Shown here piece by piece: positions 1 to 64,000 of a stretch of 64,000 bases of DNA. Made by a program: the position numbers and the translations under genes. The stretch comes from Clostridia bacterium. Its GTDB lineage: Bacteria; Bacillota; Clostridia; Christensenellales; DTU072. The stretch's first letter is position 1. The number at the start of each line of letters is the position of its first letter. The notes under the pieces are model-generated. The model did not search any database, was not told the DNA's origin, and saw only the letters and a program-made list of their open reading frames with translations. The stretch is taken from contig JAFXIQ010000015.1 in NCBI GenBank assembly GCA_017533005.1, forward strand, positions 713 through 64,712. Direction: 5' to 3'.

Positions 1-2
1 AT

Positions 3-632
3 GGTGGACATAGAATATGGTTATCTCCGGAAGAAGAAAAGACCTACGTTCCCGACAGCACGCCCGTTAAGTATGAAATCACGGGAACCGGCGCTATCTT
101 TACGCCTGACAAATGGGCTGTTCACGACGTTCAAACAGGGTTAGAAATTGCATTCAAAGAAGACGGAAGCATTGACGTTAAAATGACTGCAAAAAACGAG
201 AGTGGTAATACCAAGAAGCTTTGTATTTGGGCGTTGACGGTTTTGAAGTGTGGCGCAGAGCTAACCGTTCCACTATCCACGGAAGACACGGGATATCTCG
301 CTAATCGCAACATCGTACATTGGCATTACAACGACGTTAACGATTCTCGTTACAAACTTTACAACGATAAATTTATTTTGAAAAGTAGCGATAAGGCAAC
401 CGGGCCTATGAAAATAGGAACCTATTTGAAGGACTTTAAGACGATATATCGTTACGGCGACACTACGTTTATTAAGAGCATAGACGTTGTAGAGGGCGAG
501 TATCCGGACTTTTGTTGCAACCTAGAAACTTATACTAATCGTTATATCCACGAGGTGGAATCGCTATCGCCACTTGTCGACGTTAAGGACGGCGAAACGC
601 TTACACACGTAGAAAACTGGAGAGTTGAATGA
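3..632 (+). CDS. hypothetical protein, 5'-truncated by the window edge
   Basis: The frame of track ORF 183..632 stays open back to nt 3 (GGHRIWLSPEEEKTYVPDSTPVKYEITG...). Its TGA stop overlaps the next start (ATGA at 629-632). I recognise no catalytic motif. Confidence 0.5.
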   Translation, partial: GGHRIWLSPEEEKTYVPDSTPVKYEITGTGAIFTPDKWAVHDVQTGLEIAFKEDGSIDVKMTAKNESGNTKKLCIWALTVLKCGAELTVPLSTEDTGYLANRNIVHWHYNDVNDSRYKLYNDKFILKSSDKATGPMKIGTYLKDFKTIYRYGDTTFIKSIDVVEGEYPDFCCNLETYTNRYIHEVESLSPLVDVKDGETLTHVENWRVE

Positions 633-1957
633 TGATTAAACTTGATAAAAATTACTACCCAATGTATTTATGGCAAAGGGATTTTCTAGAAGGCTTATCT
701 GATAATAGCAAGCCTTTTATCTTGGCAATTGAAAGGGGAGAAGGTGCCGTAGCACGCTACTCTACAAGACTAGGCGCTGATTACGAAAAGAACCTAGAAT
801 ACGCCGAGAGATTGGTTAAATTTATGTTGTGGTCGTATGGTGGCTACAAGTTCTACGTTTACGGCGACAAAGCCGTTTGCGACGGACTACGCGCTATTTA
901 TTCGCCGAGCGGAGAGAGAGCTTTCGACTATAACTTTATGACGGACGTTTACGAGAGAGCGTTGGAATTCGTGGCTGTTGAAAACGTAGAAGACGTTCCT
1001 GCGGACTGCGACCACGGTATCAAAGCTTCTGCCGAGAACACAGGCTATCGTATAGGGTTCGATGCAGGTGGCTCGGATAGAAAGGTTACCGCTTGTATCG
1101 ACGGCAAGGTTGTTTTCGAAAAGGAAGTAGTATGGTTCCCGAAGCTCAATAGCGACCCCGAGTATCACAAAGCGGGAATTAAGCACAGCATTGATTTGGC
1201 ACTAGACGCGCTGGGTGGAAGAGTAGATGCGATAGGTGTAAGTACTGCAGGTATCGTCGTTGACGGAGAAATGCGCACTGCATCATTATTTAGATTGGTT
1301 CCCAAAGAGATTTATAAAAAGGAAATAGGTCCTATCTATTTGAATCTTGCAAAAGACTACAACTGCCCCGTAAAAGTAGCTAACGACGGCGACGTTGCAT
1401 CGCTTGCAGGAGCTTATTCAGCAGGTCAAGGTCGCGTTCTAGGTATTGCTATGGGAACTAGCCTTGCAGCGGGGTACGTTGATAAGGATAACAAGATTTT
1501 GGGCTACTTGAATGAACTAGCGTTCGTTCCTGTCGATGCGAACAGAAACTCTGCTATCGATGAATGGAGTGGCGATACCGGAGTGGGCGTTATGTATCAC
1601 TCGCAAGACGCGGTTATCAAACTTGCTCCCGAAGCAGGTATCGAATTGGATGCGAATTTAAGCCCTGCAGAGAAGCTAAAAATAGTACAAAAACTAGCTA
1701 ACGAAGAAGACGAAAGAGCGCTCGCTATATTCGAAAAAATGGGCGAATATTTCGGCTATACGCTACTATGGTTTAATGAATTTTACGATATTGAAAAGAG
1801 CATTTTCTTGGGTAGAGTTGCCTCTGGAAAGGGTGGAGAAGTACTACTAGAAAAGGCAAATTCCATATTGAAAAAAGAACACTCAAATATAGAAATAATG
1901 TTACCCGACGAGATGTCGAGAAGACTCGGTCAATCGTTCACGGCAACGCTTTTATAG
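629..1957 (+). CDS. ROK-family protein (putative sugar / N-acetylhexosamine kinase) with an extra N-terminal region of about 130 aa
   Basis: ATP-binding motif GFDAGGSDRK, then GVSTAGIVVDGE and VANDGDVASLAGA, which are typical ROK/ASKHA sugar-kinase signatures. GGAGAG Shine-Dalgarno about 5 nt upstream. Start overlaps the upstream stop. Confidence 0.7.
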   Translation: MMIKLDKNYYPMYLWQRDFLEGLSDNSKPFILAIERGEGAVARYSTRLGADYEKNLEYAERLVKFMLWSYGGYKFYVYGDKAVCDGLRAIYSPSGERAFDYNFMTDVYERALEFVAVENVEDVPADCDHGIKASAENTGYRIGFDAGGSDRKVTACIDGKVVFEKEVVWFPKLNSDPEYHKAGIKHSIDLALDALGGRVDAIGVSTAGIVVDGEMRTASLFRLVPKEIYKKEIGPIYLNLAKDYNCPVKVANDGDVASLAGAYSAGQGRVLGIAMGTSLAAGYVDKDNKILGYLNELAFVPVDANRNSAIDEWSGDTGVGVMYHSQDAVIKLAPEAGIELDANLSPAEKLKIVQKLANEEDERALAIFEKMGEYFGYTLLWFNEFYDIEKSIFLGRVASGKGGEVLLEKANSILKKEHSNIEIMLPDEMSRRLGQSFTATLL

Positions 1958-1983
1958 ACCTAAAAAAGGAGAAAAATTGAAAA

Positions 1984-2790
1984 ATGAAACTCAATCAAAA
2001 AGCTGAAGTTGTGCATGGAAAAAAGAAGATTTACACAGATTTAGTCATTGCAGCGCATCAAGACGATGTCGAGATTATGTGCCCCCAAGCAGTAATTAAG
2101 GGATACCAAAGTGACAAATTCGGAACGGTTGCAGTTGTAACTGCCGACGGTAGTGGAAGCCCTAGAGCCGGCGAATACGCAACCATGTCAAATGAAGAAA
2201 TGATGGTAGTTAGAAGGCTCGAACAAATTGCCGCTGCGGAAGTTGGCGAATACTCGGATTTAGTGCTTTTGAACTACACGAGTGGCGAGATAAAGGATAG
2301 GAGCTTCGTTTCGATTGTGGACGATTACGAAGAGATAATTCGCAACTACAAACCCGAAGTGATTTACACTCACAACTTAGCCGACAAACACCCCACTCAC
2401 GTTGGCGTCGCAGTTAACTGCATTAAGGCTATCCGTAGACTGCCGAAAGAACTTCGCCCGAAGAAGCTTTACGGCTGTGAGGTATGGCGTTCGCTAGATT
2501 GGCTATCCGATACCGAAAAGGTGGTTTTCGACCTAACGGGATACGAAAAACTTATGAACGACGTTTTAGACGTTTACGCTAGCCAAATTGCAGGTGGCAA
2601 GGCTTACGGCATCGCATCTCTTGGCAGACGTGCAGCTAACGCTACGTATGCAGCATCACACGGCGTTGACGTATGCGAGCACGCAGCTTATGCTATGGAT
2701 TTAACGCCTTTAATCGAAGACGACAGCATCGATTTGAAAGAATTTATCGTTGGCAAAATCAAGAATTTCATTGACGAAATACTAGTGTAA
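1984..2790 (+). CDS. PIG-L/LmbE-family N-acetylglucosaminyl deacetylase
   Basis: N-terminal VIAAHQDDVEIMC (the AHPDDE-type PIG-L motif) and a downstream HPTHVGV histidine motif. AGGAGA upstream. Confidence 0.7.
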   Translation: MKLNQKAEVVHGKKKIYTDLVIAAHQDDVEIMCPQAVIKGYQSDKFGTVAVVTADGSGSPRAGEYATMSNEEMMVVRRLEQIAAAEVGEYSDLVLLNYTSGEIKDRSFVSIVDDYEEIIRNYKPEVIYTHNLADKHPTHVGVAVNCIKAIRRLPKELRPKKLYGCEVWRSLDWLSDTEKVVFDLTGYEKLMNDVLDVYASQIAGGKAYGIASLGRRAANATYAASHGVDVCEHAAYAMDLTPLIEDDSIDLKEFIVGKIKNFIDEILV

Positions 2791-2851
2791 CGACTGTCGC
2801 TCGTGCGCGCTTTATGTAGCGAACGGAAATAAAATAGTAAATAAATTGCGA

Positions 2852-2889
2852 AAGCGAAAGGCAAAAATGGGCTTTTCGCTTTTATTTTT
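2852..2889 (+). terminator. rho-independent terminator after the deacetylase gene
   Basis: Stem AAGCGAAAG / CTTTTCGCTT around a loop of about 11 nt, followed by TTTATTTTT. Confidence 0.55.
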
Positions 2890-3054
2890 GCGCGCATTGT
2901 AATGTTCACATAAAATTCATATTCGAGATGCTTTTTGATAGGCACCACAACATTTTGTGGGTTTTGTCCAAAAACTACACAATTTATGGGTGTCGAAAGT
3001 GAACGAAAAGTGAAGTTTTACGGTAGCTCCCTTTATAATATAAGAAATAAAGCG

Positions 3055-3083
3055 TTGACTTAATTTTTAATTAAGCGTATAAT
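3055..3083 (+). promoter_or_regulatory. sigma-A type promoter for the giant-gene operon
   Basis: TTGACT (3055-3060), exact 17-nt spacer, TATAAT (3078-3083). This predicts a 5' leader of about 110 nt before the ATG at 3202. Confidence 0.6.
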
Positions 3084-3201
3084 TGTGCCAAGGAGTGGGT
3101 CGAGATATCGGCCCTTTTGCAATAACAATGCGCGTGAGCGCACAAATAATAACCCAAAATCACAAACCACAAATTCCTTACCCCCAAAATGGAGAAACAC
3201 C

Positions 3202-6200
3202 ATGAAAACCAAGTTTTTCGCAAGGCTACTAATACTACTCATCGTAGCGGGATTATGCCTTACAATGTTCGCTTGTTCACCAAGAGAAAACGACTCGTTG
3301 CCAGACGATTCTATCGATAGAGGTGAGCAAGAAGTAATTGAGGACGAACTCGTCGTCAACAATAAAGTCGACCTTACAACGGCTACTGCCACGATTAAGG
3401 AAACGATTGAGAACTACCATGCAGTCTACCCGGTAATGGAAGACGCAGAGTGGTTTATTCTCGACTTCCAAATCGACTTCTTCCACAACTATTTTTGGTT
3501 GGATGCAGAAGATAAGATGTCCTTGTATCGCGACTACACAATCGTTATCAAGGGTAATCTTCACTTGAAGTCAGAAGACCCGAATAAGCTTCCGAACGAC
3601 GACAGCGTACTTTCTGTAGAAATTATCGACAACGACTACAACTATCTTGCAGCCGGTTTCTATTATTTCGACAAGACCTTGTACGTCAACATCGCAGGAC
3701 AAAAATTCAAGTCAAAAGAAGTTAACATGAGCCAAGTTGGCTTGCTATTATCGAATCTTATTGTGGGGAATAACATCGATATAGTTGGTCTTGTTGGTGG
3801 TTTCTTGAGTGGTAAATTAGGACTCGCAGGGTTAGAGGCTGTCGACGGTCTCTTGCCTATCATTTTGGGAATGTTATTTGATGGTAAAAAATCTTATGTC
3901 ACGGACTACGATTACGACGATGCAACGGGAGAATATCTCGCTCGTGACATAAGCAATACGTTAAAGCTAACTGGAAAAGACGGTTTGTTGAATATGTTTA
4001 CAGAGGACGGCTCTATAGGCGGTTTTATAACCATTAGTTGGGATACGTTCGGTTTGCCTAACTTAGACCCATTGATGTACCAAGTTCTTGGTCTTTCTCT
4101 AGAGAGCATCTTTACGAAAGACTGGTCGGCACTACCTATGGACGCATACTTCGTAGCTAAGACCAAACTTATGGACGTTCCTAAGATTGACGAACAAGGC
4201 GTTGCTTACACCGAAAGAGATTACGTTTTCTCCGGTATCGAAATTACTATCGATTCTACTGCTTACGAAGTAAACGAAACAAAAGCAGACTATGCATCGG
4301 TTGACCCCGAGGACATGGAGGAAGATGAAGTTATCGAAGCAGTTAGCACGCGTATCGGTCTCAACCCCTTGTATTTGAGAACAGACGACGAAAAGATATT
4401 CATTAACTTGAGTGGTATCGCTAACGATACTGCATACGAACAAGGTGGTATAGGTAACCTAGGTCTTACATTAAGCCTTTTCGTAGAAAACGATGACAAC
4501 GGCAAACTAACCATTGGCGATATTATCGGCACTGCATTTGGTCTAGACTTAGGCGCATTAGCAGAAATGCCTATCAATTTCCCGCATCAATCCAAGTACA
4601 ATTTCACGCTAGACGTCAAATTGGCGCTAGACTTCTTCGATAGAACGGCTACACAAGCCGAAATTTCCATTTTATTCGACGGTTACCCCATCATTAGAGT
4701 TTTCCTTGACGGCGCAACGCTTTACTTGAATTTCGAAGGAATTCAAACGATGTCAGGGGCTGTTCTACCTAACCTCAAACTAGTAGGCTTCAGCATAAAC
4801 GACTTGCTAGGTGGCATATTAGGTAGCATTTTACCGTACATAGACCCAGACGCACCGTTGTTACCACCGGCTGCTGAAGAAGATGCAAAAACACTCGCTC
4901 AATACTTGCCTCTCAACGAAGGCGAAGGTGAAGGCGAGGGCGAAGCTCCTCAAGGAAGCCAAATCGACATAATGAAGCTTGTTGGACTAATCGTTGACAA
5001 TATGCATTTGAACGGTGGTCCTCTACCTAATCGTGATTGGAGCCTAGAGAAGTGGATTCTTTCAATCGACCTAGGAAACGATGCGATTAACGAACTTCTT
5101 GGCAACTTTATGGACCTACAAGGCGAGCTAGGACTCAAAGGCATTTCAATTTCACTTGATTTACGCGATATTCTCGACGAAATCCAAGTCAATATCGACC
5201 TTTCTGACACCGTAAGAGCTGGTTTAACTCTAGACGCTTTGACATACTTGAGAGAGCCCCTTTGGAACAACAAAGCAATGGTTGCTACTCAAGAACTCCG
5301 TGATAAATACACGAATATCACCGTTTACAGAGACGAGAGCGGAATGGTAAAAGCTTTCAATCAATACTACAACGTATTCTTGAACGGCGACGTTTCATTC
5401 GGGCTACAAGACACCACGCAAGGTATGGGCATTGGTGGAATCGGTTCTTTGCTTGGTGAAGGACTAGAAAATCTACTCGTTACCATCGGCGTAGACACAA
5501 ACACGGTGGAAAAGGTTATCAATTCAACGATGGCATACAAGCTATCCGCTAATATCGACGTTGTTTCGATGGATAAGCTATCACTTGCTATCACGTTGCA
5601 CGACCCGCTAAACAATACGTCAGAGGGTGAGTATCTCTTCATTTACTACGAAGGCGGTGAAGATACGCTCTACCTAGACCTTAACAAACTCAACAACTTG
5701 AATATCGGTATGTTGGGAACGCTTCCCAAGCTCAAGATAGAAAATCTAGGCTTAAGAGACACGTTGAGAGGTATAAACATTGCCGATATAATGGCAGGTT
5801 TGATAAATACAGACGACCTACAAAACGCATCTCCGTCCGTATTCGGCTTGACTGTTGACGCAACCAACCCCAATGCAGTTGCAGAAACCGTTCACGCATT
5901 CTACAACATGGTTGTTTGCGAAGCATATCTAGCATCACAAGCAGGCAACTGGTTGTTTAACAATCCTCTTGGAGAAGGCGAAGGCACCGAAGGCACTGAA
6001 GGAACGGAAGAAGGCGCCGGCCTAGATATTATGGCGATTATAGGCGTCGCTCTTGACCAAATCGAAATTGACAGGTACAAGGGCACTATTAGCGTTATAG
6101 TTGCTTCCAACGTACTAACTGCGTTGATGGGCATTCTCAATATGCCGTTGACGCTTCCTAGCGTAAACGCAGGCGTTCAAATCAAACTCGGTGGCTTTGA

Positions 6201-9051
6201 CTTTTCACAAGGCTACATAGAAGATGGTATTTTGAGCATTAAGCTCGCGCTACTAGACGACGCCGACAAAGAAATAGAAGCTATCAGCCTTGAACTCGAT
6301 ATTTTGAAAGATCTCGGCGTAAGAATCGGCGAAGACGCAAACCAAATTTCCGGTGGCTTTAAGCGTGAAGACTTCATAGAACTCAACGAGTTTATTGAAA
6401 AGCTTAAGATAGGCGTAAAACTTACTGGATACCTTGATTTGAATTCAGATGAACCTTCTTACGAAAACGATTATATAAACGACATGCTATCGGGACTTTT
6501 AGAAGGTCTTGCAATGGCATTGAAGCTAAATCTTGATTTAGAGAACTTCAGACTCTATATGGGCTTTGAAATCGTTGGCAACATCAACATCAACGATATC
6601 TACTCATCGGAAATCAAGATAGGCGTTTACGACCTAGAAACCAATCCCAGAACGGAAGTTCTAGGCATTTACTTGAAAGACGGCAACTTGTACTTGAATC
6701 TCAGCTACTTCGGTATGCCGAGTATTGGTATTAAGAATGTTAAGAAGCTCATAGAAGAAGATATTGGCGCGCTAACTGGAGCGGTTTCTTCTTCGAAGAA
6801 CCAACAAACGGCGGGCAATCTACCTTCGTTGACAAATATTCAAAATCTTGCTAAATATGCAACTACGGACAACCCCGAGGCTCTAGCTATCGTAGCACTT
6901 ATCAACCCCGAGGCTTTAACCGTAAGCATTTCTGCAGAAGTTCTATCGAAAATTCTAGCTATACTTCTCAAGAGCGAACTCCCCATTGCGCTTAAAGATA
7001 CAATGCTAAGTATCGGTTATGGCGGTGGCAACGCGCTAACCGTTAAGACCGGTGTAGAAGTTCTCAATCTTGAATTGGCTCTAGCAGAAATCAAGATAAC
7101 GCTAGCAGAAAATGAATTGAATACCGTTGAACTACCCAAAGACGTTGAGTTCTTCACGGGCAACGGCGAAGGTTTACCAGAAAACATTTATTTGAATGTT
7201 GGCGGTATGGCATATATCAATAGTGAGCCTGTTGAAGGCACCGATAAGAACATTATCGATTTAACGCCGATTTTGAAAGGAATACTTCCCGCTAACATCG
7301 ACCTTAATATGTTTATCCAAACGTTAGGTATTGTTGACGGAGCGCTATTCTTCAACTTGGAAGGAAGCGTAAACATTGGAGAAATTCTTTCTCTTCTCAA
7401 TGTTGGCTTTGACCTAACCCAAATTACCAAGACGTCACTCAAGTTGAGCTTGTCGACCTATTCGGCAGACGGCGCAATTGACACAAACGGCGAAAGAAAG
7501 AAGACTCCCGTTATGGAAGTATTCTACGTAGGTGGCGACTTGTACATCCACATGGAAACCTTCATTCTTGACGTCGAATACGTTCATATCGAAAAAGCGA
7601 ACGTTATCCTTGCAGATTTAATCGCAGGATTAGGCGGAACTAAAGAAGAAGAAAATTCTAACGCTACAAACGAAGGCGAAGGCGCTACAGAAGGCGAAGT
7701 TGCACCTAGCGAGCCGGACGACATGGACGTTGCGAGCCTATACATTAACCTAGTACTCGCTAACCATGGTATTTCGGTTTCACTCACCAAGTCGTTCCTA
7801 ATTGGACTAATTGGTGCGTTAGGTATGGACCTTTCCAGCTACCTAGACGGATTTGATATCAACGTTGACGTTGGTCTATTCGCTAAACCCTTGTCTGTAA
7901 ACATCGGCATCGGACTAAAGCAAGAAGGCGGCAACGTTATTGAAATGGGCCTCAAGCTAAACGAACTTGACCTTCTTGTCAACCAAGCTCTCGTTATGGA
8001 AGAAGCTGACAAAGAGCTCTACAGAAAAGTAACTACGTTAGACGCTATCGGCATCAAGCTAGGTATGGTTGTTACGCTAGAAGCAGAAGGTGAATATAAA
8101 CACGATCCAGAAACCGGCGTAGAAGGCTATATCCAATCGTTAAGTGGCGTTCTCAAAGAAATCAAGAAAATCCTAGGTGAACAACTTGATTACGACAAAC
8201 TAGTTTGGAAAGAAGAACAAAAGATTCTTCGTGAACTAGATTGGAAAGAAAAGATTTCAGCAGAAAATCTTGAAAAAGAATATCAAGAAGCACTACTTCT
8301 TGACCCAACTCTAGCAGGTAGGGAAGAAGAATGGAAGAGCATTCGAACAACCTTCTATACGGAAGAGTACATAGCATCTGTAACCGACCTTAGACTAGAA
8401 GCTGACTACGAAATTTACGAAGCAACGGCAATAGATTTACGTAAATTGCTAGATATCGGTGCAATCATCGAAATCATGGAAAAGAACGTAGGTGACCTCG
8501 CAAAATTCGGTGGCGAAGTTTATATTGATATTGAAGCTAGAATCAATATTACCGACTTATCCGACTTGAACCTTAGCCTATCCGTAAGCTCAAAGGCTGA
8601 AGAAGAAGCAGGCTACGTAAAAGGCGATATCGTTGCTATTAACGTTGTAAGTACTTGGGATGAAGCAAAAGAAAAATACGATATGGGTATTTACCTAGAC
8701 CTATCGGGTATTTCTAGCGAAAGCCTAAATATCGGCGACAAGATTAAGATTACTAACATCGAAAAATTCCAAGAATACATCGCACAATTCTCACAAGAAG
8801 TCAGTGGTAGCGAAGGTAACGACGCTCTTGCAGTTGCAAGCCCATTGTTCGCTGGAAACAACGGCATAACCATTCAAGACGAAGCTGGCGACGTTGGTAG
8901 CGAAGTTTTGACGGCTGCTGCAGTTATTTTGAGCATTGCTTCTGATGAAGAATACGTTTCTGCTCTAGGCGCACCTCTAGCATTGACGGTTGGCTCGGCA
9001 TGTATTTATGGTTTAATTAAGAGCTTAATCGGTGACTCAACTACTGCATGA
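3202..9051 (+). CDS. giant surface lipoprotein, part 1 (1,949 aa), built from repeats of an unrecognised module of about 330 aa
   Basis: The track ORF starts at 3085, but the -10 box lies at 3078-3083. GGAG at 3191-3194 sits 7 nt before ATG 3202, which opens MKTKFFARLLILLIVAGLCLTMFAC|SP, a signal peptide with a lipobox-type Cys. The body holds six repeats of an LY[LVI][DNH] motif about 1 kb apart, separated by Gly/Glu-rich linkers. It ends at TGA 9049-9051. Confidence 0.8.
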   Translation: MKTKFFARLLILLIVAGLCLTMFACSPRENDSLPDDSIDRGEQEVIEDELVVNNKVDLTTATATIKETIENYHAVYPVMEDAEWFILDFQIDFFHNYFWLDAEDKMSLYRDYTIVIKGNLHLKSEDPNKLPNDDSVLSVEIIDNDYNYLAAGFYYFDKTLYVNIAGQKFKSKEVNMSQVGLLLSNLIVGNNIDIVGLVGGFLSGKLGLAGLEAVDGLLPIILGMLFDGKKSYVTDYDYDDATGEYLARDISNTLKLTGKDGLLNMFTEDGSIGGFITISWDTFGLPNLDPLMYQVLGLSLESIFTKDWSALPMDAYFVAKTKLMDVPKIDEQGVAYTERDYVFSGIEITIDSTAYEVNETKADYASVDPEDMEEDEVIEAVSTRIGLNPLYLRTDDEKIFINLSGIANDTAYEQGGIGNLGLTLSLFVENDDNGKLTIGDIIGTAFGLDLGALAEMPINFPHQSKYNFTLDVKLALDFFDRTATQAEISILFDGYPIIRVFLDGATLYLNFEGIQTMSGAVLPNLKLVGFSINDLLGGILGSILPYIDPDAPLLPPAAEEDAKTLAQYLPLNEGEGEGEGEAPQGSQIDIMKLVGLIVDNMHLNGGPLPNRDWSLEKWILSIDLGNDAINELLGNFMDLQGELGLKGISISLDLRDILDEIQVNIDLSDTVRAGLTLDALTYLREPLWNNKAMVATQELRDKYTNITVYRDESGMVKAFNQYYNVFLNGDVSFGLQDTTQGMGIGGIGSLLGEGLENLLVTIGVDTNTVEKVINSTMAYKLSANIDVVSMDKLSLAITLHDPLNNTSEGEYLFIYYEGGEDTLYLDLNKLNNLNIGMLGTLPKLKIENLGLRDTLRGINIADIMAGLINTDDLQNASPSVFGLTVDATNPNAVAETVHAFYNMVVCEAYLASQAGNWLFNNPLGEGEGTEGTEGTEEGAGLDIMAIIGVALDQIEIDRYKGTISVIVASNVLTALMGILNMPLTLPSVNAGVQIKLGGFDFSQGYIEDGILSIKLALLDDADKEIEAISLELDILKDLGVRIGEDANQISGGFKREDFIELNEFIEKLKIGVKLTGYLDLNSDEPSYENDYINDMLSGLLEGLAMALKLNLDLENFRLYMGFEIVGNININDIYSSEIKIGVYDLETNPRTEVLGIYLKDGNLYLNLSYFGMPSIGIKNVKKLIEEDIGALTGAVSSSKNQQTAGNLPSLTNIQNLAKYATTDNPEALAIVALINPEALTVSISAEVLSKILAILLKSELPIALKDTMLSIGYGGGNALTVKTGVEVLNLELALAEIKITLAENELNTVELPKDVEFFTGNGEGLPENIYLNVGGMAYINSEPVEGTDKNIIDLTPILKGILPANIDLNMFIQTLGIVDGALFFNLEGSVNIGEILSLLNVGFDLTQITKTSLKLSLSTYSADGAIDTNGERKKTPVMEVFYVGGDLYIHMETFILDVEYVHIEKANVILADLIAGLGGTKEEENSNATNEGEGATEGEVAPSEPDDMDVASLYINLVLANHGISVSLTKSFLIGLIGALGMDLSSYLDGFDINVDVGLFAKPLSVNIGIGLKQEGGNVIEMGLKLNELDLLVNQALVMEEADKELYRKVTTLDAIGIKLGMVVTLEAEGEYKHDPETGVEGYIQSLSGVLKEIKKILGEQLDYDKLVWKEEQKILRELDWKEKISAENLEKEYQEALLLDPTLAGREEEWKSIRTTFYTEEYIASVTDLRLEADYEIYEATAIDLRKLLDIGAIIEIMEKNVGDLAKFGGEVYIDIEARINITDLSDLNLSLSVSSKAEEEAGYVKGDIVAINVVSTWDEAKEKYDMGIYLDLSGISSESLNIGDKIKITNIEKFQEYIAQFSQEVSGSEGNDALAVASPLFAGNNGITIQDEAGDVGSEVLTAAAVILSIASDEEYVSALGAPLALTVGSACIYGLIKSLIGDSTTA
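9049..9051 (+). other. single in-frame TGA separating the two giant ORFs
   Basis: 3085 and 9094 are both in frame 1. Codons 9052-9093 (TDLGTTLTDEQKLL) contain no further stop. The TGA is followed by A. Confidence 0.9.
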
Positions 9052-9093
9052 ACCGACCTAGGCACGACGCTAACCGATGAACAAAAGCTTCTA

Positions 9094-12000
9094 TTGACAG
9101 AAGAACAAATGAAGTTCTTGCAAGACAGTATCGTTCTTGATGAAAACGGTAACGAGCTATCCCCCAAAACCGTTGGTCAATACGATGTTGCTAAATTCTT
9201 CGCAGGCCACGACGCACACTTGTCAATCAAGATTGCTGCTACCGGTATTGAATGCGATTACGGCGATGGCACGAGAGAAGCTTTCTTGCTAATCAACCTA
9301 ACAATAGAAAATCTACTACAATTCCAACTCGAAATAGGCGATATCAACGTTTCTATTAACCCCTCGAAGACTGCATACGATAAGGTTGCTCAAGACGAAT
9401 CGTTCTATCACTTAGATCCTGAGTATATGGAAGAGCATAGCATTAGAATCGGTTTCTCCGGAGAAACTACGTTCAATGCAGAAGATACTAAGTTCGAGGG
9501 TACGGGAGATAAGGATAATACTGCAATCGATGTGTATTACCTACTAAATACACTCCTAACGGATATGGACGTTGGCTTCAGCGCACTTATCCAAAACTTC
9601 GATTACGACAAGAAGAAACTAGTTGTTTCTCTTGATTTAGTATTGCCTATCGCGCATATCCTACCTATATTTGCAGGTGGCGATATCCTAGATAGCATTA
9701 TGCCTGTTCTCGTTCACGGCAAGTTGAATCTCACGTTGAACGCTATTACCAGAACGAACGAAGAAGAAGTAGACAACATTATGAGCTTGTACTACGAGAA
9801 CGGCCACGCTTATATTGACGGTTCCGTTATCGGTGTTAACAAGTTAAGAATCGAGAACGCACTTCTTGCACTACTCGGACTATTTGATATAGATATTAGT
9901 GAACATTATCCTAATTTAGATGAAGACCAAGACGGTTTCTACGGAGATGACGACGATACCAACAATGGTAGCGAATCTAACGGCGACGCACCTAACAATG
10001 CTTCTGCGCCTAACTATGCTCCAGAGAACGATGAAGACGAACCCACCGGTGACGACCTTCTACCTTACTTCCACCTAATGATGGGTAACAGCACGGGCGT
10101 TATTGCTAACGTTATGGGTTCACTTGCTTTCGCTATGCTTTCAGCTGTTAAGTTGAACACAGAAGGCGCAGACCTAGGCAATCTAGTCAAAGAAACCGTT
10201 AACGAAGCGCTTTATCTACAATTAGGTATTGGCGCGCGCCTACCTACGATAAGCGACGTTTGGGATGATAAGAACGGCGACGGCGTTGTAGAAGAAGGTG
10301 AAGTAAGTGATGCCGACATATTCTCAATCGCAATTGGCGCTGCTAACTACGACGTAGGTATAGCATTCCGTTCGGTAAGATTCGGTTTGTCAGACCTTGA
10401 TATTAGACCGGAAGCTTTCGTTCCCGACGAATATGCTCACGCTCTTGACTTGCGTAGCATTTACTTGAACTTCACGTTGAATTTCGACGTAGACGGGGAC
10501 AACGGCGCATCGTTCAACCTTGATGAAACGGTAGACGGACTACTCGGATCACTAGCTGGTGACGGTGGTCTTATGGATACTATTTCAGGACTAGGTCTTG
10601 CTCCTGTTATCAAGCTACTATCAACGGTTAGCTCAAACTACGTTCTAGAATTCGTTGGCAATATCAACCTAACGGAATTCATAGACAACGGCTCTCTATT
10701 CAACACCAACGCAACGATTTACTTGCGTGATAGAAATAGCCCTCTATACGAAAAAGATGGAGACGGCAACTATATAACTGATGCTAACGGAAATAAAATC
10801 TTCAAAGAATATGAAGAAGTTATGTCCATCATTTACTATGACCAAGCTCTATATTTGAATGCAGAGTGCTTCAACATTCAAGCGGTTAGAATAGATAACG
10901 TTTACGACTTTGTGATGGAACTTATCGCAACGTATGCGCCTGCTACTCCAGAAGAAGGTGGAGAAGGCGAAACTCCTGCAAACGCAGCACCTGGATTTGC
11001 TGGCTACGAAGGATTCGACCCATTTGCAACGTTACGTAACGCTGCTGGCGCAGGCACCAAAGAAATAGCTTACATTAACTTGAAGCTTTGCCCACAAGGC
11101 CTTGTTGCTTCCGTTGGTCTTGCTGCAATATTCGGCGTTCTAACCTTAATCGGTGGCGAAGCTATGTACGATTACTATGGATACGTTCAACCTATGGGTG
11201 ACGTAACCGTAGATTTGACACTACTCGGCGACGACGAAATCTTCGGATTAGGTCTTAAGTTTGAAGACTACGCTTATGAAGAAGGCGAACGCGTAAATAT
11301 TGGTACCGAAGAAAATCCCAAATATCAAAAGAGTGGTAGAGATATAAGCATCGCATTCAGTATTAGTAACGAATTCGAGCTAGACTTCTCGTACTCACGT
11401 CCTGATATGATTATCCCCGCTCCGGAATATGCTTACGTTGGTGGAGAAAACGTTGAATACGTTGTACTAGACCGTACGCAACCTGTTATAGCAATAGAAA
11501 CCTCCTTGTTTATTGATATTCAAGCAGGTGAAATTACAATGTCTAACGGCACGGGTTACGATGGTATTGAGCTTAACAAAGAGCCTCTACAAACACTTCT
11601 AGGTGGACTTATTGATAAGTTTATCTTGAGCATACTTCTTGAAATCACAGGTGAAAACGCAGCTTGCTTCGAAGTTAACATAAGAGCAAACGTTAACGTC
11701 CGTAACATTAAGGGTATAGAAGCTCAAATAGCTGTATACAAAGTTGACGGCAACCGTGACGACAAGGATTATAAAGAAAGAACCATAATTATGGCCAACT
11801 TGCACGATAGTAACCTTTACGTTGACCTAACGAATTTGAACGGACCTAAGTTCTGTGTCATTGAAGTTATGGAAACACTACTAGGGGAAAAGGAATTCGA
11901 CGGCGAATTAGAAGACGGCGAAACCGAAGAAGGTGCGAACAATGCAGTTGGCGCTCCAAACAGCGCTAGCGGTAGTGGTAGCGGTTCAAATCTTGATATC

Positions 12001-15000
12001 AATATAGATTTAGGAAGAACGATGATTCTCGATAACATCGCAACGCACGGTCTCGCTTTATACGTTACCAAGACGGCTATCGACTCACTATTAGGTATGT
12101 TCAATATGGGAGAGCTAGAAATCTTCAGCGAATTCCTATTGAGAATTTACCTAGCTCCCAAACTAAATACTTTCGAATTCGGTATTGATATCGAAATCGG
12201 CGCAGATTCAACAACTATTGACGGACAATCTTACACAAGCAAGATTATCGACTTAGGCCTCGGTCTAGACGGTTTACGCGTAAACTTCGAAGCTTTCGAT
12301 GAAACCGAACTATTAAGACCGCAATCTTCCGACTACTTGACAGCTCACGATATCAACACTATTCGTGCAGACCTAAGACTACAACTACAAGTAGACGCAG
12401 AAAATGGTACTATTGAACTTCACGACCTATACGAAGGTATATTGAAAGAAAACGGCCTCATAGAAGGTATTATCGGTGACGGTAGCGTTGTTGACTCGCT
12501 ATTCTCTGACGATAGTCCTTTGACAACGGCTCTACCTCAGCTTCTAGCTCTAGGCGATTTAGGTGACACGTTAACCATTGATATTACGGCTGTACTCAAC
12601 ATCAGAGAAGGTATTGCCGGTATCTTCCGTTCGCTACAACTTCAAATTAGGATATATAATAATGATAAGAGATTAAACCTTGTTATCGACCTTTCAGACG
12701 ACCCAACGCAAGATGGATGGAGAAACATCTACCTTGACTTGTCTTCAGTAGGTCTAGGCAAAGTTTACATCTACGATATGGCGTATATCCTAGAATTCCT
12801 AGGCATCGACATTAACAGCCTACTTGGCAGTGGCGACGTTATTCCAGAAGAAGTTTCTCCCGAAGCAGAAGCATCGTTTAACGAGATGTTCCCCGCTCTA
12901 GGCGAACTACTTAATGCAGAAAACGATATCGACAAGTCTGTTGGTATAGTAAAAATCTTGCTCGGCGAAATGGACGGTTTCTTAATTACCGTAACGTTCG
13001 AGATGATTTGCGCTGTATTGACGCTCTTGAACATTGATATCGACTTGAACGAGCTAATTGGTACCGTTATTAGACCTAGCGCAAGCGTAGGTATGACACC
13101 GGATAGCGAATACGAAATCGGTATTCACCTTGACACTGGTGCAGAAACCAGAAAAGAATACTTGTACGATGAAAACGGAGATGCTATTTACGACCCGATT
13201 ACGGGCGAACATAAGACGCAAACCGTTCCTAACGAAGCAGGCATCGACGCAATTATAAGAATTTGTGGACAAGAAATCAAGGCTGACGTATTCAAAGAAA
13301 GCTTTAACCAATCACCAAACGGAATGGTAAGCTCAATTAAGCCCTTAATGAGTGACGAAAGCAAGGCTTCTTACACAAGATTTGACGAAATGGCTCTCAA
13401 TATCGAGCTTAACATTTCTGGACAAATCGATATGGTTGACGGTAAGTTCGTTCTAGGCGACGTTGTAGAAATGGTTCTCGGCGTTCTTAATATGACGGCA
13501 GAAGACCTAACGCTTGCACTCGTTACAACAGGTGGTGACGAGACGTTACTCGGCGAAATCGGTATTAAGCTAAGTCTAAACTTGAAACAACTATTGTCAA
13601 CGGATGAAGCTGAAATCGCAAAGTCTATTTGTGGACAAATTAGAATAGGTTATAAAGTTATAGATAACCTTACTGGCGAAGATTATCATTCACAAGATAT
13701 TATTCACGCATACATCGTAGATAACATTATCTATGCAGGTATCGAGTTATTCGACACCAACCTTGACATTAGACTTCCCGACATCAACCCAACAGGATTG
13801 ATTAGAGATATCTTTTACGACATCTTCGACGTAAGAGACGTTGAAGACGACACGGTAACGGGTGACGGAAGCGCTGATGAAGAAGAAAGTGGCGCAAGCG
13901 CTCCACAAAATATGTATAACCCCATCACCGATATGCTAGAAGACCACAAGGATAAAGTTGGTGAAAAACTTGAACCAATGATATTCCTTAACTCTTCGGG
14001 CTTCGCAATCATGGTTACTAACAAATTGCTAGTTGCTTTGACTGACGCAGTTCTCAATATCCTAGGTGGTGTTATCGGCACGCAAGACGGCGAAGAACTT
14101 CTTCTTGACAAGGAAGTAGTTGAACAATTCCTAGACGAAATTATGTCTAGCGCAAACCTCGGTTTGTTCTTCGACAAAGAGAAAGACGGCAACTTCAGCT
14201 TGAAGTTGAACCTATCGAAAGACTCTGGCGTTATTAACATCGGTGGCGAAGGCGCTAACGACGGTAAATATCAAGCTTTAGGCTACAGCATTACGCTATC
14301 ACTTCTACACGACACAGTTGCAGTCATCAGCACGGATACTTTCGATGAATACTATAGGTATTTGACGGAAGACGATGAAATGATGAAGTATTATGGTACT
14401 TGCTTCGATGCACGTGACGTTGAATGGCGTATTAATGCAGGCTTAGATATTACGATTTCAACAGAATTTACAGAATACATTTTGAACTGGTCGTCACTGT
14501 TCGCTAACGAGTTAGACGAAAACGGTAACGCAATCGGTGCTGCATTCTATCTACAAGCTCTCGAAAACATGAAGGGCGACGTTACTATGCGCTTGAAGTT
14601 CGATATCAAGCTAACCGATATCGACAAATGGGGCATAAACGCTATGATTCAATTCATTAGTTTGAATAGCGACGGCACCGTTTCAGAAGAATTCTTCGCG
14701 CTATACATTCTAGGTAGCTTGAATGAAACAGAAGAAAATTACGCTAACGATGGACTAAAGATTTATCTAACGATGAGTGCACTACGCACCTTCAACGAAG
14801 ATAACGGCATCGACGGCGTAGACGGTATCCTTATTAATAGTGATACGTTCGTAAACTTCTTGAACTTGAACTTGCAAGGAATCCTAGACGGAGTAGGTGA
14901 ATACGTTCAAAACAACGTTGTTGACGGTATTCTAGAAACGCTATGGGGACTAATCGGTTCATTTGCAGGTGGAGATGATAGCGAAAATAACGACTCTGAA

Positions 15001-18000
15001 CAAGAAGTTCAATCTCCCGACAATGCACCCGAAGGCGAAGGCGCAGAGGGCGAAGGTACGGAAACTCCCGACGACCCCTATACACCTGAAGAGGAAGAAA
15101 CCGAAGAAGCAAGCGCTTGGTATTTGAACTTACTTGACAGTATCCAATTTAGTAAAGGTGCTATTTCTATCGTTGTTGCAAAGACGGCTCTAGAAACTAT
15201 CTTGCAAGAACTCTTCAACTTCCCGTTCGAAGAAGGTATCGGTGGATTAAAAGTCAACCTTAATAATACTGATAACTATATTGAATTAGAACTAGGTCTT
15301 GACAGACAAGAAGAAGTTGACTTGTCAGAAATGACATTCAAAGACCTTGAATATTCAATCGCAGAAAAGGCTGTTGTTAAGTCAATCCACAGCACTATCG
15401 AAAGCTACGAAAAATTAACGCTAGACGATAGCGCGCTAGCTAACCCATTCCTAACAGGCGTTATCACCAACAACACCGAATTAGGACAAGCACAAAAGGG
15501 TTACTTCGGCGAAAAAGAACTTTCAATCTTAGCAGGAACAGGAACGACTGATGTTTACTACCTACTATACGACGTAGACGAATACTTCGTAGCACAAGCA
15601 GACGACACTCTAGAAACAAAAGTCGGCAGAGCTAACACGATGCTCAGCGATATCACAAACTACATTCGAGCTAAACAACATGGTGGTGAATCGCTATTCA
15701 TTCTAGAAGGATCAAGCGGTAACTATTATTCAAGAAAACTAAAGACCAATATCGCAATGAAGGTCTTGACTGACGATACGGTAGGTGCAAAAGCTTACGT
15801 AATGGTTGCAGTTGCAATCAATAGCGAAGTAGAATCTGCTCCTATCAACGTTCAAAACGTCACTATTGAGAGCTTCGATGATAGAGAAGCTACCATCAAA
15901 AACGTAGAAGAAACTCTAGCAGCTATTAGATATCTTGATAGTCAATTTATCGTAGGACTAACGGCAAACGATAAGCCGATTGCTCCTAACAGCGCATTCC
16001 TAATTACACAAGATGGATACAACGATAAAGACTTCGCGCTAGAGAATTCTGCACAAAGAAATATTTACTATCTAGTATTCGACCCGACTGATTACTACGC
16101 AATCACCGGCGATAGCATCGAGGAAAAACTACTTTCTAGCCAAATGAACTCTATTGAACTTATCAACATCTTGGTTGAAAGCTTCAAAGGAAGAAGTTTC
16201 GAATGGACGGAAAGTCCTCGTGCTGGAAACGATATTATCGGCACACAAAACCTTGTTTATTCAGCTACGCACTTGTCTGTCGCAATCAGAAGCGTTCTAG
16301 ATACCGAAGCAGGTTACTACAAGGTTATCGTTGGTGTTGTTTCTAACGCAAGTATGTATAACGTCGCATTGAGAATCGGTAACATCGATATCGGTCTTGG
16401 TGGCGATAACATCTTCGCGAATACACCTATGGATGCAACAATCCACGGCGATAAATATCACGAATATCTCGATAATAACTTCAAACAACTTAACGAATTC
16501 AAGTGGGAATTCGGTGTAAACCTAGAATTCAAGATTGACGACACCGTTGGTGGCTTCTTCGATATGAGTAGCTTAATCACAACCGTTATGGGACTTATCG
16601 GTGGCGATGAAACAGAAGGCATACTTGCTGCTCTCGGTCAACTAAATCTAGCATTACAACCCGCTGAAGATATCGACATTGCAATCGGTATTCACTTGAG
16701 AGTATTCATTGACTTTGGCGACATCACTCCTTTGAGATTCCAACTCGCAATTACGCATAACCATCGTAACCTAATCCAATTAACGTACGAAGGTAGAATG
16801 ATTCAAAATGCTCAAGGCGAATTGGTAGAAAGAAGCGTTATTTACGCAGACCTTTCTGGTCTAGGCTTCCCCGCAATGAAGCTAGAAGGTCTACAAGTTG
16901 GCAAGCTCGTTAAAGACATACTTGCCGACATCAATGCAGACTCACTTTTAGGTGGAAGCACCGGCGGTGGCGAAAGCACGGAAGAAGGTGGCGACGCAGG
17001 TCAAGCTATCAACAACGGTGCTGTTAGCATTTACAATGCAGCAACCAAGTACATCGACAGAGTTGACCTTAAAGACTATGCTTGGGATAACAGACTTCTA
17101 CTTATGACAATGTCATACGACGAAGTAACCATCGCAGTTACGGGCGCTCTCGTTTACAGCTTGCTCGGCGGTATTGCTATTGACGGACAATTCAACGTCA
17201 TCAAGATTCCTATGTTCAGAAACTTAGTTCTAGGATATTCTGAAAAGGATAACATTTCTGGTCTAGAAATTCGCTTGACTGACGATACGCCTTACGAAGA
17301 AGCATTCAGAATAGGCTTCCACGTCCGTAAGGGTTACTATCTATTCGGTACAGACGTAGAATCTACGATTACTCCTTATACTGCAGATATTAAGGAGGAA
17401 GACTTCGAAGACATTTCCGTTATCGACAAGGTCGGTTTGACTCTCGGTATGGAACTACGTATTCGTACGAAAGACGGAGAAGAAAAGAGCCCGCAATTAG
17501 AAGCTATTGAAGCTCTAATCGAAAACCTTGTCAGCATGCCGGAAGGTAGCGTTGTTCTTGACCCACAAGACAGCGTAATGGTATTCGGTTTAGAGTTGTC
17601 ACTCTACACGAGTCTAAAAGACTTCTCAGAAACGACCTTAAGACTCGCACTAACGTTTGCAGAAGAAGATATTCTCGCAATCTACTACATGGGCGACGAA
17701 AATAGAGTATATGCCGACCTAACCGGACTAGGATTCTTCCAAACCACCTTGACAGGTGTAGACCTACTAGGTATCTTGACAGGTCTTGTAGGTGGACTGC
17801 TCGGAACGGAAGGCATTCAAGTTACCGAACTAATTAACGGTGTATTCGACATTATTGACGATACGGTAGACGAAGAGCTAGAAGAGGGTATCCAAAACGC
17901 CACTGACGCTCAAAATGCCGCTGTTGATTTGATAACTTCGACAAACGCTCCGCTAATCCGTATCTTGATGTCTAACGACGAGTTAATCATCAATCCTAGC

Positions 18001-21000
18001 ATCTCAGTAGTTCAACTACTACTAGGTGATTCGATGAAACTACCTAATATTTCTGATATTAGACTTTCAACGAACATCAGCTACGGTTTGAACAATTTGG
18101 CATTCCGTATCAAACTTGACCCATATGGAAACTACGTAAACGCAAACGTTTCTGAAAATATGTTCAAGATTGCTATCGGCAATAGCGCAGAAGAACTCAA
18201 ACTCAAGAAGGTTAAAGACCCAGGTAGTTACAGTGGTGTAGTTGGTATCACTCTCGGCTTAAACGACGAGGGCGGACTATACACAGGTTTCGATATCGGC
18301 ACGTTGGTATCTTCACTTGTTGACACTCTCAAGTTTGACGACTTCGCAATTTATCTAGAAAAACGTAACGACTACTACTTCATGCGTAACTTGAAGTACG
18401 GTGGAACGGGTACGCTCTCTCTAGCTAACTTTGCATTGTCGCCCAACCTATCCACAGGTCCCACCTACTTCTCAGACGGCACGTCGTCAATTTACGACAA
18501 GTCGTTTGACACGGCTGATTCTAAGGGCTTCACGCTAACCGACATTCTCGCATTGTTCGGTCGTGGTCCTATAGAAATCTTCGGACTAAACGTTACTGAT
18601 ATGATTGGTCTTGGTACAGGATATCAAGCAACGTACTTCAATAACGCGTACAGAAGAGTTCGTTTGTCGCTCAATAAGACGGCAGATAACGGCCTAGAAA
18701 TCAATATTAAACAATTAACGCAAGTTTCAGGTTCTTACTCCGACATGGTTGACCAAGAAGACTGGAAACCACAAGAAGTAACAGCCTTTACGAAAGAAAA
18801 CGTTCTACACATATCACTACAAACCATTCTTGTTATCGACCTAACCGGACTTATCGATACGATAGTTGAGTTTATCATCGACAAAGCTCTCGGTGCTGCA
18901 ATCGAAGCTATTATAACTGCGGCTTCGGGTGGTGCGCTTGGTGCATTCGCAGGTCCTATCAAGACGGCTATTACGAGCTTGTTGAACGCATTAGTTTCCG
19001 ATGCTATAGCTTCTGCTCTTGCAAACCTAATCGCAGATTCTACAGGTTACGGCAACCCGCTAGAAATTGGTAGAATTCTAGACGACGTTCTAGGTAAAGG
19101 CGCAGGCGGTATTCCGATTACCAGCTTGTACATGCCTACGCTTCTTGCTGGTCTAACCGGTGGTACGGCAGAATACGACGACCAATACGGTAGCTTGTAT
19201 GGAACGATTACAGGCCCTGGCCCTGATGGTAGAGAAGTTCCCGTTGCAGGCGCAACCGTAAGATTGAACGGTGACCTATATACGACAACGACTAACGCAG
19301 ACGGCTTCTACAGTTTCATCAACGTTCCTGTTGGCAATTACAGTATATCTATTATTGCAAGCAGTCTAGGATACAACGATAAGCCACAAATTGGCGAAGC
19401 AGGTATCAGTGCAACCGTTCGTTCATACTCGGGCTTCGGCGCAACGGAAGCTAACTTCATGTTGAACCTATATCAAACACCGTTCATCGGTGAAGACGTA
19501 AATATTTCCGGTAAATTCTCAACGCAAGTTGCCGGCAATAGCGTTTCGGGCGTAGACATTTACTTCCAAACCATCAATTCAGCTGGCGTAACGACTGGTT
19601 GGAACAAGATTGCTACTACGGACGCAAGTGGTAACTATACCGCTGTCGTAAGCAACGTTTACGCGAACTACCACGGATTGCAAGCAAGAAGAGGTGGATA
19701 CACCGTAGCTACTGCTAGCGTTACGATGAACCCGAATAGCAAGAACTACACTGTAAACCTAGTCGAAAAGGTACCTTCCGTTCCGACGAGTGGTAGCATC
19801 AGTGGTAGACTAGTAACTTACAACTTCCGTAAGATGCTAGAAGGTAAAGCTACAGAAGTTTATGCAAATTACGCATCTAATGGTGGAGAAGAATTCCCGA
19901 CGAACGCGTTGACGGCTATTAACAACGCGCTCAACCCCACCTTCTTCAATACATTGGTATCAAGAGGCGGTACGTTCACTGGCGTAACGGTTAAAGAAGG
20001 CGTTATTGCATTGACCTATGAGTTCGAAGACGATATGCCCGATTCAAAATACGAAAACGGCAATATCGATAAAGCTGTCAACTCATGGTTCATGCATCTC
20101 AATAGCAGTGGTTTCAGAATGGAATCACTATTGAGCAACACAAGCTACCATGGTGAAAGCGAAACGCATAAAGCTAACATCGACTTTAGAGCAATTCGTT
20201 CACAAAATACGATTATCGTTGCAATTAGTGCAGCAGACTTCATTGCTGTAACTTCAGGCGTTGAGTTGTGGATAGAAATCCAAAATTCAAACGGCACGGT
20301 AAGAACGATTAGAAACACCGACTCTTATGACGGTAAACAAGTAAGCCAAGTTAAGTACAGCGGCACGGCAGTTTACGTAGAAGGTGGAGGAAAGGCAGAA
20401 GACCCAATTTACACCAATTACTACGAAAACACGCCTAGAGATTATCTATCCGTAGGAAGAAAGGATAACAAGCAAACCGACTTCGAGGCTAAACAAGTCT
20501 TGAATTCCGACGGTAGATTCACTCTAGACGCTATGGCTTTCAACACGAACTACGTATTGAAAGTTCGTTCTGCGACTTACAACAATAGAGACCTAACGGA
20601 TAACGTTGTCCTATTGAACAGCAGTAACTTAAGAGCAGACCTAGGCGAAATAGTTCTAACCAAGCGTGCACCTCACTGGTCGGAAACCAAAGTTGCAGGT
20701 TCAATGCTACAAGGTTTGAGATTAAGACTAGGTGCTGACAAGCTAGACGAAAACAGCGAAGGCATCGCAGACGTATTGAACCCCGGTTATACCGCAGACG
20801 GTATTCCTATGACGATGTACTCATGGCTAGCAAGCATGACGGATGAAACCTTGAATGCTCTAGCAGGTTGGGGAACGGGAACCGTTCAAAACGTTGTAGG
20901 CGCTGTTATCGATACTTTCGTAAGCAACTCTATCCTTAACGCAATACTAGGTGCAGGCGTAAACGCAGGTATCGGCGCACTAGGTGGACTAATTCCTTCT

Positions 21001-24000
21001 GCGAACAGTCAATCACCATTCCTAGACGCTGTTGGCAAGCCCATCTTCGTTCCATGGGATAACTACGTAACAGGTTTCGAAAGCGCTGCAGAAGACCGCA
21101 ACGATGCTATAACCTATATTGAAGCTTGGGTATCTTCAGACATGATAAACGGTATATTCATGATGGTTAACAACATGATTCTACCTCTTATCGGTTATAA
21201 CCCAATCACACCTAACCAACAATATACGGCAGCAGACCTCTGCGCAATACCTGAAGGCACTAACGACGCTGATAAGAACCTACTAATGTACAACGGTATC
21301 TTCGATGAAAGCGACGATGAAAAGATTTACGACTACGTATACGCAAACGAAGGCGAATACGCATCTGTAATGAATGCATTCGGTGCTAGAATCGCCGGTG
21401 GCGTTTTGAGCACGGTCGTTAACTTGTTACCAGCGATAATAGGTCAAGATTGGATTAGTAAAATATTCGGCCTTGTACAAATGGTTCTTTACTCAATCGA
21501 AGCAGTAAGAGACATTCTCGACCAAGTAACAAGACTAATTTCACATATCTTGCCGTTAACGTTGGCGTACAACATGTATGCAGAAAAAGACCTTGAAAAC
21601 AGCCCGTTAACACAACAATCCGTTGTTGAAACCGTTGCTCGTGATAGTAACCGTCAAGCTATTACGAAAGACAACTTTGCAACGTCCGGACTCGTTGGTA
21701 CGCAAGTTGCAACGCAAGAAGATTTGAGAAATAGACAAATCGCTACAAACGTTGGCGATTTGGTATCGCACAGCGGAGCTTTGGCAAAAGACGTCAACTT
21801 AGTTGGTTACAACTATACGGGAATTACGACTTCTATCACACCCGTCACCAAGGCAACCGAGCCTAAACTAGACGACGACGGCGATATGCTAGAAGGCTAC
21901 TATCGTGATTTAGACTTCCACGATATGTCCGTCTATGCAAAGGTAGTCTTGAACTCTAACGTAACTACGCTCCTAGACAGAATAGTTCTATTCATCAATG
22001 GTGCTAGCTACGAAAACCACGATAAAGGCAAGATTAACGATGACTCCAAGTACTATCCGAACGGCACGCTACTTCGTGCAGATACCGTATTGTATGACGA
22101 AGAAGGACAACCTCTACCCGAGTACAAGGCTGTACACGAAATGGTTCAAAAGTGGATTGCAACCAACATCGTTAACTCTTACCTAGTTATCAACGATTAT
22201 CGTTACGAAACCAATGAAGGTGGCGTAACGACAAGAAGACTTGTTGGTACAACGTACGTACGTGACGTATTCGGTCACTTCGATGATATCGACTACGAAT
22301 ATGGTGATATTGCCTTCGTAACAGTCAATAACGAAGATGGTGAATTCCAATACTATGAATATCGCGAACTAACGCTAGCAGAAAAAGAAGTTGTTGACAT
22401 CATTTCTGCAAAGAACGACTGGTTCCTAGAAGTTGATATCAACAATACCGGCGTTGGTCTACGCGCAGTAACTTCACTTGGTGAACTATTCTACGCAGAA
22501 CCTAACGGCACGTCTCCGATGACTAGGACCTATTTGAACCCACCGGAAACCATTATCTTCCACGACCCATACAATATGCTCGACTTCACGGCATTCGGTG
22601 GAACGTGGGCAAATGAAGGCGGACACGGTGGCATTCGTCACAACGTCAACGAAGATGGTACTTATACGGTAACGGATATCACCAAGATTCTACCGAACCG
22701 TTGCCAAGCAACGTTCAAAGATGGTTCTTCGGACGACAGTACTGGCGTAACGGTTTACTGGGACTTCAGTGCAATCAACTGGAATACCCAAGCAGAAGAC
22801 GGTGCAGCAGGCCAAATCAAGGGCTACGTCGCTAATATGACGTTGTTCCAAGAAAGCGATGGCAAGACCGTTTCCAAGATTAACACAATCGTAGAAAAGG
22901 GCGTTGTGGTTGATCCCAACTCCACGCTACACATCGAATACGATGAAGCTCTAGGCAGATACGTTGAAGACGAAGACAACAACGAGAAGATTTTCGACCT
23001 ACCGGAAATCGACCCAATGAACTTCGACCTTGATGCTTACGTAAGCGCTCTACCCACACAATTTGCTTACGCAGCAAAGATGGAATACGTTATCGACGGC
23101 GTAAAACAAGTCTTCAAGTATTCAGACGGAACCGTTCAAGAATACGTTTTCAAACGTTACGTATTCAACAAGCTATCTTGGGACTTCTCGAAGACGGAAA
23201 TCAGTTACAAGGGCGGAACTGCTTACGCAGAACTAACCTACTGGTACGAACCTTCGACAAACAAAGACGGCGCAGTTAAGGGCGAAGCTTCCAAGAGAGT
23301 AACCGTAAAAGTTCCTGTCAGAGTTAAGAGTTATGAAGCGGTTAAGTTGAATTCAGTTTCTTCAAGCATCGGCTTGAACCTCTTCTACGAAGCTAACAAT
23401 ACTATGGTTGTAGCAATTTCTGCTTACAATGAAATAGATAGATTCGCAAACGTTACCAACGGTGCAAGCTTCAATATGGGCGACCACGTTGGCGCAAACA
23501 ACGAATATCTAAATCAACTATTGAACGGATACGGCTTCAACGTAAGCGGTAGCGAAACCATAGACGACGCATACTATAACAGCGAAGATAGTATCGTTTA
23601 CCTAATATACAACGACGTAACGGAAGCTAAATTCCTACAATACGTTGCAGAACTCAACAACAAACACGGCTACGAAATAACCGTAGCTACAGACGAAGGA
23701 TTGGCAGCAAGAGCGACGGCTTATAACGCTTCAATAGAAAATGCTACTGCGACTGTTGACCTAGATAAAGGTAACGCACTAGACAAGAGCAAAATTGACG
23801 AAGAGCTCGCTAAATTCGGTCAATTCACCAAGTATAACGGCACAGGTTCACTTGCAGGCCTATACAGAAACGATGAAATCGGCGTACTTTATGTTGAATA
23901 CACAGGCGTAAATGCAGCTAACTACTTGAGCTACGTTGAAACTCTTAATACAAGACACGCAATGAGCGAAAAGGTTAACCGCTTGTATGCAATCAACAGT

Positions 24001-27000
24001 ATGAGCAACGTTGAGTTCGTATATCGTCACACAAGCAAGGACGGCACCGTAAACACCTTCCTATCGAAGGACGAAACGATGATAGTTGCACTTGTAACGA
24101 GCCTAGTAGGCGATAGAATCGTTTACTACTACAACGGCGCTAACAAGGGTGGCTTCACCAAGGACTTCGACGGTGACACGTTAGTATTCAACCCGTTAGA
24201 TAACATCGACGTAAAGAGCGTTGTTTCTCAACTAAAGACTATTAGCTTGAGCTACAATACTTACGATGCAGACGGCAACGTTATTGTTGACGCAACGGGG
24301 GCTCCCGTTCTAGGTACCATCAAGAGATGGAAGATAACGGGAATTGAATATTCTTCACTAGACGAATACGACCCCAAAGAAATTACCGAACAAAAGTTCC
24401 CCGTAGTTATTACGGTTCAAGACGTTCTAGGTAATAAACAAAACATCACCATTTACGTTCAAGTTCTTGATAGACAAATCAAGGCTCATAACCTTGACAC
24501 GTTAATCCCGCAAGAAGTAAGAACAATTAATCCGTTCTCTGGCGCAGACTTCGCTCTACCGAGCGCATTCGAAGTAGATTACGGTTATGCGTTATTGACC
24601 TTGAAAGAAGGCAAAGATTTCGTATGGGAATACGACGTAGAAGAGAAGAAGAGCTTCAACTATCAAGGAACTACTGCTAATAGCTGGGAATACGTAATCA
24701 AAGCTGTTGTTGGCGAAGAAGGATACGAACAATACATTCCTATCACTTACACAATCAACAGAAGAATTCCTACCGGTGTTAAAGAAATAGCAATTTATCC
24801 GTACGCTTCTTATACTAGCGAAGACGAAGTATACAAGGGAGCAACCTTGAACAGCGAACAAGATGCTGAATTCTTCACCGGAAGCAGTAACGTAAACGAA
24901 CAAACCAAACTTTACTACCAAGTAACCAATGAAACCTTTGCTCGTGGCAACGGAACGACGTCTTGGGATTTCGTAACGGTTGACGAAGAAAAGGCAATCG
25001 TAGTTGACGGAATTAAGTACTACGAAAGCGTTGAATTCAAGAACGTATCTTACGACGGTGAAATCTATCACGTCAACGTTCTCTTCATAGACGAAATCTT
25101 CGGCAAACAAATCGTTAAGAACGTTCGTGTTAAACTACTCAAGACGACCGTAAGCTCGTTGAATATACCTGCTATGGAAATCAGCCCGTATTACTCAGAT
25201 GAAGATATCAACAAGATACTCTTCGAGAACGTAGGCAACATTTCTGCTAACGTATACGGCGTAGCTAACACCAAGCTATGGAACAAAGATGACGTAAGTG
25301 GCGCTAAAGCTGCATTCGATATCATTGGCTGGAGCTACGTAGACAAAAACGGCCTATATCCCGACGGCAGAGACGTAACGATTAACGTTGTAATCGGCAA
25401 CAAGGGTTATAAGGCAAACGACGTAGAAACACAAATCTGGTCGCAAGAATTACCATTCACGTTCACGAAAGCAGGTGGATATCTCAGCGACAAGACTGTT
25501 GCAGAAATAACGCCTATTACACAACCTGGTAGCTACAAGTTGTATAAGGATAACGCAGGCAAGTACGTCTTCGAAATCCAAGACCCATACACCTTCGAAC
25601 TACCCACAATGTTGAACGTGGTATTTAAAGACGGCGATAGCTACGATGTTCCGGTAGCTTACGATATGGGCGCAAATAAGGATAAGTTCTACACGTATGA
25701 ACATTCAACGCTAGAAGGCGCTATCATCGTCGGCACAACGATGATAAACAACAAAAACACAGTAGAAGTAACTTATATGAACGTCAATCCGAGAAAGGTT
25801 CTTGAGAACGGCATTAAGTACTTCTACGATGAAGCTCATACCAACGAATTTAGCGATAGCGACAAGACCTTCTACGCACTAGACGGCGTTGAACTACCCA
25901 AGTATGCAACCGTTGATTTGTACAACCAAGCTAATAGTAAAAACGAAACCTTGGAATTCGACGTTGAATGGACGTCGGTAACTACTTACAGCGCTAACAA
26001 GAGTGACTACGTAGAAGGCAAGAAAGAGCTAACGGCTACGGCAAAGATGGGCAATTCAGTCTTCGGTTACATTATCAACGAAGTTAAATTAACGGTAATT
26101 GAAGAACACGTATCCAATTACGTATTGAATAGCGATAGAGCTTATATCAATCCTTACTACGACGTCAAAGACCAAATTGTAGAAGCATTAGGCCTAATCG
26201 ATAACGGCGACGGCACCGTCGGAATCCTAGTAGATACCGTTGATGCAAAAGGCAATGCTTTAAGAAACGGCGTAAAAGTCGACGTTGCACTACCACAAAT
26301 CCCGATGGGATATCAAACGACTTCAAGCTATAACGTTGAACTCGGACTAGGTAGAACGGTTGACTTCGGTGGAGTAACGGCTATCGTAGACGATAAGAAT
26401 AACAAGTTAGGTACGTCAATAGAAGTTAGAGAATACGCTCCATTCATGGCAGTCGTTGAAGCTCGTGTAGCAATCGGTATCGAAACTTGGTACGGCGAAA
26501 ACGTTCTAACAGGCAGTGTTTATGAACAAATCGACTTCGCATCACTAGATACCAGCACCGTAATCGCAGTTGGTAGAGTAGATAGCGATCGCGACCTATT
26601 CGGTGGACAAGTTGGATACAAAGCAATAACTAGAGATTTCTTGGCAGAGGAAAAACTAGCTAACGTATGGCCGGAAGGCATCAATATTCTTGACGAAAGC
26701 CTAGAAGCTCTCAAGCTAAACGGCAGAATTATCGCAGTATATCAACATAACGATATTTACTACGTATGGTATCAAGGCGCATTGAATATCAAAGACGCTA
26801 AGTACCGTCAAGGAATAGCAGATGCAGGTTATCAATTAACCGAAACGGCTAACGGATATCATTCTTACAACAATGGTATTGCTATTGACGTAGCAAGCTA
26901 CGACGAAGGACTAACGATTCTATTCGAAAACGGTGCTTACGAAGATATAGACGTTGAATGGGATGTTTCTTCGTTGAGATACACCTTCTTGGGAGGCAAC

Positions 27001-30000
27001 CACAACGTAAAAGCTACGTTGAAGAAGGGCGACGCTCTACTAGAACAAACCTTCACGGTACGTGTAGACGTTAAACCGAGCAAGCTATATTCAATTAGCG
27101 TAACAAGCGCGGGACTAGCAAACAACAGCGTAGTAAGAACTGAATCAGGCAAGATTACGTCACTACAAGTCGACCCGTACGTTGGATTCGTAGGACTACC
27201 GGAAAAAGTCCTTGCATCATTCGACGGAACAGACGGATACGTAGAAGTCGCAGTTTCTTGGTCGTTCGAGAGAGCCCTTGCTAACATGACTACGCTAGGT
27301 GGCGAATTCAACAAAGATAACAATATGGCTGCAATCGCATCGATTTACGTAATGGTAGACGGTGTAAGAACGGCAATTCAATCGATTGAAATCCCCGTAG
27401 AAGTTATCAATAGAGAACTCATTAGCATCTACGTATTGAACAGCAAGACCAACAAGTACGAAGCATACACCGGTAGCTATGAAATCAATCCTTATGAAAC
27501 TCTATATAGTGAAGATTTCGATAGCACGGACTTCAGTTACTTCAGAAAGGTTCTACTCCGCGTTAAATCTCACGAAACCGATGGCGACTTGAGCCAAGGC
27601 AACCTCGTTGAAGGCAACACCACCGATAAGGAAATCGTCTTCGACTTGACGGCAAAGAACTACAAGTTTGTTGATAGCGAAACAGGTGGCAAGACCAACC
27701 TTGACAAGCTCTACACAGGACGCTTGATAACGGTTGAAATCGAAGCCTCTACCGGTAACGCTACGGCAGCTCGCGATGCAGTATTTAGCGAAGTATTCAT
27801 TACAAGAATTCTTGACATGAGATACGTATCCGGTTTGAATGAAGCATACTTCATCGACCCGTACGGAGTTCTAACAGGAAAAGACGTTGAAGAAGCTGGT
27901 TACGAAGGACTAGGCTTAAGATACGACGATAAGCTAAATATTTATGGCAAGACGGAATTCCCGGATAACAAACTTGTTGTAAACAACATTAACATCACAA
28001 CCGAAAAGATTACTTATCCCGCAACCGTAGAATTTGATACGAGCGACGCTTATACCAAGTTCGTTGATGGTAAGGCAAAAGGTGAAATCGACTTCTCTGG
28101 TGGACGTGCAAAACTATACGCGACACTCGGTAATGAAATCGGTGGATACCAAAGAATAGAAATTCCTGTAATCTACGTTGACAGAACCATTAAGCAACTA
28201 TTCACAACTACAGAAAGTGCTTATGCAAACGACACGGACGAAAACGGCAACCCCGTAACGATGCACTTCAAGTTCGACCCGTTCGACGTATACGATGCAA
28301 CGAAGATTTACCCACAAAGCGGAACCAACGTAATCTTTACGGACAATTCAAGGACAACGTTCGGCACGACTGGCTTAAGCGTAGAATGGAATGACGAAAA
28401 AGTAGCAGTTTCTTACAGAGGAAGCGAAAAGAACAACTACGTCAAGGCAACGGTCAGCTACAATGGCAAGTTCGAACAAGTCTTGAAGTTCTCGGTACTA
28501 GTTTATGATAGAACGGTAACGGGCTTCACCGACGTTTACAAGTATATAACCGACGAAAACGGAAATAGAAAGTACAAGGTCAAGACCGACTATGCTGGCA
28601 ACATCGTATATCAAACGGATGAAGAAGGCAACGTCTTGAAAGACGAAAACGGCAACCCGATTCCTGAATACGTTCTAGATAGCGACGGCAACAAGGTTTA
28701 TGAGACACCTATCATTCAACCTTACAAGTACCTATCATCTACAGACCTAATGAACGATATTGTAAACGATATCTTCAGAACGAACTCAGCATTCACCATT
28801 TACTTCGGTAATATGGGCGCAGACAGCGATAAGTATGCAATCACCTTCACGCTAGGCGCAACGGCATCTTCATTCGTACTAGCAACGGATGCTCCGAATA
28901 AAGACCTTGCTCTAACGACAGGCGACGAAAGCCTAGTAATGAGATTCGTAGCAGATTCAGCTAGAGGCATCTCTTACAAGGGCAAAGACGCTAGATTCTA
29001 CATCACGATACCTGGCTTCGGTATGGGAACAAGTGGTAGACAAGTAGCAACATTCGACGTTGAATGCGCAGAATCTTACATCTTAGGAATTAGATTCCAA
29101 GATAGCGAAGGCAACTATACGATGGACTTCGAACGCTGGCTCAATGCAAACGATGATATCGATAGCGACGACATCGTTATCATGAGAAAGGAAGATGCTG
29201 AATTCTACGATACGTATTACATCCATCAACCATACATGTTCATCAATAGAGGCGGTGTACTCCTACCAGAAACGGCAATGCTTTACGTAGGTAAGAAAGA
29301 CGGCAATATAGAAGACCCCGCAACTTATACGGCGGTAACCGACACCTACTGGTCGAATATGTTTAACGGAAGAGCACGTATTAAGTACAACGAGAATACG
29401 GCGTCCACGACATTCCAAGTAGACTTAGATTATCAAAACTACGCACTTGAGTTTATCGTAAACGATGCTTGGGCATTAACGAACGACGTAGTCTTCGACG
29501 AAGATACGCTCTACGGAAGAGAAGAAGTTATCTTGATGCCTACGCAAAACAAAGTATCCGCTCAATACAAGAGCCAAGTAGCGATACTAGAAGGCACGCA
29601 AGTAGGTGAAGATGATAACGGTAGCGTAATCTATGCAAACGATAGCTTCATAATCACTTACATGAGTGGAGAAACCACAATCGGAGCTGTAGAATTTGGA
29701 CCTATCTCATCGAGCGGAAACAACAAGAATATGGTCAACAAGTGGAACTTCGAAGACGTTGACTGGGATGCAGATAGAAGTGAAAAACAATATGCAACCT
29801 TGAAGCTAGGTGGCGAAGGCGGACAAGTAATTAGATGGGGCTTCAGAGTAGATAAGGACAAGAAACTCGTTAACAACTCTGTTGCAACGCTACATTCAAT
29901 GGAAGAAGGTCAAACAGTCACCTTAGATCGCACGTACAAGCAACTATTCGGTGGTTCGACACTCGCTAAGAGCCCGTCAATCTTCATTGATTACACGTCA

Positions 30001-30942
30001 GGAATGCATAGCTTCTACAACGACGAAACCAAGAAAGTCGGAGTAGAAAGAGTAGAAGACGACTACGTAGTAACAGCGACTGCATTGACACCTGCGAAGA
30101 AAAACTTGAACTCCGAACTTGACGCAGAAGACTTCGCATATCCTGGATACGTCGAATGGTCCGCAACTAGTTATAGAGCATATCCTGATATGGATACCGA
30201 AATCGGTGGAAGAATAATCTTCGTTTGCTACAGAGAACCTATCCAACAAATCACAGAAACTGAAGATATGGATATCGTAAGTGTAGAAGGTGAAGGCGGA
30301 GCAATCGTTGAGAACAACCTAGGTCAATTCCCGATTGTAATGCACAACCCAGATGCTGACTACGGCTCGTCACTCTTAAGACCAAGACTACCGAGCACTT
30401 GGGATTACAAGAGTAGCTTCTCGAAGACCGGACAAGCAATCTATGAGAACAACGGTAGAGACTTCATGTATCCTGATACGAAGTACAAGGTAACCAAGTC
30501 CGGTGGCAGATGGGTACAATCCAACATTCCGAAGATTGAAGTTGAAGAAAACGCATACTTCGACTTGAAGTACCTACCACACATGAGCTTGAGAACCAAT
30601 CTTGAAGACTTCGAAGTTTATGGTGACAGCGGTATCTTAGGCTGGAACAGCGGAAATGTAGAACTATATCAAGGTTACACTTGGGATTACCTATACGCAA
30701 TCAACTGGGCAGAAGCAGACGTCTACTATACCGCGGATAAGGGTTCATGGAACGCAGCATCCAACAACTTCAACTCAGGTAGCCCGTTAACGAATGGCTT
30801 TGCAGATATCAACACTGGTAAAGACCAAGCAGGCTCGTCAAGAGTACGCGGAATGTACACGATTAGAACATACATGACGATTGGTGGCGAGACAATACCT
30901 TTCGTAGTAGCTCTAGAAATCGTAAAAGCCAAAGTTAAATAG
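9094..30942 (+). CDS. giant protein, part 2 (7,282 aa from TTG 9094, or 7,277 aa from ATG 9109): module array, central beta-sandwich/hydrophobic region and C-terminal Ig-like array
   Basis: Uninterrupted 21.8-kb ORF. There is no AGGAG-like Shine-Dalgarno before either candidate start, and no signal peptide (MTEEQMKFLQDSIVLDENG...). The same module and linker types as the upstream ORF are present. It ends at TAG 30940-30942, followed by a strong terminator. The start coordinate is uncertain. Confidence 0.75.
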   Translation: MTEEQMKFLQDSIVLDENGNELSPKTVGQYDVAKFFAGHDAHLSIKIAATGIECDYGDGTREAFLLINLTIENLLQFQLEIGDINVSINPSKTAYDKVAQDESFYHLDPEYMEEHSIRIGFSGETTFNAEDTKFEGTGDKDNTAIDVYYLLNTLLTDMDVGFSALIQNFDYDKKKLVVSLDLVLPIAHILPIFAGGDILDSIMPVLVHGKLNLTLNAITRTNEEEVDNIMSLYYENGHAYIDGSVIGVNKLRIENALLALLGLFDIDISEHYPNLDEDQDGFYGDDDDTNNGSESNGDAPNNASAPNYAPENDEDEPTGDDLLPYFHLMMGNSTGVIANVMGSLAFAMLSAVKLNTEGADLGNLVKETVNEALYLQLGIGARLPTISDVWDDKNGDGVVEEGEVSDADIFSIAIGAANYDVGIAFRSVRFGLSDLDIRPEAFVPDEYAHALDLRSIYLNFTLNFDVDGDNGASFNLDETVDGLLGSLAGDGGLMDTISGLGLAPVIKLLSTVSSNYVLEFVGNINLTEFIDNGSLFNTNATIYLRDRNSPLYEKDGDGNYITDANGNKIFKEYEEVMSIIYYDQALYLNAECFNIQAVRIDNVYDFVMELIATYAPATPEEGGEGETPANAAPGFAGYEGFDPFATLRNAAGAGTKEIAYINLKLCPQGLVASVGLAAIFGVLTLIGGEAMYDYYGYVQPMGDVTVDLTLLGDDEIFGLGLKFEDYAYEEGERVNIGTEENPKYQKSGRDISIAFSISNEFELDFSYSRPDMIIPAPEYAYVGGENVEYVVLDRTQPVIAIETSLFIDIQAGEITMSNGTGYDGIELNKEPLQTLLGGLIDKFILSILLEITGENAACFEVNIRANVNVRNIKGIEAQIAVYKVDGNRDDKDYKERTIIMANLHDSNLYVDLTNLNGPKFCVIEVMETLLGEKEFDGELEDGETEEGANNAVGAPNSASGSGSGSNLDINIDLGRTMILDNIATHGLALYVTKTAIDSLLGMFNMGELEIFSEFLLRIYLAPKLNTFEFGIDIEIGADSTTIDGQSYTSKIIDLGLGLDGLRVNFEAFDETELLRPQSSDYLTAHDINTIRADLRLQLQVDAENGTIELHDLYEGILKENGLIEGIIGDGSVVDSLFSDDSPLTTALPQLLALGDLGDTLTIDITAVLNIREGIAGIFRSLQLQIRIYNNDKRLNLVIDLSDDPTQDGWRNIYLDLSSVGLGKVYIYDMAYILEFLGIDINSLLGSGDVIPEEVSPEAEASFNEMFPALGELLNAENDIDKSVGIVKILLGEMDGFLITVTFEMICAVLTLLNIDIDLNELIGTVIRPSASVGMTPDSEYEIGIHLDTGAETRKEYLYDENGDAIYDPITGEHKTQTVPNEAGIDAIIRICGQEIKADVFKESFNQSPNGMVSSIKPLMSDESKASYTRFDEMALNIELNISGQIDMVDGKFVLGDVVEMVLGVLNMTAEDLTLALVTTGGDETLLGEIGIKLSLNLKQLLSTDEAEIAKSICGQIRIGYKVIDNLTGEDYHSQDIIHAYIVDNIIYAGIELFDTNLDIRLPDINPTGLIRDIFYDIFDVRDVEDDTVTGDGSADEEESGASAPQNMYNPITDMLEDHKDKVGEKLEPMIFLNSSGFAIMVTNKLLVALTDAVLNILGGVIGTQDGEELLLDKEVVEQFLDEIMSSANLGLFFDKEKDGNFSLKLNLSKDSGVINIGGEGANDGKYQALGYSITLSLLHDTVAVISTDTFDEYYRYLTEDDEMMKYYGTCFDARDVEWRINAGLDITISTEFTEYILNWSSLFANELDENGNAIGAAFYLQALENMKGDVTMRLKFDIKLTDIDKWGINAMIQFISLNSDGTVSEEFFALYILGSLNETEENYANDGLKIYLTMSALRTFNEDNGIDGVDGILINSDTFVNFLNLNLQGILDGVGEYVQNNVVDGILETLWGLIGSFAGGDDSENNDSEQEVQSPDNAPEGEGAEGEGTETPDDPYTPEEEETEEASAWYLNLLDSIQFSKGAISIVVAKTALETILQELFNFPFEEGIGGLKVNLNNTDNYIELELGLDRQEEVDLSEMTFKDLEYSIAEKAVVKSIHSTIESYEKLTLDDSALANPFLTGVITNNTELGQAQKGYFGEKELSILAGTGTTDVYYLLYDVDEYFVAQADDTLETKVGRANTMLSDITNYIRAKQHGGESLFILEGSSGNYYSRKLKTNIAMKVLTDDTVGAKAYVMVAVAINSEVESAPINVQNVTIESFDDREATIKNVEETLAAIRYLDSQFIVGLTANDKPIAPNSAFLITQDGYNDKDFALENSAQRNIYYLVFDPTDYYAITGDSIEEKLLSSQMNSIELINILVESFKGRSFEWTESPRAGNDIIGTQNLVYSATHLSVAIRSVLDTEAGYYKVIVGVVSNASMYNVALRIGNIDIGLGGDNIFANTPMDATIHGDKYHEYLDNNFKQLNEFKWEFGVNLEFKIDDTVGGFFDMSSLITTVMGLIGGDETEGILAALGQLNLALQPAEDIDIAIGIHLRVFIDFGDITPLRFQLAITHNHRNLIQLTYEGRMIQNAQGELVERSVIYADLSGLGFPAMKLEGLQVGKLVKDILADINADSLLGGSTGGGESTEEGGDAGQAINNGAVSIYNAATKYIDRVDLKDYAWDNRLLLMTMSYDEVTIAVTGALVYSLLGGIAIDGQFNVIKIPMFRNLVLGYSEKDNISGLEIRLTDDTPYEEAFRIGFHVRKGYYLFGTDVESTITPYTADIKEEDFEDISVIDKVGLTLGMELRIRTKDGEEKSPQLEAIEALIENLVSMPEGSVVLDPQDSVMVFGLELSLYTSLKDFSETTLRLALTFAEEDILAIYYMGDENRVYADLTGLGFFQTTLTGVDLLGILTGLVGGLLGTEGIQVTELINGVFDIIDDTVDEELEEGIQNATDAQNAAVDLITSTNAPLIRILMSNDELIINPSISVVQLLLGDSMKLPNISDIRLSTNISYGLNNLAFRIKLDPYGNYVNANVSENMFKIAIGNSAEELKLKKVKDPGSYSGVVGITLGLNDEGGLYTGFDIGTLVSSLVDTLKFDDFAIYLEKRNDYYFMRNLKYGGTGTLSLANFALSPNLSTGPTYFSDGTSSIYDKSFDTADSKGFTLTDILALFGRGPIEIFGLNVTDMIGLGTGYQATYFNNAYRRVRLSLNKTADNGLEINIKQLTQVSGSYSDMVDQEDWKPQEVTAFTKENVLHISLQTILVIDLTGLIDTIVEFIIDKALGAAIEAIITAASGGALGAFAGPIKTAITSLLNALVSDAIASALANLIADSTGYGNPLEIGRILDDVLGKGAGGIPITSLYMPTLLAGLTGGTAEYDDQYGSLYGTITGPGPDGREVPVAGATVRLNGDLYTTTTNADGFYSFINVPVGNYSISIIASSLGYNDKPQIGEAGISATVRSYSGFGATEANFMLNLYQTPFIGEDVNISGKFSTQVAGNSVSGVDIYFQTINSAGVTTGWNKIATTDASGNYTAVVSNVYANYHGLQARRGGYTVATASVTMNPNSKNYTVNLVEKVPSVPTSGSISGRLVTYNFRKMLEGKATEVYANYASNGGEEFPTNALTAINNALNPTFFNTLVSRGGTFTGVTVKEGVIALTYEFEDDMPDSKYENGNIDKAVNSWFMHLNSSGFRMESLLSNTSYHGESETHKANIDFRAIRSQNTIIVAISAADFIAVTSGVELWIEIQNSNGTVRTIRNTDSYDGKQVSQVKYSGTAVYVEGGGKAEDPIYTNYYENTPRDYLSVGRKDNKQTDFEAKQVLNSDGRFTLDAMAFNTNYVLKVRSATYNNRDLTDNVVLLNSSNLRADLGEIVLTKRAPHWSETKVAGSMLQGLRLRLGADKLDENSEGIADVLNPGYTADGIPMTMYSWLASMTDETLNALAGWGTGTVQNVVGAVIDTFVSNSILNAILGAGVNAGIGALGGLIPSANSQSPFLDAVGKPIFVPWDNYVTGFESAAEDRNDAITYIEAWVSSDMINGIFMMVNNMILPLIGYNPITPNQQYTAADLCAIPEGTNDADKNLLMYNGIFDESDDEKIYDYVYANEGEYASVMNAFGARIAGGVLSTVVNLLPAIIGQDWISKIFGLVQMVLYSIEAVRDILDQVTRLISHILPLTLAYNMYAEKDLENSPLTQQSVVETVARDSNRQAITKDNFATSGLVGTQVATQEDLRNRQIATNVGDLVSHSGALAKDVNLVGYNYTGITTSITPVTKATEPKLDDDGDMLEGYYRDLDFHDMSVYAKVVLNSNVTTLLDRIVLFINGASYENHDKGKINDDSKYYPNGTLLRADTVLYDEEGQPLPEYKAVHEMVQKWIATNIVNSYLVINDYRYETNEGGVTTRRLVGTTYVRDVFGHFDDIDYEYGDIAFVTVNNEDGEFQYYEYRELTLAEKEVVDIISAKNDWFLEVDINNTGVGLRAVTSLGELFYAEPNGTSPMTRTYLNPPETIIFHDPYNMLDFTAFGGTWANEGGHGGIRHNVNEDGTYTVTDITKILPNRCQATFKDGSSDDSTGVTVYWDFSAINWNTQAEDGAAGQIKGYVANMTLFQESDGKTVSKINTIVEKGVVVDPNSTLHIEYDEALGRYVEDEDNNEKIFDLPEIDPMNFDLDAYVSALPTQFAYAAKMEYVIDGVKQVFKYSDGTVQEYVFKRYVFNKLSWDFSKTEISYKGGTAYAELTYWYEPSTNKDGAVKGEASKRVTVKVPVRVKSYEAVKLNSVSSSIGLNLFYEANNTMVVAISAYNEIDRFANVTNGASFNMGDHVGANNEYLNQLLNGYGFNVSGSETIDDAYYNSEDSIVYLIYNDVTEAKFLQYVAELNNKHGYEITVATDEGLAARATAYNASIENATATVDLDKGNALDKSKIDEELAKFGQFTKYNGTGSLAGLYRNDEIGVLYVEYTGVNAANYLSYVETLNTRHAMSEKVNRLYAINSMSNVEFVYRHTSKDGTVNTFLSKDETMIVALVTSLVGDRIVYYYNGANKGGFTKDFDGDTLVFNPLDNIDVKSVVSQLKTISLSYNTYDADGNVIVDATGAPVLGTIKRWKITGIEYSSLDEYDPKEITEQKFPVVITVQDVLGNKQNITIYVQVLDRQIKAHNLDTLIPQEVRTINPFSGADFALPSAFEVDYGYALLTLKEGKDFVWEYDVEEKKSFNYQGTTANSWEYVIKAVVGEEGYEQYIPITYTINRRIPTGVKEIAIYPYASYTSEDEVYKGATLNSEQDAEFFTGSSNVNEQTKLYYQVTNETFARGNGTTSWDFVTVDEEKAIVVDGIKYYESVEFKNVSYDGEIYHVNVLFIDEIFGKQIVKNVRVKLLKTTVSSLNIPAMEISPYYSDEDINKILFENVGNISANVYGVANTKLWNKDDVSGAKAAFDIIGWSYVDKNGLYPDGRDVTINVVIGNKGYKANDVETQIWSQELPFTFTKAGGYLSDKTVAEITPITQPGSYKLYKDNAGKYVFEIQDPYTFELPTMLNVVFKDGDSYDVPVAYDMGANKDKFYTYEHSTLEGAIIVGTTMINNKNTVEVTYMNVNPRKVLENGIKYFYDEAHTNEFSDSDKTFYALDGVELPKYATVDLYNQANSKNETLEFDVEWTSVTTYSANKSDYVEGKKELTATAKMGNSVFGYIINEVKLTVIEEHVSNYVLNSDRAYINPYYDVKDQIVEALGLIDNGDGTVGILVDTVDAKGNALRNGVKVDVALPQIPMGYQTTSSYNVELGLGRTVDFGGVTAIVDDKNNKLGTSIEVREYAPFMAVVEARVAIGIETWYGENVLTGSVYEQIDFASLDTSTVIAVGRVDSDRDLFGGQVGYKAITRDFLAEEKLANVWPEGINILDESLEALKLNGRIIAVYQHNDIYYVWYQGALNIKDAKYRQGIADAGYQLTETANGYHSYNNGIAIDVASYDEGLTILFENGAYEDIDVEWDVSSLRYTFLGGNHNVKATLKKGDALLEQTFTVRVDVKPSKLYSISVTSAGLANNSVVRTESGKITSLQVDPYVGFVGLPEKVLASFDGTDGYVEVAVSWSFERALANMTTLGGEFNKDNNMAAIASIYVMVDGVRTAIQSIEIPVEVINRELISIYVLNSKTNKYEAYTGSYEINPYETLYSEDFDSTDFSYFRKVLLRVKSHETDGDLSQGNLVEGNTTDKEIVFDLTAKNYKFVDSETGGKTNLDKLYTGRLITVEIEASTGNATAARDAVFSEVFITRILDMRYVSGLNEAYFIDPYGVLTGKDVEEAGYEGLGLRYDDKLNIYGKTEFPDNKLVVNNINITTEKITYPATVEFDTSDAYTKFVDGKAKGEIDFSGGRAKLYATLGNEIGGYQRIEIPVIYVDRTIKQLFTTTESAYANDTDENGNPVTMHFKFDPFDVYDATKIYPQSGTNVIFTDNSRTTFGTTGLSVEWNDEKVAVSYRGSEKNNYVKATVSYNGKFEQVLKFSVLVYDRTVTGFTDVYKYITDENGNRKYKVKTDYAGNIVYQTDEEGNVLKDENGNPIPEYVLDSDGNKVYETPIIQPYKYLSSTDLMNDIVNDIFRTNSAFTIYFGNMGADSDKYAITFTLGATASSFVLATDAPNKDLALTTGDESLVMRFVADSARGISYKGKDARFYITIPGFGMGTSGRQVATFDVECAESYILGIRFQDSEGNYTMDFERWLNANDDIDSDDIVIMRKEDAEFYDTYYIHQPYMFINRGGVLLPETAMLYVGKKDGNIEDPATYTAVTDTYWSNMFNGRARIKYNENTASTTFQVDLDYQNYALEFIVNDAWALTNDVVFDEDTLYGREEVILMPTQNKVSAQYKSQVAILEGTQVGEDDNGSVIYANDSFIITYMSGETTIGAVEFGPISSSGNNKNMVNKWNFEDVDWDADRSEKQYATLKLGGEGGQVIRWGFRVDKDKKLVNNSVATLHSMEEGQTVTLDRTYKQLFGGSTLAKSPSIFIDYTSGMHSFYNDETKKVGVERVEDDYVVTATALTPAKKNLNSELDAEDFAYPGYVEWSATSYRAYPDMDTEIGGRIIFVCYREPIQQITETEDMDIVSVEGEGGAIVENNLGQFPIVMHNPDADYGSSLLRPRLPSTWDYKSSFSKTGQAIYENNGRDFMYPDTKYKVTKSGGRWVQSNIPKIEVEENAYFDLKYLPHMSLRTNLEDFEVYGDSGILGWNSGNVELYQGYTWDYLYAINWAEADVYYTADKGSWNAASNNFNSGSPLTNGFADINTGKDQAGSSRVRGMYTIRTYMTIGGETIPFVVALEIVKAKVK
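15320..16400 (+). repeat. tandem duplicated domain of about 170 aa inserted in the module array
   Basis: DVYYLLYDVDEYFVAQADDTLETKVGRANTMLSDITNYI ... KAYVMVAVAINSEVESAPINVQNVTIE (from about 15550) aligns with NIYYLVFDPTDYYAITGDSIEEKLLSSQMNSIELINIL ... YYKVIVGVVSNASMYNVALRIGNIDIG (from about 16062). Confidence 0.55.
19189..19780 (+). other. CarboxypepD_reg-like (carboxypeptidase regulatory-like) beta-sandwich domains inside the giant ORF
   Basis: GSLYGTITGPGPDGREVPVAGATVRLNGDLYTTTTNADGFYSFINVPVGNYSISI is the characteristic G-x-V-x-D...GA-x-V...T-x-T-D-x-x-G-x-Y-x-x-x-x-L/V-P-x-G-x-Y pattern. A second copy reads ISGKFS...VSGVDIYFQ...ATTDASGNYTAVV. Confidence 0.6.
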
Positions 30943-30957
30943 GCTCAATCCACAAAC

Positions 30958-30990
30958 AAAAGCACACGCTCAGGCGTGTGCTTTTCTCTT
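30958..30990 (+). terminator. rho-independent terminator after the 7,282-aa ORF
   Basis: AAAGCACACGC-TCAG-GCGTGTGCTTT, an 11-bp perfect stem, followed by TCTCTT. Confidence 0.8.
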
Positions 30991-31014
30991 GCACGCGCGC
31001 GTAATAATAGGCTA

Positions 31015-31043
31015 TTGACTAGAATTAAAATGTGAGTTATAAT
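31015..31043 (+). promoter_or_regulatory. sigma-A type promoter directly abutting the protease start codon (candidate leaderless mRNA)
   Basis: TTGACT (31015-31020), 17 nt, TATAAT (31038-31043). Only 8 nt separate it from ATG 31052, and there is no Shine-Dalgarno. Confidence 0.55.
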
Positions 31044-31051
31044 TATCGTGT

Positions 31052-34000
31052 ATGAATAAAAGAAATTTTATTATAAAAATTTGTGCAATAGTTTTTGTAT
31101 GTTTACTCGTAGTAGTCACTGCCGTAGCTACGTCGCTTAATTATGGCGAAAGCTCCGAGCCTAATACAAATTATGGCACCTATACCTTTTCGCGCTCTAT
31201 GGAGCTAAATGACGGCGAAAACGTACGCTTTTATGAGAGCGGGGATAACTACTTCCGTTATTATCACGATGAGAACGGTTATATCTTAATTCGCGACTAC
31301 GAAAACAACACTCTTGAATATGCTGTAAACAATGGTAAGGGAAGACCTGTAGCTTCGGGTGTTTCTTATAATGCTAGCGAGTTTATAATTAAAAATACGC
31401 CTAAAATGACGGCGCTTGATATAGATTTTTCTTCTAATCAAGACCTTTTAATGGAATATCCTATTTCCGATGACGTTGACGTTATGCCTCTTTATAGTGG
31501 TGGCACGACACACGAAACAATAGTTAACCTTGTTATTTATATACAATTTAACGACGATTACAGTTTTAGCTTTTCTTCTAACGACTTCAATTCCTATTAC
31601 AACGCGGGAACGAACTCTTTACGTAATTACTACGAAGTAATGTCAAAGGGTAATTTGACCATTAACAGTATGTATCCTGTTAGAGATAGCGTGTTGCCGT
31701 ACGTGTATAAAGCTCCTAATAATCGCGAATATTACAACGTAAAAGACAGCAACTCTACTACTAGACGTAATCGTGAAAAAGAACTTCTTAACGGCGCGGT
31801 AGAAGAAGCTAAAAACAGATTCAGCTTGAGTGGATTAGACCTAGATACGAATAACGACGAATATATCGATTCGGTTTCGTTCTTAATCAACGGCTCTACC
31901 GAAACGACTTGGGGTGGATTGTTATGGCCACATAGTTGGAATTTAGCTTCTATAAACGGCAATAACGACGTTAAAATCGGTGGAGTAACGGTAGGAGATT
32001 TCACCTTTAACTTTACCGATAGCCTTGACGTTGGCGTTATTTGTCACGAAATGGGACACGTTTTGGGCGCTCCCGACTTGTATCACTACGAATACGACTT
32101 CGTACCGGTAGGCAAGTGGGATTTGATGCAATTTAATATGGCGATACCACAATATATGCTAACCTATATGCGCAAAACCTACGTTGGTGGTATTCCCGAC
32201 ACGGCAATAGTAGAAATCAGCAAGAACGGCGTATATTCACTATCTCCCGTTAGTAGCAATCCCGATGTTTTAGCGTATAGAATAAACAGCGATAGGGCTG
32301 ACGAATATTTTATGGTTGAATACCGTAAGCCAAGCGCAAACGGTGGTTATGATACGGGAATATCAGGCGCAGGACTACTCGTTTATCGCATAAAAGAAGG
32401 CGTTACAAACGGTAACCGTGACGCTTTATACAAGAAGAGCGCGTATCCCGATGAAGTTTACGTATTCCGTCCTTCCGTAAATTTGACAGGAAAAGAACTT
32501 TCTACCGATTTGATATACTCAAGAAGTGGAAAGGACGTTGAACTCGCTTATTTATCACCGAATAACGTTAACTTTAGTAGCGTAGGTAGCTTTACAAATA
32601 CTACCAAATACAATAACGAAAATATTTATTATACGGACGGCACGAATGCAGGTATTGTTATATCAGCGCTATCAATCAGCGACGAAAGCATTGAATTTAG
32701 CGTAAAAGTAGACCCCAACGACACCGTTTCGGACGATTATTTTGACGATAAACTCCACGTTAACGAAGCCGTTTACACAAACACTTCGTTCGCAGGCGTA
32801 AACTTAAGCTTAACGCTTAACGAAATCGACGTTGAAAACATCGTTGATTTGTCGATAACACTCGAAGACGTAGATAACAACCCAATCGCAACTAACACAT
32901 TGAACGTTGGTAAGTTTAGAACGGCGTACGCATCGGGAATGCGCACGTTTAATTCACAATTTATCGTTGGTGATAAGGGTAACAACATCGAGAGTGTCTT
33001 TAGTTACGGGGAATTCCTTTCTGACAGCGCGCCCGTTTCTGCAAAAATCTACGTGGTGGATGCCGACGGCGATAAAATGCTAGTCAAAACCATAGCTATA
33101 GATGATAACGATACGGCGTGGTCGATGATTTTGAGCGCAAAAACGTCGCTTTCTGCAAGCGTTGAGGCTGGAAGCAGAATAACGCTAGGCGTTAGAACCG
33201 ACGGCACTGTGAGTGTTTCTGGCACTGGAAACGAGGTTTTCGCGGGTATTAAGAACGCGACAGGCGTTGTCAAAGCCAGCGCAGGGGTAGCGCATACGCT
33301 TGCCGTACTTCGTAATTTGACGGTTATGGCTTACGGTGCGAATTACAACAATGAATGTAACGTATCGGGTTGGAGAGATATTAAAGACGTTTCTGCCGGG
33401 AATTATACGTCTTACGGCGTAACGACAGACGGAAACGTTATGGCCGTAGGTCTTAATAACTACGGACAATTAAACGTTCAAGATTGGAAGAATATAATTA
33501 AAGTCGATGCAGGCGCTAGACACGTAGCAGGCGTTGATACGGCTGGCAAGGTATATGCCGTAGGAGATAATGCGAACGGTCAGCTTAACGTAGCGGGCTT
33601 AACAGATATTATCGACGTTGCGTGTGGAAATACGTTCACGGCTTGCTTAAAGAGTGACGGTACGGTTGTCATAGTAGGAACGCTTGCTAACGGAAACGCT
33701 TCGGAGTGGGAAAATATCACTTTGATTTCAGCAGGAAACACGCACCTAGTCGGATTAAAAGCGGACGGAAAGGTGGTTTCTACCGGCGATAATACGTATG
33801 GACAAGCTTCCACAATCAATCTTTACGACATAGAAGACGTTTCTTGTGGCGAGTATCACACGGCGTATTTGAGAAAGGACGGCGTTGTAGAATATCGTGG
33901 AGAGGGTAACAGTCAATACGGCACGAACACCGAGCTTAAAAATCTTAAATATGCAGATACGGAATACGTAAAAGCAACGGGAGTACAAACTGCTTCCGAA

Positions 34001-37000
34001 ACCTATCGCGTTGCAAAAGGCGAGAGCATTTATCTCACGACTACGATTATGCCCGTTACGGCAACGTATAAGAGAGCTATTTTTGCTACCGGTGACGTAA
34101 ATGTTGCTACGGTTAGCGCAACCGGAGAAGAAACTGCTAAAATTACCGGTATTTCCGTAGGAAAAACCTCTATAACTATAAGACTAAACGGAACGGGAAT
34201 AACCAAGAAAATAGACGTAGAAGTCTATGAAACCGTGGCGCTTCAAGAAATAGTTTTTGCAGATAGCGAGAAGAGTATTCTTATAGGCGAAACTGCTCAA
34301 CTAACGCTATTGCTTCAACCAGAGAATGCTATTGCACAAGGAACGCCATATTATCGTTCATCTGACGAGAGCATTGTAAGCATTGACCAAAACGGCGTAA
34401 TCACAGCGGGCGACAGAGTGGGTAGCGCAACGATTTACGCGGTGCTCGATGGAAAAGTCGCAGAATGTACGATAAACGTTGTTTCTACAATAGATAGCAT
34501 TTCACTTTTAACTACAAATCTACAAATTAAATACGACCAAGAAATTTCTTGGAGCGAGTTGTTTATGGACGTTGTTATTGGAAATAGCACGGAAAGGATA
34601 GCTTTAACCGAGGATATGATAAAAACCGATTATTCCATAACGGCGATAGACGTTTCGCAAACAATATCGGTTGAATATATGGGACACGTTAAGACGTTTG
34701 TTTTGACTGTCAGAAATTACGTAACGGGAGTGGCTATTTCCACGCTACCTAGAACGGAGTATGCTTACGGCGAAGGTATGAAAGTAACGGATTTCGTTGA
34801 TGGGAAATTAAACGTTGAATACGCTTATGGAAGTAAAGAAGAAAAAATCGACATAAGTTACGTTTCCGGCTATGATGCAGGCAAAGTAGGAATGCAAACT
34901 ATAACGATTACTTACATAGATTCGACTTGGGGAACGTCTTTCATAACCGTATACGACGTAAAGGTTGAAGATACCGTATTGGAAATCAGTTACAATCCGG
35001 AAAATCGCAACTATTATTTCGGTGATGAATATAGAATGACCGATGAATTCACCATAAAAATGAATTCCGGTGCAATTAGATATAAAGAAGTTTTTGATGC
35101 TACTATTGAAAATTTCGATTCTACGGTTTTGGGCGACCAAATAATAACTCTTAAGTATTTCGATGACGTAGCAAAGGTTGAACACAGTGTAGAAGCCTAC
35201 GTAAACGTTAGCCTAGGCAACGACTTTGTTATAAACGGGGCAAACGAAGACGGCAAACACTATTTCGAAGTAGGTGGAAATCTAGGCTTGACAGTAACCG
35301 TTATACAAAACGACGGTGACGTCATCAGTATCGCGCCTAAAAATAGTGAAGAAGATACTGTGTGGGTAGCTTTCAGTGGCTTTGATAATAGTACTATGGC
35401 TGAACACGCAGTCGTCGTTAGTATTTATGGTAAAACCAGAGAGTATACGGGTAGCGAATACGTTGTTAAGGAAAGACTAGTTGCAGTTGTCGGCACCATA
35501 AACGCATTCGGAAAAAAACAATCGGAAAGATTGAGCCTTGTTTACGAAAGAACCGAGTTTAAGTACGGCGAAGACGTTGACGTTAAGATAAAAGTTGAAT
35601 ATACCGACGGCACGGTAGACGTTATAGAGCCGATGGAAGAAGCTTACGACCCAGAAACCGTTGATATTGAACAAATTTACTACGCTAGATACATTGACGA
35701 GTGGCTAGAACTTCCCATTATAATTCACGATTACGTGATGGGATTACAACCGATAGAAGATAAAGTTACCAAGTATAACGTAGCTATTTCTATTAGCGTT
35801 TACGCTATAATGGCGAAAAATGGTGTTGTTAAACTAAATGCCAGCGACTATCAAGTAAGTAATTATAGTCTAACGGACGTTTCCGGTACGCAAACCGTTA
35901 CCGTTAGTTATATGACGTTTGCAACGAGCTTTAAACTTACCGTAAACGATACGTTTAGCTCTATTGCAGTCAAAGAGAGCATTAAAAAAGACTATTTATA
36001 TAAAGAAGACATTGATTTAACGTCAAAATACGTTATAACAATGGAATCGGGCGCAAAGAAAGAAGTTAGCTACGATAGCAATTTCTATTATAGAGTCGAT
36101 CATAGTGCTACCATTAAATTCGACAATACCAACACGAGTAACCAACAAATAATCTCGATTTATTACAGGTCGGAATTTGGTGACGTAAACGTTTGCGACG
36201 TTTACGTAATGGTACACAATTACGTAGAAAAGTTGGTAGTAGAGAATGGTAGCAAGCTCGACTACGAGTATGGCGAAGCTCTAGAAATAAGTGTAAAAGC
36301 CGTCTATGCTAACGGCGCAAGCGAAAAACTCAAAAACACGCAATACACGACTACTTACGATGCAAAGAAAGCCGGCGTACAACAAATTGTAATTAGATAC
36401 GTTGATAATTATGCGGGTATAGTTACCAGCCTTGCAACGGTTACGGTAAACGATACCATAATAAGCGCGGAAATGACTACTTATCCCAACGTTCGTTCGT
36501 ATAACTTTGGAGAGGCGCTCAGTTGGGTAGGCGCCGTATTAAAGGTTGATTACGCAGGTGGTACGTCCGCAATTTATAGGGGAAATGAAATTAAGGTATT
36601 CCCAATAACTTACAACCCCACCAAGACGGGTACGCAATACGTTGTTGTTAACCTTGGCGAGAATGAAGTTAGATTTTCGGTAAACGTTTCGGTAGAAAAC
36701 GACACCGTGCTATCATATTCCATCACAAAAGAAGGCTTGACGTTTGATAGAGCAAACAGGAAGTTCGTTGTGGATAAAGAAGGGTTGGTGGTTAGTGACG
36801 TCTTCGCACCCATCGTTTATGCTAAATACTTAACGGCAAACTACGTTTCTAGTGGCACTGAAATCGACGCGCCTACTACGAGCACGAGAAAGTTGAGAAC
36901 AGGGGACAAAGTCGTTTTGAAAAACGCAGACGAAGTTGTGGTTTACGAACTTGTAGTTTACGTATACGGCGATGCTAGTGGCGACGGAATTTTCGATAGT

Positions 37001-37213
37001 GACGACGTTGACAGCGTAGCGCAAGCAATCGCATCGGGAAGCGTTCAAAAAGACGTTATGGACTATGATTTAGACGGAGAAGTTTCCTTGACCGACCTAG
37101 TAAATTGGGCAAGAAAAGCGAATCCTTTGGATATACCTAACAATATGCCGTCCAAGAAGTTTATTTCAGACGTAAAAATACGCAAAAAGGAGAATGGTGA
37201 AATTGAAATCTAG
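31052..37213 (+). CDS. secreted multidomain M6 (immune inhibitor A-like) zinc metalloprotease with RCC1-like repeats, Big_2 and Big_3-like Ig arrays and a C-terminal dockerin
   Basis: The N-terminal hydrophobic signal/anchor is MNKRNFIIKICAIVFVCLLVVVTAVATS. The zinc motif is VICHEMGHVLGAPDLY, the HEXXH...PDLY typical of M6/InhA. Repeats and dockerin are listed as separate features below. Confidence 0.8.
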   Translation: MNKRNFIIKICAIVFVCLLVVVTAVATSLNYGESSEPNTNYGTYTFSRSMELNDGENVRFYESGDNYFRYYHDENGYILIRDYENNTLEYAVNNGKGRPVASGVSYNASEFIIKNTPKMTALDIDFSSNQDLLMEYPISDDVDVMPLYSGGTTHETIVNLVIYIQFNDDYSFSFSSNDFNSYYNAGTNSLRNYYEVMSKGNLTINSMYPVRDSVLPYVYKAPNNREYYNVKDSNSTTRRNREKELLNGAVEEAKNRFSLSGLDLDTNNDEYIDSVSFLINGSTETTWGGLLWPHSWNLASINGNNDVKIGGVTVGDFTFNFTDSLDVGVICHEMGHVLGAPDLYHYEYDFVPVGKWDLMQFNMAIPQYMLTYMRKTYVGGIPDTAIVEISKNGVYSLSPVSSNPDVLAYRINSDRADEYFMVEYRKPSANGGYDTGISGAGLLVYRIKEGVTNGNRDALYKKSAYPDEVYVFRPSVNLTGKELSTDLIYSRSGKDVELAYLSPNNVNFSSVGSFTNTTKYNNENIYYTDGTNAGIVISALSISDESIEFSVKVDPNDTVSDDYFDDKLHVNEAVYTNTSFAGVNLSLTLNEIDVENIVDLSITLEDVDNNPIATNTLNVGKFRTAYASGMRTFNSQFIVGDKGNNIESVFSYGEFLSDSAPVSAKIYVVDADGDKMLVKTIAIDDNDTAWSMILSAKTSLSASVEAGSRITLGVRTDGTVSVSGTGNEVFAGIKNATGVVKASAGVAHTLAVLRNLTVMAYGANYNNECNVSGWRDIKDVSAGNYTSYGVTTDGNVMAVGLNNYGQLNVQDWKNIIKVDAGARHVAGVDTAGKVYAVGDNANGQLNVAGLTDIIDVACGNTFTACLKSDGTVVIVGTLANGNASEWENITLISAGNTHLVGLKADGKVVSTGDNTYGQASTINLYDIEDVSCGEYHTAYLRKDGVVEYRGEGNSQYGTNTELKNLKYADTEYVKATGVQTASETYRVAKGESIYLTTTIMPVTATYKRAIFATGDVNVATVSATGEETAKITGISVGKTSITIRLNGTGITKKIDVEVYETVALQEIVFADSEKSILIGETAQLTLLLQPENAIAQGTPYYRSSDESIVSIDQNGVITAGDRVGSATIYAVLDGKVAECTINVVSTIDSISLLTTNLQIKYDQEISWSELFMDVVIGNSTERIALTEDMIKTDYSITAIDVSQTISVEYMGHVKTFVLTVRNYVTGVAISTLPRTEYAYGEGMKVTDFVDGKLNVEYAYGSKEEKIDISYVSGYDAGKVGMQTITITYIDSTWGTSFITVYDVKVEDTVLEISYNPENRNYYFGDEYRMTDEFTIKMNSGAIRYKEVFDATIENFDSTVLGDQIITLKYFDDVAKVEHSVEAYVNVSLGNDFVINGANEDGKHYFEVGGNLGLTVTVIQNDGDVISIAPKNSEEDTVWVAFSGFDNSTMAEHAVVVSIYGKTREYTGSEYVVKERLVAVVGTINAFGKKQSERLSLVYERTEFKYGEDVDVKIKVEYTDGTVDVIEPMEEAYDPETVDIEQIYYARYIDEWLELPIIIHDYVMGLQPIEDKVTKYNVAISISVYAIMAKNGVVKLNASDYQVSNYSLTDVSGTQTVTVSYMTFATSFKLTVNDTFSSIAVKESIKKDYLYKEDIDLTSKYVITMESGAKKEVSYDSNFYYRVDHSATIKFDNTNTSNQQIISIYYRSEFGDVNVCDVYVMVHNYVEKLVVENGSKLDYEYGEALEISVKAVYANGASEKLKNTQYTTTYDAKKAGVQQIVIRYVDNYAGIVTSLATVTVNDTIISAEMTTYPNVRSYNFGEALSWVGAVLKVDYAGGTSAIYRGNEIKVFPITYNPTKTGTQYVVVNLGENEVRFSVNVSVENDTVLSYSITKEGLTFDRANRKFVVDKEGLVVSDVFAPIVYAKYLTANYVSSGTEIDAPTTSTRKLRTGDKVVLKNADEVVVYELVVYVYGDASGDGIFDSDDVDSVAQAIASGSVQKDVMDYDLDGEVSLTDLVNWARKANPLDIPNNMPSKKFISDVKIRKKENGEIEI
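32045..32059 (+). other. HEMGH zinc-binding active-site motif
   Basis: cac gaa atg gga cac is in frame with 31052 (codons 332-336), followed by LGAPDLY. Confidence 0.85.
33180..33930 (+). repeat. RCC1-like beta-propeller repeats (about 7 blades)
   Basis: Recurrent D[IV]x[AC]Gxxh[TS]xxhxxDGxVx[AS]hGxNxxGQxx[VI] units, for example KVDAGARHVAGVDTAGKVYAVGDNANGQLNV and DVACGNTFTACLKSDGTVVIVG. Confidence 0.65.
33960..36900 (+). repeat. Ig-like domain array: two Big_2-like domains, then about 10-12 Big_3-like repeats
   Basis: Big_2-like examples are YRVAKGESIYLTTTIMPVTATYKRAIFATGDVNVATVSATGE..ITGISVGKTSITI and ILIGETAQLTLLLQPENA...YRSSDESIVSIDQNGVITAGDRVGSATIYA. These are followed by repeated ..P.K.EY.YGE.LD..G..L.V.Y..G.. 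units, for example LPRTEYAYGEGMKVTDFVDGKLNVEYAYGSKEEKI. Confidence 0.6.
36967..37125 (+). other. dockerin-like module (two Ca2+-binding loop/helix repeats)
   Basis: GDASGDGIFDSDDVDSVAQAIASG and DYDLDGEVSLTDLVNWARKA match the duplicated D-x-[DN]-x-D-G-x-h-[DNS]-x-x-D-h pattern of type I dockerins. Confidence 0.65.
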
Positions 37214-37919
37214 AAGAATAATTTCCGTGTTGATAATAATTTTGCTACTTTCTGCGTGTTTATTAGTGGCGTGTGGCAATCCTATACCCAGAGAAGTAGA
37301 AAAAATCGCTATTATAAACGGCTCTTTCAAGGATACTTACAATCTCGACGAAGTCGTTAGCCTTAAAGATGCAAAAATAAGGGTAACGTATACCGATGGA
37401 ACGGGAGAGAATATTCCCATAACGCAAGATATGATTAGCGGGCTATCGACGGCTATTTGTACTAATAGTGCGACGCTTACGGTAACTTATAAAGAAAAAA
37501 CGGCTACTTTTATATATAAAGTCGTTTCGGATAGAAATATTGAATCTGCAGTTAGATTAAAAGCAGAGTGGGTAGAAGGCGAAACCAATTATATATCGGT
37601 GAAAGCGAGTGGCGTAGCTAATTCAGACCTTGCAGCAGTGAGCTTTACTTGTACGGCAAACAACGCTTTAACCTTAAAAAACGCAACTCTTACTTTGTCT
37701 AGCAAGTGGGCGTTGCAATATAGCGCAATAGATGCGAGAAACGTAAGAGTAGTTATCTATTCAAAGACCGGTGACGATACTTTGAATACCGACGGAGAAA
37801 TTTGCAAAATTAACGCTGTAAAAGGAATGGGGAATGCAGAAGTGTATCTGCAAAGCGCATCGTTTTCGAATGGAGAAAGAGATTTCACCATACCACCAGC
37901 GAGTTTAGAAATAGAGTAG
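37194..37919 (+). CDS. lipoprotein with an N-terminal Big_3-like domain and a C-terminal cohesin-like domain
   Basis: Signal peptide with lipobox (IIILLLSACLLVAC|GN). AGGAGA immediately precedes ATG 37194, so TTG 37203 (9-nt spacing, MKSRRIISVL...) may be the real start. The gene overlaps the end of the protease gene. The C-terminal 130 aa (AVRLKAEWVEGETNYISVKASGVANSDLAAVSFTCTANNALTL...VRVVIYSKTGDDTLNTDGEICKINAVKG...) follows the strand pattern of type I cohesins. Confidence 0.7.
   Translation: MVKLKSRRIISVLIIILLLSACLLVACGNPIPREVEKIAIINGSFKDTYNLDEVVSLKDAKIRVTYTDGTGENIPITQDMISGLSTAICTNSATLTVTYKEKTATFIYKVVSDRNIESAVRLKAEWVEGETNYISVKASGVANSDLAAVSFTCTANNALTLKNATLTLSSKWALQYSAIDARNVRVVIYSKTGDDTLNTDGEICKINAVKGMGNAEVYLQSASFSNGERDFTIPPASLEIE
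37520..37916 (+). other. cohesin-like domain
   Basis: By-eye pattern similarity to type I cohesin: AVRIKV...V.V.F.G....G.A...F...YD...L......IVFLF....G......DG.F..I...V. No profile search was run. Confidence 0.5.
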
Positions 37920-37928
37920 GAGTAGAAC

Positions 37929-39395
37929 ATGATAGCTATTATACCTAAACCACAATACGCAAAGATACTTTCTAATAACGTTTTCAATTATACAGAAAAA
38001 GACGTTACGAGAGAAGTGGACTTGTCTCTCGCAAAAAAGGGAGAATATACCCTAAAAATCGACGAAAAAGGCATTTTTGTGAGTGCAAAAGATGATATAG
38101 GATTTTTCTATGCAGATAAAAGCATCGAACAACTGCTTTTGCAAGGCGCGCTTCCGCATTGTGAGATAAAGGACTTACCGAAATACGAATATCGTGGCTT
38201 TATGTTGGACTGCGCGAGACATTTCTTTAGCGTTGAAACTGTCAAAAAGCAAATTGATATGATTTCCAAGTTCAAAATGAACGTTTTTCATTGGCATTTA
38301 ACTGATGACCAAGGCTGGAGAATACAAATCGATAAGTACCCACTTTTAACCGAAATCGGCTCTTACCGTGCGGGAACAAGGGGTGATAATAAACCCGTTA
38401 GTGGATATTACACCAAGGATGAAATAAGAGAAATCGTGGCTTATGCAAAAGAAAGGTATATAGACGTCATTCCCGAGATTGATATGCCGGGACATTTTTC
38501 GTCGGCTTGCGCTAGCTATCCACATCTATCGTGCTCGGGTGTAAGACCTAATGTAAAAGAAGGTTTTGGTATTCACGTTGATGTCGCTTGTGCAGGGAAA
38601 GAGAGTACGTATGAGTTTATAAAAGATATCATTGACGAAGTTGTCGAACTTTTCCCTTGCGAATACGTGCATTTGGGTGGGGACGAAGCATTACGTACAG
38701 ATTGGCTAGATTGCTCGGACTGTCAGCGTACCATTCAAGAGAATGGATTGAAAGACGAAGATGAGCTTCAAGCCTACTTTATGAATAAAATAGTTAGCTA
38801 TTTGAATAGTAAAGGCAAGAAGGCGATTAACTGGAACGACGGTATGATTGCGGAGAACGTGAGAGATGATATAATCATTCAACATTGGCAAGAAGGCGAA
38901 AAATCTCTAGAGGCAACCGTTCGTGAACTTAAGAAGGGAAGAACCGCGATAATTTCTCCATTCTTTAGCTATTATTTAGATTATCCTTACGGTATGACGC
39001 CTTTGAAAAAAACCTTCAAATGCAATCCGAAAATCGTAGATGAAGACGTGAACATTTTAGGCGTAGAATGTCCTTTGTGGACGGAGTACGTGGATAGCGA
39101 AGAGAAACTCGAGAAGCAAGTTTATCCAAGATTACTCGCCGTCGCAGAGAGAGGATGGAGCGAATACCATAATAATTACAAAGATTTTGACGCTCGCGTT
39201 AAGTTGGTAAGTAATATGTTTGACAAATATGGTATCAAATGTGCTAGAATAAAAGATGCAAATCCAACGATATTCACAGGGAAGCTTATATCTCTCATTA
39301 AGTTTTTCTGGAATGCAAAAGACAAGACGTTATTAGAATCTCAAACAAGAATAAATACCAACCATAGAAGGTTAAAGGAGAAGTATGGAAAATAA
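37929..39395 (+). CDS. GH20 beta-N-acetylhexosaminidase (no signal peptide)
   Basis: RGFMLDCARHF, FHWHLTDDQGWR and VHLGGDE are the catalytic-region motifs of GH20. GGAG lies 7 nt upstream. Confidence 0.85.
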   Translation: MIAIIPKPQYAKILSNNVFNYTEKDVTREVDLSLAKKGEYTLKIDEKGIFVSAKDDIGFFYADKSIEQLLLQGALPHCEIKDLPKYEYRGFMLDCARHFFSVETVKKQIDMISKFKMNVFHWHLTDDQGWRIQIDKYPLLTEIGSYRAGTRGDNKPVSGYYTKDEIREIVAYAKERYIDVIPEIDMPGHFSSACASYPHLSCSGVRPNVKEGFGIHVDVACAGKESTYEFIKDIIDEVVELFPCEYVHLGGDEALRTDWLDCSDCQRTIQENGLKDEDELQAYFMNKIVSYLNSKGKKAINWNDGMIAENVRDDIIIQHWQEGEKSLEATVRELKKGRTAIISPFFSYYLDYPYGMTPLKKTFKCNPKIVDEDVNILGVECPLWTEYVDSEEKLEKQVYPRLLAVAERGWSEYHNNYKDFDARVKLVSNMFDKYGIKCARIKDANPTIFTGKLISLIKFFWNAKDKTLLESQTRINTNHRRLKEKYGK

Positions 39396-42066
39396 GTTTT
39401 GGCATGCAAAAACAACGGAAGAAGTTTTCGAAGCTACAAGTACGCAAGCTAACGGTTTAACAACCGAAGAAGCTCAAGCTAGACTTGCTCGCGACGGAAA
39501 AAATGCACTTGCAGAAGGCAAAAAGCGCTCGCTAATTCTCAAGTTCTTCGACCAATTCAAGGACGTTATGATTATCGTATTGCTAGTAGCAGCAGCGGTA
39601 TCAGCAGTCATTTCTATTGTAGAAGGTAACTATAGTGAGCTTATCGATTCAGGATTAATTCTTTTAATCGTTGTCGTTAATGCAATTATCGGTCTTGTTC
39701 AAGAGAACAAGGCGGAAGCCGCGTTAGACGCCTTGAAAAACATCAATAAACCTTTCGCAAAGGTTATTCGTGACGGCGTTCTCACCAAGATTAAGAGTGA
39801 AGAAATCGTTGTCGGCGATATAGTCGTGCTAGAAGCAGGCGACATCGTTCCTGCAGATATTAGACTATTCGAAAGTGCTAGCCTTAAGGTTGAAGAAGCT
39901 GCTCTTACCGGTGAAAGCGTTCCTAGTGAAAAGGATGCTAGCTACGTAGCAAAAGAAGACGCACCTCTAGGCGATAGAGCTAATATGTGTTATTCTTCGG
40001 GCGTTGTTAGCTACGGCAGAGGACAAGGTGTTGTCGTTGAAACAGGTATGAATACCGAAGTTGGTAAGATTGCAAAGATGCTCAACGAAAGCGACAATTC
40101 ACAAACCCCTCTACAAGTTCAACTTGCAAAGACTGCAAAAGTATTGAGCATTGTTGTTCTAGCCATCGCAGCAGTTATTTTCGTGTCTGCAATCGTTATC
40201 GCAATTCAAGACGGCGCTGTTATAAAAGACGCTATACTTGATTCATTTATGACGGCAGTTGCTATTGCAGTTGCTGCTATTCCAGAAGGACTACCTGCAG
40301 TTGTTACCATCGTTCTAGCAATAGGCGTTCAAAAGATGAGCGACAGAAAGGCTATCGTTCGTAACCTTCCCGCAGTAGAAACTCTAGGTTGCTGTGAAGT
40401 TATTTGTTCAGATAAGACGGGAACTCTTACTCTTAACCAAATGACGGTAAAAGAACTTTATACCCCCGCAACGGGAATTTATAAAGCAGGCGAAGAAGCT
40501 GAAATGACCGAAGCTACAGAACTTCTTGTTCGTGGTATGGCTCTATGTAACGATACCATTGACAATGGTGATAAGCTTCTTGGCGACCCCACGGAAACAG
40601 CTCTTGTTGCATACGCAAAGAGCATCGGATACACCGAGTTCAAAGAGAAATACCCACGTGTTAGTGAGAACCCATTCGATTCTGTTCGTAAGCTTATGTC
40701 AACACTTAACGACGTTGACGGCAAAAAGGTTGCTCACATCAAAGGTGCTCCCGACCTTCTAATCGAAAAATGTAAATATATTTACGACGGTAAAGAAGTT
40801 AGAGAAATTACTGCCGACGACGTACAAGCTATCAAAGATAGTAACAGTGCAATGGCAGTTAAAGCACTACGCGTTCTAGCAGTTGCAGTTAAATACGACG
40901 ATGAAACGCTAGAAACCCTAGAACAAGATATGATTTTCGTTGGTCTAGTCGGTATGATTGACCCGCCTAGAGCAGAAGTTAAAGACGCTGTTGCAGTATG
41001 TAAGAAAGCAGGTATTACCGCTATTATGATTACCGGTGACCATATTGACACAGCTAGTGCAATCGCAAGAGAAATCGGTATTCTCGAAGAAGGCAAACGC
41101 GTTATCACAGGCGCAGAGCTAGATAAGCTATCAGATGAAGAGTTCTTTGCTCACCTAGATGAATACAGAGTATTCGCTCGCGTTAGCCCCGAGAACAAAG
41201 TTAGAATCGTTAAAGCATTCAAGGCAAGCAACAGAATCGTTGCTATGACGGGTGACGGCGTTAACGACGCTCCATCAATCAAAGCCGCAGATATCGGTAT
41301 CGGTATGGGTATCACAGGTACCGACGTTAGCAAGGGCGCAAGTGATATGGTCCTTGCAGACGACAACTTCGCAACAATCGTTTCTGCAGTTGAAGAAGGT
41401 AGAAAGGTCTTCTCGAACATCAAGAAAGCCGTTCAATACTTGCTATCAGCTAACATTGCAGAAGTTCTATGCTTATTCATAGCAACGCTATTCTTACAAG
41501 TAGAATTCTTAACCCCAGTTATGATTCTATGGGTTAACCTAGTAACGGACAGCCTACCCGCACTCGCACTCGGTACAGAGCCTGCAGAAGCCGACGTTAT
41601 GAATTACCCGCCTAGAAAGTCAGGTTCTTCATTATTCGCAGGTAAGACAGGCCGTGACATTCTAATTCAAGGTATAATGCAAACGGGACTTGTTATGGCG
41701 GCATTCTGCATCGGTAACTACGTTCTAGCTGACGGTGTAGCAAACCACGCTGTTGCAGAAACAATGGCATTCGTAACGCTTTGCTTCATTCAATTATTCC
41801 ACTCATACAACTTGCGTTCACAAACGCATAGCTTGTTTGCATCTAACCCATTATCAAACAAGTTCCTAGATTTGTCATTCCTAGTAGGCGCATTCCTAAT
41901 CGTTATCTGCGTAGCAATTCCCGCTATCGGCGAAACGTTATTCGACGCAGCTGCATTGAACATTGGAGAATGGGCAATTTCAATCGGACTAGCATTCGCA
42001 GTCGTTCCTATGGTCGAAATTCAAAAACTTATCGAAAGAGCTGTTGAGAAAAAGGCTAAAAAATAA
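39385..42066 (+). CDS. calcium-translocating P-type ATPase (P2A/P2B, YloB-like)
   Basis: LTGESVP, IPEGLPAVVT, CSDKTGTLTLN, MITGDH and TGDGVNDAPSIKAADIGIGMG, with 10 predicted TM segments. AAAGGAGAAG Shine-Dalgarno. The start overlaps the GH20 end by 11 nt. Confidence 0.9.
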   Translation: MENKFWHAKTTEEVFEATSTQANGLTTEEAQARLARDGKNALAEGKKRSLILKFFDQFKDVMIIVLLVAAAVSAVISIVEGNYSELIDSGLILLIVVVNAIIGLVQENKAEAALDALKNINKPFAKVIRDGVLTKIKSEEIVVGDIVVLEAGDIVPADIRLFESASLKVEEAALTGESVPSEKDASYVAKEDAPLGDRANMCYSSGVVSYGRGQGVVVETGMNTEVGKIAKMLNESDNSQTPLQVQLAKTAKVLSIVVLAIAAVIFVSAIVIAIQDGAVIKDAILDSFMTAVAIAVAAIPEGLPAVVTIVLAIGVQKMSDRKAIVRNLPAVETLGCCEVICSDKTGTLTLNQMTVKELYTPATGIYKAGEEAEMTEATELLVRGMALCNDTIDNGDKLLGDPTETALVAYAKSIGYTEFKEKYPRVSENPFDSVRKLMSTLNDVDGKKVAHIKGAPDLLIEKCKYIYDGKEVREITADDVQAIKDSNSAMAVKALRVLAVAVKYDDETLETLEQDMIFVGLVGMIDPPRAEVKDAVAVCKKAGITAIMITGDHIDTASAIAREIGILEEGKRVITGAELDKLSDEEFFAHLDEYRVFARVSPENKVRIVKAFKASNRIVAMTGDGVNDAPSIKAADIGIGMGITGTDVSKGASDMVLADDNFATIVSAVEEGRKVFSNIKKAVQYLLSANIAEVLCLFIATLFLQVEFLTPVMILWVNLVTDSLPALALGTEPAEADVMNYPPRKSGSSLFAGKTGRDILIQGIMQTGLVMAAFCIGNYVLADGVANHAVAETMAFVTLCFIQLFHSYNLRSQTHSLFASNPLSNKFLDLSFLVGAFLIVICVAIPAIGETLFDAAALNIGEWAISIGLAFAVVPMVEIQKLIERAVEKKAKK

Positions 42067-43724
42067 TGGATTATAAAATAATGCTCCCACAAACAATTTG
42101 GCAAGACTACGACCCTTCGCAAGAAGAGCTCGGCGCCAAATTGGTAGGGGAACAAATAAACGATAACGTAACAACCCAAAATTATCGTTTCATAGCACTA
42201 ACAACCGACGACGGTAACATTGATGTTGCCGTCAAGGTCGTTTCACCACTAGACGGCTCCGATAGGGCCGTCGTTATCGTGGAAGAATACCACAGAGAAC
42301 CGAGCGAAGAGCTTGTTCTTGACCTAGTAGCTAGTGGCTACGTTGTTATAATTCCGGATATTTCGGGAGTACATAGCACGCCTACGACTTTCCCAGAGAG
42401 TTTGTATTACGGTGCGTACGATAAGGCGGGCGAGCATATTGAAAAGGTTTCACCGACGGCGAAAGACACTTGTCAATATCTTTACGCTATCATCGTTAAA
42501 AGAGCGTTAGAGTTTGTTAAAAAAGAACTTAACGTGCAAGAAATAGCCCTTGTAGGATTAGGAAACGCCGTAGAAGTCGCTATGATAGTAGCAGGTACAG
42601 GCGCGGACGTAAAAGGACTAGCGTGTATAAACGGTGCGGGTTATAGAGAATATATCCGCCTTAATAAATACGGAAGTGAAAAGGAACTCGTTCTAGACGA
42701 AGAGAGAATGTGTTGGTTAACGGGCATAGCATCCGTTGCTTACGCAAAGCACGTAAAAGCACCTACGTTTATAGCTTTAGGTAGCAATAGCGAACTCGTT
42801 GATATGGATAGGGTTGAAAACCTAACGGCGCTTTTGGAGAGTGATACGCATATCGTAATAAGCCCTATGGCAGGGAACTTTATTCTTCCCGATGCATATT
42901 TAGGATTTAAGATATGGCTTAAATCGATATTCGACGATAGGACACTCCCAGAGATTCCAAAAATCGATATAAGAGTTAGCGAAGAAGGTAAAATCTACTT
43001 TGACGTAGACTGCGACCCGAGCGCAATGGTAAACAAAGTAGTCGTTTACTACAGTACGGGAGATTACAACCACGAAATTCGTGCTTGGAATAAGGAAGAC
43101 GGGATTTGTATATCATTTAATAACGAGTATATCGCATCTCCCGCGGTTTACGATGAAAAAGCACCTTTATTTGCCTATGCAGAAGTGCAATACGAGAGTG
43201 GATTAACGCTCACTTCACTACCCGAATACGTTGAGCTTAAAGGTTTACCCGTTATACCTTGTGCAAAAAAGAAAATCGGTAGAAACGCGATAATATACCA
43301 ACCGTCGCAAGAAAAGGGTAACTTCGTAGAAGACTGCGACAAAGAAGTCCTTATGGCGCGTGGTATAGAAATGTTTAAGACCAAAAGGGGAGCTATGGGC
43401 GTTAAGAGCAAACACGGCGCCTTAAAAACCTATCACTTCGCACCGAGCGTGGGCGAAAATGAAGAAAAAATCTTGCAAATCGACATATACACGGAAGAAT
43501 TTACTCGTGCATGCGTCACACTTTACGTTGACACCGAAGACGGAACACGCGCTTATACAGCAGAAGATAACGTACAAGACACAAAAGGCTTGTTCGTTAG
43601 CTATATGTTCAAAAAATCCGACTTCAAGGACAACAAACTCATGCCACTAACCGACTGGGCGGAAGTAAAAGCGCTATCCGTTAAAGGTGAAGGCATAGCT
43701 ATAAGCAACATATTGTTTATTTAG
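42066..43724 (+). CDS. hypothetical protein with a possible alpha/beta-hydrolase-like N-terminal half
   Basis: 552-aa ORF translationally coupled to the ATPase gene (TAATG overlap). The segment VVIVEEYH...GYVVIIPD...IALVGLGNAVEVA resembles an esterase fold, but the nucleophile-elbow position reads G-L-G-N-A with no Ser. The function call is weak. Confidence 0.4.
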   Translation: MDYKIMLPQTIWQDYDPSQEELGAKLVGEQINDNVTTQNYRFIALTTDDGNIDVAVKVVSPLDGSDRAVVIVEEYHREPSEELVLDLVASGYVVIIPDISGVHSTPTTFPESLYYGAYDKAGEHIEKVSPTAKDTCQYLYAIIVKRALEFVKKELNVQEIALVGLGNAVEVAMIVAGTGADVKGLACINGAGYREYIRLNKYGSEKELVLDEERMCWLTGIASVAYAKHVKAPTFIALGSNSELVDMDRVENLTALLESDTHIVISPMAGNFILPDAYLGFKIWLKSIFDDRTLPEIPKIDIRVSEEGKIYFDVDCDPSAMVNKVVVYYSTGDYNHEIRAWNKEDGICISFNNEYIASPAVYDEKAPLFAYAEVQYESGLTLTSLPEYVELKGLPVIPCAKKKIGRNAIIYQPSQEKGNFVEDCDKEVLMARGIEMFKTKRGAMGVKSKHGALKTYHFAPSVGENEEKILQIDIYTEEFTRACVTLYVDTEDGTRAYTAEDNVQDTKGLFVSYMFKKSDFKDNKLMPLTDWAEVKALSVKGEGIAISNILFI

Positions 43725-43730
43725 AGAGAA

Positions 43731-44297
43731 ATGAAAAAAGCTGTTGGAATCATATTAGAAGTTGTTTTTTTAATTCTATGCATTGTAGTTGCATATTTTC
43801 TTTCTAACTATATGTTCGCAACGGTTCCTATCGACGGAAATTCGATGGAAGGACTCCTTCATAACGAAGACAAGGTTATAGTTTATAAAGTCGGCAAATA
43901 TAAGCACGGTGACGTAGTCATATTCGATACCGGCGAAAAGTATATTACCGACGAGGGTAAAGAAGCAAATAGATATTTCGTCAAGCGTATAATCGGGCTT
44001 CCTGGCGATACCATAGAAATCAAAAGGGCTCCTGACGGCGAATTTTTCGTATATAGAAACGGAGAAAAACTCGTAGAAGAATACCTAACCGCAAACGTAA
44101 AGAATGCGTATAGCGAAATGGCGCCCACAGTTATAAACGATGGAGAATTCTTCTTCTTGGGCGATAACAGGCTTAATTCGGACGACAGCCGTAATGATAG
44201 GCGAGGCAAGCTCGATAAAATCGTAGGACGCGTCATATTGAGATATGGCAAAGAAGGCTTCTTCAAAGATAACGATATAATTAAACGCGTAGCTTAA
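43731..44297 (+). CDS. lepB: signal peptidase I
   Basis: An N-terminal TM segment, then VPIDGNSMEGLL (the Ser box SM), VKRIIGLPGDTIE (the Lys box) and GDNRLNSDDSR. Confidence 0.9.
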   Translation: MKKAVGIILEVVFLILCIVVAYFLSNYMFATVPIDGNSMEGLLHNEDKVIVYKVGKYKHGDVVIFDTGEKYITDEGKEANRYFVKRIIGLPGDTIEIKRAPDGEFFVYRNGEKLVEEYLTANVKNAYSEMAPTVINDGEFFFLGDNRLNSDDSRNDRRGKLDKIVGRVILRYGKEGFFKDNDIIKRVA

Positions 44298-44312
44298 TAG
44301 ACAAACAAAGAC

Positions 44313-44339
44313 AAAAACCACCATTAGGGTGGTTTTTTT
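44313..44339 (+). terminator. rho-independent terminator after lepB
   Basis: AAAAACCACC-ATTAG-GGTGGTTTTTTT. Confidence 0.75.
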
Positions 44340-44367
44340 ATGATGTTTTACAAGGTATAATTTTGAA

Positions 44368-46620
44368 ATGAAATACAAAAAGTTTTTACCTTATATAATA
44401 TACTTCTTATTATTCTTATTCCTGTTCTTTTTAGAGAGCAAACTAGGTGTTAGGGGCTTTTCCGTTGCGTTATTCGGTGCGCTCGTTTATAACAAAAGCA
44501 ATCTCCTTATTTTGGCGCCAATTTACGTTGTTAGCGCTATTATCGTGAGCCCTACGCTAATTACACTAGCCATTGTTTCTGCGCCCATCGTAATCGTTTT
44601 TACGGCGTATTTCGTGCATTATAAAATCAAAAAAAGAATACATGTCGTTCACGTCAGCCTTTACGTGTTCCTTGCGGAAATTCCCAAGGTGTTTTTTAGT
44701 ATAGACAGTCAAGATAACGTAATAAGACTAATAGTTGGGGTGATTCTCGCACAAATATTAATCCCTATATTAGTTTCGGCAACTTATACGATTATCAAAA
44801 AGAAAGGGAGTTTTTTGCTGTCTAGACAGGAGAGCGTTGCGTTAGGTGTTTGCGTAGCAATACTCGCGCTCGGGTGTGGATTTTTAGAGATAAAAGACGT
44901 TAACTTTTACTATGCGATAGGAATGCTGTTAATAATAGCGTTTGCAAACGTAAAAGCCGTTTACTCACTAGGTGGAACACTTTTCTATGCGCTAGGTGGA
45001 CTATTGTCTATAGGTAGCGTAGGCAGTATAGCCATATTGCTTTACGGCGCGCTCATAAGTAGCTTTTCTAGAAAAAGCTCGCAGTTTGTTACCTTTCTTG
45101 CGCTCACAATGCACGCGTTACTAATTCTCATCGGTGCGTTGAACGAGAGCTATTTTTCACTTATACCACCGTTAATAATAGCAATAATTTATGTTTGTAT
45201 TCCCAAAAAGCTGAAACAAGGCGCCCGAAACGCGATAGATGCTTTTTACGCGGGAAGAAGTGCGCGTGCTATAGTTAACAAAGATAGAAAAGAAACCGCC
45301 GAGAAGCTACTGCTTCTAGCAGAAGTTATGGGTGCGTTGGGGGATATTATCGGCAAGGATATTGAAGAAAAAGAAAGGATAGATACTAAAAAACTTGCAG
45401 ATAAAGTTGCTGATACGGTATGTGGAAGTTGCAAGAATTTTTCTAGGTGCAAGTCCGTGCTTCGTGGGGAAAGCACTACGCCGATAGTAGAAGAGCTTAT
45501 TTATTCTGCGCTAGTTAGCGGTAGAGCTACTATTCTAGATGCACCGCCGTTTTTATCGTCGTATTGCATTAAAATAAACAATATGATTTCATCTACAAAC
45601 GGCATACTTTCGGTTGTAAACAATAATACTGTCGACGGTGTGGGCGAAGAAAAGAACGTGATTAAAGAAGAAATGCTAGGGCTTTCATCGGCGCTTAAGG
45701 CGCTTTCTAGTGAAGTGCAGTCGCCGATTAGCTACGATATTAAAGGGGAGCGAGATTTAACGTTAGAGCTTAATCGGCACGATTTGTGCGTAAAAGATAC
45801 CATACTTTATCGGGATAACGGTAGTTTGCAACTGGGGTTAATCGTAGATGACGTGGCGCTTATGGCGCAGGGCTTTGTGGATACTTTATCCGATGTCGTC
45901 GGCAAGAGAATGGCGCTCGTAAAGAAAGAAAAGGTTGTAAACAATTCGGTATTTGCGCTCTTTGAAGAGTGCCCGAAATACGGCGTTGCGTATGGGGAAG
46001 AGTGCTTATCGTTAGAAGAAGGGGCTTGTGGCGACACCACTCGCGCAGTACGACTTGGGAATTCTAAAGTTATGTTTATACTTTCCGACGGTATGGGCAG
46101 TGGCGAGCACGCAGAAAGGTCGAGCGTGGGTGCCGTCAGTATGCTTGAGAATTTTTATAAAGGTGGTTTTGAGCATAAGGCGGTGATGTCATTTGTTTCG
46201 AGATTTATGTCAACGAGAAATACGGAAGATTTCAATGCAATAGACATCGCTGTTTTCGACACGAAAAATGCGAGCGTTGATTTCATTAAACAAGGTGCTC
46301 GCGAGAGTTTCATTTTGAGAAACGGCGAAGTAGAAGTTATAGAATGTGGTTCACTTCCCTTGGGAATAGTAGAAGACGTAGAGCCGATTATAGAAACGCG
46401 TAGCATAGACACGGATACTTTCGTAATTATGGTGAGTGACGGAGTAATAGATACGATTGGCAAGGAAGGTCTTGTCGAAATATTATCCGGTATAAAAACT
46501 CGCAACCCAGAAGTTATTTCAAAGGCAATAATCGACAACGCAAAAAGGCTTATGGAGGACTCGCACAAGGACGACGCAAGCGTTATATGCGCGCGCCTAT
46601 ACACGCTAAAGCAACCTTGA
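44368..46620 (+). CDS. spoIIE: stage II sporulation protein E (membrane PP2C phosphatase)
   Basis: About 10 N-terminal TM segments and a central regulatory region. The C-terminal PP2C domain has FILSDGMGSGEHA and FVIMVSDGVID...DDASVICARL. Confidence 0.85.
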   Translation: MKYKKFLPYIIYFLLFLFLFFLESKLGVRGFSVALFGALVYNKSNLLILAPIYVVSAIIVSPTLITLAIVSAPIVIVFTAYFVHYKIKKRIHVVHVSLYVFLAEIPKVFFSIDSQDNVIRLIVGVILAQILIPILVSATYTIIKKKGSFLLSRQESVALGVCVAILALGCGFLEIKDVNFYYAIGMLLIIAFANVKAVYSLGGTLFYALGGLLSIGSVGSIAILLYGALISSFSRKSSQFVTFLALTMHALLILIGALNESYFSLIPPLIIAIIYVCIPKKLKQGARNAIDAFYAGRSARAIVNKDRKETAEKLLLLAEVMGALGDIIGKDIEEKERIDTKKLADKVADTVCGSCKNFSRCKSVLRGESTTPIVEELIYSALVSGRATILDAPPFLSSYCIKINNMISSTNGILSVVNNNTVDGVGEEKNVIKEEMLGLSSALKALSSEVQSPISYDIKGERDLTLELNRHDLCVKDTILYRDNGSLQLGLIVDDVALMAQGFVDTLSDVVGKRMALVKKEKVVNNSVFALFEECPKYGVAYGEECLSLEEGACGDTTRAVRLGNSKVMFILSDGMGSGEHAERSSVGAVSMLENFYKGGFEHKAVMSFVSRFMSTRNTEDFNAIDIAVFDTKNASVDFIKQGARESFILRNGEVEVIECGSLPLGIVEDVEPIIETRSIDTDTFVIMVSDGVIDTIGKEGLVEILSGIKTRNPEVISKAIIDNAKRLMEDSHKDDASVICARLYTLKQP

Positions 46621-46671
46621 CTAAACGCCCAAGATGTGTTATTATTAAAAATAATACTTTTGGAGCGAAAC

Positions 46672-48876
46672 ATGAGAAGTTTTATAAGAAATACAACTCA
46701 AGCAAAGCGCTGGAATGAAGGCAATCCTTTAGGAAACGGCAGGCTTGGCGTTATGGAAAACGGTGGCGCTAATAAGTCGACCATTGTTTTGAACGACGAT
46801 ACGTTTTGGTCGGGATACGGTAAATGGAAAGGCGCAAACGCAGGGGACGCGATAATTCGCGCAAAAAACGCGATGCTTCTAGAAGACTATTCGCTTGCAG
46901 AGAGTATAGTTCAGAATGAAATTACTGGTGATTATACCGAGAGTTATTTGCCCATAGGAACGCTTATTTTGAAGAAAGGCTTGGGTGTCGTTAAGGAATA
47001 TGAACGCGTTCTCGACCTTGACAATGCTACGCTTCAGGTAAACTATAAAAAAGGCAAAACTATTTATAAAGAAGAAAGTTTTATTTCTTATCCACACGAC
47101 GTCTACGTAAAAAGAATAACCGTCGACAAGGCGAGCAACGTAGAGATTTTAATGACGTCTGCCGTTCGTTACTCGACCTGCATAGACGGTAACGCTATTT
47201 TTATGAGTGGACTTGCTCCGTCAAAAGTCGCACCCAATTACGTTTATTATGACAAAAACCCCATAGTTTACGACGCTAATAATGAAGGAATGCGTTTCGA
47301 TGCAGTTTTGCAGGTAGAAACCGATGGGGAAGTGCTAAATAAGAACGACAAGTCGATACTTATTAAAGGCTATACTTCGCTAGTTATTTATTACAGTTCG
47401 TTGACTTCCTACAAAGAGAGTGGCGATAGGAAGAGTATTTTGCAAGAAAAACTCGCTAGCGCAATCCAAATCGGCTATAATGGTTGCCTTAAAGCGCATA
47501 TTGAAGACTACAAGGCGCTTTATGATAGGGTGGAACTCGAATTGAATGGAGAACTCGATTCTCCCGTTGATATGAGAAAAGCGCTTCGTGCTGTAGAAAA
47601 AGGTGCAAATCCGAGTGGTGGACTTATCGTTACTTTATACAACTTCGGTAGATATTTGACGATAGCTTCTTCTAGAGAAGGTAGTGAAGCAACGACGCTA
47701 CAAGGTATATGGGTTAACGAGCTTCGTTCGCCGTGGTCGTCAAACTATACCGTGAATATCAATACGCAAATGAACTATTGGGCAACGGAAACGATTGCGC
47801 TCCCAGAATGCACCGAGCCACTTATAAGGCTAATAAAAGAGCTCGCAAAGAGTGGTGAGAGAACTGCAAAAGAAACCTTTGGTGTGGAACGTGGTTGGGC
47901 AATAGGGCACAATAGCGATTTGTGGAGAACAACCAATCCCGTGGGCAGAGTGAAGGCGGGAAGTAGTGCGTCTTACTCGCTTTGTATGGGGGCTAGTGGT
48001 TGGTTTTGTAGACATTTATACGAGAGATTTTTACATAGTGGCGACGTGGAGTTTTTAAGGAAAGAAGCCCTTCCCATTATGAGAAGCTCCGCCGAATTTT
48101 ATCTTGAATATATGGTAGAAGACAGCGAGGGCTATTTGGTTTGTACGCCCGATATAAGTCCGGAAAACTCTTACTATAAAAGGGGCAAACGTTATTCAAT
48201 AGACCTTGCGCCTACGATGACCATGAGCATTATTCGCGAGCTTTTTGCTAATATATTATCTGCAGAGAGTTACCTTGGCGTAGAGAGTGAATTGGGCAAA
48301 AAAATAATGCTTGCACTACCTAGACTTTATCCAATAGGTGTAGGCAAAAACGGACAAATCATAGAGTGGCACGATGATTACGAAGAAGTCGAGCTCGCGC
48401 ATAGGCACGTTTCTAACCTTTACGGTCTTTATCCGGGAAGTGAAATTACTCCCGAAACAACGCCTATACTTGCTACTGCGAGCGAGCGCACTCTAGAAAG
48501 AAGAACGAACGAAGGTACCGGTTGGAGCCTTGCTTGGAAGGTAAATATGTGGGCACGTCTCAAAAATGGGACACGAGCTTATGATATACTTAAGAAACAG
48601 TTGAGATTATGTCATCAAGGTGGACATCGTGGTGGTGGCAGTTACGCATCGTTGCTTTGTGCGCACCCACCGTTTCAAATCGACGGAAACTTCGGTATAG
48701 TTGCAGGAATTAATGAAATGCTTATGCAGTCGCATAACGATATAGAGCTTCTGCCTGCAATACCTGCGGAATGGCATAGTGGTAGGGTAAAAGGCCTTAT
48801 CGCGCGTGGCAATAAACGCGTTTCAATCACTTGGAAAAACGGAGAAATTATCGATAAAAAGATAGAAGAATTATGA
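46672..48876 (+). CDS. GH95-family alpha-L-fucosidase (no signal peptide)
   Basis: The track ORF begins at GTG 46636, but GGAG lies 7 nt before ATG 46672 (MRSFIRNTTQAKRWNEGNPLGNGRLGVM, a typical GH95 N-terminus). Also NINTQMNYW, NEGTGWSLAWKVNMWARLKNG and PFQIDGNFG. Confidence 0.8.
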   Translation: MRSFIRNTTQAKRWNEGNPLGNGRLGVMENGGANKSTIVLNDDTFWSGYGKWKGANAGDAIIRAKNAMLLEDYSLAESIVQNEITGDYTESYLPIGTLILKKGLGVVKEYERVLDLDNATLQVNYKKGKTIYKEESFISYPHDVYVKRITVDKASNVEILMTSAVRYSTCIDGNAIFMSGLAPSKVAPNYVYYDKNPIVYDANNEGMRFDAVLQVETDGEVLNKNDKSILIKGYTSLVIYYSSLTSYKESGDRKSILQEKLASAIQIGYNGCLKAHIEDYKALYDRVELELNGELDSPVDMRKALRAVEKGANPSGGLIVTLYNFGRYLTIASSREGSEATTLQGIWVNELRSPWSSNYTVNINTQMNYWATETIALPECTEPLIRLIKELAKSGERTAKETFGVERGWAIGHNSDLWRTTNPVGRVKAGSSASYSLCMGASGWFCRHLYERFLHSGDVEFLRKEALPIMRSSAEFYLEYMVEDSEGYLVCTPDISPENSYYKRGKRYSIDLAPTMTMSIIRELFANILSAESYLGVESELGKKIMLALPRLYPIGVGKNGQIIEWHDDYEEVELAHRHVSNLYGLYPGSEITPETTPILATASERTLERRTNEGTGWSLAWKVNMWARLKNGTRAYDILKKQLRLCHQGGHRGGGSYASLLCAHPPFQIDGNFGIVAGINEMLMQSHNDIELLPAIPAEWHSGRVKGLIARGNKRVSITWKNGEIIDKKIEEL

Positions 48877-51800
48877 TTAAGCTGTTTACTAGTAACACGA
48901 CAAGGGGTGCAACTAGCGCTGTTATAGGGGAAATTAAGAGAAATTACGCTATAGGTGTCAATCAAATAATTTTGACGCCCGATAGCTATAAATTCACCAT
49001 AGAAAAAGAAATTTTTAATGCGCTTGAATTAGAAGGCTCTTTTGACATAGAAGTTACTACGTTTGCAAGGCTTGCACAATCCGTTTTGAAACACCGTGCG
49101 AAGAAATGCTTATCAAAAGAGGGCGCGGTTTTATTGCTCCGTAACGTTATCGCGCGTAACAAAGATAAACTTATGCACTATGGGGCAGTAGCGAACAATC
49201 CACGTTTTGCGCACGAAATTTTTGCAGTCATAGCATCAATTAGAAATAACGGTTACACTTCGGAAGATTTAGAAAGAATAGTTCCTAATTTGGCGAAAGG
49301 AACAAAAACTAAAACTCACGACTTTGCCTTACTTTTCCGCGAATACGAAAAAGCACTTACTGGTAAATATGCCGATGCGACGTATATGGTTGACGCGCTT
49401 ATAGATGCTATTCCGAATAGCAAAAAAATCCGTGATAGCCACGTTTACGCGATAGCCTACGATAAATTTACCGGACAACAGCTCAAAGTGCTCGAGCTTC
49501 TTGCAAAGCACAGCCGTTCTTTGAGCGTGGGTACCACTCCGAACAATAGGGGAAGCAACGCGCATCTTTATCCTTGGGAGACAAGCGAATCTATAAAAGC
49601 GATGCCCTTAAAGGTGCAAAATATGGATTACGTATTCGATGCAATCAAAGAGCCTTTTGCTACGCTTAATAAGCGTATGTTTTCATATTCTCAAGTCGCG
49701 AACAAGGTAGCTTCGGAAGGGAGCATTCACCTTTCGAGAGAGAATAACGTTTTTGAAGAGTTTAACGGCATCGCTCACGAAATCGCAAGGCTCGTGAGAA
49801 GAGAGGGCGTTAGATATAATCAAATTTCTATAATAAACCTTAACCCTGACTACAACAATGAATTATCATCAATTTTAGATAGATATGAAATCCCTCATTT
49901 TGTGAGCTTAAAATATTCGCTAGGCAATACCATTATTGCTAAATTTTTAAAAGCCTATTTCGACGTTATCGTTTTCAATAAGCGCGCAGATAAGGTCATC
50001 GCGTTTATGAAAGACCCTATGTTTGCAGGAGAAGTCGATGAGATTTGTGAATTTGAAAATTACGTTATTGCACGCAATCTGAACTACGATGGATTTAACG
50101 TTCCGATAGAAGGAGAAGAGTTCGCGAACGTAGAGAAGTTAAGAACGCGCCTTATGGAATACGTATATAGATTTCCGGAAGGAAAGGGAAGCGTTAAAGA
50201 TAAATTGTCCGTGATTTACGATATCGTTAAGGACGAAAATTTGGAAGACGTCATTCGAAGCGCGCTAGAAAACGCACCAAGTGACGTTATAGAAAGTAAC
50301 GTTACCGCGATAAAACGAGCAAAAGAAATAATAGAAGAAACCATAAACCTAATAGGCGAAGAAGATTTTACAACGGAAGAGCTTCAGAAGTCGCTTTTCG
50401 CAGCATTTGCAGCAGAAGAAGTATCTTTAATACCTTTAACGCTAGACGCCGTTTACGTAGGAGGGCTGAGGGAGAGTTACGTACCTTATCAAAAGGCGAT
50501 TTTCGTTTGTTCTGCTACGGGCGACGTGTTCCCGTCACAAAGCAATTATAGTGCTATAATTTCGCCACAAGATGAAGAATTGCTCGCAAAGAATAATATT
50601 AGGCTCTATCCTATGCCTCGAGATAGGATAGTAGAAGACGAGTTCAGTATGCTAGACCTAGTCACTAGAACGGACAGTTTATACGTTAGCGCAGCGCAGT
50701 TTTCGCCCACGGGAGAAGAGCTTCAAGGCTCGATTTTAATGAAAGAAATAGAGACTTACGTAGACGTAAAAGAAGAAACGCTATCCCACAAGTACGTTCT
50801 AGATAAAGCTACCACGATAGAACAAATAGAAGACGTAGTGGTTTCGGAAAAGAATGCGGAATGGACATATCTATCCGTAGTGAATAAACCGTTGCCAAAA
50901 GGCTCTGAACTTGTTGCGCAACGTGCGCGCGATACGCTTTATTCATCACTTAACGCGGATAGTCGCGCTAGAGTGGAGAGCGTAATTTTCGGGAAAGCCA
51001 AGAGCGAACTCGTTGCTGATACGAAAGGGTATTTCAAGGTGGAGAACGGCAAACCTTACACGAGCGTATCTCAAATAGAATCATACTTTAATTGTCCGTT
51101 CGAGCATTACGTCAAATACGGGCTACGCGCGAGTGAACGTAAACAAGGTAAGCTCGCCCCCGTTGACTTCGGAACTATTATTCACGAAGTGCTCTACGAA
51201 TACTTTAAGCGTGTTAAGAACAAGTTGGATGAGTTAAGCGATAGAGAAATAACGGAGCAAGTCGAAGTCGCGATACAAACGGTATTTTCTAGAGAAGAAT
51301 ATAAGAGATATTTCGCAACGCCGTCAAACGTAAATGAAATCAACGCTTTGAAAGAGGAGTGCAAAAAGGTTGCGCTTAAACTCACGGAAAACCTATTAAA
51401 AGGCGAGTTTAGACCTAAATTTTTGGAAGAAAAAATCGGAGATACGTCTAGAATTCCCACCATCAGATTGGATACGGAGATGGGCGAGTTATTCATTAAA
51501 GGTAAAATCGACAGAATTGACGTCGATAAGGATAAAAACGCCTACGTTCTCGATTATAAAACGGGAAATAAAAAATCGGCTAGAGATGATATTTATTACG
51601 GCTTGAACTTGCAGTTGTTCGTATATTTGAGTGCAGTTAAAGGCGCTGGCTATAGACCGGTGGGCGCGTTTATCGTGCCGATAAAGAGCGGGTACACAAA
51701 GGACGGATTTACGCTTAAGCTCAAGGGACAAATTCTCAAGGACGTAGAGATTCTTGAAAAGTTAGAAAAAGGCTTTTTGGCTAGAGAACAAGCTCAATCA

Positions 51801-52112
51801 GGGGTAAAGACGGATAATGAAGTCGCCGACTTTAGTATAAAGACGTCTAAAAAATCAGGTACGGGCTTTACGTCAACAACTAATTGTTTTGACGATGCGG
51901 GGTTCGATTATATTTTCGAATACGTTGAAAAAGTTATGGCAAACGCCGTTAACGAGATACTATCAGGCAATCGAGAAAAGTCGCCCATAAACAAATGCGA
52001 AGACTGCTATTATTACGGAGTAGTTTGTTCGGGCGTAGGCGATGAAGAAACACGTGTAAAGAATGCAAAAAGCATACCTTTCGGCAAGAATATCAGTAAT
52101 GCGGGGAAGTAG
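48873..52112 (+). CDS. addB: helicase-exonuclease AddAB, subunit B
   Basis: Position directly upstream of addA. RecB-type nuclease motif GKIDRIDVDKDKNAYVLDYKTG. Fe-S cysteines are CPFEHY upstream and a C-terminal CEDCYYYGVVC. Confidence 0.85.
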   Translation: MIKLFTSNTTRGATSAVIGEIKRNYAIGVNQIILTPDSYKFTIEKEIFNALELEGSFDIEVTTFARLAQSVLKHRAKKCLSKEGAVLLLRNVIARNKDKLMHYGAVANNPRFAHEIFAVIASIRNNGYTSEDLERIVPNLAKGTKTKTHDFALLFREYEKALTGKYADATYMVDALIDAIPNSKKIRDSHVYAIAYDKFTGQQLKVLELLAKHSRSLSVGTTPNNRGSNAHLYPWETSESIKAMPLKVQNMDYVFDAIKEPFATLNKRMFSYSQVANKVASEGSIHLSRENNVFEEFNGIAHEIARLVRREGVRYNQISIINLNPDYNNELSSILDRYEIPHFVSLKYSLGNTIIAKFLKAYFDVIVFNKRADKVIAFMKDPMFAGEVDEICEFENYVIARNLNYDGFNVPIEGEEFANVEKLRTRLMEYVYRFPEGKGSVKDKLSVIYDIVKDENLEDVIRSALENAPSDVIESNVTAIKRAKEIIEETINLIGEEDFTTEELQKSLFAAFAAEEVSLIPLTLDAVYVGGLRESYVPYQKAIFVCSATGDVFPSQSNYSAIISPQDEELLAKNNIRLYPMPRDRIVEDEFSMLDLVTRTDSLYVSAAQFSPTGEELQGSILMKEIETYVDVKEETLSHKYVLDKATTIEQIEDVVVSEKNAEWTYLSVVNKPLPKGSELVAQRARDTLYSSLNADSRARVESVIFGKAKSELVADTKGYFKVENGKPYTSVSQIESYFNCPFEHYVKYGLRASERKQGKLAPVDFGTIIHEVLYEYFKRVKNKLDELSDREITEQVEVAIQTVFSREEYKRYFATPSNVNEINALKEECKKVALKLTENLLKGEFRPKFLEEKIGDTSRIPTIRLDTEMGELFIKGKIDRIDVDKDKNAYVLDYKTGNKKSARDDIYYGLNLQLFVYLSAVKGAGYRPVGAFIVPIKSGYTKDGFTLKLKGQILKDVEILEKLEKGFLAREQAQSGVKTDNEVADFSIKTSKKSGTGFTSTTNCFDDAGFDYIFEYVEKVMANAVNEILSGNREKSPINKCEDCYYYGVVCSGVGDEETRVKNAKSIPFGKNISNAGK

Positions 52113-52115
52113 ACC

Positions 52116-55100
52116 ATGGCTATAAACTGGACAAAATCACAAGAAGATGCAATTAAGCACACCAAAAGCAGTCTTTTGGTGTCTGCATCTGCAGGAAGCG
52201 GTAAAACCACCGTCATGGTCGAGAAAATTTTACGCTATCTACAGGAAGGGCACGATATAACTAGACTCGTAGTTATAACCTTTACCGAAGCTTCGGCTAC
52301 GGATTTAAAGGATAGCATAAGCCGTAAACTTGCCGACGTTATTCGCGTGAGCGCGCCGAACAGCAAGGAAACCGAGCATCTCAAAAAACAACTTGATAAT
52401 TTACCGTTTTCCTATATAGGAACGATAGATTCGTTTTGCGCTACGATTTACAAGAAGTATTTTGAAAAAATAGGCGTAGACCCCACCTATTTAATTCTAG
52501 AAGAAAGCGAAGAAAAAGCTATGAAGAATCAAGCTTTCAATTCGGTATTAGAAGAATATCTTGATAGTGGGGACGTGGTTTTCAAGGAGCTTGCGGAAAA
52601 ACTTAAGTCGGGAAGAAGTTATGAAAAAATGTCCAAGCTAGTGATTGATATGCTAGGATTTTTAGCCGTACAAGAAACCCCCGATGTGTTTTTAGATAAA
52701 GTTATAAACGCGACTAACACCAAATTCGGAGAAGACGCCGTTCACGATTATCTTATTGCGTATTTCAAGAAGCTTGCCAAGAAGAGCAAAGCTAAACTTA
52801 TGCACGCGTTCCAAGTTTCAAAGGAACTTGGCGAGAACAAATTTGAACAAGTGCGCGTAGATATGTTCAATGCTTTAGAAGGTATTGAAAAAGCATCTAC
52901 GCTAGTAGAAATCGGAATAATAGCAAGAGAAAATGCAAATATTAAAAACGGAGCGTTTAAAGGCAAGGACGTTCACAAAGAAGCCACTCAATTAACGGCA
53001 TCGGCGTATGCTATTTATGAGAAACTAGTAAGTACGTTAAAGACGGTGCTTCAAGACGTCGACACGTTGGAAGAACGCGAGAACAGCGCGAGAGTATTGA
53101 GCGCGAAGTTCGCGGAATTTTTGAGCGCAGTTAAAAAACGTTACGAAGGCGAAAAAGCTCACGAAAACCGAGCTGATTTCAGCGATATAGAACATTGTGC
53201 GTTGAAAATCGTTTCGATTGCAGAAATCGCTCAAGAAATTGCCGATAGCATCGACCATATTTATATTGATGAATATCAAGACACCAACCGTTTGCAAGAA
53301 GCTATTTTTGCAAAGATAGAACGCAAAAATATGTTCCTTGTCGGAGATATCAAGCAGTCGATTTACGGATTCCGTTTCGCAGAACCCACGATATTCTCTT
53401 CTAAACTTGATAAGTTTGCAGAGAACAGCGAAGAGGGCGCGAATATTCCATTTAACGAGAACTTCAGAACGGAAACTAAAGTCGTTAAGTTTATCAATGC
53501 AGTTTTCAATAGCTTGATGACCAAAGATTTCGGTGGAGTTAATTACGCGAAGGACGCGCAACTTGTTCCCGATACTTCGATAACGGCAGATGATAACGTT
53601 CCTCCGGTAGAAGTAGTAGTTTTCGCCGATGAAGAAGCTGAACAAGTGGAATATCCGGAAGTTTATTCGGTAAAAGATGCAGTATTAAAAACACAATCGC
53701 GCTCACAAGAAGGAATTTATATTGCGAATAGAATTAAAGACGTCGTCGGCAAATTTAAGATTTACGACAGAAAACTAGACGGCATAGATAAAATGCGCCC
53801 CATTCGTTATTCGGATATAGCAGTACTCGTAAGGAAGAGAAAGAATGCAGCGCCTATCATCAAAGAATTCGATAGAATGGACGTGCCGTATACTGCAGCG
53901 AGCTTCGACGGCGATTTCGATATGACCGACGTTGATGCTATCACTGCGTTTTTGAGAGTTATAGATAACCACAAGAACGATATGCCGTTAATCAAGTCGT
54001 TATTAACGAATATCGGCAACCTTAGCGAAGACGAATTGCTTATTATCAGACAGGAAAACCCCGAAGAAAAATACTTCTATCAAGCTGTGGAAAAATGCAC
54101 ACACCCCTTGATAAGAGTTAAACTTGACGAGTATTTCGAAAAGGTTGAAAGATATAGAAAACTCGCAAAAGCCGTAGATGTAGCAGAATTGTTTACAAGT
54201 ATAGCAGTGGAACTCGGCGTAGACGCAGTGGCTATTTCTGATAGAGAAGAAGGAAGGATAGAATCGTTCAATGCATACGTTTCTTTCTTGAGAGGAAAGG
54301 AATTCGCTAAAGACGTAGCGTCGTATCTTGCGTATCGTGACGCCAATACCGAACTTACGATTAAGAGACCGTCTGCAGGTAGTAATGCCGTGCGCTTCAT
54401 TACCATTCACGGCAGTAAGGGTTTAGAATTTCCCATAGTATTCGTAGCAGGGCTAGGCGAAAGACCAAAAGGTGGCAACGCCTACGGAAACGGCGCTAGC
54501 ATAGATGAAGAGTTTGGATTAGGAATGGATAGCTTTGAAGATGAAAATCAAAAGAGCAGTACGTCGCTAACTACTTTTGCTACGAAAATTAAGAAAGAAA
54601 GAAAAGAACTCGAAGAAGAAGTGCGTATGTTATACGTAGCTTTCACGAGAGCAAAGTCGCACCTAATCTTAACAGGGAAAGAAAGCAAAGAGCTCAAAGA
54701 AGCTTTCGAAGATACGGACGTTGCAATGCAATGGCTACAAATGATAGGCGAGAAAAACGCCGTTGTAAGGGACGCTATTAAGCAGGTGTCGGAAGTAACG
54801 GAATTAGACGTAGACGTTGAACTAAAGGAATATCATGCGCGACTTTTAGACGGGCAAACGTCACTCGCGTTTAACTACGCGCATAAAGAAGCAACTACGC
54901 TATCTAATAAATATTCGGTAACGGCATTGAACGAGGCTCACGATAATATAGCCGAAGAAAGCACAAAAACAACCGTAATAGTTAATGAAAACGAGCGTTC
55001 AAGTACCCATAGTCCCGAAATGGGAACACTATACCACGCAATTATGGAAAATATCGACTTCAATCTTACCCAAAAAGAAGAAATCGAGCGTGCAATAGAC

Positions 55101-55499
55101 GAAATGATAGCCGACGGTATTTTAGACGGTGAAATGCCTATTGATAGGAGTGTTATCGTTAGAGCGATAAAGAATCCCTTGTTTGACGTAGCGCGTAGAG
55201 GCGCGTGCTATAGAGAGCAACCTTTCATAATGAGTTTGCCTGCGAACGAGATACTGAAGAACGTCGAAACTGCCGACAAGGTGCTAGTTCAAGGCATAAT
55301 CGACTTGTTAGTAAAAGACGAAGACGGCGAATACGTGCTTATAGACTACAAATACACGGGCGCATCGGAGCGCGAAGTGCGCGAGCGCTACTCGGAGCAA
55401 ATAGAACTATACACGCTCGCAATAGAAAAAACCGTTGGCAAAAAGCCCGTTAGAAGAGCAATCTACGTGCTCGGACGCGACTCCATCGTAGAATTTTAG
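52116..55499 (+). CDS. addA: ATP-dependent helicase/nuclease AddAB, subunit A
   Basis: UvrD/Rep motifs VSASAGSGKTTVM, IDEYQDTNRLQ, ITIHGSKGLEFPIVF and LYVAFTRAK. C-terminal nuclease motif GIIDLLVKDEDGEYVLIDYKYT. Confidence 0.9.
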   Translation: MAINWTKSQEDAIKHTKSSLLVSASAGSGKTTVMVEKILRYLQEGHDITRLVVITFTEASATDLKDSISRKLADVIRVSAPNSKETEHLKKQLDNLPFSYIGTIDSFCATIYKKYFEKIGVDPTYLILEESEEKAMKNQAFNSVLEEYLDSGDVVFKELAEKLKSGRSYEKMSKLVIDMLGFLAVQETPDVFLDKVINATNTKFGEDAVHDYLIAYFKKLAKKSKAKLMHAFQVSKELGENKFEQVRVDMFNALEGIEKASTLVEIGIIARENANIKNGAFKGKDVHKEATQLTASAYAIYEKLVSTLKTVLQDVDTLEERENSARVLSAKFAEFLSAVKKRYEGEKAHENRADFSDIEHCALKIVSIAEIAQEIADSIDHIYIDEYQDTNRLQEAIFAKIERKNMFLVGDIKQSIYGFRFAEPTIFSSKLDKFAENSEEGANIPFNENFRTETKVVKFINAVFNSLMTKDFGGVNYAKDAQLVPDTSITADDNVPPVEVVVFADEEAEQVEYPEVYSVKDAVLKTQSRSQEGIYIANRIKDVVGKFKIYDRKLDGIDKMRPIRYSDIAVLVRKRKNAAPIIKEFDRMDVPYTAASFDGDFDMTDVDAITAFLRVIDNHKNDMPLIKSLLTNIGNLSEDELLIIRQENPEEKYFYQAVEKCTHPLIRVKLDEYFEKVERYRKLAKAVDVAELFTSIAVELGVDAVAISDREEGRIESFNAYVSFLRGKEFAKDVASYLAYRDANTELTIKRPSAGSNAVRFITIHGSKGLEFPIVFVAGLGERPKGGNAYGNGASIDEEFGLGMDSFEDENQKSSTSLTTFATKIKKERKELEEEVRMLYVAFTRAKSHLILTGKESKELKEAFEDTDVAMQWLQMIGEKNAVVRDAIKQVSEVTELDVDVELKEYHARLLDGQTSLAFNYAHKEATTLSNKYSVTALNEAHDNIAEESTKTTVIVNENERSSTHSPEMGTLYHAIMENIDFNLTQKEEIERAIDEMIADGILDGEMPIDRSVIVRAIKNPLFDVARRGACYREQPFIMSLPANEILKNVETADKVLVQGIIDLLVKDEDGEYVLIDYKYTGASEREVRERYSEQIELYTLAIEKTVGKKPVRRAIYVLGRDSIVEF

Positions 55500-55550
55500 T
55501 AAAAATTATATATATTTATATATATTATTAATAAAAATTTTAAAAAAGTA

Positions 55551-55579
55551 TTGCAAAATCTCGCGAACGCGTTTATAAT
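55551..55579 (+). promoter_or_regulatory. sigma-A type promoter with an AT-rich upstream (UP-like) tract
   Basis: TTGCAA (55551-55556), 17 nt, TATAAT (55574-55579), preceded by about 50 nt of A/T-only sequence (55500-55549). Confidence 0.55.
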
Positions 55580-55614
55580 GTCAAGTATAAATAATCTCAC
55601 GAGGAAAAAGGGTT

Positions 55615-56730
55615 ATGGAAATTTTAAACAAAATTAAGGCAATTTTGACTAACGACATCGATGTTTTTAAACTAGGCGAAGGTTTATCTCCCGCTATCTA
55701 CATCATGTTAATCGGCGCAGTTCTCATTTTACTTGCTTTTTTCATCGCGCTTATTATCGTTGCAAATGGTAAAGCAAACGCATTCCGCAAGCAACTAGAC
55801 GATGCTACTGCATACATTAATGCAACCGGTGTTATCGACCAAGCTAATCTTGGTGGTGTTTACGAGCGCATTAAAGCTATGCCCGCACCCGTAGCAAAAG
55901 GATGGGGTGCTTTCCTCGAACAACAAACAGGATACCCCAGCGATTACATCGCAGAAAAAGACGTTCTAGGCGACCGTAAAGCATACGTTTCCGGAAAAGG
56001 TTTCTATACGTTCGTATCTACAATCGCAATTCTAATTGCTATCGCATTGAGCGCAATTTGCGGTTATGAAACTTTCGTTGGTGCAACCGTTGACGTTTCT
56101 ATAGTTGCTAACGTAGTTAAATTTGCACTTCCTGTTCTAGGAACTCTAGTCGTTCCATCAATCGTTTATGCGATTTTCGACGGTTTCCTAGCATTAGCAA
56201 ACAAGAACAACTACAAGAAACTATCAGCTAGCTTCCGTGCTTTCCAAGACGCACTTGATAACAACGTTATCATTTTCAGCGAATCACAAGACGAATTTGT
56301 CGAAGAAAACATTGAAGAAATCAATTCTGCTATAGAAGATATTCTTGCTAACAAACTTCAAGATAGCGAAATCGTAGTTATCGTAAATCCGCCCAAAGCA
56401 GAAGGCGAAAAGGTTGAAGAAACTCCCGTTGTTGCAGAAGTAGAAGAACCTCAAGAAGAAGTTGCTGCAGCTGCTCCCGCAGTAGTAGAAGAAGTTGTTG
56501 AAGAAGTGGTAGAAGAAGAAAACCCCTTCGTTAAACTTCTCGAACTAGTTAACATCGCAGATAGAGCATCAAAAGACCCCAAGATTACGGAAGAAGAACT
56601 ACTTGAACTAGCAGTTTACTACGAAGGAATCAAGAACGAACCCGACTTCGCAGATGCAGAAATTCAAGAATTACTTACCGACTGCATGATTATTCTATCA
56701 GACGCATATTTCACAAGATTTGCTAAATAA
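55615..56730 (+). CDS. hypothetical membrane protein with an acidic C-terminal region
   Basis: Several hydrophobic segments (AIYIMLIGAVLILLAFFIALIIVA, FVSTIAILIAIALSAI, VKFALPVLGTLVVPSIVYAIF), then EEPQEEVAAAAPAVVEEVVEEVVEEE. GAGGAAAAAGGG Shine-Dalgarno. Confidence 0.6.
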   Translation: MEILNKIKAILTNDIDVFKLGEGLSPAIYIMLIGAVLILLAFFIALIIVANGKANAFRKQLDDATAYINATGVIDQANLGGVYERIKAMPAPVAKGWGAFLEQQTGYPSDYIAEKDVLGDRKAYVSGKGFYTFVSTIAILIAIALSAICGYETFVGATVDVSIVANVVKFALPVLGTLVVPSIVYAIFDGFLALANKNNYKKLSASFRAFQDALDNNVIIFSESQDEFVEENIEEINSAIEDILANKLQDSEIVVIVNPPKAEGEKVEETPVVAEVEEPQEEVAAAAPAVVEEVVEEVVEEENPFVKLLELVNIADRASKDPKITEEELLELAVYYEGIKNEPDFADAEIQELLTDCMIILSDAYFTRFAK

Positions 56731-56870
56731 CAAGCATACCAACGGCTAGAAGCCGAAAGGAGTTCAAACGCTACAATGGATGATTACCCTCGAAGTAGCC
56801 AACTAAATATTACAACGAGCCATATCCGACACGCATTTTAACATGCGTGCCTAGCGTTTTATTGCACGCC

Positions 56871-56900
56871 AAGGGATATGGTCAAACATATCCCTTTTTT
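56871..56900 (+). terminator. rho-independent terminator or attenuator hairpin 30 nt upstream of corA
   Basis: AAGGGATATG-GTCAAA-CATATCCCTT followed by TTTT. It lies 140 nt after the upstream stop. Confidence 0.65.
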
Positions 56901-56930
56901 AATGCCGTTAAGGCAGAAGGTAGGTGCAAG

Positions 56931-57917
56931 ATGATTCAAATTTTTGAAACAAAGGGCAAAGCCCTAGTAGAACTCGACGCAGAGTTCGGCAAGAAAATGA
57001 ACTTGAAGAACAAGTGGATACACTTGGAGAATCCGACCGATAGAGAAATCGAGCTCATAGAGCGCGTTACGGGCGTATCGGAAGATATGCTAAAAGCCGC
57101 GTTGGACGAAGAAGAACGCGCACGTATCGAGTTGGATGAGGGCGACACCCTAGTACTTTTTGACGTTCCGATTATCGAAGACGACGAAGAAGCTAGATAC
57201 TTCAGTTATTCTACGATGCCTATAGGCGTTATCACTACGCAAAACTGTGTCGTTACGGTTTGCTTAAAAGAAAACTCCATTATCAGCAACTTAATGAACA
57301 ACCGAATTAGGAACCTTGATACGGCAAAGAGAAAAAGATTTGTTTATCAAATGCTCTACAGCACGCACGTCAAGTTCTTGCAATATTTGCGCCAAATCGA
57401 CCGTTCTTCACAACGTATTCAAGCAGAACTACACCGTTCAACCAAGAACAAAGAGCTCATTCAGCTATTCGACCTAGAAAACTCACTAGTATACTTCTCA
57501 ACGTCACTACGTGCTAATAGCATTATTATCGAAAGACTTATCCGCCTTGATGATAAAAAGGTTGAAGAAGATACCGAGTTATTGGATGACGTAGCGATTG
57601 AAAATAGACAGGCTCTCGATATGTGTAACATTTACAGAGACATTTTGTCAGGAACGATGGATACCTACGCATCGGTTATCTCGAATAACCTTAACATCAT
57701 AATGCGACTACTTACCGCACTAACGGTTATCATCTCCATTCCTACGTTGTTCGCATCGTTCTGGGGTATGAATACGGGAGTCCCGTTCCAAGGCGAAGTT
57801 TACGGATTCTGGATAGTGGTTGGAATAAGCACGATAGCTGCAGCAATATCCGGATACTTCCTACTCCGTTCAAAAAAGAGTTACAAAAAAGATAAAACGA
57901 ATAAACATAAAAAGTAA
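56931..57917 (+). CDS. corA: CorA-family magnesium/cobalt transporter
   Basis: C-terminal FWGMNTGVPF (the GMN motif) between two TM helices. The track start GTG 56847 lies inside hairpin-rich leader sequence. ATG 56931 (MIQIFETKGKA) has GAAGGTAGG upstream. Confidence 0.85.
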   Translation: MIQIFETKGKALVELDAEFGKKMNLKNKWIHLENPTDREIELIERVTGVSEDMLKAALDEEERARIELDEGDTLVLFDVPIIEDDEEARYFSYSTMPIGVITTQNCVVTVCLKENSIISNLMNNRIRNLDTAKRKRFVYQMLYSTHVKFLQYLRQIDRSSQRIQAELHRSTKNKELIQLFDLENSLVYFSTSLRANSIIIERLIRLDDKKVEEDTELLDDVAIENRQALDMCNIYRDILSGTMDTYASVISNNLNIIMRLLTALTVIISIPTLFASFWGMNTGVPFQGEVYGFWIVVGISTIAAAISGYFLLRSKKSYKKDKTNKHKK

Positions 57918-57920
57918 ACA

Positions 57921-57950
57921 AAAAAGACAAGCGAAAGGCTTGTCTTTTTT
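57921..57950 (+). terminator. rho-independent terminator after corA
   Basis: AAGACAAGC-GAAAG-GCTTGTCTT followed by TTTT. Confidence 0.8.
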
Positions 57951-57996
57951 ATGCAAACTAGCGTAGCGTTCTTCCTTATACTAATTAAAAACGGAG

Positions 57997-58025
57997 TTGA
58001 CAATCCGAAAACATAATACTATAAT
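57997..58025 (+). promoter_or_regulatory. consensus sigma-A promoter
   Basis: TTGACA (57997-58002), 17 nt, TATAAT (58020-58025). Confidence 0.65.
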
Positions 58026-58070
58026 TTAGCTATATATTTGTTAAGCAATGTGTAAAGGATAAAGAAAGTT

Positions 58071-58529
58071 ATGAAAAAAGCAAAACTTCTCTTATTTTTA
58101 GTTATGATACTCGTAGTGGCATCTATGGTACTGTTTGCGTGTGGCGATAAAGACGCCCACGATTGCAAAGACGAAAACTTCGACCACAAATGCGACGTAT
58201 GTGAAAAGGTATTAAGCGATTGCAAAGACGAAGATAATGACGGATTTTGTGATATTTATAATGAGTATATAGGATGTTTGTCGTTTACAAAAAATCAAGA
58301 TAATACTTATAGCGTATATCGCTGTGATGGAAGTCGTAGGGACGTTATTATTCCTTCTACTTATAAGGGATTGCCCGTAACAAGTATTGGTAATGATGCC
58401 TTCTATAAATGCACGTCGCTCACAAGTATAGAAATACCAAGTAGCGTAACAAGTATTGGTGAATATGCCTTCGCGGCTTGCACGTCGCTCACAATTTATT
58501 GCGAAGCGGAAAGTTGGCCTAGCGGTTAG
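58071..58529 (+). CDS. small lipoprotein with Cys/Asp-rich repeats and BspA-type leucine-rich repeats, ending at an in-frame TAG with a conserved-looking tail beyond it
   Basis: Lipobox MVLFAC|GD. CKDENFDHKCDVC and CKDEDNDGFCD repeats. LRR_5-like units IPSTYKGLPVTSIGNDAFYKCTSLTSIEIPSSVTSIGEYAFAACTSL. After TAG 58527-58529 the same frame reads DADWNYSDRPVVWGYSENA, then TAA at 58587-58589. Confidence 0.65.
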   Translation: MKKAKLLLFLVMILVVASMVLFACGDKDAHDCKDENFDHKCDVCEKVLSDCKDEDNDGFCDIYNEYIGCLSFTKNQDNTYSVYRCDGSRRDVIIPSTYKGLPVTSIGNDAFYKCTSLTSIEIPSSVTSIGEYAFAACTSLTIYCEAESWPSG

Positions 58530-58611
58530 GACGCTGATTGGAATTATAGTGATAGACCTGTTGTGTGGGGATATAGTGAAAACGCATAAGCATAGTCGCA
58601 AACTAAATAAT

Positions 58612-58655
58612 ATAAACAAAAAAGGTTCGCTGAATGCGAACCTTTTCTTTTATAT
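58612..58655. terminator. bidirectional rho-independent terminator between convergent genes
   Basis: AAAAAAGGTTCGC-TGAAT-GCGAACCTTTTCTTTT, with an A-run on one side and a T-run on the other. Confidence 0.75.
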
Positions 58656-58664
58656 TTTTAACAA

Positions 58665-59450
58665 TTAGTCGTTGTCAGTTTCTACCGTAATGATTTCTTC
58701 GGTTTCTTCAACTGCTTCTTCAATAGTTTCTTCGATAGCTTCTTCAATAGTTTCTTCGACTGCTTCTTCAGCAACGTCTTCGACGATTTCTTGAACTACT
58801 TCTTCTGCGATAGCTTCTTCTTGAACTTCTTCTGCTTCTTCCTTGATTTCTTCGAAAACGGGAGCTTCTGCAGGTTTGTTGATAATAACGCTCTTTTTGA
58901 GTTCTTCAACTTTTGCGTCAACGTCTTTTTCGCTGGGAACGAAAGTGTTTTTAGATTTAATAATCTTGTAGTCAATAGATGCAAATTCGATACCGAAAAT
59001 TTCTTTGAAAGTTTCGATGATAATAGCTCTTACGCGAGTAACAACTTCGAGCGTTTCATCGGTTGAAATCTTGATATCAAGACGCATTTTAACGTTGCCG
59101 TTTTCGTCGGAAGTTAGGTGAACTTTCTTAATCTTTGCTTCGGGAACTTGTTTGGTAACTCTAATCGCTGTTTTCTTGAGAACGGAAACGGTAGCTTTCG
59201 TTGCGCTTTCCTTGTCTTTGAAGAGAAGAACGGCAGATAGCTTTTCGTTATCAATGAATGATGCGTAAATATTTAGACCGGTTAGAACAGCAAATACAAC
59301 GCCTAGGGCGATTAGTAGTGCGTGAACAAGGTCGTTATCAAGGTCAGCAGTTTCTATTCCACCGAACATCGTAACAAGTATTAGAATTACGAAGAGAGTG
59401 CTAACAACACCCAAAGTAATGGAAACTATTTTTTCAAATACTTTTTTCAT
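58665..59450 (-). CDS. membrane protein, possibly an AmaP/Asp23-like alkaline-shock anchor, with an acidic repeat tail
   Basis: Two N-terminal TM segments and a central domain (ATVSVLKKTAIRVTKQVPEAKIKKVHLTSDENGNVKMRLDIKIS...) reminiscent of Asp23/AmaP. The C-terminus reads EEAVEETIEEAIEETIEEAVEETEE. AAGGAG lies 6 nt upstream. The family call is tentative. Confidence 0.55.
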   Translation of the reverse strand: MKKVFEKIVSITLGVVSTLFVILILVTMFGGIETADLDNDLVHALLIALGVVFAVLTGLNIYASFIDNEKLSAVLLFKDKESATKATVSVLKKTAIRVTKQVPEAKIKKVHLTSDENGNVKMRLDIKISTDETLEVVTRVRAIIIETFKEIFGIEFASIDYKIIKSKNTFVPSEKDVDAKVEELKKSVIINKPAEAPVFEEIKEEAEEVQEEAIAEEVVQEIVEDVAEEAVEETIEEAIEETIEEAVEETEEIITVETDND

Positions 59451-59504
59451 AAAGGGCTCCTTTTTGTTTATTTTTGCACAAAATCGAATTGTTTAGTTTA
59501 GTAA

Positions 59505-59534
59505 AGTATAACACTACACGTGCGTATTATGCAA
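59505..59534 (-). promoter_or_regulatory. sigma-A type promoter (minus strand) with an extended -10
   Basis: On the minus strand: TTGCAT (59534-59529), 18 nt, TGT-TATACT (-10 at 59510-59505). Confidence 0.5.
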
Positions 59535-59565
59535 GAAGATTTTTAATTTATTCGCGGGAGTAGCG

Positions 59566-60087
59566 TTATTTGACGTAATTTACGTCGATAGCGTGTCTAG
59601 GCTCGGAATAAGTGTCTAAATCTTGTTTTGCATAGCCTATGCCGAGCGCTGAAATCGGCTCGAAGCCTTCGGGAAGATTAAGACGTGCTACCAAATCGGG
59701 GTGCTCTTTCATAGGCGCGATAAAGCCCCATAAATATATGCTAGCGAGCCCTAAAGCTCTTGCTGCAACGGCCATATTCTCAATAATACAGCCTGTGTCA
59801 CTCAATCTTAAGTCTTTTCTTTCGTTGTTAGAAGAAACGAAAATAACTACGGGAGCTCCGTAGAAAGGGGCTCTGTTTCTAGACGTTTCATCTGCCGTAA
59901 TATGGGTAATGTCTTGTAAAAGGTCGTAATTAGAAACCACTGTTAAGTGCATAGTTTCATAGCGACTTCTACCTACGGGAGCTGCCATGCCTGCGTTTAA
60001 AATCTTCTCTATAAAAGCGTCGCCGGGAACCATCTCCGCGAAATCTCTAGTAGATTTTCTTGAGTATAAAGCTGTAAAAGCGTCCAT
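59566..60087 (-). CDS. nitroreductase-family protein
   Basis: N-terminal LYSRKSTRDF (the RxSxRxF FMN-binding motif) and a size of about 170 aa. AGGAGA lies 6 nt upstream. Confidence 0.7.
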   Translation of the reverse strand: MDAFTALYSRKSTRDFAEMVPGDAFIEKILNAGMAAPVGRSRYETMHLTVVSNYDLLQDITHITADETSRNRAPFYGAPVVIFVSSNNERKDLRLSDTGCIIENMAVAARALGLASIYLWGFIAPMKEHPDLVARLNLPEGFEPISALGIGYAKQDLDTYSEPRHAIDVNYVK

Positions 60088-60103
60088 AAAATATTCTCCT
60101 TTT

Positions 60104-60712
60104 TTAATAATTCATAAATTTAATTTTATCGTGAAGAGCGAGAAGCTCTTTTTCTTTTTTGTCGTTAAAAAGCTTTTTATTATTCTCAAACAAGTTGTTG
60201 CCCTTCGTATCAATAGATACGATTAGGGGACCAAATTCTTTTACTTTGAGAACCCAAAACGCTTCGGGCATACCTAGGTCGAGCCATTCCACGTCGGTGA
60301 TTTCTTCTACTTCAGAAGCTGCTACGACTGCGGCACCACCCGGGAAAACCGTGTGCACGACTTTGTTGTCGATACAAGCTTTCGTGGTCTTTTCGCCCAT
60401 TCCGCCTTTGCCGATAATGAGCTTAACTCCGGTAGCTTCAATAAATTCTTTTTCGTACTTTTCCATGCGCATGCTTGTAGTAGGGCCAACGGAAACCATT
60501 TCCCATTTATCGTTTGTTTTTTTAACGATAGGGCCTGCGTGGAACACGGCGCCACCTTGCAAGTCGACTTTGGGTTTGACGTTAGATAGCACGCGTCTTT
60601 TGTGTCCGGTGTCACGGCAAGTTACTAGGGTGCCTGTGAGATATATTACGTCACCTATGCGTAGGTCGATAAGGTCTTCGGTCTTTATAGGAGTAGTGAG
60701 AATTTTTTTCAT
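60104..60712 (-). CDS. class I fumarate hydratase / Fe-S hydro-lyase, beta (C-terminal catalytic) subunit
   Basis: [29 protein letters not shown] and IGKGGMG are typical of the tartrate/fumarate hydro-lyase beta-type domain. AAGGAG upstream. It overlaps the alpha subunit stop. Confidence 0.8.
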
Positions 60713-61599
60713 AGCACAACTCCTTTGTGTGTTAGAATTTCGTAGCTCATATCGCTATTGAATACTATTGTACCTCTACGATGTGCCCAACAACCGAAAG
60801 CAACGGCTGCGCCCATAGAAGAAGGATGCCTTGCCATATTTTCGACGTTAACGCATAACACGCTGGTTTTTCCCGATAAGCCTTGTGGGCCAATACCGAT
60901 ATTGTTTAAGCTGTTTTCTAGCTCGACTTCCATTTTTGCGACAAGGGGCTCCGGGTTTCTCGAGCCAACCGTGCGAAGAGAGGCTTTTTTTGCGAGCTTT
61001 GCGCTAGTTGCCATGCACGGACCTATTCCTATTCCAACCACGAGTGGTGGGCAGGCGTTTATGCCGTAATTAACCATAGTATCTGCAACGAAATCAGCAA
61101 TGCCTTCGTATCCTGCCGACGGCATAAATACGGTTGCGCGTCCGGGGAGCGAGCAACCTCCGCCTGCGAGATAAATATCCATTTCTAACTTATCGCTATA
61201 CGGGACTATTTCGTAATCAACGTAGGGGACTTTTTTGCCAACGTTGGTGCCGGTATTTTTCTCTACAAAAGTTTCTACGGCGTTGTGACGCAAAGGAATG
61301 ATGGCGGTGCCCTTTTCTACGACTTCACGAAGTAGCCCTTCTAGCTCGTCGATTAACGGGAACTTCGTTCCCACTCTCAAAAAGAATTGCACGACGCCTG
61401 TGTCTTGACAGAGTGGTCTATCAAGAGTTACGGCTTTTTCCATGTTTTCGAACATAGAGTTGTAAATAGCCTTTGGCATAGGGTCGGTTTCTTTCTCAGA
61501 GAGTTCTTTTAGTTTTGCTACGACGTCGTCGGGAAGGACTTTCGAAACAACGTTCAAAAACTTGATTGTTGTGTCGACGAAACTACGAGCGTTATCCAT
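60709..61599 (-). CDS. class I fumarate hydratase / Fe-S hydro-lyase, alpha subunit
   Basis: [12 protein letters not shown] (the Fe-S ligand region CQDTG) and GGGCSLPG, plus pairing with the beta subunit. AAGGAGA upstream. Confidence 0.8.
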
Positions 61600-61627
61600 A
61601 TACGTTCTCCTTGTGTTGCTAATAAAT

Positions 61628-61656
61628 ATTGTAACACATTATCGGTTGCATTACAA
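61628..61656 (-). promoter_or_regulatory. sigma-A type promoter (minus strand) for the fumarase-nitroreductase operon
   Basis: On the minus strand: TTGTAA (61656-61651), 17 nt, TACAAT (61633-61628), with TGT immediately upstream as an extended -10. Confidence 0.55.
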
Positions 61657-61703
61657 TAAATTATTGATTTTTACAACTTATAGACATAAGTTGTCGTTTT
61701 GAG

Positions 61704-61732
61704 TTGACTTAATTGATTAATAAGAATAGAAT
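61704..61732 (+). promoter_or_regulatory. sigma-A type promoter for the 61763/antiporter operon
   Basis: TTGACT (61704-61709), 17 nt, TAGAAT (61727-61732). AGGAGAG Shine-Dalgarno before ATG 61763. Confidence 0.55.
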
Positions 61733-61762
61733 ATAGCCGAAATCACCATTAGGAGAGAAAAA

Positions 61763-62095
61763 ATGGAATTACTATTTGTAACGATGGACGACACAAATCT
61801 TTTTATGAAAGCCCTTATTGAGTTGCAAAAAAAACAACTCAAAGGAATCGCGCTTCCTAGCCATAGCTTGAGATATGCTATCGAGCATGAACACGAGCAT
61901 GTGCCCGTATTTGGATTTTTAACAAAAATGTTTCACCCTGAATACGAAAAAGTTAACACCATGGTTGTGCTTGTGAACGAAGAGCAATATCAAATCGCTG
62001 TTGATACTATCAAAAGTATAACTGAAGGCATGAAGAGCGAAGGTCATATGTTTACTATGCCGATTTCAAAATACGAAACGTTAGGAGATAAATAA
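61763..62095 (+). CDS. hypothetical small cytoplasmic protein (110 aa), co-transcribed with the antiporter
   Basis: Good Shine-Dalgarno. The stop overlaps the start of the next gene (TAATG). No recognisable motif. Confidence 0.55.
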   Translation: MELLFVTMDDTNLFMKALIELQKKQLKGIALPSHSLRYAIEHEHEHVPVFGFLTKMFHPEYEKVNTMVVLVNEEQYQIAVDTIKSITEGMKSEGHMFTMPISKYETLGDK

Positions 62096-63345
62096 TGACG
62101 ACGATGTTAGGTCTTGTCCTTGCTATGGTAGCAGGGCTGTTAATGACTAGAATAATGAAACTTTTCAATCTCCCAAACGTTACGGGCTACTTGGTTGCAG
62201 GTATTATCGTTGGGCCGTATTGCTGTAATTTCGTTAATGCAACTTCGCTTGCCGAAATATCCTTCATTTCGACCGTAGCGCTAGGCTTTATAGCGTTTTC
62301 AATAGGTGGCGAATTTAAGCTATCCACGATAAAAGCTATCGGTGGAAAAGTTATCGTTATCGCAATAATTCAAGCTATAGGTGCAGTCTTTATGGTAATG
62401 GGTGGCTTGTTCATTTTGCGTGCAATAAACCCCGACCTTATCAGCGTTCCGTCAATACTAGTACTATCTGCTATTTCTGCAGCAACAGCCCCTGCAGCGA
62501 CTCTTATGGTTGTTAAACAATTCAAAGCAAAAGGCCCTGTTACCGAGACGCTTTTGCCGGTTGTTGCATTCGATGACGCTATTGCCCTAATGGTCTTTGC
62601 CGTATGCTTTGGGTTAGCCAAATCGCTAACATCGGGAGCCGAAATAAGCGCAATCAGTGTTGTTGTAAGACCACTTTTAGAGATAGTCGTGTCGCTTGCT
62701 ATAGGTGGTGCGATAGGCTTTGTTTTGAGTGTGGTTTGTAGATTTTTCCGCTCGAGAGCCAATCGTCTTGGATGGATGATAGCGTGTGTTTTGGCGGGCG
62801 TTGGAATATGCGAATTATTGGAATTATCATCACTTTTGACGTGTATGATGACGGGTGCTGTTTTTTGCAATATGCGTGAAGACTCCGTCAAGATTTTGGA
62901 CGGAAGCGAGCGTTGGACACCACCGCTATTTATGCTATTCTTCGTTATTTCTGGAGCTACGCTGGACCTTGCAGTTATACCGCAAGTAGGGCTAGTTGGA
63001 ATCGTTTATTTGGTATGCCGTTCAATAGGTAAATATGCAGGCGCCTATGGTAGTGCGCTATTGATGAAAACGGATAAGAACGTTAGGAATTATCTTGGTA
63101 TAACCTTGCTTCCACAAGCAGGTGTCGCAATCGGTATGGCAACTATAGTTGCTAATACGGAAGGCTTTGACGAAGTAGCAAAATCTGTTGTTACGGTAGT
63201 ACTTTGTGCAACGCTAATCTATGAATTGATAGGACCGGTTCTAACCAAGTGGGCGCTAGCAAAGGCAGGCGAAATCGACCCGAAGATGAGCTCTATTCCT
63301 ATCGTGGAAATGTTCAAAAAAGCAAAACAAAAGAAGAATGTCTAA
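62095..63345 (+). CDS. cation:proton antiporter (CPA2 / Na+-H+ exchanger family), membrane domain only
   Basis: About 12 TM segments. The N-terminus RIMKLFNLPNVTGYLVAGIIVGP is typical of Kef/NapA-type exchangers. AGGAGA Shine-Dalgarno. Confidence 0.75.
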   Translation: MTTMLGLVLAMVAGLLMTRIMKLFNLPNVTGYLVAGIIVGPYCCNFVNATSLAEISFISTVALGFIAFSIGGEFKLSTIKAIGGKVIVIAIIQAIGAVFMVMGGLFILRAINPDLISVPSILVLSAISAATAPAATLMVVKQFKAKGPVTETLLPVVAFDDAIALMVFAVCFGLAKSLTSGAEISAISVVVRPLLEIVVSLAIGGAIGFVLSVVCRFFRSRANRLGWMIACVLAGVGICELLELSSLLTCMMTGAVFCNMREDSVKILDGSERWTPPLFMLFFVISGATLDLAVIPQVGLVGIVYLVCRSIGKYAGAYGSALLMKTDKNVRNYLGITLLPQAGVAIGMATIVANTEGFDEVAKSVVTVVLCATLIYELIGPVLTKWALAKAGEIDPKMSSIPIVEMFKKAKQKKNV

Positions 63346-63364
63346 ATTATCCTATAACGGAAAG

Positions 63365-63393
63365 GAGTGCGAAACGCACTCTTTTTTGTTTTT
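63365..63393 (+). terminator. rho-independent terminator after the antiporter gene
   Basis: GAGTGCG-AAA-CGCACTC followed by TTTTTTGTTTTT. Confidence 0.8.
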
Positions 63394-63403
63394 AAATTCC
63401 CCC

Positions 63404-63432
63404 TTGTAATTGCGCGCGCGCTAGTGTATAAT
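63404..63432 (+). promoter_or_regulatory. sigma-A type promoter
   Basis: TTGTAA (63404-63409), 17 nt, TATAAT (63427-63432). GGAGG lies 5 nt before ATG 63453. Confidence 0.55.
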
Positions 63433-63452
63433 AGTAGCGTACGGAGGCGCGC

Positions 63453-64000
63453 ATGTGTATAATAAATAGCATTTTGAAACTAATCGTTCCACTTCCCAAA
63501 CTCACCAAACACGAGAGATATTTATTCGTGTCGCCACATCCTGATGACATAGAAGTTGGCGCAGGTGCAACGGTTGCAACGCTTATTGCTATGGGCAAGC
63601 AAGTGGACTTTTTGATTTGCACGGACGGAAGGTACGGCACGTCGGACGTTGAGCTTCCTGCAGAAGAATTAGTTAAGATTAGACAAGAAGAAACGCTAGC
63701 TTCCGCAAAGTTTTTGGGAGTAAACAGCGTGACGTTTTTACCTTATCACGACTGTGGCTCGCATACGGAAGAAGAGCTTATGTTAGATATTGCTAAAGTG
63801 ATAGCTAGGCTTAAGCCCGACATTGTATTTTGTCCAGACCCGCATTTAAAAACCGAATGTCATATCGACCACGTTAAGACCGGTAAAGCCGCGTCGTACG
63901 CGTGCTTGCGCGCGGGAAACGTGCCTATGATGGCAAAAGAAGGGCTCGCTAACCATGCTATAAAAGGCATAGCTTTTTATTATACGGATAGTCCTAATAA
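63453..64000 (+). CDS. PIG-L/LmbE-family deacetylase, 3'-truncated by the window edge (not in the ORF track)
   Basis: My own translation from ATG 63453 reads MCIINSILKLIVPLPKLTKHERYLFVSPHPDDIEVGAGATVATLIAMGKQVDFLICTDGRYG...PDPHLKTECHIDHVKTG. It contains the PHPDD and HxDH motifs of PIG-L enzymes and stays open to nt 64000. Confidence 0.75.
   Translation, partial: MCIINSILKLIVPLPKLTKHERYLFVSPHPDDIEVGAGATVATLIAMGKQVDFLICTDGRYGTSDVELPAEELVKIRQEETLASAKFLGVNSVTFLPYHDCGSHTEEELMLDIAKVIARLKPDIVFCPDPHLKTECHIDHVKTGKAASYACLRAGNVPMMAKEGLANHAIKGIAFYYTDSPN

Follow-up and report, generated by a model that had tools for sequence, protein, structure and literature searches.

In phage Qbeta, programmed UGA read-through extends the coat protein into A1; the stop there is conserved, and the extended form is essential. 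Leakiness of UGA has also been reported in Bacillus subtilis, and a following A (UGA-A) exerts a context effect. In an Escherichia coli reporter library, UGA was the leakiest stop codon and was read mainly as Trp (PMC11126739). In-frame stops can also segregate as polymorphisms, and Belinky et al. (2021) have focused on those common to at least two species (PMC7918605). The 33-kb surface-protein gene ebh of Staphylococcus aureus is a single ORF in most strains, and it is split into ebhA and ebhB in strains Mu50 and N315 (PMC3868527).

The window (the whole 64,000-nucleotide stretch of Clostridia bacterium DNA analyzed here) contains a giant predicted lipoprotein gene (3202..30942, 9,246 codons, ∼1,016 kDa if read through) that is interrupted by an in-frame TGA at 9049..9051. 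The gene and all of its parts described below, from promoter to domains, lie on the + strand. As in ebh, one small lesion cuts a giant surface-protein gene into two adjacent annotated ORFs. The ebh lesion, however, is a frameshift, whereas that of the window is an in-frame nonsense substitution (GGA>TGA), and the two proteins bear no relation to each other. Ebh is not known to be a lipoprotein. Like the UGA of Qbeta coat/A1, the codon separates a short product from a same-frame extension, but neither the conspecifics nor any orthologue has it. It resembles the stop polymorphisms of Belinky et al. (2021) in being one nonsense substitution in an otherwise intact, selected gene, on a within-species scale and with flanks nearly identical to those of the sense allele (PMC7918605). 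Unlike the stops at the center of that study, it occurs in one assembly only and, being private to it, gives no hint of persistence. With basal near-cognate read-through by tRNATrp it shares the UGA, the A that follows and the Trp expected to be inserted (PMC11126739); that process is an error, with rates taken from other organisms, and there is no sign of enhancement at this stop.

Translation of 3202-30942 yields 9,246 codons with one internal stop, codon 1950, and this TGA is the sole break in the 27.7-kb frame that runs from ATG 3202 to TAG 30942. The fused frame comprises 1,949 aa, the stop, 14 sense codons and 7,282 aa. ORF1 (3202..9048, the N-terminal 1,949 codons, 212 kDa; GenBank MBR6750919.1) and ORF2 (9094..30942, a mechanical ORF of 7,282 codons; MBR6750920.1) share a frame, as positions 3085, 3202 and 9094 all equal 1 mod 3. 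These figures agree exactly with those of a preliminary description of this DNA, as does the A after the TGA. The 14 sense codons that separate the stop from the first potential start (9052..9093) are coding sequence and not spacer: of two same-species assemblies, one (L041) is identical over this stretch and the other (L042) has a single difference at 9066, the frame is open in both, and the stretch aligns with a continuous ORF in L020, L027, L018, L021 and L022, the closest other species. The bare observation is not improbable by chance (1/3 for the same frame, ∼0.5 for 14 stop-free codons), and the split gains its significance only from the homology evidence.

For the giant gene, ATG 3202 is the true start and GTG 3085 a mechanical call. 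This ATG was taken as the start because it follows the ribosome-binding site GGAG at 3191-3194 (3191..3204 with the start codon at 3202-3204; anti-SD duplex −6.4 kcal/mol) and a sigma-70-type promoter at 3055..3083 (TTGACT, 17 nt, TATAAT; 11/12 consensus matches), and because it opens the signal sequence MKTKFFARLLILLIVAGLCLTMFAC, which is followed by SPR. The N-terminus from ATG 3202 also aligns with those of orthologues, and the upstream PIG-L gene has its terminator at 2850-2883. The predicted lipoprotein signal peptide, read from the translation, occupies 3202..3276 and ends at the invariant lipobox Cys. The signature LFAC/SPR recurs in 16 of 22 orthologues and appears as LIAC/SYR in a 17th (L024), so that at least 17 carry the lipoprotein signal; in the other five the pattern match ended at an earlier Cys, and these were left out of the count. 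By the signal criterion, the product is predicted to be a bacterial lipoprotein processed by SPase II.

Across the stop runs an array of ∼10 very divergent modules of 280-380 aa (3202..12759), defined by motif positions, module alignment and leave-one-out HMM scores. Each module ends in an ‘LY[LV]xL’ motif, found at fused aa 161, 508, 824, 1164, 1448, 1831, 2204, 2551, 2873, and 3177. The regular module period that the preliminary description had traced across the stop is borne out by the motif pair at 8689 and 9808, 1,119 nt apart. Module 7 (fused aa 1841-2213; 8722..9840) holds the stop, with about one third in ORF1 and two thirds in ORF2. Beyond the stop, fused aa 2006-2211 are matched by positions 103-312 of a held-out HMM, and the module was also aligned with orthologues. 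According to these orthologue alignments, the stop falls in a loop that is hypervariable and tolerates insertions. A profile built from the modules of the window detects the same modules in 17 proteins elsewhere in a representative library. The ∼10 modules, of ∼330 aa, are fast-evolving and are covered by no Pfam model. An AlphaFold2 model of one module, with eight paralogous modules as input, had a mean pLDDT of 39.4 and was unusable. The sole confident Pfam domain of the giant protein is a CarboxypepD_reg-like domain (PF13620; 19198..19380; E = 1.2e-9, 38.9 bits, cut-off 32.3). This part of the earlier domain assignment stands, whereas the ‘Ig-like arrays’ named with it are weakly supported, by one Big_4 match (E = 0.0013) below the Pfam cut-off.

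ORF2 has no usable ribosome-binding site, conserved start or signal peptide. The anti-SD duplex is −0.7 kcal/mol at TTG 9094 and −2.2 at ATG 9109, compared to −4 to −9.3 kcal/mol for most other genes of the window, and the N-terminus contains no hydrophobic segment; the preliminary description had likewise seen neither a ribosome-binding site nor a signal peptide. Where ATG 9109 encodes Met, the orthologues have I/I/I/N/N, and a scan of the junction region found no terminator and a single promoter-like match, at chance level. These observations bear on a functional two-gene arrangement, in which ORF1 would be a stand-alone lipoprotein and ORF2 would be translated by termination-reinitiation at TTG 9094 or ATG 9109. 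Such an arrangement agrees with the two CDSs of the GenBank annotation and with candidate starts that follow the stop closely (42-57 nt) on one transcript. It is, however, extremely unlikely: ORF2 lacks both an SD and a conserved start, it has no signal peptide although the orthologous sequence belongs to a lipoprotein predicted to be exported, the cut lies within a module, and the conspecific genes are unsplit.

Relatives of the giant gene were reached by three routes: a profile of its own modules searched against the representative library, the conserved PIG-L neighbor, and the 90% cluster of ORF2. Two queries across the junction, of 801 and 339 aa, gave no match in word-index homology searches, though relatives exist, and scans of genome contigs and metagenome contigs for junction peptides likewise found none. 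In blastp, the fused protein is collinear from end to end with the single-ORF proteins P0002 (7,826 aa) and P0004 (7,809 aa), and one HSP (q1737-4050) crosses codon 1950. The neighborhood of both corresponds to that of the window, with ROK, PIG-L, the giant gene, an M6/RCC1/Big protein, Big_3, and a P-type ATPase; in the window and L006, Big_3 and the ATPase are separated by a GH20 gene, which L005 lacks. At all 22 further GTDB loci (Christensenellales/Ca. Stercoripulliclostridium), collected via PIG-L, an uninterrupted ORF spans the junction region. These ORFs begin just after PIG-L and continue for 2,908-3,262 codons up to the end of the fetched DNA, 70,031 codons altogether without a break. 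The TGA is absent from all 24 orthologous loci (the 22 GTDB loci plus L005 and L006, of which L006 was recovered a second time as L007) and from three more distant relatives, L002, L003 and L004, which read through the site. Orthologues that consistently carried a stop here, with a ribosome-binding site and start for a second gene, had been named as the outcome that would speak against a split gene; instead, the orthologues are unsplit. The proposal of a single gene of ∼9,246 codons split by one in-frame TGA, encoding a predicted giant ∼1-MDa surface lipoprotein, is thus fully supported by syntenic, full-length, single-ORF orthologues collinear with ORF1 and ORF2, and the gene is conserved in position across Christensenellales-type Clostridia.

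Three relatives (L001, L003 and L004) are broken at other, scattered places. The distant relative L001 is likewise called as two ORFs (1,846 + 6,720 aa), which would be in line with a two-gene arrangement, but the break there consists of a change of frame at another residue, ∼80 aa beyond the stop of the window. A conserved split site, at which this break had hinted, was rejected for the same reason. With ∼5 breaks known among relatives, one within ±80 aa of the window's stop is expected by chance in ∼9% of cases. The closeness of the L001 break was nonetheless counted against the reading of the stop as a nonsense mutation.

The state of codon 1950 within the species comes from two scaffolds reached via the 90% cluster of ORF2: L041 (ERZ28653803), with ∼99.7% nt identity to the window outside scaffold gaps, and L042 (ERZ28593421), with 99.13% over 28.4 kb. 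Both read ACTACTGCA GGA ACCGACC, with GGA (Gly) at the exact position of the stop, and so provide the sense codon that the preliminary description had proposed to look for in orthologous loci. The nearest other difference to 9049 is ∼700 nt away in L041, and L042 has one difference 17 nt downstream (GGCACAACG versus GGCACGACG in the window). With GGA taken as the ancestral state from these two assemblies, the TGA is read as a derived G>T change at 9049, private to the window's assembly, because both conspecifics carry GGA. A very recent, strain-private nonsense mutation (GGA to TGA by G>T at 9049), as opposed to a conserved recoding signal, is accordingly the probable explanation of the split. 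The 27.7-kb gene is a large target for such mutations, since 4.1% of all its point substitutions were computed to create a stop.

In the comparison of the window with L041 and L042, only 24 codon changes in 18.4 kb are private to the window, the TGA among them. The part of the gene corresponding to ORF2 differs between the window and L042 by 117 synonymous and 55 non-synonymous codons, with no stops, which argues that the full-length protein would matter in the species. ORF2 itself is perfectly intact over 7,282 codons, an observation counted against the nonsense-mutation reading. An intact ORF2 is nevertheless expected for a very young lesion, because ∼13 private changes downstream would have produced ∼0.5 further stops; ongoing translation and selection of ORF2 would predict it equally well.

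A wrong consensus base is the main alternative to a real mutation. In this case the organism would carry GGA and an intact gene, and the T at 9049 would reflect, for example, low read coverage, a minority variant where strains are mixed, or G>T damage of the 8-oxoG type. G>T transversions are a typical artefact of oxidative damage, and the change at 9049 is of this type. The source is a metagenome-assembled genome (a 65-kb contig), and the two other assemblies of the species read G. The metagenomic origin was counted against the nonsense-mutation reading, as a real mutation and a consensus error both fit. The window-private changes also show an excess of non-synonymous over synonymous codons (15:9, compared to 45:99 in the other two lineages; Fisher p = 0.005) on both sides of the stop, as consensus noise would. 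This excess fits either relaxed selection or errors and does not discriminate, since the same level is reached upstream of the stop and since p = 0.20 against the other short branch. As a sign of relaxed selection downstream of the stop, the ratio was uninformative (7:6 downstream versus 7:3 upstream, small numbers). Against an artefact, substitution errors are rare in short-read consensus sequence. Of the ORFs checked in the window, the remaining 21 are all intact, and no frameshift occurs in the 27.7-kb gene, so the assembly is not error-ridden; moreover, real nonsense polymorphisms are common in bacteria (PMC7918605). An artefact is therefore considered a less likely, though still serious, alternative to the nonsense mutation.

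Decoding of the UGA by design, as selenocysteine or in a reassigned code (UGA as Trp or Gly), has nothing in its favor beyond the presence of the in-frame UGA and is effectively refuted. The sequence just downstream forms no stable SECIS-like hairpin within 9040-9130, and the aligned position holds no Cys or Sec, being Gly in conspecifics and K/P/K/D/E in the closest other species. TGA terminates four other ORFs among the 22 checked in the window, one of them with an ATGA stop/start overlap at 48873-48876. In the giant gene it occurs once in 9,246 codons, while Trp (66) and Gly (800) codons are used throughout; under tables 4 or 25, by contrast, UGA would be frequent inside the gene and would not serve as a terminator. 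The window contains no tRNA genes, and a 2026 paper on tRNATrp with a 4-bp anticodon stem does not mention the window's lineage. Phase variation by repeat slippage was also rejected, as inspection by eye found no homopolymer or short tandem repeat around 9049.

A selected read-through would keep the stop in order to set the ratio between a short, anchored 212-kDa isoform and a rare 1-MDa isoform, as a dimmer for a costly protein. UGA as the leakiest stop, decoded as Trp (PMC11126739), and the A that follows it here speak for it, and the compatibility of the UGA-A context with leakiness was also counted against the nonsense-mutation reading; UGA-A is, however, the only feature favorable to programmed read-through. 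The hypervariable, insertion-tolerant loop would probably accept a Trp, ORF2 is intact, and Belinky et al. argue that many in-frame stops do not denote pseudogenes (PMC7918605). Yet the stop is missing from the two conspecific assemblies, the 24 orthologous loci and the three distant relatives, no second example exists at the same site, and the youth of the change explains the intact ORF2. No stimulatory structure was found downstream: the fold of 9040-9130 has an MFE of −12.7 kcal/mol, compared to −11.5 ± 2.8 for shuffled sequences (z = −0.44). Selected read-through is consequently very unlikely. Of the explanations first offered for the TGA, a recent nonsense mutation or a sequencing error is supported by the GGA of the conspecifics, whereas programmed read-through into short and long isoforms is disfavored by a stop that is not conserved within the species and by the lack of downstream structure. 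Basal, unprogrammed leak-through at the UGA is plausible but trivial.

If the stop is a nonsense mutation, the G>T change would have arisen in the lineage or read population behind the window's assembly. Translation from ATG 3202 would stop at UGA 9049 in most rounds, and the main product would most likely be a truncated lipoprotein of 1,949 aa and 212 kDa that ends inside module 7. A few ribosomes may insert Trp at the UGA-A and finish the 1-MDa protein, by analogy with E. coli at ∼0.1 to a few per cent, and thus at most in trace amounts. An ORF2 polypeptide arising by re-initiation would have no signal peptide and would remain cytoplasmic. From these steps, the allele would be a loss-of-function variant, if a leaky one, in a gene that presents a very large target for mutation. 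That the T allele is real and held at appreciable frequency as a reversible ‘off/dim’ switch of the 1-MDa surface lipoprotein is improbable. If it were so, leakage of UGA-A by tRNATrp would supply a little full-length protein, and one-step reversion to GGA or TGG would restore expression. This would amount to a nonsense-based population heterogeneity of a giant, costly surface protein that is probably exposed to host or phage.

For one gene, GenBank gives two proteins, MBR6750919.1 and MBR6750920.1. The latter, a ‘carboxypeptidase regulatory-like domain-containing protein’, corresponds to the signal-less C-terminal four fifths of the lipoprotein, and the record misleads counts of giant proteins, localization prediction and family building. 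The locus is correctly modeled as one gene of 9,246 codons containing an internal stop, annotated as pseudo or with Gly at codon 1950. It adds one more very large surface-protein gene with a fresh nonsense allele and offers no evidence of any novel recoding mechanism. Of greater interest is the gene family as such, which encodes a predicted lipoprotein of 0.85-1.0 MDa from a conserved position in gut Christensenellales.

The giant lipoprotein gene lies at 3202..30942 on the forward strand, and the preliminary description had proposed that it is one gene split by a TGA. That codon is present at 9049-9051 with A as the next base, as described. The mechanically called ORFs at 3085..9051 (ORF1) and 9094..30942 (ORF2) share one frame, and translation from ATG 3202 to TAG 30942 gives 9,246 codons with a single internal stop, codon 1950. 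A shared frame with 14 stop-free codons has by itself a chance probability of ~0.17, so the case for one gene is carried by comparisons with relatives. By its sequence signals, the true start of the gene is ATG 3202 and not GTG 3085, because a ribosome-binding GGAG (3191-3194, +), a sigma-70 promoter (3055-3083, +; 11/12 match, -10 box at 3078-3083) and a lipoprotein signal that opens at this codon (MKTKFFARLLILLIVAGLCLTMFAC/SPR) all fit the ATG, whereas the GTG has no ribosome-binding site. GTG 3085 sits directly beyond the -10 box, approximately at the expected transcription start, and as the mechanical start it adds 39 spurious codons (window 3085-3201).

Searches for relatives by word index or peptide pattern, with the junction as query, gave none; a profile built from modules of the window found 17. 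The orthologous proteins P0002 (7,826 aa) and P0004 (7,809 aa), each a single ORF beginning with a lipoprotein signal, are collinear with ORF1+ORF2 end to end, and codon 1950 falls inside one HSP (q1737-4050). Their contigs share with the window the gene order ROK, PIG-L, giant gene (7,800-9,250 aa), M6/RCC1/Big (~2,046-2,053 aa), Big_3 (241 aa) and P-type ATPase, which identifies them as positional orthologues. A GH20 gene lies between Big_3 and the P-type ATPase in the window and in one of the two loci (L006), but is missing in the other (L005). The conserved neighbourhood spans window 629-42066 and is seen in L005, L006, L007 (L006 recovered again) and the further loci L008-L035 (Christensenellales / Ca. 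Stercoripulliclostridium). Within it, ORF3 (window 31052-37213) encodes a 2,053-aa protein with an M6 peptidase, RCC1 repeats and Big_2/Big_3; its listed start, ATG 31052, has a very weak Shine-Dalgarno pairing (-2.2 kcal/mol), and an ORF at 37194 overlaps its 3' end by 20 nt.

The PIG-L neighbour, used as bait, retrieved 32 loci, and the 22 with enough downstream DNA were kept. These bear the names Ca. Stercoripulliclostridium, Christensenellaceae/Christensenella, Clostridia/Clostridiales, one 'Firmicutes bacterium' and one Ruminococcus bicirculans label. All 22 contain one ORF that begins just 3' of PIG-L, crosses the junction region and stays open as far as the retrieved DNA reaches (2,908-3,262 codons), and no break was found in them over 70,031 codons. 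The conserved lipoprotein signal opens at least 17 of the 22 ORFs (...LFAC/SPR in 16, LIAC/SYR in L024).

At the stop itself, the window reads LIKSLIGDSTTA, stop, TDLG..LTEEQMKFLQDSIV, and the closest species read LVQTLIGNLLTP, K, PQLS..LSPEQIRYLREGII and similar. Since residues on both sides of the stop align, the 14 'spacer' codons and the ORF2 start belong to normal coding sequence. Opposite the Met of ATG 9109 the orthologues have I/I/I/N/N. The ORF2 candidate starts show hardly any Shine-Dalgarno pairing (-0.7 and -2.2 kcal/mol); most window genes reach -4 to -9.3. No signal peptide was found at the ORF2 N-terminus, and the junction region showed no terminator and one promoter-like match, at chance level. 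The two ORFs have separate protein entries, MBR6750919.1 (ORF1, locus tag IKM01_01535) and MBR6750920.1 (ORF2), both on a 65,116-nt contig of the NCBI MAG 'Clostridia bacterium', so that the GenBank record already has two CDSs here. That these would be two functional genes is very improbable.

Three same-species ENA scaffolds were reached through the 90% cluster of ORF2; public assemblies of the species also include GCA_017502785.1. L041 (ERZ28653803, SAMN15830007, scaffold_17310) differs from window 4338-13236 by 23 substitutions, scaffold gaps excluded, and carries GGA at the position of the TGA, the nearest other differences being at 8346 and 10760. L042 (ERZ28593421, scaffold_523, a different sample) matches the window at 99.13% identity across 28.4 kb and reads ...GCA GGA ACC... 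at the site; its upstream gene piece was called at 3,509 aa, crossing the junction. The 37-mer around 9049 is GGTGACTCAACTACTGCA[T/G]GAACCGACCTAGGCACGA, with T in the window and G at this one base in both scaffolds. GGA is one of three sense codons that had been named as worth looking for in orthologous loci, and its presence in L041 and L042 shows that the window stop is derived, with T in place of G at 9049 making TGA out of the Gly codon GGA. Together with the collinear syntenic orthologues and the open reading in 22 loci, GGA in conspecifics bears out the single-gene reading of ORF1+ORF2. Both scaffolds are split into 'genes' by 10-N scaffold gaps alone (L041 at 1101-1110, 2784-2793 and 7380-7389; L042 near window 13692), and fragment counts from gapped ENA scaffolds exaggerate the frequency of breaks in the giant gene.

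In the ORF2 part, L042 and the window differ at 117 codons synonymously and at 55 non-synonymously, with 0 stops, so that within the species purifying selection acts on the full-length protein. When the three sequences were compared over 18.4 kb, 24 codon changes were private to the window (~0.13%), the TGA among them. A stop results from 4.1% of all point substitutions possible in the giant gene, so a single nonsense change is nothing unusual in a 27.7-kb gene that carries a few dozen unfiltered changes. The stop probably reflects a genuine nonsense mutation, very recent and private to this strain, in one giant lipoprotein gene; a wrong consensus base in the MAG at 9049 is a possible but less likely source of the T. 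The window-private changes number 15 N : 9 S, compared with 45:99 in other lineages (p = 0.005), and they are clustered, at 4945-4956, at 5599-5609 (three in 11 nt) and at 7927-7930 (two in 4 nt). Small recombination patches, a strain-mixture consensus or relaxed selection are possible causes of these patterns.

Recoding of the stop was also considered. UGA is the leakiest stop and is decoded chiefly as Trp, with rates that reach a few per cent at E. coli hot spots (PMC11126739). The UGA-A context is the only recoding-favourable feature at the stop; no RNA structure was detected 3' of it (MFE -12.7 vs -11.5 +/- 2.8 kcal/mol, z = -0.44), and reading the sequence around 9049 by eye revealed no repeat tract able to mediate phase variation. 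Programmed read-through, one of the options of the preliminary description, is not supported, and isoforms selected for read-through are improbable, as the missing conservation of the stop contradicts them. The genetic code of the organism is standard: TGA closes 4 other ORFs of 22 checked within the window and occurs once inside the 9,246 codons of the giant gene, in which Trp is used 66 times and Gly 800 times. Neighbouring genes (SpoIIE, AddAB, GH20, GH95, class I fumarase, P-type ATPase) are those of a Firmicutes/Clostridia chromosome. No Cys/Sec was found at the aligned position in the closest species or the same-species scaffold, and the probability of Sec or a code change at this UGA is negligible.

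Fused residues 1-3,186 form an array of ~10 very divergent modules of 280-380 aa (14-21% identity), each with an 'LY[LV]xL' motif at its end, an acidic linker and an amphipathic hydrophobic element. These ~330-aa 'LYLxL' modules are an undescribed family: a profile search among 1.84 billion representatives found 17 proteins at E<=1e-3, and Pfam covers one CarboxypepD_reg domain of the giant protein and nothing else. A structure prediction of one module gave a pLDDT of 39.4. Module 7 (aa 1841-2213) is the one that the stop interrupts. Positions 103-312/314 of a profile built without this module match aa 2006-2211, 3' of the stop; the score, 14.3 bits, ranks with the better ones of the leave-one-out test. 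Within the module, the stop falls in a hypervariable loop and insertion hot spot (window 9040-9200, fused aa 1945-2000), at which P0002-P0004 are shorter by ~50 residues and the Stercoripulliclostridium orthologues (L008-L016, L032, L034) have ~150-200 additional residues precisely at the stop site.

More distant relatives of the giant gene are broken at scattered sites. Two from ENA assemblies carry, as assembled, a frameshift near window aa 1700 (L003, 5737-5794) and two frame changes, near aa 400 (about 511-604) and aa 4,200 (11151-11859; L004). A third, L001 (JGI 3300010049, Ga0123356_10000091), is called as two genes of 1,846 + 6,720 aa, with a -1 frame change at GGC TTA AAG ATT (9940-10003), LGLGLK in both frames, ~80 aa beyond the window stop. 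Single-tRNA slippage is known at A_AAG motifs, but a simple indel, by mutation or by error, is the more likely cause. A conserved split point, which the L001 break might suggest, was rejected because with ~5 known breaks the chance of one falling so near the window stop is ~9%.

With a nonsense mutation at codon 1950, most ribosomes would stop there and yield a 212-kDa lipoprotein truncated within module 7. Some 1,016-kDa protein may still be made in trace amounts through basal misreading of UGA, and Trp read-through across the junction would produce the peptide ...SLIGDSTTAWTDLGTTLTDEQK; any ORF2 product from re-initiation would stay cytoplasmic. Among known cases S. aureus ebh comes closest, a 33-kb ORF intact in most strains and divided into ebhA/ebhB in Mu50 and N315 (PMC3868527), by a frameshift there and by GGA to TGA in the window. 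The split giant gene is a further instance of this known, ordinary phenomenon, and in practice it calls mainly for a corrected annotation.

What the first reader, a model, noticed from the sequence alone, without database searches (positions are those of the whole stretch)
31052..37213. Unusual domain fusion: M6/InhA-type metalloprotease + RCC1-like propeller + more than 12 Ig-like repeats + dockerin
HEMGH...PDLY (32045-32080) places the N-terminal catalytic domain in the immune-inhibitor-A (M6) family, whose characterised members cleave host or extracellular-matrix proteins. Here it is extended by a roughly seven-bladed RCC1-like repeat region (33180-33930). It is further extended by two Big_2-like domains, a long run of Big_3-like repeats (to about 36900) and a dockerin. 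I have not seen a 2,053-aa M6 enzyme with a dockerin described. The stalk length suggests the catalytic head is presented far from the cell surface, beside the giant fibre encoded upstream.
Basis: partly seen in the sequence, partly recalled or inferred. Interest (0 to 1): 0.65.

Follow-up and report, generated by a model that had tools for sequence, protein, structure and literature searches.

The report
Surface-tethered InhA-like protease with cohesin anchor
The 2,053-residue protein is a real, probably active InhA-type zinc protease on a long stalk, and its dockerin end probably plugs into a small membrane lipoprotein encoded by the next gene; this protease-and-anchor pair is shared by many uncultured gut Clostridia and has never been studied.

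Summary
The ORF (31052..37213, +, 2,053 aa) and its domains are real.

**Domains, N- to C-terminus**
- InhA/M6 unit, about 700 aa. TIGR03296 and Pfam Peptidase_M6 score above their cut-offs, HExxHxxGAPDLY is invariant, and the best fold match is B. anthracis InhA2.
- Seven-bladed RCC1-like propeller.
- Two Big_2 modules.
- Eight clear Big_3-like modules plus one divergent one.
- One unrelated beta module.
- A dockerin. The window's copy is below the Pfam threshold, but the call is secure at family level.

- The Ig count is 10-11, not more than 12.
- The architecture is not unique. About 75 protein clusters and about 30 species-level MAGs (Christensenellaceae, Ca. Stercoripulliclostridium and related Clostridia) share it. 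None is characterised.
The overlapping downstream gene (37194..37919) encodes a lipoprotein with one Big_3 and one cohesin domain (TM 0.77 to C. perfringens cohesins).

**Pairing evidence**
- The protease-cohesin gene pair is present in 26 of 29 syntenic loci.
- It persists where the giant gene or the RCC1 domain is absent.
- The window holds exactly one dockerin and one cohesin.

**Best reading:** a Sec-exported protease held non-covalently on the membrane through a dedicated 1:1 dockerin-cohesin pair. Binding and substrate are untested.

**Verdict:** a new variant of a known kind, of moderate interest.

The parts
31052..31141 (+). N-terminal signal peptide or signal anchor of the M6 protein (aa 1-30).
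   Evidence: It is the only hydrophobic segment of the protein (mean Kyte-Doolittle above 1.6 only for 19-mers starting at aa 2-14). The model predicts a helix at aa 2-29. All homologues have a basic n-region followed by a hydrophobic stretch of about 20 aa. Whether it is cleaved was not testable.
31142..31531 (+). Putative pro-segment (aa 31-160): a small beta domain at aa 44-105, then a low-confidence linker.
   Evidence: The AlphaFold model has strands at 44-105 and pLDDT of 56-60 at aa 131-150. The whole 700-aa unit aligns to the InhA2 zymogen over about 690 columns. The pro-peptide role is inferred, not shown.
31532..32389 (+). M6 (InhA/thuringilysin-type) catalytic domain, aa 161-446. 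It contains HEMGHVLGAPD (aa 332-342, nt 32045-32077) and the Met-turn candidate M359 (nt 32126-32128).
   Evidence: TIGR03296 scores 136.6 bits against a cut-off of 110.8, matching model positions 1-286 of 286. PF05547 scores 46.6 bits against 22. H332, E333, H336, G339, P341, D342, Y344, W356 and M359 are invariant in 43 sequences that include distant phyla.
32390..33151 (+). InhA-like accessory beta domains following the catalytic domain (aa 447-700).
   Evidence: This region is modelled with pLDDT of 85-96. It is part of the roughly 690-column Foldseek alignment to InhA2 (4yu6/4yu5). It is unrelated to the Ig repeats (hhalign probability at most 6%).
33161..33949 (+). Seven-bladed RCC1-like beta-propeller (aa 704-966).
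   Evidence: Pfam RCC1_2 scores 123.8 bits. PDB phmmer hits RPGR, HERC2 and RCC1. Seven blades of 37-38 aa are present; blade 1 was recovered by an HMM built from the other six (i-E = 5.4e-7).
33950..34486 (+). Two Big_2 Ig-like modules (aa 967-1145).
   Evidence: Pfam Big_2 scores 40 bits on the segment, with two stretches. The two modules are 99% related by hhalign.
34487..36700 (+). Nine Big_3-like modules (aa 1146-1883): eight clear, and one divergent at aa 1388-1487.
   Evidence: Pfam Big_3 scores 32-38 bits. Eight modules are related pairwise at 94-99% by hhalign. The divergent module (r4) is 86% related to r8 and 64% to r6.
36701..36967 (+). Unclassified beta module immediately before the dockerin (aa 1884-1972).
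   Evidence: It has no relation to the Big_2 or Big_3 modules (hhalign probability at most 11%). It is conserved in the family alignment A1.
36968..37135 (+). Type-I-like dockerin (aa 1973-2028) with two Ca-binding loops, DASGDGIFDSDD and DYDLDGEVSLTD.
   Evidence: - The family profile hits solved dockerins (6kg9 at E = 8.7e-9; also 2y3n, 2vn5, 3ul4, 2ccl, 1ohz) across both repeats.
- 23 of 30 orthologous C-termini match Pfam Dockerin_1.
- A leave-out family HMM matches the window copy at E = 1e-23, and this is the only such hit in six frames.
- Loop positions 1, 3, 5, 9 and 12 read D-S-D-D-D and D-D-D-S-D.
- The window copy alone is below the Pfam threshold (11.1 against 22.9 bits).
37136..37213 (+). 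Post-dockerin tail (aa 2029-2053) and stop codon. It overlaps the start and ribosome-binding site of the next gene.
   Evidence: The family shares a tail with the pattern P.N.P...A..F[IV]...K.KEE. In 18 of 26 loci a GGAG for the downstream gene lies inside this tail and encodes the K-E. The tail is absent where the two genes do not overlap.
37194..37919 (+). Partner gene: a lipoprotein with one Big_3 and one cohesin domain.
- Signal peptide and lipobox: LVAC, Cys27, nt 37272-37274.
- Big_3: about aa 34-111.
- Cohesin: about aa 115-241, nt 37536-37916.
- The real start may be the TTG at 37203.
   Evidence: - Cys27 is invariant in 27 orthologues.
- Big_3 scores 24.4 bits.
- The family profile hits the NagJ cohesin (2jh2, 2ozn, 2o4e) at E = 3-4.5e-4.
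- Relatives carry PF00963, and one is named 'cohesin domain-containing protein'.
- The model has pLDDT of 89.1.
- The top Foldseek hits are cohesins 2jh2, 2vo8 and 2w1n, with TM 0.77-0.78 and rmsd 2.2-2.4 A.
- A leave-out HMM matches at E = 1.5e-30, the only cohesin hit in the window.
- The Shine-Dalgarno spacing favours TTG 37203 as the start.
37929..39395 (+). GH20 beta-N-acetylhexosaminidase without a signal peptide, 10 nt after the cohesin gene. It is a frequent third member of the cluster.
   Evidence: Pfam Glyco_hydro_20 scores 356 bits. The same position is occupied by GH20 in L001, L002, L084 and L085, but not in L004. The absence of a signal peptide is read directly from the sequence.
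3202..30942 (+). Giant surface protein gene (about 9,246 aa) upstream. It is a frequent but not obligatory neighbour. In this window it is split by an in-frame TGA at 9049-9051.
   Evidence: The two ORFs are in the same frame. A near-identical contig carries one gene of 9,246 aa. A C-terminal homologue lies directly upstream in 17 of 26 loci. No cohesin or dockerin was found in it.
30965..31043 (+). Terminator-like hairpin (30965-30980) and the best promoter-like site of the region (TTGACT-17-TATAAT, 31015-31043), both between the giant gene and the M6 gene.
   Evidence: The promoter-like site matches 11 of 12 positions, the best of 34 sites. The total number of sites is no higher than in shuffled sequence, so this is suggestive only.

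Best explanation
The gene encodes a Sec-exported zinc endopeptidase of the InhA (M6, thuringilysin) type that sits at the tip of a long modular stalk.

**Order of parts, N- to C-terminus**
1. Signal or anchor, then a pro-segment.
2. InhA-like catalytic unit of about 550 aa, with the zinc site HExxHxxGxxD and a Met-turn.
3. Seven-bladed RCC1-like propeller, a likely ligand- or substrate-binding module.
4. Eleven Ig-like modules and one further beta module, acting as a spacer.
5. A calcium-binding dockerin.

**Anchoring.** The dockerin binds the single cohesin of the lipoprotein encoded by the overlapping, translationally coupled downstream gene. The mature enzyme is thereby held non-covalently at the outer face of the cytoplasmic membrane by its C-terminus, with the catalytic head distal.

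**Shown here:** domain identities, intact catalytic motif, cohesin fold, lipobox, and conserved gene pairing.

**Inferred:** that this dockerin binds this cohesin; that the N-terminal segment is removed on activation as in InhA; and that the enzyme degrades extracellular host or dietary (glyco)proteins for nutrition. The last point is suggested only by the conserved cytoplasmic GH20 gene next door and by the GH95, ROK and PIG-L genes nearby.
For: **Catalytic unit**
- PF05547 and TIGR03296 score above their curated cut-offs.
- HExxHxxGAPDLY and W-D-L-M359 are invariant in 37-43 sequences.
- The 700-aa model (pLDDT 85.5) matches the InhA2 zymogen 4yu6/4yu5 at E = 1.6e-14 over about 690 columns. 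The next hits are about ten orders of magnitude weaker.

**Dockerin**
- The family profile hits solved dockerins at E = 8.7e-9.
- 23 of 30 orthologues match Pfam Dockerin_1.
- A leave-out HMM matches the window copy at E = 1e-23.
- Both Ca loops are intact.

**Cohesin lipoprotein**
- The lipobox Cys is invariant.
- The family profile matches the NagJ cohesin.
- Relatives carry PF00963 and the NCBI name 'cohesin domain-containing protein'.
- The model has pLDDT of 89, and cohesins are the top fold hits with TM 0.77-0.78.

**Pairing**
- The small gene follows the M6 gene in 26 of 29 syntenic loci, usually overlapping it by 4-20 nt with an embedded Shine-Dalgarno sequence.
- The pair persists without the giant gene (L084; hhalign 99.95%) and without the RCC1 domain (L085; 98.6%).
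- There is exactly one dockerin and one cohesin in all six frames of the 64-kb window.

**Precedent**
- Dockerin-bearing S8 and cysteine peptidases bind cell-anchoring cohesins in cellulosome producers (PMC12484212).
Against: - No binding experiment or complex model exists. I could not model the complex with the tools available.
- The window's own dockerin and cohesin both fail the Pfam thresholds on their own.
- The dockerin-family profile also hits EF-hand proteins such as calmodulin at E of about 1e-3 to 1e-4.
- The N-terminal hydrophobic stretch is long (about 23 aa) and has no obvious AXA site, so it could be an uncleaved anchor. That would change the topology.
- Only 64 kb of the genome was seen, so other cohesins or dockerins may exist elsewhere.
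- In P0075 the second dockerin loop is degenerate although the cohesin neighbour is retained.
- The substrate is entirely unknown.
Confidence: 0.65

Rival explanations
1. The protease is a dedicated processing or release enzyme for the giant surface protein encoded upstream, analogous in logic to LapG acting on LapA. The dockerin-cohesin tether serves to place it next to that substrate. This is compatible with the anchoring model but gives it a different purpose.
For: A homologue of the giant's C-terminus lies directly upstream of the M6 gene in 17 of 26 loci at 29-39% identity. The giant starts with a lipoprotein-type signal, so both proteins would sit at the same surface.
Against: In 9 of 26 loci the giant is absent, although the M6 gene is present at all nine and a downstream small ORF was found at all but L016. 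A terminator-like hairpin and the best promoter-like site separate the two genes. The LapG analogy comes from memory and was not tested.
Confidence: 0.15
2. The adjacent cohesin and dockerin are not partners. The dockerin docks to a cohesin encoded elsewhere in the genome, for example on a scaffoldin or wall-bound protein, and the lipoprotein's cohesin receives another dockerin protein.
For: Only 64 kb of the genome was examined. Dockerins (PF00404) were reported in four Christensenellales single-cell genomes but a cohesin in only one (PMC10266427). A few larger proteins carry the Big_3-cohesin dyad (for example P0164, P0187, P0190).
Against: The adjacency is conserved and the genes are translationally coupled in 26 of 29 loci and in two architectural variants. 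The window holds one dockerin and one cohesin. The exhaustive search found no multi-cohesin scaffoldin of this type.
Confidence: 0.12
3. The C-terminal module is only a structural EF-hand-like calcium-binding pair with no cohesin-binding role. The protein is either released into the medium or held by an uncleaved N-terminal membrane anchor.
For: The window copy scores 11.1 bits against the Pfam cut-off of 22.9. The family profile also hits calmodulins and other EF-hand proteins, and 7-12 of 30 orthologues also match EF-hand models. The N-terminal hydrophobic stretch is long.
Against: The best hits are bona fide dockerins over both repeats, with E values 4-5 orders of magnitude better than calmodulin. 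The module sits at the extreme C-terminus, as dockerins do. A cohesin gene is conserved immediately downstream.
Confidence: 0.08

Closest known systems
Immune inhibitor A peptidases (MEROPS family M6, 'thuringilysins'): Bacillus InhA1/InhA2 and Vibrio cholerae PrtV
   Same: - Same profile families (PF05547, TIGR03296).
- Same zinc motif HExxHxxGxxD with Asp as the third ligand, described for thuringilysins in PMC12237041.
- The whole 700-aa N-terminal unit superposes on the InhA2 zymogen.
   Different: - Only about 14% identity to InhA2; phmmer against the PDB does not find it.
- About 1,350 extra residues: propeller, 11 Ig-like modules and a dockerin. InhA and PrtV have none of these.
- InhA and PrtV are released enzymes of pathogens with known substrates: antimicrobial peptides, fibronectin, fibrinogen and plasminogen (PMC2613228). 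This enzyme is in gut commensal-type Clostridia and its substrate is unknown.
Dockerin-bearing peptidases of cellulosome producers: C. thermocellum S8 protease with double dockerin binding ScaD, and R. flavefaciens cysteine peptidase binding ScaE
   Same: A protease carries a C-terminal dockerin that is proposed or shown to bind a cell-anchoring cohesin rather than the enzyme scaffold (PMC12484212).
   Different: - The catalytic class here is an M6 metallopeptidase, not S8 or cysteine.
- No cellulosome context was seen in the window: the GH20 and GH95 genes lack dockerins.
- The cohesin partner is a dedicated single-cohesin lipoprotein encoded in the same operon, not an SLH- or sortase-anchored scaffoldin.
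Non-cellulosomal cohesin-dockerin pairs of Clostridium perfringens glycoside hydrolases (NagJ cohesin, PDB 2jh2, 2ozn, 2o4e, 2vo8, 2w1n)
   Same: These are the closest solved cohesins in both sequence profile (E = 3-4.5e-4) and fold (TM 0.77-0.78). They are used outside cellulosomes to assemble secreted enzymes that act on host glycoconjugates.
   Different: In C. perfringens the cohesin and dockerin sit on different secreted enzymes and join them to each other (my own knowledge; not checked here). Here the cohesin sits on a membrane lipoprotein and would serve as an anchor.
Shorter relatives in the same clade (P0076-P0078, about 1,380 aa: M6 + Big_3 + dockerin, without RCC1)
   Same: Same catalytic domain (38-40% identity), a dockerin above the Pfam threshold, and the same downstream cohesin lipoprotein and GH20 genes.
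   Different: No RCC1 propeller, a shorter stalk, and no post-dockerin tail.

Membership tests
Peptidase family M6 (immune inhibitor A / thuringilysin) | Match to the curated family profiles above their cut-offs. | tested here: met
   PF05547 scores 46.6 bits (cut-off 22). TIGR03296 scores 136.6 bits (cut-off 110.8) over model positions 1-286 of 286.
Peptidase family M6 (immune inhibitor A / thuringilysin) | Zinc-binding motif HExxHxxGxxD with Asp as the third ligand. | tested here: met
   H332-E-M-G-H336-V-L-G339-A-P-D342 is present and invariant in 37 and 43 aligned sequences. The motif definition is taken from PMC12237041.
Peptidase family M6 (immune inhibitor A / thuringilysin) | Met-turn below the zinc site (metzincin hallmark). 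| tested here: inconclusive
   M359, in W-D-L-M, is invariant 17 residues after D342, including in distant phyla. Its position under the metal could not be inspected because model coordinates are not returned.
Peptidase family M6 (immune inhibitor A / thuringilysin) | Fold and multidomain layout of InhA. | tested here: met
   The Foldseek top hits are 4yu6 and 4yu5 (InhA2 zymogen), with E = 1.6e-14 to 8e-13, probability 1.00 and 684-745 aligned columns. TM is only 0.41 because of domain orientation.
Peptidase family M6 (immune inhibitor A / thuringilysin) | Metal-dependent endopeptidase activity. | not testable with these tools
   Requires expression and assay.
RCC1-like seven-bladed beta-propeller | Seven tandem RCC1-type blades. 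| tested here: met
   RCC1_2 scores 123.8 bits (cut-off 22). Seven blades lie at aa 704-966. The whole-domain model WD40_RLD scores 96 bits, below its cut-off of 150.
Big_2 / Big_3 bacterial Ig-like domains | Profile matches and internal homology of the repeats. | tested here: met
   Big_2 scores 40 bits on the segment; Big_3 scores 32-38 bits. hhalign gives 2 Big_2 modules at 99%, 8 Big_3-like modules at 94-99%, and one divergent module at 86%.
Dockerin type I (PF00404) | Profile match above the gathering threshold. | tested here: not met
   The window copy scores 11.1 bits (E = 0.48) against a cut-off of 22.9. At family level, 23 of 30 orthologues match at E of 0.01 or better, with a best E of 7e-10.
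Dockerin type I (PF00404) | Duplicated segment of about 22 residues, each with a Ca-binding loop and a helix, at the C-terminus of the protein. | tested here: met
   - The loops DASGDGIFDSDD and DYDLDGEVSLTD have liganding positions D-S-D-D-D and D-D-D-S-D.
- The family profile aligns to both repeats of solved dockerins (6kg9 at E = 8.7e-9).
- A leave-out HMM matches at E = 1e-23.
Dockerin type I (PF00404) | Ca-dependent binding to a cohesin. | not testable with these tools
   Supported only by context: a cohesin gene overlaps the 3' end of the M6 gene in 26 of 29 loci.
Cohesin (PF00963), for the downstream 241-aa protein | Profile match. | tested here: inconclusive
   - The window copy has no Pfam Cohesin hit, and only 2 of 27 orthologues match.
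- The family profile hits the NagJ cohesin at E = 3.3e-4.
- Distant members P0137-P0140 carry PF00963.
Cohesin (PF00963), for the downstream 241-aa protein | Nine-stranded beta-sandwich cohesin fold. | tested here: met
   The model has pLDDT of 89.1. The top hits are 2jh2, 2vo8 and 2w1n (TM 0.77-0.78 normalised to the target, rmsd 2.2-2.4 A, 131 columns). Many cellulosomal cohesins solved in complex with dockerins follow.
Bacterial lipoprotein, for the downstream 241-aa protein | Signal peptide ending in a lipobox with an invariant Cys. | tested here: met
   The sequence L-V-A-C27 follows a hydrophobic helix. The Cys is invariant in 27 and 20 aligned orthologues. Lipidation itself is not testable here.
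Cellulosome | A scaffoldin with several cohesins, and dockerins on carbohydrate-active enzymes. | tested here: not met
   There is one cohesin and one dockerin in six frames of the window. The GH20 and GH95 genes lack dockerins. No multi-cohesin protein of this cohesin type appears among the best 150 representatives. The rest of the genome was not seen.

The most novel reading that the evidence does not exclude
The M6-dockerin protein, its lipoprotein cohesin and, in most lineages, the roughly 9,000-residue lipoprotein-type giant together form a previously undescribed surface apparatus of Christensenellales-type gut Clostridia. In this reading a long proteolytic 'arm' is plugged into the membrane by a private 1:1 cohesin-dockerin socket and is used to harvest host or dietary glycoproteins, with the released HexNAc-bearing fragments finished in the cytoplasm by the co-encoded GH20. 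It would be the first cohesin-dockerin system whose primary role is anchoring a protease in a non-cellulolytic commensal lineage, and the first lipoprotein-borne cohesin anchor.
Probability: 0.2. Interest if true: 0.7.

Novelty: new variant of a known kind. Interest (0 to 1): 0.45.

Why it matters
Christensenellales-type Clostridia are widespread in animal and human guts. They are mostly uncultured, and little is known about their cell-surface biology.

If the model holds, it gives three things:
- A concrete, testable anchoring mechanism for very large surface enzymes in these organisms: a lipoprotein cohesin socket.
- An extension of cohesin-dockerin biology beyond fibre degradation, to a dedicated operon-encoded pair that tethers a protease.
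- A conserved, probably active InhA-type protease as a candidate for host-protein or glycoprotein degradation by commensals.

The small orthogonal cohesin-dockerin pairs could also serve as parts for surface display.

Tried and rejected
1. phmmer of the whole protein against PDB sequences found only RCC1 and Ig hits and no M6 structure. The InhA2 relationship appeared only by fold comparison.
2. An exact look-up of the window protein in the contig index failed. The 100%-identity representative P0001 differs by at least one residue (V to L at aa 1970) and lies on a near-identical contig.
3. The word-indexed homologue search for the small protein gave only 4 close hits. I therefore collected orthologues by synteny and searched again with the profile.
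4. P0046/L037 (2,343-2,356 aa) looked like a natural M6-cohesin fusion. I rejected it as Rosetta-stone evidence because the fused ORF keeps the internal signal peptide and lipobox, so it is more likely a missing stop or read-through.
5. Modelling the dockerin-cohesin complex was not attempted. Chimeric or locus-derived sequences are not accepted by the structure tool, and it returns no contacts or PAE, so an interface could not be judged.
6. The first upstream-ORF test for the giant was unreliable where ORF-extended starts were used. I replaced it with tblastn.
7. The InhA2 structure paper (PMC4706643) is not held. The motif definition was taken from PMC12237041 instead.
8. The idea that the conserved K-K-E-E at the C-terminus is a sorting signal was dropped in favour of an embedded Shine-Dalgarno sequence.
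9. The exhaustive representative search with the small-protein profile was swamped by Big_3 repeats. It added only family size and the absence of multi-cohesin scaffoldins.
10. Literature searches for 'immune inhibitor A' plus dockerin, and for Christensenellaceae plus cohesin plus dockerin, found no description of this system.

Full report
**1. Observation**

The window contains an uninterrupted ORF at 31052..37213 on the + strand, encoding 2,053 aa. The ORF lies in a same-strand run of genes. Upstream are two very long ORFs, 3085..9051 and 9094..30942. Downstream are a 241-aa ORF that overlaps the stop codon by 20 nt (37194..37919) and a GH20 gene (37929..39395). The wider context is a Firmicutes chromosome: SpoIIE, AddAB, an S26 signal peptidase, a P-type ATPase, GH95, a ROK-family protein and a PIG-L deacetylase.

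**2. Domains of the large protein**

- *Profile matches.* Pfam gives Peptidase_M6 (46.6 bits, cut-off 22), RCC1_2 (123.8 bits), Big_3 and Big_2. NCBIfam TIGR03296, the 'M6 family metalloprotease domain', matches end to end at 136.6 bits against a cut-off of 110.8.
- *Catalytic residues.* In an alignment of 37 full-length relatives, and in one of 43 sequences that includes distant phyla, these residues are invariant: H332, E333, H336, G339, P341, D342, Y344, W356 and M359. This is the HExxHxxGxxD zinc motif with Asp as third ligand, as described for thuringilysins (PMC12237041), plus a plausible Met-turn.
- *Fold.* An AlphaFold model of aa 1-700 (pLDDT 85.5) finds the B. anthracis InhA2 zymogen (4yu6/4yu5) as its best solved match. 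The E value is 1.6e-14 over about 690 columns. The next hits, the Akkermansia O-glycopeptidases, have E values near 5e-4. The entire N-terminal third is therefore an InhA-type multidomain unit, not only a catalytic core. The M6 assignment is sound.
- *N-terminus.* The only hydrophobic segment is at aa 5-30. Residues 31-160 form a small beta domain plus a poorly ordered linker ahead of the catalytic domain. I read this as a pro-segment by analogy with the InhA2 zymogen. That is an inference.
- *Propeller.* It has seven blades of 37-38 aa at aa 704-966. An HMM built from six blades recovers the seventh independently.
- *Ig-like modules.* I cut the family alignment into candidate modules and compared them profile against profile. 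The result is two Big_2 modules (99%), eight mutually related Big_3-like modules (94-99%), and one divergent Big_3-like module (86% to r8). An 89-aa module before the dockerin is related to neither type. That makes 10-11 Ig-like repeats, not more than 12.

**3. The dockerin**

On its own, the window's C-terminus scores only 11.1 bits against Pfam Dockerin_1, whose cut-off is 22.9. Family-level evidence is much stronger:

- The C-termini of the family share a duplicated motif, GDxNGDG...D...A, then DYNGDG...LTDLVNWARK.
- A profile of 30 such C-termini hits solved dockerins over both repeats. These include 6kg9 at E = 8.7e-9, plus 2y3n, 2vn5, 3ul4, 2ccl and 1ohz. The E values are four to five orders of magnitude better than for calmodulin-type EF-hands.
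- 23 of the 30 C-termini individually match Dockerin_1.
- An HMM built without the window sequence matches the window's aa 1968-2027 at E = 1e-23.
- Both Ca loops have liganding residues at positions 1, 3, 5, 9 and 12.

I accept the dockerin call. Cohesin binding itself remains untested.

**4.

The 241-aa downstream protein has three parts: a signal peptide ending in a lipobox (LVAC, Cys27), a Big_3 domain (24.4 bits), and a C-terminal beta domain that Pfam leaves unassigned. I collected its counterparts by synteny. An ORF of 230-253 aa with the same layout follows the M6 gene in 26 of 29 loci, and the lipobox Cys is invariant. Four lines of evidence identify the C-terminal domain as a cohesin:

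- The profile of these proteins hits the C. perfringens NagJ cohesin (2jh2, 2ozn, 2o4e) at E = 3-4.5e-4 through positions 108-229.
- More distant members carry Pfam Cohesin hits, and one is named 'cohesin domain-containing protein [Christensenellales bacterium]' by NCBI. That protein is the downstream gene of locus L036.
- An AlphaFold model (pLDDT 89.1) shows a signal helix and two beta sandwiches.
- Foldseek places the second sandwich on the cohesins 2jh2, 2vo8 and 2w1n, with TM 0.77-0.78 and rmsd 2.2-2.4 A over 131 columns. Many cellulosomal cohesins solved in complex with dockerins follow.

A leave-out family HMM finds this cohesin at E = 1.5e-30 and nothing else in six frames of the window. 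The dockerin HMM finds only the M6 C-terminus. The window therefore holds exactly one dockerin and one cohesin, in adjacent and overlapping genes.

**5. Conservation and distribution**

The full architecture (2,020-2,180 aa, 97-100% query coverage, 31-40% identity, one relative at 80%) occurs in about 75 clusters at 90% identity. It also occurs in about 30 species-level genomes. All are metagenome-assembled: Christensenellaceae, Candidatus Stercoripulliclostridium, and unclassified Clostridia from chicken, sheep, goat, human, termite and digester samples. Outside this clade only the catalytic region of about 500 aa matches.

The M6-cohesin adjacency is the most stable feature of the locus:

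- L084 (P0075, 29% identity) has no giant gene; ATP synthase genes and a kinase lie upstream instead. Its gene order is still M6, small protein, GH20, P-type ATPase, a 561-aa protein, S26 and GH95, as in the window. Its small protein is 99.95% related to the family by hhalign.
- L085 (P0076) carries a 1,379-aa M6-Big_3-dockerin protein without RCC1. The cohesin-type ORF (98.6%) and GH20 again follow it.
- A homologue of the giant's C-terminus lies directly upstream in 17 of 26 loci with enough flank and is absent in 9.
- A terminator-like hairpin and the best promoter-like site of the region lie between the giant and M6 genes. These are consensus matches only.
- In 20 of 26 loci the small gene overlaps the M6 stop codon by 4-20 nt. 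In 18 of 26 a GGAG lies 6-16 nt before its start, inside the M6 frame. This points to translational coupling.

**6. Mechanism**

The best-supported reading is as follows. The enzyme is exported by Sec. It is matured by removal of the N-terminal segment (inferred). It is then held at the cell surface by its C-terminal dockerin, bound to the cohesin of the co-expressed lipoprotein. The catalytic head and the propeller sit at the far end of a stalk of about 12 beta modules.

Precedents exist in cellulosome producers, where S8 and cysteine peptidases bind anchoring cohesins through dockerins (PMC12484212).

The substrate is unknown. The conserved neighbouring GH20 has no signal peptide, and GH95, ROK and PIG-L genes lie nearby. 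This hints at glycoprotein or glycopeptide foraging, but only weakly.

The rival readings are scored separately: dedicated processing of the giant protein, non-cognate partners elsewhere in the genome, and a purely structural EF-hand module.

**7. Comparison with known systems, and novelty**

The catalytic unit is a divergent member of M6. Its profiles, motif and fold meet the criteria. The Met-turn geometry and the activity were not testable here.

The anchoring principle is the known cohesin-dockerin interaction. Three features are new relative to described systems:
- an M6 protease as the cargo;
- a single-cohesin lipoprotein as a private anchor, encoded in the same operon;
- the lineage, which has no cellulosome features in the window.

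Dockerins and one cohesin have been noticed in Christensenellales single-cell genomes, where they were labelled cellulosome components without further analysis (PMC10266427). I found no paper on this family. I therefore rate it a new variant of a known kind. It is common in its clade, annotated only generically, and uncharacterised.

**8. Limits**

- No binding or activity data exist.
- Both interaction modules of the window fall below Pfam thresholds on their own.
- Whether the N-terminal segment is cleaved is unknown.
- Only 64 kb of the genome was examined.
- All relatives are MAGs, and some have evidently wrong bin labels.

Noticed in passing
window 3085-30942 (TGA at 9049-9051): The two giant ORFs (1,988 aa and 7,282 aa) are in the same frame and are separated by a single in-frame TGA. 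A near-identical ENA contig carries one gene of 9,246 aa, which would start at the ATG at 3202 (MKTKFFARLLILLIVAGLCLTMFAC, a lipoprotein-type signal). TGA is a normal stop elsewhere in the window (46620, 48876). The interruption is therefore a nonsense mutation, a sequencing error or a read-through site.
   Followed up: partly
window 3202-30942: The giant protein of about 9,250 aa has almost no recognisable domains. Pfam finds only one CarboxypepD_reg module (aa about 3369-3429 of the second ORF) and a weak Big_4 hit. It has no cohesin or dockerin. Its C-terminal 1,500 aa are conserved at 29-39% identity upstream of the M6 gene in 17 of 26 related loci.
   Followed up: partly
window 37136-37213: The conserved 'K-K-E-E' at the end of the M6 proteins coincides with the Shine-Dalgarno sequence (AAGGAG) of the overlapping downstream gene. 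It is missing where the genes do not overlap. The upstream part of the tail (P.N.P...A..F[IV]) stays unexplained, and it is present even in P0075, whose second dockerin loop is degenerate.
   Followed up: partly
window 37194-37205: The annotated ATG start of the cohesin lipoprotein lies only 1 nt after the GGAG. The TTG at 37203 (spacing about 10 nt) would give a 238-aa product starting M-K-S-R, like relatives P0123 and P0124.
   Followed up: partly
window 31015-31052: The best promoter-like site of the region (TTGACT-17-TATAAT) ends 9 nt before the M6 ATG, and no Shine-Dalgarno sequence is visible. The transcript could be leaderless, or the match could be chance.
   Followed up: no
L037 (contig JAITQU010000009.1), 496-7566; protein P0046: In one termite-associated Christensenellaceae MAG the M6 ORF runs on into the cohesin lipoprotein, giving 2,343-2,356 aa. 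The internal signal peptide and lipobox are retained, so this is probably a lost stop codon or an assembly error rather than a true fusion.
   Followed up: partly
window 42066-43724: A 552-aa protein with only a weak dienelactone-hydrolase hit lies before the S26 signal peptidase gene. A similarly sized ORF (560-561 aa, no Pfam hit) holds the same position in L002 and L084.
   Followed up: no
L008, L010 (genome contigs): Full-length members of this Christensenellales-type family sit on contigs labelled 'Ruminococcus bicirculans' (L008) and 'Spirochaetia bacterium' (L010). Their flanking genes include the same giant homologue and cohesin lipoprotein. The labels probably reflect mis-binning or mislabelling of MAG contigs.
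   Followed up: no
window 37929-39395 and 46636-48876: GH20 (no signal peptide) and GH95 genes flank the cluster, and ROK-family and PIG-L deacetylase genes lie at 629-2790. Together they suggest HexNAc- and fucose-containing glycan use near the protease locus.
   Followed up: no
window 58071-58529: A small ORF (152 aa) has a BspA-type leucine-rich repeat match at 47.7 bits. It may be a fragment of a surface protein.
   Followed up: no
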